DNA from: Eledone cirrhosa
Taxonomy: Eukaryota
Reading direction: 5' to 3'
Length of the DNA: 64,000 nt
NCBI GenBank assembly: GCA_964016885.1
Contig: OZ024747.1
Span: forward strand, 46,066,001 to 46,130,000
The notes under the pieces were generated by a model that ran no database searches, was not told the DNA's origin, and saw only the letters and a list, made by a program, of their open reading frames with translations. Positions 1-64,000 of this stretch are shown here, piece by piece (the first letter of the stretch is position 1; every line of letters begins with the position of its first letter). The position numbers were made by a program, and so were the translations under genes.

Positions 1-176
1 GGTGTGTGTGGTGTGTGTGTAAGAGAGAGAGAGTGTATGCATATATATATATATATATATATATACCCTCTCCGTCTCTCTCTCTATATAGATATAAGGA
101 TAGATAGGTAGGTACGTCGGTAGGTAGATACACACATACACATATACATACATATGTATATGAGCGTCTGCGTATT

Positions 177-248
<72 letters not shown>

Positions 249-281
249 TATGTGAGTGTGTGTGTGTATGTGTGAGCATGA

Positions 282-368
<87 letters not shown>

Positions 369-1443
369 TGTATGTGTGTGTGTGTACACAACTGAAAATA
401 CTAATTAACAACAAGCCACATAAAGGTGGATAACATTACACTTGAGAGAGATTAATACACTTCTAGGAAATTTGGTTAATGTTTTTAATTGAAGATTAAG
501 AAACATCTAGCTTTCAATGACCTACATTTTATAGTTATGTTTCCCAGTAGGAGAACATAAGTCAAGACGCTTGATTATGTTTCTGACCATTCTCTAGAAT
601 TTCACCTCAAGACAAGAACTGCTAATGGATTCCTATAAATTTTAACAAATTAGTTTCAACAATGCAACTTTCAGAATAACACGACTAAAAGATATTAAAT
701 GGAATTGTTAGGTTTTGCATGATTTGTATGTAAAATGTAACAGAAAGAGCAAAGCAAATTACATTTCCATGATTGATTCTAGAAGATTCTTTGTTAAATA
801 ACAGAGCTATTTATTTATTTATATACAAAGTGAAAACGTTTGAGAAGTTATTTCCCGAAACTGTGTATATACAACTTTCATAACGTTGTTGGTGTTTTAC
901 TCATACCGTACCTTTGAATCTTCTTTTCCCAACACGTGGAACTATAAGATTATATTTTTTTTATTCGAGAACTATAAATAAAGATCTTTCATCTGTAACC
1001 ATTCCATGATATTTCCATAAATGTTATATCTAGAACTACATTTTTCAATATGTTCTTCCTTTATTTAAAGTCGATAGGATTTGAGATTTGAGATGTGAGA
1101 TGGATTTCGCTGGTTTTTTTTATAGCGGGCCGAGTGGCTAAGTAAGATGTACTTCCGTTTCTGAAGTCGATGCTAGAAAAGAATGAGTTTGATTTAGTGC
1201 TAAGTGACAATTAATGAGGGAAATTGTTTATTCTATTCGAGTGCTAGCGATTTACTTAATAATTTCAAGGAAGAAATTTTAGCACAATTTTTACTGAACT
1301 CAGTATTTCTAAACTAACTAGTATGAAACTAATTTCTTGTTATTCCTAAACCACAAACTTATCACTGATTATTATTGTAAGAAGGTAATTCACAAGAGAG
1401 AGAGAGAGAAAGAGCTGTGTAAAATCTCGACCGGAGCGCCAAG

Positions 1444-1483
<40 letters not shown>

Positions 1484-1492
<9 letters not shown>

Positions 1493-1650
1493 ATTTAAAA
1501 CTGCACTATCCACAAGTGTTTTTTAACCTTCATATCATGTCTTCTTATTTTATCTGATGTAAACACAAATGTTATTGCATGATGATATTTGTTTTTGAAA
1601 TGCGCATAATAAAATATATGGAACTCTTTTAACCATCTTTTGATCTTATA
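1484..1650 (+). mobile_element. ~165-bp hammerhead-bearing mini-element (family H1), core mutated
   Basis: Homologous to 23271-23445(-) and 60956-61125(+); flanked by (TA)n. Reads TATTTTAT-CTGATGT-stem II-GAAA-TGCGCA-TA-ATAAAATA at 1546-1616, with the last core A changed to T. Confidence 0.75.
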
Positions 1651-1663
1651 TATATATATATAT

Positions 1664-2687
1664 AGTAATAATAATAAAATTGAAGACTAAACTCCAAAGA
1701 GGGCTCGATAAGGAAAATATATATCAAATATATGAGAACCGTAGAGCAAATATTTATTAAAATAACAGATTAAAGTTTAAGCAAAGAATCGCTGCTTTCA
1801 CCCTTAACGGGATCTTCTGAAACTAACAAAGTCAATCTGTAAACGCAGAACTGGATATTTCAAAAAACGTTGCAACCGGAGGAAGACAGGAAGACGATAT
1901 TTTGGTTCGTGGTAACGTTCGCTGGCAAAGAACGGGAGAAAACGAATAATACGTCATTAATAGCAGCGGTGAAAAACAATTACGCACTAAGACAGAACCA
2001 CGTTTATGGTATAAAAGAGGTCGTAGACTAATGTTCACTTAGGTGGTGCATAGAGACGTTCTCTGGCAATGAACGAAAAAACGAAGATAATAAGTCATAT
2101 GTGGAGCGTGGAGAACTGTGCGTGGATTTGCATACCTATGGTAAGGTTTTGCGTATGCTTGTGTATGTAGGTATCTGTTTGCGTGTATGTATTTATTTGT
2201 TTCTATTACTTTTGTATTTATTTACTTTGTTCTTAACTCTGTAGCGGAGATTCATTTGGTCTCCTAGTTAGAATTTTAGTCTACGACTTCTGCTTACCAT
2301 TTACGTGATTTTGTCTTTGCGTGCTATTGTTCTCCACGCTCCACATATGACTGATTATCTTCGTTTTTTCGTTCATTGCCAGAGAACGTCTCTATGCACC
2401 ACCTAAGTGAACATTAGTCTACGACCTCTTTTATACCATAAACGTGGTTCTGTCTTTGCGCGTAATTGTTTTTCACCGCTCCCATTAATCACGTATTATT
2501 CGTTTTCTCCCGTTCTTTGCCAGCGAACGTTACCACGAACCAAAGTATCGTATTCCTGTCTTCCTCCGGTTGCAACGTTTTTTGAAATATCCAGTTCTGC
2601 GTTTACAGATTAACTTTGTTAGTTTCAGAAGATCCCGTTAAGGGTGAAAGCAGCGATTCTTTGCTTAAACTTTAATCTGTTATTTTA

Positions 2688-2696
<9 letters not shown>
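1664..2696 (-). mobile_element. Penelope-like non-coding element with ~365-bp inverted repeat arms
   Basis: 1750-2116 is the reverse complement of 2329-2696. (TA)n lies on both sides. Each arm has a decayed hammerhead-like CAGAAGA-tccc-gttaa-gggt-GAAA. A collapsed sibling is at 44892-45046. Confidence 0.6.
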
Positions 2697-2779
<83 letters not shown>

Positions 2780-2881
2780 TTGTATAAGGGATAACAAAAT
2801 ATCGTTATAAGTAATCCGGTTAGAGGTTGTGAATACTCCGTATTGTAATTTGAATTCGTAAACGCAGAGCATATTTTTAAC

Positions 2882-2993
2882 AGTCTTTTCTGATGATCTG
2901 GTTAAGCTAACAGCGTTTTTAAAATTGAGTCGCGCAGCTTCAAGTGTTCAGCAATTTTTAGACAACTTAATCAGTGAAACAATTGTTAATACT
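2882..2993 (+). ncRNA. Type I hammerhead ribozyme with extended stem II (family H2)
   Basis: CTGATGA 2890-2896; CTGGTTAAG/CTTAATCAG closes a ~79-nt stem II; GAAA 2976-2979; palindrome CAATTG; GUU site. Stem I is only partly paired. Confidence 0.6.
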
Positions 2994-3117
2994 ATAAATA
3001 AAACCCTCTTCTGTACTGTTGACCATGTTATTCTTCACTCTTTCAATATATATATTGTGTGTGTGGGGGGGGGGGGGCGTGTGCGTGCGTACGTGTGTGC
3101 GTGTGTGTGTGTGTATT

Positions 3118-3425
<308 letters not shown>

Positions 3426-3949
3426 ATGTATCTATGTATGAAGATTAATCACAAACCATTATTCTCGTGAATTATAATGAAACGAGTTTTGTTAGCTGTT
3501 GCTATTTTTTATCAGCTCACCCATAACTCTGCTCATAAAACAGTTTTTTTATTGGTTAAAAACAACTTGTAAAATCCACTTTGATTGGTTGACCGACATC
3601 TAATGCCATAAATGTTGGTTTTATTGGTCGATATATAAAACCTATTTGCACCGGTTCATCAGAAATTTGGCTCATAAAGATCATTTGTACTGGTTGACCA
3701 ATAATTTAAGACATAAAAAATGATCTTTTACTGCCAGATATTTTGTTCCTTCACACTGTTTGAGCCTTATTATTTGTTAGTATATATATATATATATATT
3801 TTTTTTTTTTCTTGCAAGAACTTTTAATACATGTATCGAACCTTATTCTGGGACGAATAAAATGCCGAAAAATAAGAAAATAGAAAAGCATAGAAATAGA
3901 CACACACACACACACACACACGCATATATATATCATAAAATGAAATAGT

Positions 3950-4400
3950 TAAATTAATTTTTTTTGTAAGTTTTTCGTAACCTTTAATATTTGTTCTAAT
4001 CGCTATGAATTCGAAATTTTCCCTATAAAAGTTTCTTTTAATTTCTTAATATTAAATAAAATAAATCTAAATTTGTTTCATTGAACTGTTTATGGCATCT
4101 TTATTTCATGACTTATTACCAATATTATAATTTTTTTTTATTTTATTGGGGTAGGGACTTCTTTGAGGAAAACTACTTTTGGAAAAATATTTTTCGATAT
4201 TTGTTATTTATAATCTTTTTTCTTTAAACTTGTTTATATTTTGGAAATTTATTTTAAAGTAATTTAAACCTCTTGATAATAATTTCAAGAAATGTTCATC
4301 GAACGTCTGACGGCTAAATAAGATTTTGACATCGGATGGTTAATTGTTCGGGAAGAATTTTATTAAACTTATTTCAGAAGAGTTCATTTCACTCAAAATA
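3950..4400 (-). pseudogene. Possible decayed Penelope-like ORF N-terminal fragment
   Basis: Minus strand near 4255-4320 reads ...DEHFLKLLSRGLNY, resembling the PLE LS(K/R)GLNF motif. The rest is degenerate. Confidence 0.3.
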
Positions 4401-4434
4401 TCATCATCATCATGATCCTGTTCATTATTCTCAT

Positions 4435-5020
4435 CATCATCATTATCAACACAGCAGCAGCAGCAGCAACAGTGGCAACACTATGATGATGACGATCATC
4501 ATCATCATCATCATTATCAACAGCAGCATCAGTAGCAGCAACAGTGGAAACACTATGATGATGACGATCATCATCATCATCATCATTATCAACAGCAGCA
4601 TCAGTAGCAGCAACAGTGGAAACACTATGATCATCATCATCATCATCATCATCATTATCAACAGCAGTAGCAGTAGCAGCACTAGTGGCAACACTATGAT
4701 GATGATGATGATCATCATCATCATCATTATCAACAGCAGTAGCAGTAGCAGCACTAGTGGCAACACTATGATGATGATGATCATCATCATCATCATCATT
4801 ATCAACAGCAGTAGCAGTAGCAGCACTAGTGGCAACACTATGATCATCATCATCATCATCATCATCATCATTATCAACAGCAGTAGCAGTAGCAGCAGCA
4901 GTGGCAACACTATGATCATCATCATCATCATCATCATTATCAACAGCAGCATCAGTAGCAGCAGCAGTGACGACACTATCATCATCATCATCATCATGAA
5001 CTTCCTCGACACCAGCAGCA
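4435..5020. repeat. Composite minisatellite, ~9 units of ~55-70 bp built from (CAT)n/(CAG,TAG)n/(GAT)n
   Basis: Recurrent unit (cat)n-tatcaacagcagtagcagtagcagcactagtggcaacactatgat. Confidence 0.9.
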
Positions 5021-5497
5021 ACAGTATTTCGTCAATTTAATATTCCAGACAGGATAATAGTCTGGATAGGATTGCAGAATATTCTATAACGTTTTATCAC
5101 CACCCACATTCTTATTTCAGCATCTCTTCCATATCACTTGCAAAGTCGGACACCTGAACTTAGAGGTGACGATTAGACAATATATCTAGTTGATATACAG
5201 ACTGTATCAAAATTAATCATTCGAATTTATTTACAAGTTTTCCAAATGCTCAGTATGTGAATAATTTTATAAACCTTTATAAAAAAAAAAAAGAATAAAA
5301 CTTTATATTCAGGCATGTATTTTTACACGTTACCGCATCATTATATGGTCATTTGTTTCAAAATTATAGCCTTTTGAAATATATCCGATTTGATATACCC
5401 TGTATATAAGCCCTTATATTAAATATTTTGTCTGGAAGAGGTATATTATCTATTTTGTTGCTTATGTAGCTGAGACAAATAAATATTATACTTGACC

Positions 5498-5567
<70 letters not shown>

Positions 5568-5685
5568 TGTATACTGTGAGTAAATAAACGTTTTCGACGA
5601 GCCAACCACTGGTTTACGGTGTATATTTTCACTCTGTGATTGCAACCCGACGTTCAGAATAATTATTTAATATCAATATTTTAAA

Positions 5686-5847
5686 TAGAGGGTCGGACGC
5701 CATGCTTTCCAGCATAGTTACGTCGCTTTACGATCTGAGTTCAAATCCCGCCGAGGTTGACTTTGCCTTTCATCCTTACGGGGTCGATAAAATAAAGTAC
5801 CAGTAATGCAGTGGGTAATTGCTGGCCTTGTGCCTAAAGTAGAAACA
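5686..5847 (+). mobile_element. tRNA-derived SINE, slightly 5'-truncated, with 13-bp TSD
   Basis: Same body as the other copies; AATATTTTAAATA at 5675-5687 and 5848-5860. Confidence 0.9.
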
Positions 5848-7182
5848 AATATTTTAAATATCACATTTACGATTTATTCAAAATCCAATTACACATGTTT
5901 TTAATTTAATTAATTTCATGGAATATCAACGCATTTGATAACAATGGTACCAATGCTTTAATGTTTGATTGTAGTGAAATAACACTCTTAGATACAGCAT
6001 TTTGTAACTAATTCAATTTTGAGTAGAAGCCATATACAATTTTAAATTGATCCACCTCTCTATATTTATCTATTTTTGTTAGCATGTCTGATACGCCATT
6101 CCCGCGGTTCTTTCAGAATAACCGTATTAGATGCCTTCTAATAAAATATGGAGGAATCCCATGACAAAAACATGTTTTCCAGAGTTCCTACACTTCAGTT
6201 ATTGTGGGAATTGCATTAAAGTTGAAATTATATAACACAACTATAAATACCTGAACAATTAATATTCTGGCACTAATATCAAGCACTACTCACCAAGGAT
6301 TCAATTGGGATGTCTTATAATAAATTTACTTTAAATCATTTTGCACACCTCCCTAATGTGCCACAAGAGTATTCTGAAGAAACAGTCATCATCCTTTAAA
6401 CTTTTCCGTGATTGATGGGGAAAAAGGAGGAAACTTGACCCAAAGTCTTGCAACGAGGTACACTCCGCTAAAGTTATCCAAGGGAAACGGTTTAAGTCAC
6501 CCTAACCTTTGTCTACCACTTATAATGTCTATCAAATTAAGTATATCACTCAAATTAATTTAATCATACAATATATTTTAAAAGCACGGAACAACAACTC
6601 CTGAGGCATAAAAGTTTGTTTTATGATGATCAGAAATGTAAGTGCATTTATGATAACATTTCAAAGTAAATACATCCTACGGTCTACTTATCATTGTTTC
6701 TCGAGTCATTATATTAGTATTGCATTCGTACATTTTAACAAAATTAACCATTTGACGTTGAGTGGATATAATAGCAAGTTCAATAATTAATTATGTACAC
6801 AGAATTTATGAAAGTCAAGAATATAAGGTAAATTCAATCCAAAATAACTAATAGAAACCACAAATTACTGAACTAATCGATTTCTATGATCAATAAAATG
6901 ATGCACTGAAATAACTGGGAGTTCTGTCTAATGCTATTTTAGACATCAACATGAATTTTGACTCCTTGAAATTTATTGTATTTCGTGGAAATATTTCATA
7001 ACTAGAAAATATTGAAATAATTGTAGAATATTATCAAATGATTGGTAAAAATTCATATCAATAGTGAAAGAAAATATGTCTGTTCTTAATAAATGAGCGA
7101 TTTGCTTGGCTGGCTACCGTGGTTTATACGCAAATATGGAATGGAAATTGAATGGAAATTAAGAGTTCAAATTGTTCCACCA

Positions 7183-7762
7183 ATGCACTCGTCCAGTGGC
7201 CGAGCATTGCTGACTTGTGGCTGTATGTCGAACACCTGCTGTCGCGTGTAGGACGGATCCGACTATCAGCTGAATCCATCGTGGGGATTGCCCCGCCCTC
7301 TTCCTTTAGCCGGGAAGGGCAGGCAGTTTTTATCTGTCTCGTGGCCATGGCGAAAGAGATAGTATGGTGGACGCGTCTGAAAGGGCTGAAGACGAGCACT
7401 TACCTCTTCGGTGATGCCCTGATTAACTTTTTCCAATTTCATTTGAAAAGGAAAATCAGGGTAGAGAGGGAAGTGCTCTCTTCCCAGCTTTTTGGTGAAA
7501 GATGGGTGAGAGAGGCAAGTAAATTGAGTATATGCCTGTAAATTGAAGGTGGAAAACTGGGAGAGGACAACTGCCCTGGGCTTTCTCCACGATGGCCCTC
7601 GGAAGTCTCCCCCTTATTGGGGAATTTTTCATTGTTCTATTATTACATCCTCTGTTTTTTTTGTTTTTTACACGCATAAATGCCCATTTGTACTGTCCTG
7701 TATTGTCCTGTACTGTCCTTAATGACTACTTTCTGTAAACCCTTGTGGTTAATAAAGAAACC
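7183..7762 (+). mobile_element. L1/Tx1 family A, 5'-truncated 3' fragment
   Basis: Near-identical to 17798-18372; encodes LSRVGRIRLSAESIV...KEIVWWTRLKGLK; ends AATAAAGAAA plus (TTA)n. Confidence 0.92.
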
Positions 7763-7797
7763 ATTATTATCATTGTTATTATTATTATTATTATTAT

Positions 7798-10700
7798 TCT
7801 TTGAGTCTCAGTCATTGATGTTAGTTAACTGGAAAGTTTATTGAAATGAATATCAAGCCACTACTTGCAGCCTCAGATATTCAGGACGTATCGGAGGGTT
7901 CTTGCTGTTCCCAGCAAGCATGCCTTTTGAAGCGTTCCAAAAAGCGTGAAGGGGCCAATTTAATTTAACCATCCCTGGAAACTTTTTCAGATAGTACCTA
8001 GTGCGCCTATGACAATCGGGATCACTTTGACTTCATGGCAGTTCCAAATCCTTTTTACCTCCCACTTTAAGTCCTGGTATCGGTTAATTTTCTCCCGCTC
8101 CTTCTCTTGCACTCTCCTGTCGAATGGGCAGGCCACCTCCACAATCAGGCACGATCTTCTTTCCTTGTCCAAAACCACCAGGTCAGATCTATTGTGTTCC
8201 AGTTTCTTGTCCGTCTGTATCCTAAAATCCCATAGCACCTTCACCTGATCGTTTTCTATCACCGACTCTGGCTTATGCTCATACCACTTCTCAGAATGTG
8301 GTAAATTGTTTACTTTGCATAGGTGTCAGTAGACCACGCTGCCCATCACATCATGTCTCCAGCCCTTATAGTGAGTCTGGGCTAGGTGTTTACACTCGGA
8401 TACAATGTGAGCCACCGTCTCCTCTCTCTCTCCACAGATCCTGCACAGTGGGCTAGCCTCCTCCTTGTAAATATGGTGTTTCAACCACTTCGTTTTGAGG
8501 GCCTGTTCTTGCGCAGCCATTAACATTCCTTCTGTAGCCTCTTTAAGGTCTCCTCTTTTCAACCATTTCCATGTCTGTGGATCTCTGAATTTCGTTTTCT
8601 CAAAGAAGGTACTATGAAGGGATTTTTCCTGAAGGCTGCTCTTTCGCCTTGTTATTTCCTCCTTGGACATCCCCTGGTCTATTGTCCTCTCCTTCAGTAC
8701 AATTCTGAGCATTGGCTCCTTACTATCAGTCACGTATTTGTGTAGGTTGTTTTTCTCCATCTGAACACAGTCCTCTATACTGATAAGACCTCTTCCACCT
8801 TCAGATCTCCTTAAGTAGAGTCTATCGACATCACTCCTCTTGTGGAACATATTGTAGATAGTCAATAGCTTCCTAGTCTCCCTATCCATTTCTTTTTGTT
8901 CAGCAACATTCCATCTCAGAATTCCCGCACTGTACCTAATAATAGACACAGCTCGGTAATTTACTGCACTTATGGCATTCCTACTGTTAAAATGTGACTT
9001 TAATACGCTCCTTACTCTCCGAATGTATTCAGATCTTATCAATTCCTTCATTTTTTTGTTCTTGATGTCATCAGCCTCCAGAACACCCAAATACTTGTAT
9101 TCTTCTTCGGTGTCAATTTCCCTTACCATGTCACATGTTGGTACCTGGATTCCGTTGCTTCTGCTCAATTTACCCCTCTTCATACCAAATCTCTTCACTT
9201 CCTAATACCAAATTGCATACATATATCATTGCTGAAAATACGGACAGTGTCAACAACCACATCCAACTCCTTCTCACTCTTCCCGAAGAGTTTAAGATCG
9301 TCCATGAAGAGGAGGTGATTGGTGGTAAGCTCTCCCTTTCCCAATTTGTATCCTGCTCTCACTTTTCGCAGTATAATGGTCAGGGTCATCAGGGCAAGGA
9401 CAAACAACAGAGGGACAGACTATCTCCCTGGAAGATACCTCTCTTGATCTTCACGCTTCCCAAGGATTCTCCAGCTGGTGTTAACTCTGTTTTCAGGACT
9501 GCATACTTTTGCCCAACAACTGTCTGATGTTATCTGCCACCTTGAAGATCTCTAGGCTTTTGGTGATCCACGAATGAGGCACCATGTCAAATGCCTTTTT
9601 GTAGTCTATCCATCCCATGGCAAGACCAGTGTTTCTCCTCTTGCAATTCCTCATTACCATCTTATCAATAAGTAACTGGTCCTTTGTACCACGGGACTTC
9701 TTTCGGCATCCTTTCTGTTCGTCCGGTAACAAGTTGTTTGTGTGGAGGTGATGGTAGATTTCCTCATACATAATGCTTGTCAACAGTTTCCACATTACGG
9801 ACAGACATGTGATAGGTCTATAGTTGGTAACATCATTACCCTTGATTCGGTCTTTCATTACCAGAACTGTAATACCTTTTGTCAACCACTCTGGTACCTC
9901 ACCTGACATCAAGCAGTCATTGAACATGGTTGTCAGTTTCGGGTGGAGGGATGTTATATTTTTAATCCAATACCCCTGCACATCATCTGGGCGTGGTGAT
10001 TTCTAGTTGGTTAGTTTTTTGACCTGCCCCTTAAGAGTTTCAAATGTGATACTCAAATCAGTTTGTTGGTGTGTCTGTTCACTAATCTCCTTTTGTACTC
10101 TCTCAATCCGCACTGCTTGGTCTTTATGTTTAACATCCTGCTCCCATATTCCTCTCCAGAATGTCTTAGTTTGTTCCGCCTCAGGTATCAAGTCGTTGCC
10201 TCTTTCTTTCCCTTCAAGCTGTTCAAACAGCATCTTCTGGTTGTTGTCAAACATGAGTTCTGTCTATACTTACTGACTCTGTTCTCGTATCGCCTAATTT
10301 TTGCACTCTTTGCTACAATGTGTTGCTCCAGTTCCTCTATGATAATATTAAGCTTTTTCATCCTAGTTTTGTACTTTATTTCCAGTCTATTTTTAGTGTC
10401 TATGTTTTTTAGTGTCCCATTCAGTAGGGACTCAAGCTTTCCAATGTCATTTCTCATTTCCCTGATTTGACCATTCAGTCGTTTCTTCCACCAAGGTTCT
10501 GATCTTTCTTGTTTGTTGTTTCCTCTCGCTTTTATGCCAAGTAATTTCCTCACCGCATTTGCTGTTGCTTTGAGGATACTGTTGCACTGGTGAAGGCTCC
10601 TCGCCTCAAGGTATGGGATGACTTTGTTTACCTGTTTAGCTGTTGTTTCTTTTAACTTTTTCCTGTCTACAAATCTTAGGTTCATAGGTTTCCCACTATC

Positions 10701-11490
10701 ATTGTTCAATTCATCTACCACTAAGTTTAGGATATCAACCAAATCCTGTCCTAGCCCGTCAGCATTCATCTCCTCAATGGCCGTATCTTTGTTCCAGGTA
10801 TTATTTATTTCAGCATTCATATCATTGTCTGCTTCGGATGGTTCCTCCGTTCTCTCAACCTCTTCACCTTCATTTCCCACTGGTTCGTTTGCCTGGCATA
10901 CTCCATTCTCCATTTCCAACCTAATCTCTCTGCTCAGTTCCCCCAGTTCCAGCTCGCTTATCCACCCATTAGTTCTTATTACCCGAGCCAGTCCGGCCAA
11001 TTTTTGTTCATCTAATTTAAATAGACCAATCTCGTTCCAGATGTTATGCATCCGTTTCCTATAGCCTTTCTCCTTGGGGTTACTCTTCAGGTAACATTGC
11101 ATAACAGTTCTATTCAATTCTTTCGTCCAGTTGGTTCTGGTCCCTTTCCTTCTTCTTCTTCCTCCGACACCAGCAGTATTTGGTTGACAGCCAGGTCCCT
11201 GTTGCTGAGCCAGGGAGCACCTGCTGGGTGAGAGTCTGTCACATGACATTCCTGTCTCCACTTCAACGTTATTCGAACTGTTTAGGTTCGACATTTAAAC
11301 ACTCTTATCGAGGATTGGTGAATGTATGGTTACATAACCACCGGTGATTTCATTACGCCCGGTGATTTTAGTGTGGCACTATCACGCTGTAGACGAACAT
11401 AAATAAACAAACAAACAAATAGGTAAACAAAACCCAAAAAAGAATAAGCATAAGTTTCATTGTAATGTAATGTTTAAATGTCTGACTTAG

Positions 11491-11500
<10 letters not shown>
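7798..11500 (-). mobile_element. R4/Dong-clade non-LTR retrotransposon, near full length, disrupted
   Basis: A single ORF in pieces: RT motifs (NYRPITCL, WIDYKKAFDMVPH, HLLFMDDLKL, YKYLG), CRIC..H..C knuckle and restriction-like endonuclease. (TAA)n at both ends, the established Dong target. Confidence 0.92.
7879..11294 (-). pseudogene. Dong/R4 RT-RLE polyprotein, frameshifted
   Basis: ORF-track pieces 10188-11294, 10003-10254, 9493-9981, 9195-9407, 8326-9198 and 7987-8262 are collinear. Confidence 0.9.
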
Positions 11501-11527
<27 letters not shown>

Positions 11528-11536
11528 GTTATTATT

Positions 11537-12915
11537 CCTTGAATCTCAGTCATTGATGTTAGTTAACTGGAAAGTCCGTTGGAATGAACATCAAGCCACT
11601 ACCTGCAGCCTCAGATATTCAGGACGTATCGGAGGGTTCTTGCTGTTCCCAGCAAGCATGCCTTTTGAAGCGTTCCAAAAAGCGTGAAGGGGCCGATTTT
11701 CTTTAACCATCCCTGGAAACTTTTGGAGATAGTCCCCAGTGCGCCTATGACAATCGGGATCACTTTGACTTCATGGCAGTTCCAAATCCTTTTTACCTCC
11801 CACTTTAAGTCCTGGTATCGGTTAATTTTCTCCCTCTCCTTCTCTTGCACTCTCGTGTCGAATGGGCAGGCCACATCCACAATCAGACACGATCTTTTTT
11901 CTTTGTCCACAACCACCAGGTCAGGTGTATTGTGTTCCAGTTTCTTGTCCGTCTGTATCCTAAAATCCCATAGCACCTTCACCTGATCGTTCTCCATCAC
12001 CGCCTCTGGCTTATGCTCATACCATTTCTCAGAATGTGGTAAGTTGTTTACTTTGCACAGGTGCCAGTGGATCACCCTGCCCATCACATCATGTCTCCAG
12101 CCCTTATAGTGGGTCTGGGCTAGGTGTTTACACTCGGATACAATGTGAGGCACAGTCTCCTCTCTCTCTCCACAGATCCTGCACAGTGGGCTAGCCTGCT
12201 CCTTGTAAATATGGTGTTTCAACCACATCGTTTTGAGGGCCTGCTCCTGTGCAGCCATTAACATTCCTTCTGTAGCCTTTTTAAGGTCTCCTCTTCTCAA
12301 CCAGTTCCATGTCTGTGGATCTCTAAATTCAGTTTTCTCAAAGAAGGTACTATGAGGGGATTTTTCCTGAAGGCTGCTCTTTCTCCTTGATGTTATTTCC
12401 TCCTCGGACATCCCCTGGCCTATTGTCCCCTCCTTCAGTACAGTTCTGAGCATTGGCTCCTTACTATCAGTCACGTATTTGTGTAGGTTGTTTTTCTCCA
12501 TCTGAACACAGTCCTCTATGCTGATAAGACCTCTTCCACCCTCAGATCTCCTTAGGTAGAGTCTATCGACATCACTCCTCTTGTGGAACATGTTGTAGAT
12601 AGTCAATAGCTTCCTAGTCTTCCTATCCATTTCTTTTTGTTCAGCAACATTCCATCTCAGAATTCCCGCACTGTACCTAATAATAGACACAGCTCGGGAA
12701 TTTACTGCGCTTATGGCATTTCTGCTGTTCAGATGTGACTTCAATACGCTCCTTGCTGTTCAGAGAAGGAAAGGGACCAGAACCAACTGGACGAAAGAAT
12801 TGAATAGAACTGTTATGCAATGTTACCTGAAAAGTAACCCCAAGGAGAGGAGCTATAGGAGACGGATGCATAACATCTGGAACGAGATTGGTCTATTTAA
12901 ATTAGATGAACAAAA
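11537..12915 (-). mobile_element. Second Dong/R4 copy, 5'-truncated with 5' inversion
   Basis: 11537-12754 matches 7798-9012. About 12763-12918 is an opposite-orientation copy of ~10999-11155. (TTA)n lies on both sides. Confidence 0.92.
11611..12744 (-). CDS. Open C-terminal part of Dong ORF (RT thumb, Zn knuckle, PD-(D/E)xK endonuclease); no native start
   Basis: 377 aa with CRICGEREETVPHIVSEC, RHD, TPDLVVVDK...DVACP, EK..RY and PIVIGALG. Confidence 0.8.
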   Translation of the reverse strand: MKSHLNSRNAISAVNSRAVSIIRYSAGILRWNVAEQKEMDRKTRKLLTIYNMFHKRSDVDRLYLRRSEGGRGLISIEDCVQMEKNNLHKYVTDSKEPMLRTVLKEGTIGQGMSEEEITSRRKSSLQEKSPHSTFFEKTEFRDPQTWNWLRRGDLKKATEGMLMAAQEQALKTMWLKHHIYKEQASPLCRICGEREETVPHIVSECKHLAQTHYKGWRHDVMGRVIHWHLCKVNNLPHSEKWYEHKPEAVMENDQVKVLWDFRIQTDKKLEHNTPDLVVVDKEKRSCLIVDVACPFDTRVQEKEREKINRYQDLKWEVKRIWNCHEVKVIPIVIGALGTISKSFQGWLKKIGPFTLFGTLQKACLLGTARTLRYVLNI

Positions 12916-12975
<60 letters not shown>

Positions 12976-13188
12976 GAATGCCATGGTTGACGGAGGCTGG
13001 GCTCTGTAAGGTATAGTAAATTTTAACTGCTATGACAATTGTAAATTGTTTAAAACTTTAACCAAATCGTAGAAAAAACACCCATCTCCTCGTGAGAGGG
13101 GGTCTTTCTGCCCGTTATTTGGCCCTTCGGGGTTAAATAACCGCTTATTGGGGTGTCGTGACCAATATTTATTTTAAACCAAAAAAAC

Positions 13189-15334
13189 ATGGCTACAAAA
13201 AAGAATGTTTACAAGTCACTCCCACTCATTCCGTCTTCTTCTTCCTCAATCGTAACTACACCAGAGAGAAGACTGTCTCTCTCCCTCCCTTCTCTAAATG
13301 TGTCTCTCTCCCTCCCTTCGCTTTCGCAAGCGATGCCAGTAAAGATAAATAGTTTCCAAAATCACGTGCAAACCGAGGAACATTTCTCCACGACGACAAC
13401 AACGGCGAATAATGTGTGCGGTAAATACGAAAACCCATTTCATTCGTCTGACGTCATGAATAATAGCAGTAGCAGCCGTAATAACAACAGCAGCAGCAAC
13501 AACAGTGACAAGGAAAACAACAGTAGCATCCGCAACAGCATCAGCATCAGCATAAACAACAACAGCATTAGCAGCAACAACAACAGCAGCAGCAGCAACA
13601 ACAACAACAACCACAGCAACAGTGGCGGCGGCAGTCGTAGTACCAGCAGCAACAACAAAAGTAACAGCAGCTCTGACGACGACAACAACTACAACAACAA
13701 AGATAAACCAATCTCGTTTGCAGGTATCGCAAAGAACCTGGAAACCATCCTTATAACAAATGAGGAATTACAGGAAGCAAAGAAGATGGTGACGAAAAAT
13801 GGACACCGAGCAATCTGCAAGGCAGCCGAAAACATTTTCGAAACCCAACAGCACTGTATGGTCACGTACCGTACAGTAAGCACAAAATCCCGTAGGGTTG
13901 AAAGGGCCACAGAGGCTCAAATACAAAAAGCCTTAGGGTCTGTGTGGCAGCGGAAAACGCATATCACCCGAGGCAAGAAATATGCCACCGTGGATGTGCT
14001 TTTTGCCACACCCCAGGAGGCAAAGGCTCAATCCTTAGTGACCCTAAGGAGCGACGAAATGGTGTTGGTGCCCTCCTACTGCGGACAAAAAATTGTGAGG
14101 GTCAAACTGACCCACGTCCCCTCCCCCCGGGGTGGCCCCTTCTTGGATGGCCGCGTCTGTCCTCGTCGGAATCGAGGACAAAACAACTGTACTGCAAGTA
14201 CAGAAAAAAGTACAAGAAGATTGGGTCGGCACCTCCATTGAGATTTTAATCCAAACCAACCAGGAGTGCATCGAAGCTATCCCGGATGTGATAGACTTTG
14301 ATAACAGCACTCAACTGCCCATAAGTGTTGAGGGCAAACGCCCGAAATGCTTTCGCTGTGGATCGAAGACTCACCTCAGGGCCTTCTGCAATGAAAACAC
14401 CCTGAGAAAGGAGAAAACCCCCCTCCTTCCGAAACCGGCTCCAATGCTACCAGCAACAGGACAGGCGGCAATCAGGAAGGATAGGTCCGTGGCACCCATA
14501 CCCGCGCCACGGAAATCAAAAACAGCAGCAGCAGTGGAAGTATTAACAACAACAACAGCAATATCAAGTGCAGCTGCAACAGAGACTCCACTGCAAACAT
14601 CACCACCAACAACAAGTGAAAGAGTGGAGCTGGTACCCCTCCCCGACCTCACAGAATCGGACATGGAGTGTGAGGTGGGAGAGGGATGGCAAAAGGTCGC
14701 AAGAAGGCACAAACGCAGAAGCAGCGCATCGTCGCCTTCGAAAAGGGAGGAAAGAAACGAAAAAAGGGTAAAGGCTACTGCAAAAAGATTTACAGCAGCA
14801 ACACCACCAAAACCATCACCACCCACACTAGCACCACTATCACCATCGGCGGCAACCCCACCGCCAACAACAACAACACCTTCAACACCACCACCACAAG
14901 CACCAACATCGCAAACACAACAAAACACACACACCCAGCAACAACGAAAAGAAAATAGCAGAACCGCACCCCAACCCCAGAAAAACAAATGCGCAGCAAT
15001 AAATACACACAACAAGAAATTAATGACTTACATAATTGAACACACAGACATTTCACAGCAAGACTACATAATACCAGCACCAATCAAAACACCAACGAAC
15101 ATAGGACTGGTAAAAATAGCACAGAAACAATACACAAACATTAAAACGTAATTCCCCAACGCAGTTGGTGATTTCAGAGACCTAGGAGGGACACTCAACC
15201 GGAGGGTATATTCGGTTATACTCACAGAAGAGCCGACGACCAGCCGAAGGGGCGATTCAACGGTCCCTTCACCAGACGATCAAGTGAAAAGGGATGGTGA
15301 AACCATCCTTCCTCTGCGAGAAGAAGTAAGGTAA
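13189..15334 (+). pseudogene. Tx1-A ORF1 (gag-like, CX2CX4HX4C)
   Basis: Asn/Ser-rich N-terminus; frameshift near 14120-14135; VEGKRPKCFRCGSKTHLRAFC. After an internal TAA at 15149 the frame stays open to AGG-TAA at 15329-15334. Confidence 0.85.
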
Positions 15335-15368
15335 GTGGTCTTTCCCATCTTTTCCACTCCATTTCAAC

Positions 15369-18118
15369 ATGACCTCACCCAGAATAGGCAGCATAAATTT
15401 GCCAATGTGGACTTAGACAAATCGCATAGGGTCAACCAGATCATATCTAGATAGAGTATTTTGTAGAGAAATAGATAGGTCTCGCATAGGCTGTCCACAA
15501 TTCAAGATAGTCAGCTACATGGACCACAAATTAGTGATCTGTGTGCTTGACTTAGATAGGCTTCATAGACGAGGACCCGGCTACTGGAAGCTAAACGCGT
15601 CCTTACCAGCGCGCAAGGCCTACAGAGACCGGATTAACGAACTAGTTAAGCGGGCGTTAACGGGGGCCATCGTCAACAACAAGTGGTGGTTTGCTCTGAA
15701 AAGAGCGATTAGAATAGAGTCCATTAGGTTTAGTAGGGCTTTAGCAATAGAGAAAAATAGAGCAGAGGGAGAACTAGTTAGAAAATTAGACGAGGCGCTT
15801 TGCAAAGGCATCGCGACCGACGTACTTGCGGCGAAATTGGCCCTTCATCAATTCTTCAATGCAAAGCACGAAGGCTACGTTGTCAGAGCTAGGGTGCGTG
15901 CTCTCAGATACGAGGGGACGAAAGCCGTTCAATGGGCCCGAGTGGCGGAGGCGCGTCGTGGCAACAAAGCCACGATCCGGTCTTTGGTGGACCAGACGGG
16001 CGCATGCTACTCGATCCCGGGCAAATGTGTGAAGCTTTTCAGCGACACTTCGCTAAGCTGTTCGGAGGCAGCGGTGGGCCGGGTCGAGGGATGGACTTTA
16101 GTGTCTACCTCGACGGACTGCCGCGGCTCTCGGCCACTGAGGCGGAGTGTTACGAAAAGCCGATAACAGCCGCTGAAGTACGGGAGGCAATGACTGACTG
16201 CACAAGGGTAAATCGCCTGGTTTGGATGGTCTGCTCTATGAACTTTACGTACAGATGCCAGACTTGTTCGGAGGCCTCTTGGCGGACGTCTACTGCAACT
16301 GGCAACAGAACGGGAGAATTCCCAGCTCTGTGAGCCGAGGAGCGGTGGCACTGCTGAGAAAGGATCCGAACAAGGGGGATAACATAGGTAATTTCAGGCC
16401 CATAACTCTGCTAAACACAGAGTTCAAGATTTTGGCCAAGGTGCCAGCAAAGAGGTTGGCGCTTGTCGTTGGTGGTCTGGTGGGAGAGGCTCAGATATGC
16501 GCCATTCCCGACAGATCCATCCACGACATCCTCCACCTCATGCGATACATCGTAGAGAGGGTAGCTAGGGAACCTGGCACGGGTGGGACTTGATCAATTT
16601 AGATCAGTCGAAAGCTTTCGATAGGGTCGACCATCGTTACCTAGCGGCAGTCCTGAGGGCGGCTGGCTTTGGGCCCGTCTTCAGAGGCTGGATCGCTGCC
16701 ATGCACAGCGACATCTGCTCTGTGGTGGGAGTGAACGGTCACCTTTCGGAACCGTTCAACATCATGCGCTCGGTCCGCCAAGGATGTCCCCTCTCGTCCC
16801 TCTTGTACGTATTGACTCTCGAGCCATTACTGCACAAACTGGAGACGTTGAGGGGCGTCCCGCGCGAACTAGGATGCGGAAGATCCGTGTGAGCATATGC
16901 GGACGATGTCACCGTAGTGGTGTCGAACGCCAAACACATCGAGGCGATCGGCACTACACTAAGAGAATACGAAGCGGTGACAGGAGCAATGATCAACCAG
17001 GTAAAGTCAGTGGGCCTGCAGCTCGGCACCTGGAGAGGCAGGTCCATGCCGTCTAACAGCGTCGTCGGACGCTGGACGGACGGACCGGTTAAATTGCTAG
17101 GGGTCTGGTTCGGTCCGGACCTCCAGACGGACAAAAACTGGGACGAGGTGACGAGAAGGGTGGCTTCTCTCACCCAGAAATGGGCGGAGAGGAAGCTATC
17201 CCTGAAAGGTCGAGCGGAGGTGGCTAACGCGTACTTCGCGTCTGTCATCTGCTACCGCCTGGCCGTCGTACCTTGTCCTAAGCCCCGCCTGACTGCGCTG
17301 GAGCGTTTGCTCTTTCGCTTTTTGTGGAAGGGACGCGCTCCGATGGTCAGGCGGTCCATCTGCTGTCAACACCCACTACATGGAGGGCTGGCCATGCCGT
17401 GGCTGATGATGCGCAGACACGTGTTCAGGCTACGACATCTCCACCTCTTCTTCGACGGTGATCAGGTGTGGTCGCCGTTTGCTAGACACGTATTTCCCCA
17501 GCTCGTTTCCTTGACGGAGCTACAGTCCTGGGTCAAGCGAAGACCGAGAGGGAGCGCTTGGAGACTGGAATGTCTTCAGGCGCTCACAGCCCTCGACCAA
17601 TCGGGCAATGTGATCGGTGGAAACTCCACCTCGGTGTTCTATAGAGGATTAGTGGAGGGGAAGAGCGACGACGTACTTGGGGAAACTCTAGACGTCGATG
17701 AAAATCAACTAGCCAATCTCTTCGTAACAACTTTCGTGCCGGGGCCTATGGACAACTTCCAGAAATCCCTGGCCTCGCAGTGCTACCGAGGAGCTTTGTC
17801 GCGTGTGGGACGGATCCAACTATCAGCTGAGTCCATCGTGAGGATTGCCCCGCACTCTTCCTTTAGCCGGGAAGGGCAGGCAGTTTTTATCTGTCTGGTG
17901 GCCATGGCGAAAGAGATAGTATGGTGGACACGTTTGAAAGGGCTGAAGACGAGCACTTACCTCTTCGGTGATGCCCTGATTAACTTTTTCAAATTTCATT
18001 TGAAAAGGAAAATCAAGGTAGAAAGGGAAGTGCACTCTTCCCAGCATTTTGTTGAAAGATGAGTGAGGGAGGCAAGAATGGCTCGAGTGAATGGGCCTAC
18101 TCTGAGTATGTGTCTGTA
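15369..18118 (+). pseudogene. Tx1-A ORF2 (APE endonuclease remnant + RT), disrupted
   Basis: MTSPRIGSIN joined to SYLDR/DHK, GPGYWKLN, NFRPITLLN, LDQSKAFDRVDH, SVRQGCPLS, AYADD; stops and frameshifts. Confidence 0.92.
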
Positions 18119-18389
18119 AATTAAGGGTGGAAAACTGGGAGAGGGCACTTGCCCTGGTGGTCAGGGTCACTGTGGCTTTTTAATGGGCTTTCTCCACGAA
18201 TGTCCCTCGGAAGTCTCCCCCCTATTGGGGAATGTTTTCATTGTTCTATTATTACATCCTCTGTTTCTTGTTTTTTTTTACACGCAGAAATGCCCATTTG
18301 TACCGCCCTGTATTGTCCTGTACTGTCCTTAATGTCTACTTTATGTAAACCCTTGTGGTCAATAAAGAAATCATTATTATTATTATTAT

Positions 18390-18424
<35 letters not shown>

Positions 18425-18439
18425 ATAATAATATTATTA

Positions 18440-18479
<40 letters not shown>

Positions 18480-20300
18480 CATCATTATTATTATGTTAAG
18501 GAGGTATGATATCATCGTGAACGTTTTTAATATTCATCATTGCAATTATAGGAAGCTAGAAAGTAGTAGCTTGTCAAGAAAATGTGATGACAATATGAGT
18601 TGTGTCTGTAATTTACATATAACATTTTTCGTTGGTTGTTTCTCACGCCCCACATCTGTTTCACATGATTATCAGTCATAACGAGTTATTCTAGAAGACC
18701 AGGACAAAATATATGAGAGTTAGCTCATAGGTTTTACTGTAGTATGCAGATTTATTTTGCAAGGCAATAACAACAAAACCGCCGAAGAAGCCGACACTGA
18801 TCATAAAACACAGTGTACTAGAATAGCAACGTGTTTGTTCAGTTTATAATCGGTTTTGATTTAATTCCCTTTATGAGTAAAGGAATGCAAGTAGAAGTGA
18901 AAAGGTGCAATCTGAAGTAGAATAGCAATGAATCATCTATGATGAGCTCGTTGTATTTGTCTATATAAGCAGCAAATTTATCTAATAATATAATTTCAAG
19001 TTTATCTCTTACTGACAAACATTACAAGTTTGACCAAGCATCAAATGAATATGGTTCTACGATAATTCCATGAAGTGGTCTAATCAACTGTTTGGCTCGC
19101 TCTGAATAGAGTTTTAGTGGCTGGCAAACAGAGAGTGTGCATGGATTAGCTGGTTCTTTATTAGGGACACAATCTGCTCCAGGTGACCATTATGGAAATA
19201 AGTATATCATCTTAGAGACTTAACATATACTAGATTTAAACTCATCTGTTTGCTTGCTGCAGTGCACGTCTAAGAACAGCTTGTTTGATACAGCAGAGCG
19301 ATATAGCAGAATCAATTTCAGTTCAGCTATGATGTTATCAACAATCTGTGTAGTTATCCACTCAAGCAAGTAATATACTAAAAGTCATCTGATACATTTG
19401 TAACGCTGATAGAAATTTATCTACGTAATACGAATAAATTCAATATGGAGTTTAAACTGGAAAGCGGTTGGTAGGTTGGTTAATTGATTGGTATGTACTT
19501 GCATGTGTCTACCTTGAATAAATATGTGTGCGTGTGTCTAAATATGCTTGTTCATATATACGTATGTATGTATGTATGTATGTATGTATGTATGTATGTA
19601 TGTATGTATGTATGTATGTATGTATGTATGTATTTATGTATGCATGCATATATGTATGTATGCATGTATGTATACGTGTGTATGTGTGATACCAAAATTG
19701 CATGGGATTCTAGATTCGTCTGAGTTTATCAAATTATTGATAGCCATGAGTGCCTGCTACTTGGTATGTTATGTAAGAATCAAAGGGTCAGTGGTTCACA
19801 TGCTATCACTGACATCTGGGTCTATGAATATGATGATATTCAATGTCTTGTTTATGACTCAGCCAGAAGAAAAACGTTAGTAACTAAGTTCGTTACAAAG
19901 CCTCGAATTTGGGGATGAAAATAAGGATGTCTTTATGATTAAAGGGTATTTGCTGTTGCAAAAGTTGCAACGTATCTAGTTATATTCATATTATATGCTT
20001 TGTCCGAATGTTTTCAAGCAGATTGAACTCTGTTAAATATATCTAAGAGCCAATTGAGATTGCTAAACCAGGTAACGGATTATTCTTCCTTCCAATAATA
20101 GGTGTAGCAAAGTTGATGGGCTTCAGCACTGTTTTCGTTTACAAAATATTATCCTAAATGTCTTATTTCGATTCAAGGCAATGATAGAATTTAGTTTCCC
20201 AAGGCAGCATGTGGTGTAATTAAGCTTGAAATCACTTGTGTGAAAAAGTGGTTATATGTGTGTTTGTATACATTTAGTAATATTAATGTTGATACCATAA

Positions 20301-20460
20301 GGCGACAAATTGTCAGAGTCGTGAGAACGTTGGATAGAATGTTCTACGGGATTCCTTCTTGTTCTCTGTGCTCTCTGCATTCAAATCTCACCAAAGTCAA
20401 CTTTGCCTTTCATCCTTTCGTGGTCGATCAAAGAAGTACCAGTCGAGTATTGAGGTCGAT
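20301..20460 (+). mobile_element. Older related SINE
   Basis: Shares TTCAAAT...AACTTTGCCTTTCATCCTTTCG.GGTCGAT..AAGTACCAGT. Confidence 0.7.
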
Positions 20461-23058
20461 TCCTCAGTAGTTACCCGTATGTTCGATAAAATCATATCAT
20501 AGATTCATTAACATTAACATAGTGCTTGATAGGGCGTCCAGCTGCTTGGGGTATAATATCTGTGTGACCATTTTTTAATTTATCAATTCACTTTTAGACA
20601 ACATGTAATGATAAAACAGTGTTCTCGATTTTGAGATGAGTGAGCATTGTATAACAAGAAGTAAGACACAAGCAATAGGAAACTACTACATGGTTTGGAT
20701 GTTTATTTTACGTGAGGTCATTTCGAACATATTAATAATGTTCAGAGAAAAGAATGAATGTCACAAAATCACATTTTTGCATCTCTAAAGAAAGAAATGA
20801 ATGGCTTTTGAGTCATGTCAAAAGAATCTAATATATTTCTTGTTGTGGCAAATCTTAACTTTATTGCTTATAGATTATTCTGGGCGAGAATACAAAGACA
20901 ATACACAAACAGTGAACAAATAAATCATTGCTAGTCATTAACTTCCTTCATTTAGTTCAGGTTTTAGATGGCTATAGAAGCAACATTCTCTCCGGCTACA
21001 ACTACTTTATTTTATTTTAGCCGGGACTCCTTCCACATATTTTCCTCTCTTTCTTTTACCTAGTTCACAAAAGTTCACTATTGAAATCAATCTTTCTTGT
21101 CACTAGTTAATACGTTCCAATAAATAATACACCTTGACACCTGATAGTTTTATGTCACTTAAATATACAGCCATTTATAGATGTACTCATCTGGAGAAGA
21201 TAAGCATGGACAGATGTTTGACTTTCAGCTTCTAAACTGGCAAAGTTTAAGCAATATTTAAGACTCGCTTATAAATAATTGAAAAACTATTTATAAAACG
21301 CTATTGAGTGTTATATGGGAGCTGGAAAATGTAAATATGTAAACAGTCCAATATCACAAGTTTATAGTGTGCCAATAGAGGTAAAGAATATTAAAATTTG
21401 GTAAAAGTTGATTACGTTTGAATAGGTAGAACTACAATTATAACTGAGACGTACAGTCATATGAAACCAGAAGGGTTTTAGTGTAATCAGATAATAGGTA
21501 TGGTAATGAGGAAACTTTCTACCAACTTTTATGATATACTACAATATTCTAAGCCCAAATCCTATCACTGTCTTTGTATTCTCATCCATCCAGATTTCAC
21601 GAAATAAACAAGACTTGTCGATGCTGTTGTTTTTTTGTTGTTTTTGTTTTGGTTATTGTACCTGCTCTTGTTATATGCACTCAGACCTATTATCAAACGG
21701 CCTTCCGGACTTAACCATTTTGTCTTTTAGACATATGTAAGACTACATATTCTAATGCGTTCTTCCGTTTTCAAACTCATATCAGGTGCCTAGTAAATAG
21801 TTTGTGGCTATTCTCAGCGCATCGAGCAACCCTGCAGTCCTAATTATTTATTACAGCTGGTATATTCACTCACTGTAGAGCAATTGAATACTAGAATCGA
21901 TTTGGTTTTTGCTGCAGTGTTCAGTTCAGATCAGCCGATGGAAAAGACTATTTGATATGATCAAGGGTCTTTTCCGGAGTATTTCTCTCAGAAAACGTAT
22001 GTAATTATCCCTCGAAACTTTGTAATTTATTAAAATATAGTAACTTAAAGTAGTTTAACATTTGCTCCACTAGTCCATCATGAAGCCCCCATATACAGCC
22101 ACATCTGAAGAATAACATAGCTATGATGGATTCCTCCTTTATATAAGTTGAATTGAAACGTGATCACTGGTTGGTCTAGCTTACTAACGAGATTCGCGCT
22201 TAACAAAGATGGCGCCTTCGATATTTTCTTTCATCTTCTTTCAAAATTAGTTGATGGTCTTTGAAATAGAAAGGGACCATAAATTTGTTGAGTTGTACTT
22301 TACCATTCTTGCTTTCCCTTTGTCATTATCCAGGATATTATGCTCTCTCATGTGTTACTTTTAGTAACTATATAAAATATTACATCGACTCGGGGACTGA
22401 GTTTATATTTTATTGTCAAATTTGTCTAAATTATTCCATTTATTAGTATGATTGAAATAAATTAATTAATGAGAAGGTTTTTAAATTTTCATAGAATTTC
22501 ATTAAACAAGTCAAATAAAATTTCAGAGTTGTTTTTTAGCCCAGGATCAGCCTTGTTAAAGCAGGCCTATGACCTAAAATATAATAAATCTTATTTAATG
22601 TTTCTTTTTAAAGACATTATGGTCTTATCTGAGAGAAATGTGCCTGCTATTACTGGTAGTTCAATCCACTTGCTCGTGTTAGGTTCTTTGTTGTCTCGAA
22701 TGTTCCTAAGTAAGGTAGAAAGGCACAGTTAACATGATACTTCAGACATCATTTTGTGTCCCTAAGTGAAGAACAAATCTCCGCTTATTCCCTTTTGGCT
22801 GACTGAAAATAAACAAGTTTCACTTCTATTTCACAGTTGAATAGTTACCACTAGGAAGTGTACGCAGCTGTTAAACAATTACTCCAACAACAACAACAAA
22901 ATTCTGAAAAGAAAGTTATCAACCTCCAATAAAAGCATAGACAACTGAATGAAAATTAGTTTTACACAGCACATAAAAAATTTCCCATTAATTTTGTACT
23001 AAACTAAATAGTTTATAAAATGTTAATCCTCTTTTTAAATTATAGATTAAGATTCCAG

Positions 23059-23239
23059 TAATAATTGTTTCTACTTTAGGCACAAGGCCAGCAAAACCCA
23101 GTGCATTACTGGTATTTTATTTTATCGACCCCCGTAAGGATGAAATGCAAAGTCAACCTCGGCGGGATTTGAACTCAGATCGTAAAGGGACGTAACTATG
23201 CTGGAAAGCATGGCGTCCGACCCTCTACCGATACTGCCA
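23059..23239 (-). mobile_element. tRNA-derived SINE
   Basis: Full reverse-complement copy of the SINE. Confidence 0.9.
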
Positions 23240-23313
23240 TCCGGCTGAGGCCATGCTGGGGCACCGCCCTTATATATAATATAAGATCAAAAGATGGTTA
23301 AAAGAGTTCCAAG

Positions 23314-23384
23314 TATTTTATTATGCGCATTTCAAAAAAAAATATCATCATGGGATGATATCTGCGTTTTCATCAGATAAAATA
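23314..23384 (-). ncRNA. Minimal type I hammerhead ribozyme (H1), intact core
   Basis: TATTTTAT-CTGATGA-[..gatatcatc/gatgatatt..]-GAAA-TGCGCA-TA-ATAAAATA: perfect 8-bp stem I, palindromic stem III, AUA site. Confidence 0.85.
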
Positions 23385-23536
23385 GGGATACATAACATGA
23401 AGCTTAAAAAACACTTGTGAATAGTGAAGTTTTAAATCAACATATGTTGATATGATAATATGATGATATTTGTTTTTGAAATGTGCATAATAAAATACTT
23501 GGAACTCTTTTAACCATCTTTTGATCTTATATTATT

Positions 23537-23715
23537 TAATAATTGTTTCTACTTTAGGCACAAGGCCAGCAAAACCCAGTGCATTACTGGTACTTTATTT
23601 TATCGACCCCGTAAGGATGAAAGGCAAAGTCAACCTCGGCGGGATTTGAACTCAGATTGTAAAGGGAGTAACTATGCTGGAAAGGATGGCGTCTGATCCT
23701 CTACTGATACTGCCA
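23537..23715 (-). mobile_element. tRNA-derived SINE
   Basis: Full reverse-complement copy. Confidence 0.9.
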
Positions 23716-25050
23716 ATTACCTTAATAATGCTTAATTAAAAGAGAAAAAACGAATAAAAGGATGAAAGATTGCGAAAAAGCATGGCATAAAATGCGAAAG
23801 TGACTTCTAGTTCGTAATTATTTTCATTAGTCTAGATTACGGAGAATTAGCACCGACTTTCTCTCCAGCTATGTCAGAGTTTCCATTATTCCAACAGTAT
23901 CACGTGGTGGTTACTTTCCTTCCTTTACGATAAATTACAAATGGTCAGCTTCAATTTATTACTAATTAGGTATACACGCACGATTTTTGGACAAATATAC
24001 GCAGACATGACTGAGGTTTTAAGAAGTTCCCTTCGCAATAATAAAGTGCCAAAATTTATCCTACTACGTCGCAACTTAAGCAAGTGACTTTACCACAGCC
24101 TCGGAACGAGCGAAAGGTTGTGAGCAAAATTGTGTAAACGGAACGTGTGGAAGCCAATGAAATGGACTGCCTCAGTGATTCAAAACTTCATCCTAGTTAC
24201 ATGTGTTTATTTAAAGAGTCGGACATTCTAATGAATAAACAGGTTTATGCTGGGTGTCGAAAACGATGGAACATACAACAATTGTAGATAAATCTACACA
24301 ATTTATTGACCTGCACCTTAAGACGTATCCTTCAACGGGTTGTCTTTCTTATAGGGTTAGTCATATAAGTGAACAGTGAATTATATAGACTGATATTTAT
24401 TTCTTTGACCTCCAGGGATGTAAGGCATGAGGATTTGAATTTATAATATAAAGTTCCTTATCTAAATATTGTAACGCATTCCACTTAACACTAATAATTC
24501 TGCCAATGCATCGCTTAAAATTATAGGATAAACAATAAGATCAAATGAGAGAGCTTCTATCAGCCGCATTATACATTAAATATTATCCAGGCCACATTAT
24601 TACAGATGTAAAGAAAGTATAGTCATGGCTGAAAGATTGTTTGATCTTTGATCAGTCTCCTCCATCAGTGCTGGGCCTGGGGGCAAAACAGCAAAACTGA
24701 TGGCATGATATACCAAGAGTATATTAAGAATTCGTCAATTCTTATATTCTGCAAAGATATTTTCTTGAATGGAATTCTTTAGTTTCTCATTGAGAATGCA
24801 TTGGTTTCTAGACAACCAATTATTTATTACTAGTGTAGTCATTCTTGGAATAGAAACAGATATTGTGCTATTTTAACACATTTAGCTAGTGACCTTTCAG
24901 AAGTATATCAAATTTCTATGAACTCCTTATTTCTGTATCTATAAATAATAAGTTGCTATTTTTAAGCTACAGCGATGTTTTAATATTTGTTCAGGTAAAA
25001 ATTGTCACCTATAAAGAAATCCAGTCGACTTTCTACATGCACTCGTGTAG

Positions 25051-25115
<65 letters not shown>

Positions 25116-25180
25116 CACACATACACACACATGTATATATATATATATAATTATAGATATACACACATATACACACACAT

Positions 25181-25283
<103 letters not shown>

Positions 25284-26356
25284 GTGAGAGAGATTAATAA
25301 AATTGTAGGAATCACAACGCCCATATGATATTGTGCTTAGCAAAAAGATTCGGTTCGATTATAACCTCATATGAGCGGAAGAACTGTTAGAGAAAGTAAG
25401 ATAGTCTAAAGAATATGATAAGAAATGAGTGAGTTGCGCACTTGAGATGGAATGAAGAGCAGCTAAGGATGGATTGAGTTGAGGCGGATCCTCTGAGAAT
25501 GAGGTGGTGGTGGTGGTGGTGGAGATAGAGATTTAGAAATGTGACATGACTGTTGTCACGTTATTTTTGTGACGAGGAGCTTGGAGAGATCCAAGGAGAA
25601 CGATTGGATGTAAATGGGGAGAAAGTTGCGGGTTAAAGCGTTTGTATGTGTGTGTGTAATGGAGCTAGTGGATGAAGGACATGAGATTGCGCATGATGGA
25701 GGGGTGAGTGTGAGGAAAGTGAGGAGAAACGTAAAGACGTGATGTGGTGGATAGAAGAGGCAAAAACACAGGAGTGGTGGGTAAGAAGAGTAAGGTGGAG
25801 AGAGGACTAGGGTGGAAGTAACGAGGTAAGAAAGAAAGAATAATTAGATGGAAATGGCGAGGAGGGAAAAGTCTGGAGAGAATAGTGAAAGAAAATTGGT
25901 GTTGAGTCGTGGGATATTGGTATAATGCAAACAACAAGGAAAAGGTCCAGTAATCAAAAGAGGTATTCAGGTGAAAGTTCAGACAGAGTGTGGGTAAAAT
26001 GTAGGAATCCAATGAATTTTGGGTGTCCACGTAAACGTTAATATAAATGCATGCAAAAGTAAACACAAACAACAAAGTAGACAACAGAAGAAATATAGAG
26101 AAATATACTAATTATGTATATAGATATAACTTTATCGTACACCTCGGCTGCTAGGAGACTTCCTAATATAAAAAGCAAATTCTATTTAATTGAGAATTTT
26201 TTTACGAACAATTTCTAAATCATTACCATTAGCCCAGTGAGTTATTTTCCTTAGTTTTCTATAAAAATGACTGCGGCAAAAATTGTTCGAGACTATATTC
26301 CTACTCTTAATCATGCATAGTTAAGAAGAAGAATCTTTCCTAATAAGTATAATAAT

Positions 26357-26544
26357 TGTTTCTACGTTTGGCACAAGGCAAGCAATTTCCCAGTGCATTA
26401 CTGGTACTTTATTTTATCGACCCCATAAGGATGAAAGGCAAAGTTAACCACGGCGGGATTTGAACTCAGAATGGCAAGGGCCGTAACTCAATACGTCAAA
26501 GCATGGCGTCCGACCCTCTACCGATACTGCCAATATACCGCCTT
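26357..26544 (-). mobile_element. tRNA-derived SINE with 11-bp TSD
   Basis: AGTATAATAAT at 26346-26356 and 26545-26555. Confidence 0.9.
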
Positions 26545-26658
26545 AGTATAATAATACCGATCAGATTCCCAGTTTATGATAGACAGAAAAATATATACTT
26601 CTTGAAATGAACTTGTCTATTCTTTCCGAGGCACAAACAATCCAGGAATCTTGTAAGC

Positions 26659-27030
26659 TATAATAATTGTTTCTACTTTTGACACAAGGCCAGCAATTAC
26701 TCAGTACATTACTGGTACTTTATTTTATCGACCCCGTAAGGATGAAAGGCAAAGTTAATCTCGACGGGATTTGAACTCAGACTGTAAAGGGACGTAACTA
26801 TGCTGGAAAGCATGGCGTCCGATCCTCTACCGATACTGCCAATTCATAGGCATAGAGCCAAAAAAATTTGGAGAATAGAGAAAAATCGATTAAATTGACC
26901 CCAGCACTTTACAGATACTTTATTTTATCGACTCCGTAAGGATGAAATACAAAGCTAGCCTCGGCGGGATTTGAACTCAGAACATAAAGTCTTGTAACGA
27001 AATGTTACATGACATTTTATCCGAGGCATT
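26659..27030 (-). mobile_element. Two adjacent SINEs (young 26659-26842, older ~26850-27030)
   Basis: Both contain TACTTTATTTTATCGAC..CGTAAGGATGAAA...GGGATTTGAACTCAG. Confidence 0.85.
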
Positions 27031-27440
27031 AATATTCTGTCAACAATAACTATAGCCACCACAGTAGATAATACACACACACACACATACACACACACAT
27101 GCACACACACACATTCACACACACACATACACACACACACACATGCACGCACACACATTCACACACACACATATACACACACACGCACACAAACACACAC
27201 ATGCAAACATATACAAACGAATTATATTTAGTCTATATTATAGAATATTTTTGTTTATAAGATACGGAATTGTCAGGGCTTGTCCTCTTTTTACACAGGA
27301 ATGTCTATGCTATGAAGCACCACCGCCGACAACAACACGCAAAAAATAAACATAGACAACACATACACACATACCAATCATTCGTTTATATAATTATACA
27401 CAGATAAACACACACATAGACACACACAGTCACACTCAAA

Positions 27441-28835
27441 ACAAGCTTTATGTTAGTGAGCCAAGTCAGTAAATCTGTTAACAAGCTGTTGCTATGTTAT
27501 ACTATATAGTAATTCAAAAGAGTTGATATGCAAATGAGATAAGTCAGTGAATGTCTTAGCAGGCTGTAACTATCTGTATATATACCAACTGTTGTATCAG
27601 TACTAGTAGGAGGTCCGTTGCAGTCTAGTCGAGTTTTCAACTTTCTCTATCTTAGTCATCCACGCTTCATCTTCTAAACCCGTTGATCCTAATATAGAGA
27701 ATGCGATACGTTCTATTGTTTGTTTCAAGGCATCATAGTGACTATCATTGCAGTTCCCTTGACTTCTCTTTTGCCTTTATTCGATGCGGTTGTCATGTTG
27801 GGTGTGTCTGCAGTTATTTAGTGGGGTTTTTGGGGGTTTTTTTAAAAGGAATTATTAGTTGCTAGCATTGCAGTTCGTTTCACTTCTGTTCTGCCCCTTC
27901 TTTCATCCCCATCGTTTGACATAGTTATCGTGTTCACTAAAAACTAACAGACACACACACACACATACACACACACACGCTCACACACATAGAAGTGTAC
28001 ACACAACAACTTTATAGGACCCTGGGACACCCACGTGGCCACATTGACTCTGAAACTTCAGACATCTACCAATTTCTACCCTTCGGCACACAAACAAACA
28101 CAACCACACAAATGACACCCCGGGACCTTTTACCCACAAGCTTTATGTTAGTGAGCCAAGTCAGTAAATCTGTTAACAAGCTGTTGCTATGTTATACTAT
28201 ATAGTAATTCAAAAGAGTTGATATGCAAATGAGATAAGTCAGTGAATGTCTTAGCAGGCTGTAACTATCTGTATATATACCAACTGTTGTATCAGTACTA
28301 GTAGGAGGTCCGTTGCAGTCTAGTCGAGTTTTCAACTTTCTCTATCTTAGTCATCCACGCTTCATCTTCTAAACCCGTTGATCCTAATATAGAGAATGCG
28401 ATACGTTCTATTGTTTGTTTCAAGGCATCATAGTGACTATCATTGCAGTTCCCTTGACTTCTCTTTTGCCTTTATTCGATGGGGTTGTCATGTTGGGTGT
28501 GTCTGCAGTTATTTAGTGTTTGTTTTTTGGGGTTTTTTTTTAAAGGAATTATTAGTTGCTAGCATTGCAGTTCGTTTCACTTCTGTTCTGCCCCTTCTTT
28601 CATCCCCATCGTTTGACATAGTTATCGTGTTCACTAAAAACTAACAGACACACACACACACACATACACACACACATACGCTCACACACATACCAGTGTA
28701 CACACAACAACTTTATAGGACCCTGGGACACCCACGTGGCCACATTGACTCTGAAACCTCAGACATCTACCAATTTCTACCCTTCGGCACACAAACAAAC
28801 ACAACCACACAAATGACACCCCGGGACCTTTTACC
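27441..28835. repeat. Tandem duplication, period ~695 bp
   Basis: ACAAGCTTTATGTTAGTGAGCC... starts at 27441 and 28136; the units are nearly identical to ...GGACCTTTTACCC. Confidence 0.95.
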
Positions 28836-29058
28836 CTTACATATGTTTCTCCTCACAGCCCTTTCTTTTCCTTAACCTCCTTTCCTAACTTTCTGCACAC
28901 TACTCATACGTCTATCAGTTCTCCCCTTATCCGAACTTTCCCAGAGAAGGACTTCTGTCCAAAATGTTGAACCCTCCTTCAATTCCTCAAAGCGTGAATC
29001 TAATATAACTGTGTAATTGTGCTTCCTGTGTTTTGTTTCGTTTCATTTATAAACTATA

Positions 29059-29123
<65 letters not shown>

Positions 29124-29183
29124 TTTATTATATTCAAATATATAAATAAAAGAATAATATATAATTGAATAAATAATAAAGAA

Positions 29184-29214
<31 letters not shown>

Positions 29215-29252
29215 CATATAAATGTGTGTATAATACACATACACATACATAA

Positions 29253-29288
<36 letters not shown>

Positions 29289-29307
29289 ATACATATATAT
29301 GTGTGTA

Positions 29308-29374
<67 letters not shown>

Positions 29375-29404
29375 TATATATATACATATATATACATATA
29401 TATG

Positions 29405-29466
<62 letters not shown>

Positions 29467-29470
29467 CATG

Positions 29471-29531
<61 letters not shown>

Positions 29532-29892
29532 CCTATACTCACCTCACGGACTCTAATGGTCAATTTGTGCATAGATAAGAAAGAAGCTTTTCAGTTAGAT
29601 TGTACAAAACTATACAAACGACAACAAAGGCTTCTCTATCTAAACACAGACACAATTTTTTTAAATATCAAAATGCGAAACTAATAAAATAAATAAGTAA
29701 ATGATAAAAAATCAAAATCAAAATTTAATCAATTATTTTGTTAACATTGATCTGATTATACAATCGACATGTTAGTGTTGTATGCTTCTATCTCTTCTCA
29801 AGTAATATTTTCTTCAGAGATAATATTTCACAGAAGTTAAGTATATACTTAGAGGTCAGTTGAACAATTTAATCTACTACATACGCAATAAT

Positions 29893-29952
<60 letters not shown>

Positions 29953-30086
29953 TATATATATACATATATATACATATATATACATATATATGTATATACA
30001 TATATATATATGTATATATATATATATATGTATTTATATATATATATATATATATGTATTTATATATATATATATATATATGTATT

Positions 30087-30119
<33 letters not shown>

Positions 30120-30346
30120 ATATATATATATGTATTTATATATATATATATATATATATGTGTGTATATATATATATGTATATATATATATGTATGTATA
30201 TATGATATACATATATACGTGTATGTATATACATACATATATAAACATAAATACGCGCCCATACGCGCACACACACGCACGCACATATATATGTGTGTAG
30301 GTATATATAAATATGTGTGCTTGTATGTATACATAAATACATACAT

Positions 30347-30387
<41 letters not shown>

Positions 30388-30411
30388 CATGTATGTAATT
30401 ATGTATACATA

Positions 30412-30484
<73 letters not shown>

Positions 30485-30696
30485 AGTTTATTTCCCAGTC
30501 TTGGTTTTCATTTTTCCATTATTGTCCTTCTATCTGCTATTCTTGTAGCTATTCCCCTACGAAGATTATAATTTAAAATTTAATTACTTTGTTAGTTTTG
30601 GGGGCTATTTTTCCGATATTTGGCTTTTGTTGTTTACTTACTATTATATTTATAACTATTTTTACTATTGATGTTTTCATTGTTTTTATTATTAAG

Positions 30697-32100
30697 CAGA
30701 TGTGTGCAATTTTCCGGCCGCTACTTTGCTCAACCTTTTACAAGATTTGATGATCTGGAGATGAGATAATTCAGCTCCTGTCTCAACAGCCTGCCGCGAC
30801 TCTCGACCAGGGAGAGTGTGTGTTGCGAAAGCATCAGCTCATCAAATAAAGTGTTAGATGTCCTGTGTGTGAAAGACAAAGTGCTAGGTCTGGATGGTCT
30901 ACCCGATGAGTCTTATTCCAGCATGTCAACTATATTCACTATTGTCTTGGCAGCTGTCAATTGTAGCTGCCAACAAATTTGGAACATTCTAAATCATATA
31001 AATCTGGGAGCAGTACAACTACTAAAAGGGGACCATAACAAAGCGTACCTAATAGAAAACTACAGGCCAGTAATCCTACTGAAGACATCTGAAAGTGTTG
31101 GTGAAGTTGCTGGCCAGGATGTGGATGTTGGTCATCGTCAGTATAGACTAGGATGCACAGACTTATCCAATCTCTGGCAGATATATCCATGACAACCTCC
31201 ACCTCATGAGATGCATCGTAGAGTGGGTGGGAAGTAAACCCGGCTTTCGCGGGGCACGGGTCAATTTAAATCAGCCAAAAGCATTTGACAGAGTAGACCA
31301 TTGCTAACTAGAGTCTTTCTTAAGAGCAGCAGGGTTTCGTCTCTTTTTCAGATGTTGGATCACCACGTTCTACAGTGGCATCTTTTCTGTAATTAAATTG
31401 AACTACCACTTATCAAAACCTTTGCATTTCGAAAGCTCGATCCGTCAAAGATGTACTCTTTCCTCTCTCCCCTATGTGCTGGCTTTAGAGCCTTTGCTAC
31501 GGAGAATAGAAATTGTAAGAGAAATTTCCACTAGAACATAGCTACAGGTGAGCCGTGTCTGCGTACGCAGATTTCCTCATTGTCATGATGTCAGACACTT
31601 TAAATATAGAAGTAGTTGGCACCATTCTGGAAAAATGCCAGCAGGTTACTGGAGCGTGTATTAAACGGATCAAATCAGCGGGCATGAAACCCAGCATATG
31701 GAAACAAATTACCACGATGGCCAGCGGAAATCTTTGCCACTAGACTGATGGTCTAGTCAAAGTGCTTGGAGTCTGATTTTGACATGAACCCCATGTAGAC
31801 AAGAACTGGGAAGAGGTCACGACTAATATAGCGAATATCATTCAGAAGTAGACAGAGAAAAAGCTGTCCCTCAAAGGTCGAGCTGAGGTGGCAAACACCT
31901 ACCTTTCTTCGGTGGTATAATACCGTCTGTCCATCGTACCATGCACCTCCTTCCAAAAAATAAAATACCTGACCAGATTAGAAAGGGCAAGTCTCGCTAG
32001 TCAGAAGATCCATCTGTTACCAACATCCACTACATGGCGACCTCGAGATGTCATCGGTGTTGATGCGCAGACATGCGCTACGGTTAATGCACCTAGGGAA
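30697..32100 (+). pseudogene. Old, decayed Tx1-clade ORF2 RT fragment
   Basis: Collinear remnants QMC..., GLDGLP.E.Y, ENYRPVILL, IHDNLHLMR, KAFDRVDH, VSAYAD, KLSLKGRAEVANTY, MRRHALRL. Confidence 0.85.
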
Positions 32101-32374
32101 CTACCTCAAAACCCGCAACGAAGATGTCAATGAACGTGAAGTCCAACCAGTGTAAATACCTTTCCTGTAACATGTCTTCCCGAGGTCGATAAATAAAGTG
32201 CCAGTTAATTAGTGGAGTCTATCTAATCGACTTTCTCCTTCCCCTAAACTTGTTGGCCTTGTAGCAATGTACCATAAGGCAGCCGATTGACCACACTATG
32301 TCTGTTACCGTAGATAAGTTGCGATTTTCGATATTAGTTCTGTGTTCATGTTTCGAATATATTCTTATACTAGC

Positions 32375-32705
32375 TACCCAGTGTTCCACCCTAGCTCCAA
32401 TGAGCCATACTGCGGTACCCTAGCTTCAAAGTGCCATATTTTCCCACACCATCTCCCCATTGCCATACGGGGTCACCCTAGCTCCATATTTCCATACTTT
32501 GTCACTGAAGCTCCCCAATTCCATAGTGTACCACCCTAGCTCCTCTGTGCCATAGTGTTCTACCCTAACTCCACTGTGCCATTGTGCGGCACCATAGCTC
32601 CGAAGTGCCATATTTTCCACCCTATCTCCCCATTGCTATACTTCGCCAGCCTAGCTCTATATTGCCATGCTGTGTCACTCAAACCCCACAATTCCATAGT
32701 GCCAC
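32375..32705. repeat. Degenerate ~25-27-bp minisatellite with higher-order repeat
   Basis: Recurrent CACCCTAGCTCC...GCCAT; the block at ~32410 is repeated at ~32585. Confidence 0.7.
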
Positions 32706-33633
32706 TTTTCATGTTACCGTTTTAGATAAATTTTATCTAGACCTCATACATTAACTGAGATGTACTTTGTTTCTTAATAGAATAGAGTCATCTTTGTAGT
32801 AGAACAAGAAACTGCATGTGAGGCTTGTTCGTTGAGTTGTCTTTACTGTGGTTTATTGTAGTTTTAGTGTAGTTTACTGACTTTTCAGTGTAGTTTACTC
32901 TTGTTTCAGATTTGTTTGCTGTTATTCTTTATGTGTGGTTTCGTATTCCTGTTACAATATTTCCCGATGTTTTAAGTGACATCTCCTTTTGTTTAAACGT
33001 GATTTTTTTGTTTTGGTTTTCATATATATATATTTGTTGTCTATGGTTGTTTTAGTGTTGTTTCCTGTTATTGCTTTAATGCTGTTTCATGTGTTTTTTT
33101 TTATGTGTGGCTTCCTTTTAGTGTTTATGTGTGATCTCCTTTTATTTAACTCTAGTTTCTTGTTATTTAATTGTGGCTACTTGATGTGTTAGTGTGGTTT
33201 CCTATTGGTCAATAAATATGGTTTCCATGTGTTATTTTTGTGTGGTTATTTGTTATTTAACTATTACTGTCTGTTATTGCTTTCTTGTGGTTTGTTATTG
33301 TTGTTTTGGTGTACTTATCGTTTGTTTAACTGTGGTTTCTTGCTGTTCTAGTGTCTCTTTTTTTATGTTTAACTGGCTTCCTGTTGTTTAAATTGTGTTT
33401 AACTGTGGCTTCCCGTTGTTTAAGCGTATTTCCTTGTTTCAATACAGTTTCATGTTGTTGTTTTACCGTGGTTTTCTACTGTTGTAGTGCCGTTTCTTGC
33501 TTTTGTTACTGTGTTTTCTGTTGGTGCTTTTACTATTATCTATTTGTTTATTTTTTAATTGTGTTCGGGCAACCCTCCTACTTAGACACTGTTAACAAGC
33601 AGGTTGAATGGTTTGCTATTTTTAATTAAATAT

Positions 33634-33722
<89 letters not shown>

Positions 33723-35022
33723 GTTAGACCGGTAAAATGCTTTCCACTCCACCACAAGATATTGGTTAGAGTATAATCAAATGGTTTGAATTTGTCGGGT
33801 GGGATGAGGGCCATATTTTTGATTAGCATTAAGAACAATCTCAGATTTTGAAAAGTACTTAGATTGATTCCTGGATGATGGAAACCCCAAATTGACCTCA
33901 GCGGGATTGCTACTCAGAATGTTAATCACAAGGCCACATAATTTATAATGGAGATTATAGTTGGCAGAGTGGTTCTGCTACTTGGCGGAATTGTTCTGCT
34001 TTCCTAGTAGAGATGTTCTATTCGAGAAATGATTGTAGGTGACTGATAGCGAATCAGCTACTAGATATGGGGATTATTTGCGATATAAGTGGGTTCCTGC
34101 TGGACGAATAAACAACCCAGAGCCAAACAGTAGTAAGCTACTAAGAGAGATGGTGCAGTGAGTATCACTGTTAGCTCTTAGAAAAAAGCTCACAACCTAG
34201 CGATGCCGTTCCAATGAGGCGAGTCACGACCACCTAAAAAGTCGCGGGTATGAGAAAATTACCATTATTGACTGGGGCGAATACGACCACCAAACACTTC
34301 TGTATGGTCAGATTATATAAAAGCAATCATACCGCATTGTCTTTCGTGTGGGAAAGCAGGAGACGATTTCTAGCTTTAGGTAGAGGGTCTTCTTCTAAAA
34401 TAATATTATAGTCTCCATCTAACAACATATTCGAATGCACATTAAGTGCATCTAGGTGCGACGACTAATCTCTCGGAGGCTGTGGTCACCAGAAAAAATA
34501 AAGGGTTCGAATATGGCAAGGCCCCTGAAGAGGATGAAATTCAGTCCGAGTTGAAAAAAGCCACATTTTTGGTATAAAACTGAAAGAAATTCACAACATG
34601 AATTAGATGCGAATTAGAAGTCGGTATAGCCATATATAGGTATTTTATAAAAATGTATTAACAGGAAAGATAAAAGGGTTCTCCGTATCTTCAAAACTGA
34701 GCATGTTCAGCTAAAGAGGGTTTTTCTGTCGTCGCCACAGTAAGATTGTAGCTATGTTATTCCATGGATAAAGACATTTCATAAATATATACTCTATAGA
34801 GTAAAGTGTAATATTCACTAGATCACATGCAAAAAAAAACAACATATTTACTCTCACTAATGGACCACGTACATAATACTTTATTTATGTATATGTGTAT
34901 GAGGGGGAGGGGGTATATTTCTCTGGGCTTCTTTTAGAATTATATATACGGAAGTCGGCGTGGGTGGATATAAGGTTGTATGTATTCATGTACGCATGTG
35001 TTATATATATACTAAGTGGATT

Positions 35023-35194
35023 GGCAGTATCGGTAGAGGGTCGGACGCCATACTTTCCAGCATAGTTATGTCTCTTTACGGGCTGAATTCAAATCCCGTC
35101 GAAGTTAACTTTGCCTTTCATCCTTACGGGGTCGATAAAATAAAGTACCAGTAATGTACTGGGTAATCGAAGGCCTTGTGCCAAACTAGAAACA

Positions 35195-35195
<1 letters not shown>
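35023..35195 (+). mobile_element. tRNA-derived SINE
   Basis: Full copy ending GGCCTTGTGCCAAACTAGAAACAAT. Confidence 0.9.
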
Positions 35196-35270
<75 letters not shown>

Positions 35271-35318
35271 ATTTATATATATAATATATACATATATATA
35301 TATATATACATACACACG

Positions 35319-35351
<33 letters not shown>

Positions 35352-35389
35352 GTATATATTTATATATTTATATATAATATATATAATAA

Positions 35390-35462
<73 letters not shown>

Positions 35463-35518
35463 CAAAGGGAGGGGGAAAGAGAGAGATAACTGCATGTCTA
35501 CAAAAATATTGACATTCC

Positions 35519-35577
<59 letters not shown>

Positions 35578-36022
35578 TGCGAACAATCACCTACTTAGTT
35601 ATCAACACAAAATATATATCACCATATTCACTCTTAACCAACCAACTAAACTGACAAACTCATACACCTAGACGCACATACAACTGTGTACACAACACAC
35701 ACACGCACACACACTCAGATAAAGTAAATACAATCACAGTAAAATTTGCAAATGTATAAATAATACTTGAATATGTCAGATACAGGTTCTGGTAGACGGT
35801 CTCTGGAACCTATTTGCCCATATTTGCATTTCTGTGATTTGTACCGAAATATTTATTGCATACATAATCTCACTTTTTTCTTCAAGTTAATATGTATATG
35901 AGATCCTTATGTTATAGCATGCTAGATAGGATACTTATTTCTGTCATATTTCAGAACTGATATCAGATAACTGCTCTCATAATTAGCAGATAAATCCAGT
36001 CGAAATAAATGAATATATAAAT

Positions 36023-36141
<119 letters not shown>

Positions 36142-36360
36142 ATGTGTGTGTACAGATTTATGTACATACATATGTATTTAATAAATATTAATGTAACGAA
36201 ACATTAAAAAAATTGCCCTCATCTCAATCAGTGTCAATGTTAAGATATGTATTAATAGGTATGCTATTGCACACATATCTAAAATTAGCATCCACTCACA
36301 CACACACACACGCACGCACGCACGCACGCACGCACGCACACATATACACATATATATATT

Positions 36361-36464
<104 letters not shown>

Positions 36465-37527
36465 CATATATATATATGCTTGCACATAAATATGTATACA
36501 GTGTATATAGAAACTAATAATTATTATCTTAGGTTATCTGTCTGAACTTTGATTTGTTCTTGTCACTGCTGTTGTTGGTGACAATATTGTTTGTCTCTTT
36601 ATAGTTGTAGTTATTTGTTAGTTTCTTTATATTATGATGCTACGGATTTACTTTTTTTTTCATTTCCCTCCAGTACATATATACTGAAATTATTCGCTTA
36701 TTTTTTTGTGTGATTTATTTTATTCTATCTCGTCTGTGGTGTTAACGTAATGCCATTGCTAATGACCGGTCAATGAAAGCGAAAGATAAAAAATATCCCA
36801 ATAAATATAAAGAGGAATATAAGCAAGTAAGCTTCATAAAGTTAATATGAATATGGTAAAAAAAGAAAAAAGAAGAAAAATAAATACGCCAACAAATATG
36901 TGCGCAAGCACATATTCTTAGGAATATACATGTGCGCAAGGACATATACAAACATATTCGCTGAAATAAATATAAATAAACACATGCGCTCCGCATACAT
37001 ATAAAAGAACCAACGCATATATATAATGTGCCCATATATTTATACAAATTTATACAAGTACACGCAGCCATTAATATGTAGAATCGTACACACGCTCACG
37101 TACAGGCAAAGATATACGTGGGTCATGGTATTAAAATAAAGAAAATAAAAGTGAATAAATAGAAAGAAAATAACAGCCCTGCATCATACGTTCCCCGCAA
37201 AAAGAATCAAAGATAAAAACAAATCTTTGCAATATTGCACACAACAAACTATCTTTGATAAAAGCAACAGTGTCGGAAAAATCCAGAAGCCATATTACAA
37301 AGTAGATTAAACGACATATACGGAAAAATAACCAAAACATTGCATTCATACAGACATACATACATACGTACATATAAACTTATGTATATTTACATATACA
37401 TGCATACATGTATGTGTGTGTGTATGCTTGAATATGCTTAAACATATATATATACATGTATATATACATATATATTTATATGTATATACGTTTATATTTA
37501 TCTATCTATCTACATATATATATCTAC

Positions 37528-37561
<34 letters not shown>

Positions 37562-37566
37562 ATGTA

Positions 37567-37620
<54 letters not shown>

Positions 37621-37977
37621 GGTCTGTGTATGTGAGTGTGTGTATGTGTCTCTGCCTCTGTGTATGTATGCACATGTTTATGAGCTGAAAACGTTATCGG
37701 ACATTGACATTTGATGTGTGTGTTTATATGTATGTGAGTGGATGTATAAAAATGTGTGATTATATGTATATGTTTGACTGCATATATGTGTGTGATTATA
37801 TGTATATGTTTGACTGTATATGTGTGTGTGATTATATGGACGTGTGTGACTGCATGTATGCGTATGATCATATGTATGTGTGTGATTGTATATATAATTC
37901 GGCTTGCGTTTATGTATGAATTTATGAGAATAATGTTAGAAAATGGATGGGAAAGAAAAAAATAATGATATGAAGAC

Positions 37978-38106
<129 letters not shown>

Positions 38107-38290
38107 ATATATATATGCATATATATATATATGTAAATATATATATAAATACATATATATATGTATGTATGTAAATATATATATATAAATATGTATATAT
38201 ACACATATATATATACATATATATACATACATATATATATATATATACATATATATACATATATACATACACATATATATATATATATAT

Positions 38291-38343
<53 letters not shown>

Positions 38344-38362
38344 CACATATATATATGTATAT

Positions 38363-38434
<72 letters not shown>

Positions 38435-38969
38435 TAGATAGTGTCAATGAGATACACGGGGTGAGTTAGCGTCAGCAGAGTGATCATCATAAAAGTAATG
38501 AATGAATATGGAAATTTAAGTAAATTAATCCAAAACACTCTGATTCATTATGGTCACTTACTTACTATCTTCGACTTATCGTTCCCAGGAAAAATTACTA
38601 ATGAATAATTCAGCTAGTTATTTCTCACTAAAGCCAAGAGATAGTACACTGCAAAACTTGAAACAAACTAAACTATCACCAGAGTGTGATGGATGGAAAG
38701 ATATATTGCCTCATGTGTTCCGATTTGCTAACAAGTAATATGTGTGTATATATGTATGTGGTTATATGTATTACTGCTATCTGTATGTATTTATATGTGT
38801 AAAGAGAGGGAGTGAGAGCGAGAGACAGGGGGTAATTGCAAAGGTGATGTAACGACTTATGTGAATATGTGTAATCTATCTACATATGAATATGCATGCA
38901 TGTATATATATATATATATATATATACCCTAACCGTACGTTGTATATATATATATATACAACCGTACGT

Positions 38970-39013
<44 letters not shown>

Positions 39014-39022
39014 ACCGTACGT

Positions 39023-39062
<40 letters not shown>

Positions 39063-39142
39063 CCTAACCGTACGTTGAAACCATCCATGAAACTGGCTTT
39101 CTTAACCAAGAACTGGATCACAATAAACAATTTTTTGCTTCT

Positions 39143-39196
<54 letters not shown>

Positions 39197-39514
39197 AGGC
39201 ATGCGTGTATATATTTATATATGGATGTATATATATATAGAGAGAGAGAGAGACAGGGGAGAGAGGGAGGAAGAGAAAGAGAGAGGGTCACATACATATA
39301 TCCATATATACCCATATTGATATATAGACATATCCATGTATAAATGTATATAAACATTGCAATATATCTATCAATATAGGTATGTGTTATATAATTATAT
39401 GTATATATATGGATGTTTATTCCTAAGTAAATGCATGCTTCCCCGGAGATAAGTGTTTGCGTGTGCTTGTGTATGGTGTGTTAATGGCTATATATATATA
39501 TATATATATATGTA

Positions 39515-39557
<43 letters not shown>

Positions 39558-40763
39558 TTGTTACTACTATTTTTCCCCTTTTTATTTTGTTGATATGAAT
39601 TGTAAATGTTAATATGCTTATTGGATCCAGAGAATATTACACTGGTAAAAGAGTTGCTAGTTGTGTGATTGACCTCTAAGTGGAATTCAGTAAATGTCAA
39701 ATATGGATTGGGCTGGTCAAGGATTTCAAATAAGACATAACATGTATTTTTTTACATTGAAATTGAAAGCATTGTTTGACGAATAGAAAGATTAATTCCA
39801 AATCCAGAACTAAATCAGGTGGAAAATTTCAGGGTAAATTAGGTATTTAGTAAACAAACTAATTTTCTGTACTTAGTTATATTTCTTAGTAGTTATTCGT
39901 TTATTAGGAATTTTCCCTAAGCTTTGCTTCATTATATATTTTATATCTGCAACGTCCATTATTTTCCTTTGTTTTCTACTGATTATTTTCTGTGGCTTTA
40001 GAATCCAGAAACGAACGAACTGTTTCTACTGTGTCTAACCCCAACTGGGATAGAGTCAAAGTTAAATGTGTGGAGAAACGAACAAATCTCTTGAAATATG
40101 TTTTCCTCCTTTCCCTGAATTCTTAATTGAGTTGTAACCTTTCACACCAACAACCAAACCTTCCTCGAATCATCTTGTGCTATCCATCTAATAGAAATAT
40201 GATGGAATAAATTAACATCAGTTTCTACGAATAGTCTTTTAGTTGTTCGAGCATCAGTAAATGACTGTTGACGTGTTTATACGTGGCGTAATCCTCAGGG
40301 AATTTCAATGTGATCCTCTCTGTGATAAGGATGGTCCTTTGAAATAAAGGTACATTTTATCCAACTACTTCTAATTTCTCTAACAAGGCTTGAGAAGATA
40401 CAGTAAATGTCCCTTGCCCAAGCTGCCAAGTAGTGGAACCATGTTCGTGTCTTTGTGACTGCGAAGAGAAGATCGTATATATTCGGTCGTGTTGGGCCCA
40501 CTAAATAGAAATGGAAGAAATGAATAATGAACTGAAAGATATTGTATATCTGAGTAAAACAATGTACAGTACACCAGCCCTGCTGTGTCCAAACTCCAGA
40601 CTCTCTGAGTGATTACTCTCATTAAGATGTTTAACGCCTTCATATAGAGGGCAAAGACAGTGTTGCAAATAATACATAAATCGAACTAGAATAATTCAAA
40701 ATGTTCAACTGACAATTCAAATGTAGGATCATTTATATATACATACACCACACACACAGACTT

Positions 40764-40855
<92 letters not shown>

Positions 40856-40907
40856 TTGTGGGGGTGTGTGTGCATGTGTGTGCGTGTGTATGTGTATATA
40901 TATATAT

Positions 40908-41818
40908 ACAATATGTTGAAAAGGTAACACACTAGAGAGAGATAGTGTGCCATCAATAAAACAGGGAAAAACCACCAGTGTATGGAATCAAATTAAAGTG
41001 TATATATACATACCTCTATAACTATAGTTATAGAGGTATGTATATACACTTTAATTTATATTTTTAATTACCGTGTGTCTACCCTGCCTTTCATATGTTA
41101 TAGATTCCATACACTGGTGGTTTTTCCCTGTTTTATTCATGGCGCACTATCTCTCTCTAGTGTGTTACCTTTTCAACATATTGTATTTTAAAGAGCTCAG
41201 GATTCTTTCTCCTTTGAGCACATTATTGACAGGGAATAGTGAGAGTCTATGGGTCCGTTAATTTATCGTGATATTTCGCTCCTTATAACAGTCTTTCCTC
41301 TCTCTCTCTCTCTCTGTTTGGTTGAGCACACTCCTCTGAGTGGTTTTGGGCTGCCCTTTCTAGCAGCTCGTCCTTCAGTCACCACTGGTTCCCTGCCCTA
41401 AACACGCTGTGACTTCTCTCTCCCACGTGTAGCTGGACAGTAGCTTTAAATTCTCTTAGAGTTGTCTGAAATATATAGCCTTACACACGCTAATGAACCA
41501 TGGGCTATTTTTTTCTGTCAACAACTTATTGGCGAAACAGATCTCTTTGGATTTGTACGTGTGTGTTATATAGCTATAGAGGTATGTATATACACTTTAA
41601 TTTATATTTTTAATTACCGTGTGTCTACCCTGCCTTTCATATGTTATAGATTCCATACAGTGATGGTTTTTCGATGTTTTATTGATGGCGCACTATCTCG
41701 CTGTAGTGTGTTACCTTTTCAACATATTGTATTTTAAAGAGCTCAGGATTCCTTCTCCTATGAGCACATTAATGACAGGGAATAGCGAGAGTCTATGGGT
41801 CCGTTAATGTATCGTGAT
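40908..41818 (+). mobile_element. Penelope-like architecture: inverted partial terminal repeat plus two direct ~245-bp repeats
   Basis: 41030-41273 is repeated at 41575-41818; 40908-41024 is a fold-back of the first repeat with an internal deletion; (TA)n flanks. Strand is inferred from geometry. Confidence 0.6.
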
Positions 41819-41946
41819 ATATATATATATAAATGATTCCAGTTCCTCGGATGAACAACACAACCAGAAGCTGGACATATCGATGTATTGACGGAGTAAA
41901 ACACACTTCAACAACTTGTGTACCTGTCTTTTCCACACCAATTCGG

Positions 41947-42001
41947 ACTGCCTGAAGAGGTCACAGCCAATGATGGCTGTCACCGAAATATATATAGCAG
42001 T
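41947..42001 (+). ncRNA. Minimal type I hammerhead ribozyme (H3), intact core
   Basis: ACTGC-CTGAAGA-GGTcACAGCCA-atga-TGGCTGTcACC-GAAA-TATATA-TA-GCAGT, inside a ~315-bp (TA)n-flanked unit (41831-42147). Confidence 0.9.
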
Positions 42002-42143
42002 AATTTTTAATTTATAATAAACGGAGGCAAATTTTACATATTTGACTTAATTATTTTACATTACTCCGGAGTAAACAAACCAACCTGCGTACTTCATCGA
42101 GTGCTCCAATCTGCATACTGAGGTGTCGGTAAACAACCAATAC

Positions 42144-42196
<53 letters not shown>

Positions 42197-42200
<4 letters not shown>

Positions 42201-42752
42201 ACTAGAAATTGATTGACACATATATATATCTAAAGTAAACACATGAAACAATCACAGGGGATAATTTGTAAAGTGTGTAAGCACACAGCTAGGTAGGTAA
42301 CTAATTAAAGCTTAACTAGAACTTCAAATATAGATACCTTTTAAAATGATTAATCTTCCTTGTATATATTTCATTAAAGAAATATATTTCACCATTAATC
42401 GGTAAATCACAGTAGTCAAATCTCGGATTATCAACAAGGGAGAAGGTTTAACTATCTGTGTTTACACAGCAAATGCAAATCTGCGAAAGATCCGTAGCAC
42501 GTGTTGCATTTTTTTTAAATACACACATCGTACCAGCGTCATCTCAGTGCCGTGACTATGATTATTGACAGCTAGAAATAGCAGCCGAGTCATTTCAACT
42601 GAGTTAGCTCTACAATTAAGGGGGCCGTATATATATCCAAAATTAAATTACGGGTGTTATGTCCGAGAGACATGCGCCATATCCACTGTAGAATAAGCTC
42701 AAAGATTCCAATGAATAGATCCGAGCATTTTATATCAACTAGAAATTGATTG

Positions 42753-42790
<38 letters not shown>

Positions 42791-42972
42791 AAAATAAACA
42801 CATGAAACAATCACAGGGGATAATTTGTAAAATGTGTAAGCACATACAACTAGGTAGGTAACTAATTAAAGTTTAACTAGAACTTCAAATATAGATACCT
42901 TTTAAAATGATTAATCTTCCTCGGATCTATTCATTGGAATCCTTCCTGGATATGACACCCTTAATTTAATTT

Positions 42973-42985
<13 letters not shown>
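42197..42985. mobile_element. (TA)n-flanked element with direct repeats and a short inverted tail (PLE-like)
   Basis: 42197-42360 is repeated at 42735-42921. 42922-42943 is the reverse complement of ~42702-42723, and ~42953-42980 of ~42630-42660. Confidence 0.55.
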
Positions 42986-43043
<58 letters not shown>

Positions 43044-43180
43044 GAGTTAAACAAGATTCAATGAGTACATCAAAGAATGAGTTTTACAGTAGATTGGAAG
43101 CACTCTACAGAAAATATTTTCCAGAGTTATTAATATTAATTCAAATATTAACAGAAATAGATATTCTTGTGATCAATTAA

Positions 43181-43245
43181 ATTTTATTATACATATTTCA
43201 GAGGTACTGAATTAAGTTCAACAGTACGTCCTCATCAGATAAAAT
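43181..43245 (-). ncRNA. Minimal type I hammerhead ribozyme (H4), intact core
   Basis: ATTTTAT-CTGATGA-GGAcGTACTG..CAGTACcTCT-GAAA-TATGTA-TA-ATAAAAT. Confidence 0.82.
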
Positions 43246-44214
43246 AAAATGATACATGACAAACCCTGACATGGTAGATCGTTAAGATTTAATCAAGGTA
43301 GTGATTAACTTATGAGAAAACTCAATATGTATACCCTAATATTGAGAACATGAGAAAACGTAATAGAATCAATAGAGAGAGTGTGTGAGTAATATATTTT
43401 AAGAAATACATTGCCTTACTGCAAGAGTTATAGAATTTTTAATATTTAAAATCCTACTATAGAACTATGCGGTAGAGGAAAGTATAGAGGAAGACGTAGC
43501 TGAAGTTATAACTTATTTAGTATTTAGCTTGAGAAGACAAATAACAGATCATTAAAGAGAGGGATAGACAAAGGGGAGTAATTTATGCTCAAATTTATTT
43601 ACACATATATAGTTTTGGCGGTTAATTTTCAAAATATTTAATTTATGTTCTTTCAGGGTAAAGAATCAAAATTTTCGGTTTTAAAAGTTGATGGGTATTT
43701 GTATTAATATTATAATATAATTATGTTAAATTTCTAAAATTCGAAATTTTATGAAGACAAATTTAAAGTATTTACGAAGCCCGCGAAACAAAGAAAATAT
43801 ACATATAATGTTCAATATTCCCACAAAGGTAATCTTTATCAAAATTACTTATAACACTGACAACATTTTCTATAATATAATTTATGAGATATTTACAGTT
43901 AAAACTATTAAAGAATCTATTGTTAAATAGTTATAGTGCCTAAAATATTAACAGGTCTTATAATTAAACCTGAAGACGTCAGAGTGTTCAGCTATATATA
44001 TGTGTATTGACTATAATTTAGTATTTGTTTATATATTATATTAAGTAAGTGATTATATAAGTTCGACCTTCCAGGGAAAACCGAACTATAATTTATTATT
44101 AGTTCATATATTATATTAAGTAAATGATTATATATATATAACAGATAGGTTGTGATAAAAACCAGGTTGACCATAACCCACCAAAGTACTCGATACATGG
44201 GGTAGTAGAGTGAA

Positions 44215-44540
44215 AAGATTCAGGATGTCATTGGTGCTTCTGTACTCCGATATTTTGTTACGGAACTGTTGGAATCAATTTTTTCTAGGTTTGAATTTTT
44301 CTCCCTTGACCAGGCTGAAAAGGTCGGTCTCAAATGGCGAGAGCAATGGGTTCGGTGTTAAATCCATACGTATCCTTAAAGTCGATGTCCTGTGTATCAT
44401 GGCATCTATCACAGAAGGCTCTCCATCTCAATCATTTCACGAAAGTGTCGATTTTCTGAGTGAGAGTCCTTAGGTAGAGTTTTCTCGGTGGAACTGGGAT
44501 GTTCTTCATCGAAAAATCGATGGTATGTTTGCGCATGGAG
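44215..44540 (-). pseudogene. Penelope-like element ORF N-terminus
   Basis: Manual translation [40 protein letters not shown]...YGF...FETDLFSLV matches the SxKNIPxP...KRMRWKA...YGF...FExDL pattern I recall from invertebrate PLE ORFs. Confidence 0.65.
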
Positions 44541-44708
44541 GGTACAAAAGACTAATTAGGAACAGGAACTTAGTTATTAGAGCCTGGATGGAAGTGTGGT
44601 ATGGGTCGAAAGTGCTCGATACTTGGGGTAGTAGAGTGGGTAATATGAAAAGATTCAGGACCCCATGAAACTTTATATATATATATATAAATATATATAC
44701 ATATACAT

Positions 44709-45113
<405 letters not shown>

Positions 45114-45719
45114 CACACATATATATATATATTGTCCTATCTAGATGTGTTTGGTTCTTGAATGCTTGTGATGGCTATGTATTTATTTGGTTTGTCTGCC
45201 TGAAGGTAATTATGTAGGTATGTGTCTGTGTATATGCCAGTATGGGATTTATATATGCATGGGTATTTGTATGAATATATGTAAGAATTTTAACGAGAGT
45301 CGGCTTACATGAGAAGAGACATTGGGATATATACATACAACTGATATAACTGAATGAAATCGCAACGAAACCGGCACCACCAAATTCTTGTTTTGCAATT
45401 TGTGATCGTATAAATTAGGAAAGCATGTAATTGGGCAAACATGCAGCGAAGCGAAACAAATTGAGGCTTTGATCTCTGTAACCAGTGATCCATACGTAAT
45501 GGTCACTATTTAAAAATATCGTTAGCATTGGATTTAAGTACTGTTTCGCCTATCTCTGACCACTCCCAGCCTCACACCTCATATTTCCCTGCTCGATTGG
45601 TACTATGTCTGAAACAGCTAACATAAAAGTGGACAGTGCAAGGAATAAGATTTCAACAATCTATGAGATGTGCACTCACATGAATGTACACAGTGAAACC
45701 ACACGTGTGTGTGTGTCAA

Positions 45720-45834
<115 letters not shown>

Positions 45835-45945
45835 AAATCATCATTTTCTATAGAAACTATTCAAGCTTAGATTTTACCAAACTGGTCATTCAGTATGCTC
45901 AGTTAAACACACACACTCACACGCGCACACAAATACACACTCCCC

Positions 45946-45980
<35 letters not shown>

Positions 45981-45996
45981 CCCCATATATATATAT

Positions 45997-46047
<51 letters not shown>

Positions 46048-46171
46048 TATATATATATATATACAATTAATATTAAAGAATAAATATACTTGACAACGTA
46101 TGTTAGACTACATGAGTGTATGAGTATGTATTTGTGTATATATATATTTAAATTAAATATGTAATTATTAC

Positions 46172-46225
<54 letters not shown>

Positions 46226-46230
46226 CAAAC

Positions 46231-46301
<71 letters not shown>

Positions 46302-46362
46302 GTGAGAGAGACAGATAGTTAGATAGATAGATAAATAGATAGATAGATAAATAGATAGATAA

Positions 46363-46423
46363 ATTTCTTTATTAACCACAAGGGTACAAAAGAAGGGGAC
46401 AAATACAAATGGGGAGTTTACAT
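46363..46423 (-). mobile_element. 60-bp 3' stub of a third Tx1-like family
   Basis: Minus strand TGTAAACTCCCCATTTGTATTTGTCCCC...ACCCTTGTGGTTAATAAAGAAAT between (GATA)n runs. Confidence 0.75.
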
Positions 46424-46737
46424 AAATAGATAGATAGATAGATAATATAGATAGATAGATAGATAGATAGATATGTTTCTTTTATTTGCCACTAGGGCAT
46501 CAAAAGTGGGACAAGTACAAAGGGGGGAGTTTACACAAAAAGGCGTCCTCAATAAGGAGGAGGCAATAACAAAATATAAAAATAAAATAAGATATAACAA
46601 AAAATAAAATTTATAACAAAATCCTCAATAGAGAGGAGGCGCCTTGGGGGGTCGCACACACCCCCGAAAAAAGTGTGCAACCCTTCTCCTCAGGAGCACA
46701 GAGAAGGGGTGCTCCCTTGGTCTTTCATCTTCCTCAC

Positions 46738-49700
46738 CTATAGTCTGATGTAGAGTGAAGGCCCATTCACACGGGCCATTCTCGCCACTTTCACCCATCT
46801 TTCATAGAAACGGCTGGGGTGCAGCACCTCTCTCTCCATCCTGATCCTTCTTCCGAAATGATAACGGAAGAAACGGACCAGTTGTTGGCCAGAGAGAAAG
46901 GTGCCTGACCTCAGTCCTTTCAGACGCGTCCACCATACAACCTCTTTCGCCATGGCTATTACGCACAGAAACACCGCCTCTGCTTCATCTTTGAAGGGGG
47001 GAGGCGGCTTGATCATTACAATAGACTCGGTGGTCAACCGGATCGGTCCCACCCTTGACAGCAGTTGTTCGACATAGCCCCACAGATCGGCTACGCCCGT
47101 GCAGTGTACCAATGCGTGTGCAACGGTTTCCTCGTCGCACACGCATCTGGGACAGATCTTTTTGACGGGGTCCCTACCCGGGCGCCCGTGTCTGTAGAGC
47201 CTTTCTCGAACGGGTAAAGCCCCTCGGTAGCACTGCCAGGCCAGGGACTTCTGGAAGTTGTCCATAGGTCCCGGGCTGAATGTCCTACCGAACAGGCTGG
47301 CCAGTTCGTCCTCCTCCATGTCTAGGGCTTCTCCGAGGGCGTCGTCGCACCTGCTGCGTACCAGCCCTCTATAGAATGTTGCGGTGGAGTCTCCACTGAT
47401 AACCGGATCCGCCTGTCAGAGGGCGGTGAGCGCCTGGGCACACTCAGTGTGCCAGGCGCCCAGTTTTCTCGGTCTTTGCTTGACCCAGGATTGCAGCTCG
47501 GTGAGTGAGACGAGTCTGGGAAAGGTTCGTCTCACAAACGAGGCCCACACCGGTTGTCCGGTGAGGAATACGTAGAGGTGCCGTAGCCTTAATGCGTGTT
47601 TACGCAGCATTAGCCACGGCATCCCCAGCCCTCCTTTCGAAGGGTGTTGACAGCAGATGGATCTCCTCACCATAGGAGCCCGCCTCTTCCAAAGGAATTG
47701 GAAGAGCGCGCGCTCCATCTTGGTGAGGGTTTCCCTTGGGCAGGGCACTACGGTCAGGCGGTAGTAGATGACGGACGCTATGTAGGTGTTCGCCACCTCC
47801 GCCCGACCTTTCAGGGATAGTTTGCAACTGGCCCACTTCTGGGTCAGTGCAAACACCCTGTTCGTAACCTCCGCCCAGTTTTTCTCCACCTGGAGGTCCG
47901 GTCCGAACCAGACCCCGAGCAACTTCACCGGGCCCTCCGTCCAGCGTCCGACGACGCCATCGGAGGGCATCGTTTTGCCCCTCCACGTGCCGAGTTGCAA
48001 ACCGATCGACTTGTCCCGGTTCAGCTTAGCCCCTGTGAACTTTTCGTACTCCTCCAGTAAGGTGCCGACCGCCTCGATTTCGGAGGCCGTCGACACCATT
48101 ACTGTCACGTCATCGGCGTAGGCCGACACCGCTTTCCGCAATCCCGGTTCCAAAGGGATGCCCTGCAACAACTCCAACTTCCGCAGTAGTGGCTCGAGAG
48201 TCAACACATACAGAAGGGAGGAGAGAGGGCACCCTTGTCGGATGGACCGCGCGATTTTGAACGGCTCCGAGAGGTAGCCGTTCACCTTGACCCTAGAGCA
48301 GATGCGGCTGCTGTGCATAGCAGTGATCCAGCCCCTGAAAACGGGTCCGAAGCCTGCCGCCGCTAGCACCGCATCCAGGTAACCATGGTCGACCCTATCG
48401 AACGCCTTAGATTGATCCAAGTTGATCAGAGCCCCACCAAAGCCGGGTTCGTTCCCAACCCTCTCTATGATGTATCGCATGAGGTGGAGGTTGTCATGGA
48501 TGGACCTGGACGGGATAGCGCATGTCTGCGCATCTCCCACCAGGTTGCCCACGACAAGCGCCAACCTCTTTGCTAGCACCTTGGCCAAAATCTGTAACTC
48601 TGTATTTAGCAGAGTTATGGGCCTGAAGTTACTTATTTCGTCCCCCTTGTTCTCGTCCTTCCTCACTAGCGTGACTACGCCCTTGGTCACAGTACAGGGA
48701 ATTCTCCCGTTCTGTTGCCAGTTGCAGTAGACCGCCTCGAGGAGATCGGGGAACAAGTCCGGCATAGCTAGATATAATTCGTAAGGAAGACCATCGAGAC
48801 CCGGGGATTTGCGTCTGCCGCATTGGCTCAGCACGTCCTCTATCTCAGCGGCCGAAATCGGCTCCTCGCAGGACTTCGCCTCCCTGTCCGAGAGGCGCGG
48901 CAGGCCGTCGAGGTATGGACCGAAGTCCACGTTCCCAACCGGCTCCCCGCCCCTCCCGAACAGTCGGGAAAAGTGCCTTTGAAAGGCCTCACACATCTGC
49001 TTAGGCTCAAGAATCGCTCGTCCATCCAGGTCTCGGAAAGACCGGATGGTGGATTTAGTTCCACTGTTGGCCTCTGTCACGCGGGCCCAGCTAACAGCTT
49101 TGGTCCCCTCGTTCCCTAGAGCACGTATTTTACTTCGGACAACGCAGCCTTCGTGCTTCGCGTCGAAAAACTGGCTCAAAGCCGTTCTCGACGCTAGCAC
49201 TCTGGCCACGTCGCCGCTTCTAATTGCCTCTTCTACTCTATCTATTAGCTCCCTTTCCTTCCTATTCCTATCCGCAGCTAGAACCTTACTAAATTCTATC
49301 GAGACTACTCTAATCTCTCTCTTTAGAGATACCCACCACCTGCTGTTGACGATCGCTCCAGTCAACCGTTCCTTAACTAACGTACTAATCCGATTCCTGT
49401 AGGCTCTACTTGCCGGCAAGGACAAGTTGAGCTTCCAGTAACCGGGGCCCTGTCTATGAGTTCTGTCAAGGTTGACCATGCAGATCACTAATTTGTGGTC
49501 CGAATAGCCAACCATGCGCATTTTTGGACAACTTAAAAAGTCCTTATCCTTAATTCTAACTAAGAACCTATCTAGGTACGACCTAGATGATCCGCTACGA
49601 TTTGCCCAAGTCCAGGTTGGCGCAGTCGGGAAATCTAGTCGATATCTATCGGCCAGGTCAAATCGACCGATTAACCCTTTGAGGCTATTACACCCCTCTC

Positions 49701-50175
49701 TATCGGGGCAGGCCCCTACGTAGTCCCAGCGTGCATCTAGGATACCATTCCAGTCCCCCACTAATAGCAAGGAGCGGGACGTCCCCAGAAAAGTCTCCAG
49801 ACGATGAAAGAAGTCCGGCCGCATTCACCCTAAAGGGCCGTAGGCGGCTACCAACCTAAACGCTCCGCCTTTACCACTGCCAAGGTCTAGAACCACTAGT
49901 CGACCCTCCGGGTCCAAATGTACCATCTGTGTTGCGAGACCCAGATGTTTTTGCAGCAGAACGACAACTCCACCTCCACCTCCGGGCTGACAGAGAGATG
50001 CGTGCATCTCAAAGTCATCAAAGGTGGGGGCCAGCTGTCGCACGTTGCTGATCCGGGCCTCGCAAATAACCATCACATCTATACGTTGTGACCTGAGGTC
50101 ATTTAGAAGCATTGCTTGCTTCCAAGTTGAGCCCAGGCCACGCGCATTTAAACAGCCTACTCTTAGCATAGCCAT
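46738..50175 (-). pseudogene. Tx1-B ORF2: APE endonuclease + RT + C-terminal Zn finger; one frame with two TGA stops
   Basis: LNARGL, E, AAYGP, VGDWN, SYLDR, SDH; RT LDQSKAFDRVDH, QGCPLS, YADD; CPRC..ETVAHALVHC. Stops at 49825-49827 and 47416-47418. Confidence 0.95.
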
Positions 50176-50199
50176 GTTGGTGGTGAAGAGAAAAGGCAC

Positions 50200-51988
50200 T
50201 TACCTCTCTGCGTCCCGGGTATCGGGCTGCACAATTTCCATTAGGGTGGGGGATGGGTTGTTGGGTGGGGTGGTGGTTTGTGGAAGTGTGGGGGCATCAG
50301 TGTGTTGTGTGGTTGGGGAGCTTGGAGTTGTGTGGGTGTTTGGGGAGGGGGTGGGATAGCTTTTTAGGAGGACGCGGTTAATGGGCCCGACGCAGGGGGG
50401 ACCCACGTCCTTTTTAAAATTGTTTTTTAAAGTTTTATAGGTGTCCTGTGGGGCCTTAATCATTTTGAGGTGGGGGAAATCCCCTGCCTGGGTGAAGTTA
50501 GGCCCTTGTGTTTTTATTAGATTGTTGTTGTACACAATGTTTAACAGTTTTTTGTTTCTTGTATTTATGTATGTGTATGCATGTTTTTGTTTTTGTGTGG
50601 TGTTTTTTGTTTGCTGTTGTTGTGAGCTCTTTTGTGTTGGTGTCAGTGTTATGTTTTGGGGAGGGGTTTTTTTCATTTGTGTGTCTGAGGTGTGTTTTCT
50701 TTTTTTTCTTTTGATTGTGTGGAAGTGCTCCTCCTCGTCTGACGACGAACTAGGGTCATCTTCCGCGTTGGAGGGGTATATTTTCGGGTTGTGTTTGCGG
50801 TACGGGTGTTTTGGAAATTGTTTTTGTTTTTTGAGTGGAGGGGATGGGTTGGACATTGTTTTGTTTTGGTTTGAGCTGTGGTGGTTGTTTTTGTAGTGGT
50901 AGTTGTGGTGATTGTGTTGGTTGTGCAGTTGTTGGTGGTGTAGGCAGGATTGGGGTTTTCTTATTAAGTTGGGGACAGACAGCCCTCAGGTGACCTCTGG
51001 TTCCGCAGAGGTAACACGAGGGCCGTCTACCCTCAACGGTAATGTTGATGAAGGTTAGATCATCCAGTATGACGCGTTCAGGGATCTGGGCGATCCTTTC
51101 GGGCCTCATTTGAACTACAAGTTCGAGGCTCGTTCCACTGAACGCGTCACCCGATGCCTTTCCCATGGACACCAGCATGTCATCCTCCAGGTCCAGAAAA
51201 CCTGTCAAAACCCACCATATGTCCATAATCGGCAGGATGGTGTGGATTTTTATTTTTTGTGTTCTTCTACCCATGTACGTAGGGTAGAAGGCGTATGCGG
51301 TGGATGCGATTGGTTTGATGGACAGTTTCACTGCTGTGTCCCTGTCCTTCATGAGAATGGATAGACTCCCGTAGAGTCTATCCTTCTGAATGAAGGTGAT
51401 GTCCTTCATGACGTCTTTTAAAACCAGCTCTATCTCGCTCTGTGATGGTTGAGCTGGTTTTTTACTTTTGTTCGAGATTGTCCTAAACATGACCGTGTTT
51501 AGGAGTCTCTGGCTTTTTAGTTCCGGGGGGGAATGGATTGTGAATGAACCATTTTCCCCGTACACTATATATTTTTTCGCATCCGCCAGTAGCTCCTTCG
51601 CTTTTGTTATATCTACTGGCAGATAGTCGAGGGTTTTCCTTGTCGTCTCGGCGAAGGAGAAATTTTGTTTGTTTGTGTTGTTGTTGTCGTTGGTGGTGTT
51701 GTTGTTATCATTGTTGTTGTTGTCACCGTTATTGGTCTTGTTGTTGTTGTTATTGTTATTGTTATTGGTGTTGTTTTCGTCCGTCGCATTGTTGTTGTTG
51801 TTGCTGTTGCTGCTGGTTCTTTGGGTTGTTGCCATGGCAACGTCAAGTTGTCGGTTAACAGGTGGAGAGAATTCTTCCTCTGGCTGACCTTTCTTCTTGA
51901 CCTCTGCTACTGTGACAGTGGCAGGGGGAAGCTGTAAGTTCATCTTCCCCTTTCCTCCTTCGAATTTTGGTGAAGAAGCTTCGGCCAT
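50200..51988 (-). pseudogene. Tx1-B ORF1 (gag-like, CX2CX4HX4C), one frameshift
   Basis: VEGRRPSCYLCGTRGHLRAVC; Asn-rich N-terminus; pieces 50756-51988 and 50200-50856. Confidence 0.88.
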
Positions 51989-52207
51989 TTAAAAAATATT
52001 GACTTTTCAACAAGAAAAACCTTTTTTTTTTGTTTAACTATTTCGCCTAAAGGCGTAGAATATTTTGAGAGACTGACCAGATCAAAGTTTGACCTGGCAG
52101 TCCCTCTACAAAATGGTACAAAAATTAAAGTTATCAGACAAGAATTTCTATAGAAATTTAAACAGAACTTACTCAGCAAGTTATACGCGTGTGTCCATCC
52201 CAGAGAT

Positions 52208-52250
<43 letters not shown>

Positions 52251-54598
52251 TATTTCTTTTATTTGCCACTAGGGCATCAAAAGTGGGACAAGTACAAAGG
52301 GGGGAGTTTACACAAAAAGGCGTCCTCAATAAGGAGGAGGCAATAACAAAATATAAAAATAAAATAAGATATAACAAAAAATAAAATTTTTAACAAAATC
52401 CTCAATAGAGAGGAGGCGCCTTGGGGGGTCGCACACACCCCCGAAAAAAGTGTGCAACCCTTCTCCTCAGGAGCACAGAGAAGGGGTGCTCCCTTGGTCT
52501 TTCATCTTCCTCACCTATAGTCTGATGTAGAGTGAAGGCCCATTCACACGGGCCATTCTCGCCACTTTCACCCATCTTTCATAGAAACGGCTGGGGTGCA
52601 GCACCTCTCTCTCCATCCTGATCCTTCTTCCGAAATGATATCGGAAGAAACGGACCAGTTGTTGGCCAGAGAGAAAGGTGCCCGACCTCAGTCCTTTCAG
52701 ACGCGTCCACCATACAACCTCTTTCGCCATGGCTATTACGCACAGAAACACCGCCTCTGCTTCATCTTTGAAGGGGGGAGGCGGCTTGATCATTACAATA
52801 GACTCGGTGGTCAACCGGATCGGTCCCACCCTTGACAGCAGTTGTTCGACATAGCCCCACAGATCGGATCTCCTCACCATAAGCAGATGGATCTCCTCAC
52901 CATAGGAGCCCGCCTCTTCCAAAGGAATTGGAAGAGCGCGCGCTCCATCTTGGTGAGGGTTTCCCTTGGGCAGGGCACTACGGTCAGGCGGTAGTAGATG
53001 ACGGACGCTATGTAGGTGTTCGCCACCTCCGCCCGACCTTTCAGGGATAGTTTGCAACTGGCCCACTTCTGGGTCAGTGCAAACACCCTGTTCGTAACCT
53101 CCGCCCAGTTTTTCTCCACCTGGAGGTCCGGTCCGAACCAGACCCCGAGCAACTTCACCGGGCCCTCCGTCCAGCGTCCGACGACGCCATCGGAGGGCAT
53201 CGTTTTGCCCCTCCACGTGCCGAGTTGCAAACCGATCGACTTGTCCCGGTTCAGCTTAGCCCCTGTGAACTTTTCGTACTCCTCCAGTAAGGTGCCGACC
53301 GCCTCGATTTCGGAGGCCGTCGACACCATTACTGTCACGTCATCGGCGTAGGCCGACACCGCTTTCCGCAATCCCGGTTCCAAAGGGATGCCCTGCAACA
53401 ACTCCAACTTCCGCAGTAGTGGCTCGAGAGTCAACACATACAGAAGGGAGGAGAGAGGGCACCCTTGTCGGATGGACCGCGCGATTTTGAACGGCTCCGA
53501 GAGGTAGCCGTTCACCTTGACCCTAGAGCAGATGCGGCTGCTGTGCATAGCAGTGATCCAGCCCCTGAAAACGGGTCCGAAGCCTGCCGCCGCTAGCACC
53601 GCATCCAGGTAACCATGGTCGACCCTATCGAACGCCTTAGATTGATCCAAGTTGATCAGAGCCCCACCAAAGCCGGGTTCGTTCCCAACCCTCTCTATGA
53701 TGTATCGCATGAGGTGGAGGTTGTCATGGATGGACCTGGACGGGATAGCGCATGTCTGCGCATCTCCCACCAGGTTGCCCACGACAAGCGCCAACCTCTT
53801 TGCTAGCACCTTGGCCAAAATCTGTAACTCTGTATTTAGCAGTGTTATGGGCCTGAAGTTACTTATTTCGTCCCCCTTGTTCTCGTCCTTCCTCACTAGC
53901 GTGACTACGCCCTTGGTCACAGTACAGGGAATTCTCCCGTTCTGTTGCCAGTTGCAGTAGACCGCCTCGAGGAGATCGGGGAACAAGTCCGGCATAGCTA
54001 GATATAATTCGTAAGGAAGACCATCGAGACCCGGGGATTTGCGTTTGCCGCATTGGCTCAGCACGTCCTCTATCTCAGCGGCCGAAATCGGCTCTTCGCA
54101 GGACTTCGCCTCCCTGTCCGAGAGGCGCGGCAGGCCGTCGAGGTATGGACCGAAGTCCACGTTCCCAACCGGCTCCCCGCCCCTCCCGAACAGTCGGGCA
54201 AAGTGCCTTTGAAAGGCCTCACACATCTGCTTAGGCTCAAGAATCGCCCGTCCATCCAGGTCTCGCAAAGACCGGATGGTGGATTTAGTTCCACTGTTGG
54301 CCTCTGTCACGCGGGCCCAGCTAACAGCTTTGGTCCCCTCGTTCCCTAGAGCACGTATTTTACTTCGGACAACGCAGCCTTCGTGCTTCGCGTCGAAAAA
54401 CTGGCTCAAAGCCGTTCTCGACGCTAGCACTCTGGCCACGTCGCCGCTTCTAATTGCCTCTTCTACTCTATCTATTAGCTCCCTTTCCTTCCTATTCCTA
54501 TCCGCAGCTAGAACCTTACTAAATTCTATCGAGACTACTCTAATCTCTCTCTTTAGAGATACCCACCACCTGCTGTTGACGATCGCTCCAGTCAACCG

Positions 54599-54599
<1 letters not shown>
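52251..54599 (-). mobile_element. Tx1 family B, 5'-truncated, internally deleted copy
   Basis: Nearly identical to 46472-49369 except for loss of 47091-47651; (GATA)n at 52207-52250 and 54600-54695. Confidence 0.95.
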
Positions 54600-54658
<59 letters not shown>

Positions 54659-54659
54659 G

Positions 54660-54695
<36 letters not shown>

Positions 54696-55193
54696 AAGAT
54701 ATGCATAAATATTTATTCATTGAGAATTTTTGGCGTTCGTCATTTAAAACATCATCATTGATCTGAATTAATGGTTGGATGTGACAAGTAAATTTTGAGA
54801 ATGATACTTTGGGGAGATATCTAGATAGTTGAAACAAAGACATCGGCTGCAATATATACACGAAATGTTTATTTCACGAAAATGAAACTCGTGACGTCCC
54901 CTATAAATTATCCTCTCCGTGTGTATGTATGTGTGCGTTTGTGCGCGTGTGTGTTTGCGTGTGGGGGGGGGGGTACTCATATAAATGTGTCAGTGTATAG
55001 AATTCAAATTGCAGAAATATATATTCAAGCTAATTAACACTGGCTTTTAGCAAAGCGAACAGAACATTTTATACATATATCTATAACTACGTCCATACAT
55101 GCATGCATATAAAAATAGACCCAGACTCTCACACATACTAAAACGCGCGCGTACACTCACGCGCACAAACACACACACATACACACACATATA

Positions 55194-56004
55194 TCTATAT
55201 ATATATAAGCAAGTCGGTCTGTGTGTGTGTGTGTCTGTCTGTCTGTGTACAAATACTAGGCTCCTTTTAACTTTTGAAGTACTAGGCCGATTTCAACCAA
55301 ATTTGGCACACATGTTGCTTATATGCCAGAGCAGGTTTTGGACAAAAACAAATTTTGGGGCCGAAAAATTGATTTTGTGTGTGTATCTGTCTGTGTACAA
55401 ATACTAGGCTCCTTTTAACTTTTGAAGTACTAGGCCGATTTGGCACGTGCTATTGAGGCGACCTCTCATTAGCTAATTGTGTACCTAGCAGTTTGATTCG
55501 CTATGGCCCCCTAACCTAGCAGTTTGACTCGCTATGGCCTCTGAAAATCGTGCAGCAACATTCTCGGCAACAGTGTCTTCGTTTTGATTAACTTAACCTT
55601 TTTGCTCATTCTCATCGTGTATTCTGGCTTTGAGGGGGAATAGTTGCTTCAAGGAATAATATTTCTATGTCCAGTGGATGGTCAACATGGTAGTGGCAGC
55701 GCCATCTTACGCATAGGGTTTAGTCTACTGAAGGACATACGGTGCGTCTATTCCATCTTTATCCCCTTACTCATACCTACTACAGCAAGGCCGGACCTGA
55801 AATCATTCACGTCAATTAACTCAAGCTACACCATGAATTGTTTTTATGTTGCCGTTTATTTCACTCAATCATGTCACTGTACACCCATTTTGTTAAACTT
55901 CTTTTTACAATTACATTTCAATTCTTTGCTCAACATTTGGCTCTCTTTATACGGACAAACAGGCTGTCATTCCTTTCCCGAACAACGCCGGGTACATCTG
56001 CTAG
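55194..56004 (+). mobile_element. Non-autonomous Helitron (~810 bp)
   Basis: A|TCTATATATATA 5' end, (GT)n/(GTCT)n, CCGATTTCAACCAAATTTGG motif, subterminal hairpin CCCG-aacaacgc-CGGG, 3' CTAG|T; internal ~60-bp duplication. Confidence 0.8.
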
Positions 56005-56016
56005 TATATATATATA

Positions 56017-56389
56017 GTTGAATAAATGAACAGAGAACAAAAAACAGAGAAGCAGTACAAATGATATGGTTTTTAGTTTCACGTTTGCTTGAGAGTGCGG
56101 GGGGGGGGGGACGACGTTTCGGGCATGAGCCCTTCATCAGGAGAACAGAGGGTAGGAGGAGAGTTCCTAGGGTGTGTGGGGGAGTGGTGGAAAGACATTT
56201 AAAAAAGGAGGAGGAGAAAAGAGGGGAAAACAAATTTTAATGAGTAAGGGAAACATTTTTAAAAGTACAAATAAAAATAAAAATAAAAATAAAACCAAAA
56301 ATAAACAAGGGGTGAAAGTGTGTGAGGCGTGTAGGGGGGTCCGAGCAGGGAGGGCTGAAGGTGGTGTTTGTGTATGGGTGTAGGTGTAC

Positions 56390-56420
<31 letters not shown>

Positions 56421-56500
56421 AATGTGAGAGTTGGGGAAGAATGAGGTTCCATGTTCAGGTAAAAGGGAAACCGGTGTGTACGCGGGGTGGGGTGTAAGTC
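56017..56500 (-). mobile_element. Penelope-like 3' region with hammerhead-like core
   Basis: Minus CTGATGA-a-GGGC-tcat-GCCC-GAAACGTC at ~56113-56140, but stem I is unpaired. A more decayed similar segment lies at ~28940-29060(+). Confidence 0.5.
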
Positions 56501-56679
56501 GGTGTATATATATATATATATATATATATGTATCATATATTTATATATACTAGCAGAAAAACCGACCGCGAGCGATTTTCTGCTAACATATGTAGTTCGT
56601 ATATTGGTATCATATGCAAATATATATACATATAGATATATGTAAATCGAAAAGTAAATTGACAATATCTTCTTCGCCC

Positions 56680-57370
56680 ACTTATTTCTAGAGAGGATCG
56701 TGGGGGCAGAGTCCTTTTCAAACTCTCCTTCCAGCGAGTCTGTCAGAAGCAAACATCTCTAACTGATCCAGATGGATCCCAAAGCATGACCAGCCAAGCT
56801 CTTGGATGTTATCCAACCATCTTTCTCATGGTCTACCCCTAGGTCTCTTGCCGGTTTGTTTTGCCTCTAAAATCTGTCCAGCGATTCTTTCCTGAGACAT
56901 TCTAACCACATGTCCATAGTATCGGAGCTGTGATATCTCAATTCGGAGAAGTAGCTGCTCTACCTGGAGTGACTCTCTGGTCTCTGAACTAAGCACTTTA
57001 TCGCGTAACGTACTCCAAAGACCCTTCGGAGGAACCCCATTTCTGCCACTTGTATTTGTAATTGTATTCTTTTGGTCATTACTCAAGATTCATGATCCTC
57101 GGTAAGGCTTGGCAGGAATGCCAGGAAGGCAGCGTGTTTCGCTTTAACACTTACCTCCCTTCTTCTGATTACTGAATGCTGAAGCTGGCGTATTACTGAT
57201 TACTGAATGCTGAAGCTGGCGTATTACTGATTACTGAATGCTGAAGCTGGCGTATCAGCTTTTGAAATTATTGCACTTAATTCAGCCTCCTGCATTCCAT
57301 CACTCATGAACACGGCCCCGAGATACTTGAACTTCTCTAACTGCTTCAGAACTTCATTCACTTGTATATA
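56680..57370 (-). pseudogene. RTE-clade LINE RT C-terminal fragment
   Basis: EKFKYLG, VAEMGFLRR, QLRYYGHVVRM, GKRPRGRP; contains a 31-bp triplication at 57165-57255. Confidence 0.82.
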
Positions 57371-57559
57371 TATTTGAGACTTCTGTCCATCCGTCCATTA
57401 CCCAATGTGTGTGTTTGCTTGTGTGATTGTATATAAGTGTAAAATGAAAGGCGGGGCATACACACATATATATGACTCGAACTCAAAAACATTGACACAC
57501 ACACGTCTCTAGTTTAAGAACGCCGATAAACTCAGGCACGCGCACATACACACACTGTC

Positions 57560-58150
57560 CTATTACCGCTTAAGAGCTTTAGCCCGGGCAAACATCCCCT
57601 CAATTTTAGAACCGTCTAGTTTGTCCAGAATTGATGGGAAAAGACCGGATGGTCTGGGGCGTGACAGTTAGTAACTCTTTAGCTGCTTCCCACATCCTGG
57701 AGGCAGCGGTAAAGGCGGGAGCTACAACATCAGCAGCTGAACGGAACAAAATCCTGAAATACCGTGATATGTCGGTCAACTGCATTTCCCAGCCTGTGGA
57801 GTTCGAGATGTCTGGGAGAGTCTTACTACTGACAGCGAGGTTCTTATCGTCACTGGTGGCTAGCCAAACAGAGGTAACTGGTGATGCTCGTGAGGGCACT
57901 TGGTTGTTCCAGCACCTCAGCCTCGTCATCACCCGAGGTAACGCTGCGAGAAATTATTAGAGAGGATTCCCAGTACACCTCGCTATATTACTATCTTTTT
58001 CTAGCGCCTCGTTTGTCCACTCCTGAAACCTGCCTATTGTTACTATGCGGTCCTAGATATGTGCATTACTCGCTTATGTGTTTTTCTGTTTCTTTTTTAC
58101 TTTCCCTTTCCATTGCATATATTATATTTGTTTGCGTTTTCGTTCTGAAA
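57560..58150 (+). mobile_element. CRE-clade non-LTR retrotransposon 3' fragment (RLE domain)
   Basis: RALARANIPSILEP..LSRIDGKRPDG, then after a deletion/frameshift VW.VTV..LA.S..AG...AE..K..KY...TGD.RE...RGNAA; followed by (TA)n. Confidence 0.78.
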
Positions 58151-58162
58151 GCATTATATTAT

Positions 58163-58205
<43 letters not shown>

Positions 58206-58252
58206 TGGGGCCGGTGTTTGGATTATGTCGATCGATTGGTTATTGATTAGGC

Positions 58253-58370
58253 GATACCCGCTGATGAAGCCGCATAAGCCGCATGTGCATTGTTGCATAA
58301 TATATGCAGACAGATGTTGCAGTGCACCTTACTGCTGCATTAGTGCTGCAGAAACTCGAGTCCGGGAATC
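58253..58370 (+). ncRNA. Type I hammerhead ribozyme with ~83-nt stem II (H5), intact core
   Basis: GATACCCG-CTGATGA-[long imperfect hairpin incl. GTGCATTG/CAGTGCAC and TGCATA/TATGCA]-GAAA-CTCGAG-TC-CGGGAATC, inside a (TA)n-flanked unit 58202-58515. Confidence 0.8.
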
Positions 58371-58511
58371 TTATAGGCACCCATTTTACGTGTGTTGTGT
58401 TGAGGCAAATAACTATGTGTATACTCTGGTAATGTATCTTACATTGCCCATTGAGTGCGCTGAGATACAGCCGGTACTGGCATTGATAAATATGCTGGGT
58501 CCGTCAACCCT

Positions 58512-58565
<54 letters not shown>

Positions 58566-58703
58566 GTGAGGTTTTTTTTTTTTTTTACAAAATGAAAAAT
58601 AACCGAGGTGTCCTACACGAGTGAAAGTATAAAGAAAAAGAGATGAAATCGAAAATGCAACCGAAGTCTTATTTTTTTTTAAAATATATATATTTATTTG
58701 GTT

Positions 58704-58741
58704 CCTTTACCGGTTTCGCAGTTCTTCTGCTTTTCAAAAGG
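58704..58741 (-). ncRNA. Decayed minimal hammerhead
   Basis: CCTT-TTGAAAA-GCAG-aagaa-CTGC-GAAA-CCGG-TA-AAGG: all three stems are intact, but there are two core substitutions relative to CTGANGA. Confidence 0.6.
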
Positions 58742-58757
58742 TGAGTTGAGATGGAGG

Positions 58758-58801
<44 letters not shown>

Positions 58802-59222
58802 TAGAATACGGAACGAAACGTCTGTTGACAAAAGGATATCCTCGTTCCATTTTAGGATACATTACTGACTTGCATATTGCGCAACTTCGAGTGCAGCTTT
58901 CAGATTCTCAGAAACCAATGGAAGATGTTAATGTAATATCTATCAAACAGGCCCAGATTTGTCTTTAACCTGTGTGTATTTTCGTTGTTGTAGTAGCAAG
59001 GTGGCAACATCTCTCCGGTCACAATTTTCTCTGTGTCACACCCCTAACGTATTGTTATTATTCTGAGCTATAATTTAACGATTTATCGATATCAACTCAT
59101 TGAGTGCTTCGTGCCACCTTCCGAAGATTGATTTCGAAAATGCTAATCGCAGCTGCAACTTCAATTTTACTGACCATTATTATTATTAAAATAAATAAAT
59201 AAATAAATAAATAATAAAGAAA

Positions 59223-59261
<39 letters not shown>

Positions 59262-59262
<1 letters not shown>

Positions 59263-59580
59263 GAGTTCAAATCCCGCCGAGGTTAACTTTGCCTTTCATC
59301 CTTACGGGGGTCGATAAAATAAAGTACCATTAATGTACTGGATAATTGCTGGCCTTGTGCGAAAAATAGAAACAATTATTATTATTATTTGGCAGTATCG
59401 TTAGAGGGTCGGACGCCTTGCTATGTAGCACGGAGTTACGGGCCTTTACAATCTCAGATCAGATCTCGCCGAGGTTGACTTTGCCTTTCATACTTACGGG
59501 ATCGATAAAATAAAGTATCAGTAATGTACTGGGGTAATTGGTGGCCTTGTGCTAAAAGTAGAAACAATTATTATTATCAT
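59262..59580 (+). mobile_element. Two head-to-tail SINEs separated by (ATT)n
   Basis: 5'-truncated copy 59262-59375, (ATT)n, then a full copy 59390-59580. Confidence 0.9.
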
Positions 59581-59847
59581 TATATATGTGTATGTGTGTG
59601 TGTTTTCGTGTGTGTGAGTGAGTATATATATATATATATATATAAGTATGTATACGTACATACATATATGTATACAGACGTACAGTAGTATGTATATATA
59701 TATACATACAAGCACACATATATATATGTACGTATGGATTCACCGAACATTTATTATAATGCTCGGTGTGTTTGTAAACAAACATCCCGTATTAAGCCGC
59801 AGTGTCTAGCAACCATCGTTGCTCGTTTGTTCAACACTGACAAAGGA

Positions 59848-59890
59848 ACGCTGTACTAGTTTCAAGCTTATTAGCTATCGTCAGCAACAT
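59848..59890 (-). ncRNA. Minimal type I hammerhead (H6, copy 1)
   Basis: ATGTTG-CTGACGA-tAGCT-aata-AGCTt-GAAA-CTAG-TA-CAGCGT. Confidence 0.85.
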
Positions 59891-60250
59891 ATACCTTCCT
59901 GTCAGATAATTGAACGTATGAAAGTATATACTTTCCTTATGCATATTAACGGCTGAGCAGCCTAATTTGCATATCGAGTGAGTTAATCGGCCGGGCGCGC
60001 CGAAATTTCATTTCTCACTCTTAGTCCGACTGTTACTTAAATATAAGTATGTATACGTACATACATATATGTATACAGACGTACAGTAGTATGTATATAT
60101 ATATATATACATGCACACATATATATATGTACGTATGGATTCACCGAACATTTATTATAATGCTCGGTGTGTTTGTAAACAAACATCCCGAATTAAGCCA
60201 TACATAGTCTAGCAACCATCGTTGCTCATTTGTTCAACACTGACAAAGGA

Positions 60251-60293
60251 ACGCTGTACTAGTTTCAAGCTTATTAGCTATCGTCAGCAACGT
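60251..60293 (-). ncRNA. Minimal type I hammerhead (H6, copy 2)
   Basis: ACGTTG-CTGACGA-tAGCT-aata-AGCTt-GAAA-CTAG-TA-CAGCGT. Confidence 0.88.
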
Positions 60294-60419
60294 ATACCTT
60301 CCTGCAGGTAATTGAACGTCTGAAAGTATATACTTTCCTGATGCATATTAACGGCTGAGCAGCCTAATTTGCATATCGAGTGAGATAATCGGCCGGGCGC
60401 GCTGAAAACGATAAGGTAT

Positions 60420-60462
60420 ACGTTGCTGACGATAGCTAATAAGCTTGAAACTAGTACAGCGT
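60420..60462 (+). ncRNA. Minimal type I hammerhead (H6, inverted copy 3)
   Basis: Exact reverse complement of 60251-60293. Confidence 0.88.
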
Positions 60463-61016
60463 CACTTATTTACTTTTATAACGCGCACATATTACATTAC
60501 ATAAAAACAAACTTAAACACTAAATAATTCCTCTAAATTCATAACTCATCCACTTTTCTACTTCTGTTCACAGTATATCCTTAATAACATTAATATTTTT
60601 ATTTTGATAATACATAATAACAATTTCTTTTCCTCGCACATATTATTAAACCCTTCAATATACAAACCTTAATTTAATATTATTCTTAACCCCCTTTTTA
60701 ATTTCAAATTCTTTAAAATTATCTATTATCTTCCAACGGCTTTTTAACTTCTCTCTGTGAGACAATATATATTTTTCTCAGTTGTAAAGGTTATCTCTCT
60801 CTCTCTATCACCCATCTCTCCTCCTCTTTCATCCTTCCTTCTTATACTCCTCCCCCACCAATCTCTACTCTCATCTCTTCCTCTTTCTCCCTCTTTCCAA
60901 CCCCCCACTCTCACTTTTTTTCCCAATATCACACATCAATCTTAAATTATTTTTCATATGTTGATTTAAAACTTCACTATTCACAAGTGTTTTTTAACCT
61001 TCATATCATGTATCCC

Positions 61017-61087
61017 TATTGTATCTGATGAAAACGCAGATATCATCTCATGATGATATTTGTTTTTGAAATGCACATAATAAAATA
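61017..61087 (+). ncRNA. Hammerhead (H1) within mini-element 60956-61125
   Basis: TATTGTAT-CTGATGA-stem II-GAAA-TGCACA-TA-ATAAAATA; core intact, one stem I mismatch, stem III palindrome broken. Confidence 0.75.
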
Positions 61088-61144
61088 CTTGGAACTCTTT
61101 TAACCATCTTTTGATCTTATATTATATATATATATATGTATCTG

Positions 61145-61176
<32 letters not shown>

Positions 61177-61214
61177 TATGTATCTGAGTATATATATATA
61201 TGTATGTGTGTGTG

Positions 61215-61259
<45 letters not shown>

Positions 61260-61316
61260 GTATATATATATATGTATATATATATATGTATATATATAAA
61301 TATATATAGGTATATA

Positions 61317-64000
61317 CTAGACCACCCGTGACCCGTTGGGTCATGTTCCCTTAAAAATAATGTAATTCCCTTAAAAATGTAATGTAATTCCCTTAAAAAT
61401 AATGTAATTCCCTTAAAAATACACAAAATGTATATAATGTAAAATGACATTGAAAAGCCAATATATATATACGTGTATGTGTGTGTGTATATGTACGTGT
61501 ATATATATGTGTGTTTGTGTGTGTGGGTGTCTATGGCCTATATACACTGGTTACAGACACACACACACACACATACATCCTGTCCTAACACAAGTTATAA
61601 GATACATATAACTTAATATTCAGTCACCAAATTCAAGCTAGATACATTAATGCTGTATTCAATTCTTTGAAGTCACCTGTCATAATTTCATTCAACAACA
61701 CCACCAGCTCTCTCCCTCTCTCTCTCTAACAACCACTATCTGCGTTTGTATTCCCATTTTAATGGTACCTTACTTTCAAAGAATTTTCCCATTATGCGCT
61801 GATTTGGTTATTTATAAAGGTACCCGAAAAAACCCGCGTATCTCGGGATCCCGTGGTCCGATTTACGCGAAACTTGTCTTTTCACTGTATTATTCACAAG
61901 TATTTTCACAAAGAAAATATCAAATCATTTTTCACTAATAGCTATACAATCACTCCACTTCAAAATTCTTTTTTTCTATATCTCTATGGATGCTTGACTG
62001 TTTGTTCTGAAAGATTTTTCTGCTTAAAAAGTTGCAATGTTAATGAAAAGCTCGTTTTATTTACAAAAATGTGAAAGAAATTATTCTTACTTGTCTTAGT
62101 TTTTCCTTTTCCTTTCATTTTCTGACGTCGGAATCAACATTTTCTCATATTTACGCTGTTACAGTTTGTTCAAAAGAATGCTTTTGATGACACCATTCTT
62201 AGTTGACTGGGTATCCTTCAGAAACACTCACATTTTCTTTTCGTTTTCCGCGGCTAAGGCCTACATACAGTTGACCGTGTTGGAATACAGGTCGTTCCAG
62301 ATAAACCAAGACGTTTTCCCTAGTTTGTCCTTGTGCTTTATGAATAGTTATAGCGAAGCACGATTGAACTGGGAATTGGCTTCGCTGCAAAGGGATATCC
62401 TCACCTTCGGATAGATTAATTCTTATTCTAGGTATCATAACGATCTCATTTCTGAAAGCAGCAGTATTGATTCTTGCTACTATGAGATTGTCGTGCAGTT
62501 CTTCCATGATCATGCGCGTTCCATTGCAAAGCCTTGGAGGATTCAAGTTTCTCATAAGAATTATTGGCGATCCTTTTTTCAATTCCAGGTTATGTGGTAG
62601 CAGTCCTGATAGTTCAACCGAATCAAGGAATACAGTCGGGAAATGAGTGGCATTGGCCACATCACTCACAGAATTATAGGATCGGTACTCTTTTATAGTT
62701 CCAGAGAAGAGTCTGATACAGGTGGAATTGATGCTTCTCATCATTTCATTGAGAGGTACTAAGATGCAATTGTTCGAAAACACTTCCGCTGGTTTATTGA
62801 ATGCGGGGTAGATGAAATCAATACATTCTTCCATAGTTGTTGCTTGGAGAACCATTTCTTTTGGCAAAATAATTTCCTCATTTTCAGTTTTTTTAATCTT
62901 ATCTTCTCCAATATCCAATAGGAACTGTGAATAGTCACCTGCTCCCCCACTCAATCGCATGTTTGTTTTCAACTGAAATATTTTGAAGCTTTGCCATAAG
63001 TAGGTTTTTTAATGCAAGCATTTCCCACGTTCGCTTCATTTCCCCTTTTCACGGAAGAAGCTGACGGAAATCGCCACAGCAAATTGTCAAAATTCCACCG
63101 AATGCCTCATTGTTGTCGCATATGTCACGCAGAGTGAGATCAACAGCTTCGAAGCTTTCCCTCCGAATCATAGGACACTCATCCCAAACAATCAGTCTTG
63201 TATGCTGGAAGGGGTTTGCCGTCTTTGAGTTTTTACTATCGGTATTTTGAACCTAGAATGCGCTGTTCTTCCACCAGGCATCAGTGTTGCGGCAATGCCA
63301 GATGACGCAACAGCAATAGCCACGCCACCGTTTCCCCTGACTTTTGAAAGAATTAAGTTAATCAGGAATGTCTTTCCTGTTTCACCTGGAGCGTCAATGA
63401 AAATCAATGCAGATATGTTTGTCTCTAAACTGTTACAAACGAAGTCATACACGTGTTTTTGTTCACTATTCAATAGAGGCTCCGTCTCTTCTACAAATCG
63501 TCGCTGCTCTTCTCTGCTGTATTGCAATTCATGCAATAACTCCAAATTGCCAATATCCTGATTAGCAACAATATTATTTGGCCTTGGCAAGTTAAAGTCA
63601 TTAAGACTTTTGCCCAGGTCGTTAAGTTTGTCTTCAAAATACCGAAGACATTGATCATAATGTCTCTCGCTAATCAAAAGATTAGAGTTTCTGGTAGCCC
63701 TATTTTCTATGTGAAGACAGTGGATGCTTAAATCGAACCCATAAAGCACTGGAATTGTCAATTTCCGTATTTGTGAGGAGCACGATGAATAGATCTCTCA
63801 TGGCTTTGGGAAGCCTTCTTCGCTCAGCATCTTCCAGAGTCTGCTACCAATAATCATCCGATTGAAGCAAACCTTTCTCTCTGCAGACGTCTTTGAATAA
63901 TGGCAGGAGTTCTCCATCACACATTTTCAAAGAGTTGAAGGATACTGGCCCTTTGACGTGATGCAGAAGGAGTCTTAAATAATACAGGTCACCACTTCGT
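61317..64000 (-). mobile_element. Autonomous-type Helitron, 3' part (runs off the window)
   Basis: 3' hairpin CATGACCC-aac-GGGTCACG (61327-61345), then GGTGGTCTAG|T inside (TA)n; short subterminal tandem repeats 61346-61420; RepHel coding remnants. Confidence 0.92.
62199..64000 (-). pseudogene. Helitron RepHel PIF1-type helicase region, disrupted
   Basis: [101 protein letters not shown]; stops and frameshifts. Confidence 0.93.

Follow-up and report, generated by a model that had tools for sequence, protein, structure and literature searches.

The window, by which we mean the whole 64,000-nucleotide stretch of Eledone cirrhosa DNA analyzed here (contig OZ024747.1, positions 46,066,001 to 46,130,000), contains two full-length LINE copies. 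The first, a decayed copy flanked by (ATT)n tracts, lies on the plus strand (12976 to 18370); assigned to family A in the initial annotation, it belongs instead to a chimera of families P and A with 2,382 copies, here called family W. Its 5'UTR carries a donor-like site (AAG^GTATAG, with the caret at the splice position) and an AT-rich, putatively intron-like stretch ending in AG (13011 to 13072). ORF1 (13189 to 15334), which includes a CCHC knuckle, is frameshifted and has an internal stop here and encodes 697 amino acids in an intact copy. Its A-rich sequence contains two poly(A)-signal hexamers (14998 and 15140, together spanning 14998 to 15145) upstream of a splice donor motif, AG^GTAAGTG (15329 to 15337), within which lies the ORF1 stop codon, TAA (15332 to 15334). 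The chimera junction falls at 15284/15285, where P-type ORF1 ends at P's donor base and A-type sequence begins after A's CAG. Downstream of the motif, a pyrimidine-rich spacer and CAAC (from 15335) lead to the ATG (15369 to 15371) of ORF2 (15369 to 18119; APE endonuclease, RT, and zinc finger), which is disrupted in this copy by deletions and frameshifts. An acceptor-like site follows in the 3'UTR (18258 to 18287, with its AG at 18286-18287), and the element terminates in AATAAAGAAA (18361 to 18370) and then the target microsatellite, with no poly(A) tail.

On the minus strand, a full-length copy of family B, a young family with many intact ORF2 copies, is located between (ATCT)n tracts (46470 to 52200). 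A GTAAGT site in its 5'UTR begins a 67-nucleotide intron-like stretch ending in TTTTGTAG (52106 to 52172). ORF1 (50200 to 51988) is frameshifted here (592 amino acids in an intact copy) and ends within its own AG^GTAAGTG motif (50197 to 50205), while ORF2 (46738 to 50175; 1,145 amino acids when intact) has two internal stops. The ORF2 stop is followed by GT, creating a third, weaker donor-like site (TAG^GTGAGG, 46732 to 46740). A further, 5'-truncated 3' fragment of the A/W type (plus strand, 7240 to 7765) has CAT in place of CAG at 7675-7677, as was described initially. An old relic at 31150-32100 was considered as an outgroup and rejected, as it gave only decayed matches of 65 to 76% identity.

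In Pfam searches, the intact B ORF2 product matched PF03372 at 33.3 bits (cutoff, 24.5) and PF00078 at 92.1 bits; zf-RVT reached 24.7 bits, below its cutoff of 27.5. The same protein aligned with L1 ORF2p over residues 8 to 857 (E value of 2.5e-48) and with R2 over the RT only (E value of 3e-19). All five intact ORF1s contain the knuckle CX2CX4HX4C, with Pfam zf-CCHC detected only below the cutoff, in two of four. By sequence, in a comparison and a quick tree that contain no named Tx1 reference, the elements are L1/Tx1-type LINEs, with which they share two ORFs, a CCHC ORF1, an APE-RT-zinc finger ORF2, insertion into microsatellites, and the lack of a poly(A) tail. Families A, W, A2, P, C, and G are found at (ATT)n and families B, D, and E at (ATCT)n-type tracts; tandem arrays of these elements are common, and no relatives turned up in the viral contigs searched. 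Kibi and Koshi are likewise microsatellite-targeting L1/Tx1-type elements. Table 1 of PMC13282606 includes L1-Tx1 families among the active elements of Octopus vulgaris.

Direct reading of the window corroborated the two perfect donors of the initial annotation, AGGTAAGTG at 15329-15337 (plus strand) and at 50205-50197 (minus strand). In both copies, ORF1 terminates in AGG TAA, after which come the pyrimidine-rich spacer and CAAC-ATG, the distance from GT to ATG being 38 and 28 nucleotides, respectively. The motif extends well beyond these copies: G^GTAA(G/T)T marks the ORF1/ORF2 boundary of every one of the 14 families or subfamilies separable in the E. cirrhosa genome, as well as that of a distant relative with only 41% ORF2 identity. 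Genome-wide, the pattern AGGTAAGT N8-36 CAACATG has 7,752 matches, against 333 for a reversed-pattern control. In a sample of 47 ORF2 starts, picked by the ORF2 start with the donor ignored, 40 had the exact motif and 5 a GT site of variant sequence; in the remaining 2, decay had removed it. Since the 9-mer occurs at three further, unrelated places in the window (57156 and, in antisense, 17962 and 7405), the bare motif is not rare; the signal lies in its position and conservation.

Comparison with the 5' splice-site/U1 consensus showed that positions -1, +1 to +4, and +6 are invariant across all 13 family representatives, with family P in agreement, and positions -2 and +5 across 12 of them, whereas -4 and +8 are free to vary. 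In the 13 families and the distant relative, then, the motif matches the U1 5' end with conservation confined to -2 to +6; as judged from the alignments, conservation spans the U1 footprint and stops at its limits. G at +5 is missing only from the family that has C at -3, and -2 has changed to C in W; both variations agree with known donor rules. The initial observation that the TAA stop lies inside the donor holds for both window copies, and for A, W, B, Bc, D, F, and G as families (stop at +2), but not throughout: four families, among them A2, C, and P (which have long open frames), have the stop at +6, and in the distant relative, the stop directly precedes the donor site. There the motif is outside the coding region, and G^GTAAGT was found in 79 of 81 overlapping contexts at a distance of about 1.5 amino-acid changes per site. 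Relatives at 24 to 29% identity have no donor at the ORF1 stop. With three frame settings, the motif is preserved as nucleotides, independent of reading frame; at the sequence level, it is a 5' splice-site sequence conserved where ORF1 meets ORF2 in a clade of L1/Tx1-type LINEs. Readthrough or frameshifting from ORF1 into ORF2 was rejected because spacers of 27 to 53 nucleotides place ORF2 in all three frames relative to ORF1.

Other donor-like sites occur 30 to 45 nucleotides into the 5'UTRs of B, Bb, C, D, D2, A, and W, and intron-like 5'UTR stretches of 60 to 70 nucleotides are found in E. cirrhosa families and in the distant relative. Further such sites follow several ORF2 stops, including one 14 nucleotides past the stop in four sublineages of the distant relative. 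Poly(A) hexamers lie 140 to 490 nucleotides upstream of the boundary donor in all five intact elements, with no clear pattern in their spacing relative to donors in the A-rich ORF1; downstream, ORF2 has zero or one hexamer per element.

Our preferred reading, held tentatively and at somewhat less than an even chance, is that the motif is a selected, putative U1-binding site that stays mostly unspliced and protects the full-length two-gene RNA, in line with one option of the initial annotation, the blocking of premature polyadenylation. No copy lacking the second gene was found, and the signal therefore likely recruits U1 to keep the RNA whole. U1 snRNP would bind the boundary donor, the site would remain mostly unspliced, and the bound U1 would keep the ORF1-ORF2 RNA from being cleaved or terminated prematurely. 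Lacking a partner, the donor might, as a side effect, now and then be spliced to a cryptic acceptor in whichever element comes next in a tandem array. U1 binding and the protective effect are inferred from the parallel with Arabidopsis EVD and the major donor of HIV-1. Several observations count against this reading. A crude U1-match score did not discriminate the boundary site, placing it only among the top 1 to 6 GT sites per element; ORF2 is almost free of poly(A) hexamers, which leaves hardly anything evident for U1 to protect; and the 3'UTRs of A2 and P contain an internal AATAAA, yet their ORF2 stops carry no donor. In addition, the pairing of a strong donor with weak and variable acceptors is how retroviruses achieve partial splicing, which speaks against a role in U1 binding only. 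The location at the stop codon, for its part, would suit a donor that excises ORF2 without triggering decay, again at odds with a U1-only role.

One such tandem splice may have linked P's ORF1 to A's ORF2 and thereby founded W. The W ORF1 derives from family P, is cut exactly at P's donor, and is joined to family A sequence after CAG, which suggests, from the junction sequence, that the donor is usable in splicing. At 6 of 20 loci, the 5' end of an A element or an A ORF1 tail lies on the same strand within 7.5 kb after P. A's acceptor at the junction has a poor pyrimidine tract, and all 62 W junctions read contain an extra base, implying at least one further change that left no intermediate; no intermediate P/A junction was found. 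A's CAAG lies three bases before the junction and P's AGTGA five bases beyond it, so that template switching combined with a small deletion would yield the same product, and we regard a fossil splice and template switching as roughly a toss-up.

The main rival, although rather unlikely, is regulated splicing as proposed in the initial annotation, in which a fraction of the RNA would be spliced from the donor to a weak 3' acceptor, removing ORF2 and leaving an ORF1-only mRNA; only unspliced RNA would be copied, because it alone makes ORF2p. The constant placement of the donor at or adjoining the ORF1 stop, the 5'UTR intron-like stretches, distant relative included (which would make ORF1 a complete exon, flanked by the 5'UTR intron and the boundary donor), the W junction, and the precedent of copia all speak for it, as do the ORF2 ends (CTGTAG or CTATAG in most families) and acceptor-like sites in A, W, G, and the distant relative. 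However, the acceptors fare poorly. The AGs initially proposed to end an ORF2 intron are present as quoted (18286-18287 and 46493-46492), but the first, described as a textbook acceptor, is of a type confined to A, W, and G, being CAC in A2 and P and without any AG in D, and the second is an unconserved variant of a 3' motif that lacks AG in other families. Neither these nor any other candidate exceeded the background of shuffled 3'UTRs, 14 to 93% of which matched the best sites, and no conserved acceptor paired with the donor, as in copia and EVD, was found, the candidates differing between families. The ORF2 stop, which can equally be read as an acceptor or a weak donor, was rejected as a universal acceptor, since the B copies in which C, G, or T comes after the GT proved to be mutants in 7 of 7 cases.

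Spliced copies were not found either, although spliced RNA would retain the 3' tail, so that the junction should survive even in short copies. All 80 changed-donor copies read (49 + 19 + 5 + 7) were ordinary mutants; normal UTR preceded 23 of 23 postacceptor sites; and B copies without the 5'UTR intron-like stretch gave 0 matches. The search of the genome for retroposed copies missing exactly one element's donor-to-acceptor interval (SpIRE type), one of the checks proposed initially, returned none, including for the two named acceptors; joins to exons starting with G were checked in B alone and solely where T follows. For B, four sequencing runs of unrecorded kind showed none at the donor among 15 of 149 joints listed. 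One run, X4, which may be DNA or passive intronic RNA, was compared with a natural A-then-W tandem and placed none of the 15 of 28 joints listed, or of the 6 of 248 loose ends listed, at the donors or acceptor; one 1,412-nucleotide contig from X4 spans the W donor unbroken. Given the nature of the runs and the truncated listings, we attach no evidential weight to these read comparisons. Of the proposed splicing or U1 switch, a conserved, selected 5' splice-site/U1-type motif is supported, and an ORF2 intron ending at the named acceptors is not supported. A programmed exon-intron design, with the 5'UTR intron and the stop-codon donor flanking an ORF1 exon, ORF2 as a removable intron, spliced RNA making ORF1p, unspliced RNA being copied, and tandem splicing between families founding families like W, appears unlikely.

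The motif might instead act in translation, as a signal for termination and reinitiation on ORF2, with the resemblance to a donor being coincidental. The ORF2s of bicistronic LINEs need some translation route, such as reinitiation, and the motif does sit at the ORF1 stop, 13 to 53 nucleotides ahead of a start in good context; yet the stop shifts relative to the motif, the identical hexamer also appears in 5'UTRs and beyond ORF2 stops, and the variation obeys donor rules, which makes this reading decidedly improbable. Very improbable, too, is retention of the donor for the sake of swapping ORF1/promoter modules between lineages in tandem arrays. The success of W compared with P (2,382 copies versus about 70) and the abundance of arrays would fit, but W is one case in 14 families, its splice origin is itself uncertain, and so rare a benefit is unlikely to keep seven bases fixed.

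Neutral inheritance from one ancestor, with nothing but the stop codon and a terminal Arg or Gly-Lys keeping the motif in place, draws on the relatedness of all families in the quick tree and the partly coding nature of the motif. Nevertheless, frames differ, synonymous and noncoding positions are fixed, and the distant relative retains the motif outside its coding region; with only 17 of 77 four-fold sites invariant over seven families (a neutral invariance of 22% per site) and pairwise four-fold identity between major groups of about 0.4 to 0.5, we deem it highly improbable. Finally, removal of the spacer as a mini-intron, fusing ORF1 in frame to ORF2 through an early AG, is hardly credible: the spacer is pyrimidine rich and an AGA at ORF2 codon 5 gives an in-frame join in A, W, and B, but the introns would measure 42 to 57 nucleotides, D has CGA at that codon, P lacks an AG of matching phase, the stop precedes the donor in the distant relative, and no fused copy was found, although such RNA would be copied in cis.

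The preferred reading, a U1-binding site kept mostly unspliced, has precedents outside LINEs. On the HIV-1 major splice donor, U1 blocks nearby poly(A) sites without splicing (telescripting), as shown experimentally; here, we infer such blocking. EVD and Drosophila copia are described as having a conserved 5' splice site near the gag/pol boundary, as in our elements; the EVD donor both splices and, via U1, suppresses premature termination, and the unspliced RNA is the genome (PMC5580714). Both, however, are LTR elements, for which that account gives a defined acceptor and demonstrates a spliced GAG RNA (PMC5580714), whereas the element here is a LINE whose ORF1 has its own stop without splicing and which lacks a conserved acceptor. 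Human L1 (SpIREs and SpORF2) likewise has conserved, functional splice sites, the copied RNA mostly escaping splicing, but in the cases covered by PMC5860796 and PMC2896524, donors sit in the 5'UTR, splicing removes the promoter or ORF1 rather than ORF2, and the spliced copies, about 2% of full-length ones, are dead ends. Here, by contrast, no internally spliced copy was found, and the sole candidate splice product is a large active family, W. In mRNA/L1 (PMC13174262) and U6/L1 (PMC6789731) chimeras, too, a 5' part ending at a donor is joined to a downstream LINE and retrotransposed; those reported there are single insertions or two-copy cases with host exons, while W fuses two LINE families with an exchange of promoter and ORF1 and has amplified to about 2,400 copies. 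In the literature covered, which did not extend to repeat databases or subscription journals, we found no description of a donor at a LINE's ORF1 stop.

LINEs are held to be intronless, with splicing harmful and spliced copies dead ends (PMC5860796). A clade whose ORF boundaries keep consensus donors under selection would show LINEs enlisting the help of U1 or the spliceosome, something demonstrated to date for LTR elements and retroviruses. This would bear on the survival of a long LINE RNA with two genes under nuclear surveillance and on how ORF1p and ORF2p levels are set. LINE lineages often exchange promoters and ORF1 by unknown means, and W represents such a swap in which the two parent families persist in the genome and the breakpoint is located to the exact base.

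The motif AG|GTAAGTG lies, as the initial annotation had placed it, at 15329-15337 on the plus strand and at 50205-50197 on the minus strand of the window, and in both copies the ORF1 stop does fall within the donor (AGG TAA) and is followed by a pyrimidine-rich spacer and CAAC-ATG. The two LINEs concerned, a plus-strand copy (12976..18370) reassigned here from family A to the chimeric family W and a minus-strand copy of family B (46470..52200), are of a type with a CCHC ORF1 and an APE-RT-zinc finger ORF2, the closest solved structure to the latter being L1 ORF2p, and with a 3' end, AATAAAGAAA, that abuts a microsatellite without poly(A).

Throughout the 3.0-Gb animal genome, the pattern AGGTAAGT N8-36 CAACATG gave 7,752 matches versus 333 for a reversed control, and the proposed conservation across related families held: the listed matches and full-length copies placed the motif in A, A2, B, Bb, Bc, C, C2, D, D2, E and F, with G, W and P added by later searches. 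To guard against circularity, ORF2 starts were also searched independently of the donor (3,566 matches); among the 47 sampled in the first 40 Mb of contig C1, the exact motif was present at 40, a variant GT site at 5 (one of them family G, CAG|GTAATT), and the motif had been lost through substitution or small deletion at 2. The CAT for CAG noted in the fragment at ~7675 proved to be a private change, all 23 other sites read having CAG. With GT numbered +1/+2, positions -1, +1 to +4, and +6 were invariant in 13 family representatives, -2 and +5 were kept in 12, and -4 and +8 were variable; between major groups, ORF2 is ~58 to 72% identical and four-fold sites are 0.4 to 0.5 identical, 17 of 77 such sites being invariant over 7 families. 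Family B (G000) is very young, most of 150 scored copies being 99% identical at the ORF2 start and many retaining an open 1,153-codon frame.

The motif is preserved as nucleotides and not as codons. Where TAA occupies +2, the long ORF1 frame closes on Arg-stop; such families are A (530 codons open), W (712), B (591), Bc (592), D (293), F, and G. Where the stop is at +6, the frame closes on Gly-Lys-stop, as it does in A2 (726 codons open), C (406), and P (338); C2 was placed with the latter group by similarity, its decayed copies showing mixed frames. The spacers measure 27 to 53 nt and ORF2 falls in all three frames, and the last ORF1 codon ends in G even though these ORF1s use AGA more often than AGG. 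We consider it very probable, and well supported, that the ORF1-end site is a selected U1-type donor. Separately, the spacer of one family F locus (L085) includes ATATCCTTT, the minor-spliceosome donor consensus, which was not seen in other families and is probably coincidental. Further donor-like sequences include AGGTAAGTG, found three more times in the window (57156, 17962, and 7405, all minus strand; within a decayed element in one case and inside A/W ORF2, in antisense, in the other two), and a second AAG|GTAAGT ~309 nt past the ORF1-end donor of the intact copy L067, in the A endonuclease region, which is also found in A2, weaker in W, and absent in B.

The main rival to a U1-bound, mostly unspliced donor is regulated splicing that yields an ORF1-only mRNA, in whose favor are the position of the donor at the ORF1 stop and intron-like stretches in the 5'UTRs. 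Donor-like sites occur in the latter as GTAAG (B, Bb, C, D, D2), GTTTGT (A), or GTATAG (W), with none clear in A2 and Bc, and GT directly follows the ORF2 stop in B, Bb, Bc, C, D, and E. The acceptors proposed earlier fared poorly: beyond A, the supposedly textbook CACGCAG in the 3'UTR is common to W and G only (A2 and P have CACGCAC, and D lacks an AG), the B candidate is a variant of a common terminal motif without AG in other families, and for each of 12 3'UTRs, 14 to 93% of shuffles equalled the best acceptor-like site. Nor did the suggested search for retroposed copies lacking the donor-to-acceptor interval return any among 80 changed-donor copies (ORF1 ends followed by a non-G base in 49 A-type, 19 W-type, and 5 B-type copies, and by GT plus non-A in 7 B-type copies), drawn from thousands of copies counted over all families together. 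Substitutions, slips, or small deletions account for the 80, along with two deletions that extend into ORF2, and in none is the ORF1 end joined to the 3'UTR; a genome search for the end of the B 5'UTR exon with a base other than G next to it gave 0 matches. This search reached joins starting with non-G and covered few starting with G. The junction of an ORF2-less RNA would lie <250 nt from the 3' end with the element tail kept, and should thus be visible even in short copies; strict cis-preference could hide such an RNA from genomic copies.

The origin of W might involve this donor. The window copy matches A from 15283 onward only. The W ORF1 end followed by non-G had 2,382 matches, and all 30 read run on into the last 14 to 15 ORF1 codons, spacer, and ORF2 of A; followed by G, it had 87 matches, of which the 30 read were 24 P, 1 A2, and 5 W mutants. 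The parent family P reads ..GATCAAG|GTAAGTGA at its ORF1 end. Among 8 W copies compared, identity over the 50 nt preceding the junction is 96 to 98% to P and ~60% to A, and over the 100 nt following it 82 to 96% to A and 47 to 58% to P, the switch point being exactly the exon boundary of P, directly past CAG in A. P itself lacks a good acceptor, and in 6 of 20 P loci the 5' end or the ORF1 tail of an A element lies on the same strand ≤7.5 kb downstream. Copies with 1 to 9 extra bases at the junction were absent from a genome search. We give even chances to W having originated by splicing from the P donor into A. Against this origin, a template switch at CAAG or AGTGA, which the two families share, together with the loss of 3 or 5 bases, yields the same sequence, and a 5-base loss of this kind is seen in A mutants; the acceptor in A is poor, and one extra base is present in 62 of 62 W junction reads, implying that unseen intermediates existed. 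Most W copies later altered the donor synonymously to ACG|GTAAGT, which is still a strong site.

Beside the W copy of the window, which sits at an (ATT)n tract, lie fragments of another non-LTR element (8326-12759, minus strand) with RT, CCHC, and a PD-D..K nuclease-type C terminus, which we take to be R4/Dong-like. The full B copy is flanked upstream by a stacked B copy that is 5'-truncated and internally deleted (52247-54600, minus) and downstream by a short 3' end from a different family (46358-46429, minus), same-strand stacking in microsatellites being common genome-wide. An old relic of a more distant family (31150-32100, plus) is 64 to 67% like young ORF2s, its relatives in the search all being decayed. 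Pif1 helicase fragments (62199-63797, minus; PF21530, PF13538) are probably from a Helitron, and a short repeat in seven copies (5780, 35128, and 59307, plus; 23132, 23610, 26424, and 26735, minus), which also adjoins many fetched elements, is probably a SINE. The repeat mix reported for octopus in Table 1 of PMC13282606 is similar to that of the window. Three related ORF1s (L067, L185, L203) gave weak, below-cutoff methyl-CpG-binding-domain matches (PF01429, E 0.004 to 0.03), possibly by chance.

Beyond the source genome, 46 loci came from a GTDB scan. Of these, 43 are tandem LINE arrays, on contigs that are assigned to a single bacterial bin and are taken to be animal DNA; the contigs of L313-L357 and L358 consist of tandem two-ORF LINE arrays within bacterial genome bins and are most likely host animal DNA there. 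These LINEs (ORF2 40 to 43% identical) fall, in a quick tree, in the sister group of the clade studied here, ~1.5 changes per site away. Their ORF1 ends in GAG TAA, followed directly by G|GTAAGT, an arrangement seen in 79 of 81 overlapping contexts, with the ORF2 ATG 13 nt from the GT and no pyrimidine spacer between. GTAAGT also occurs ~40 nt into their 5'UTR, and GT(A/G)AGT 14 nt past the ORF2 stop in four sublineages with different flanks; in one 3'UTR (L322), an acceptor-like site ~260 nt beyond the latter makes a retained intron possible. Among metagenome relatives, the boundary was read in 13 of 33 loci; GTAAG was absent from the ORF1 stop in relatives at 24 to 29% identity (clearly placed in L205, L206, and L210) and in L353.

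Human L1 is described as having conserved 5'UTR donors and mostly escaping splicing, its spliced copies being dead ends (PMC5860796), and junctions of L1 to host exons that end at a donor are known as rare insertions (PMC13174262); the spliced L1 RNA described in PMC2896524 removes ORF1 and not ORF2. The literature searched, supplements and repeat databases aside, held no account of a conserved donor at the ORF1 stop of a LINE, nor of a LINE family founded at such a donor. We conclude that the ORF1-end motif is real and selected and that, while the element type is known, an ORF1-stop donor in such a LINE appears to be new. Its function we infer: the presence of more than one donor with no conserved acceptor, and the lack of spliced copies, fit a reading in which U1 would be recruited there without regular splicing. 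Poly(A) hexamers lie 140 to 490 nt upstream of the donor in all five intact elements examined, whose ORF2 is almost free of them and so offers no evident target for protection. U1 bound at the donor may protect the unspliced RNA from premature termination, as in EVD, whose donor is described as both taking part in splicing and suppressing premature termination of unspliced RNA (PMC5580714), or, in a variant, the donor may protect the RNA from other nuclear surveillance.
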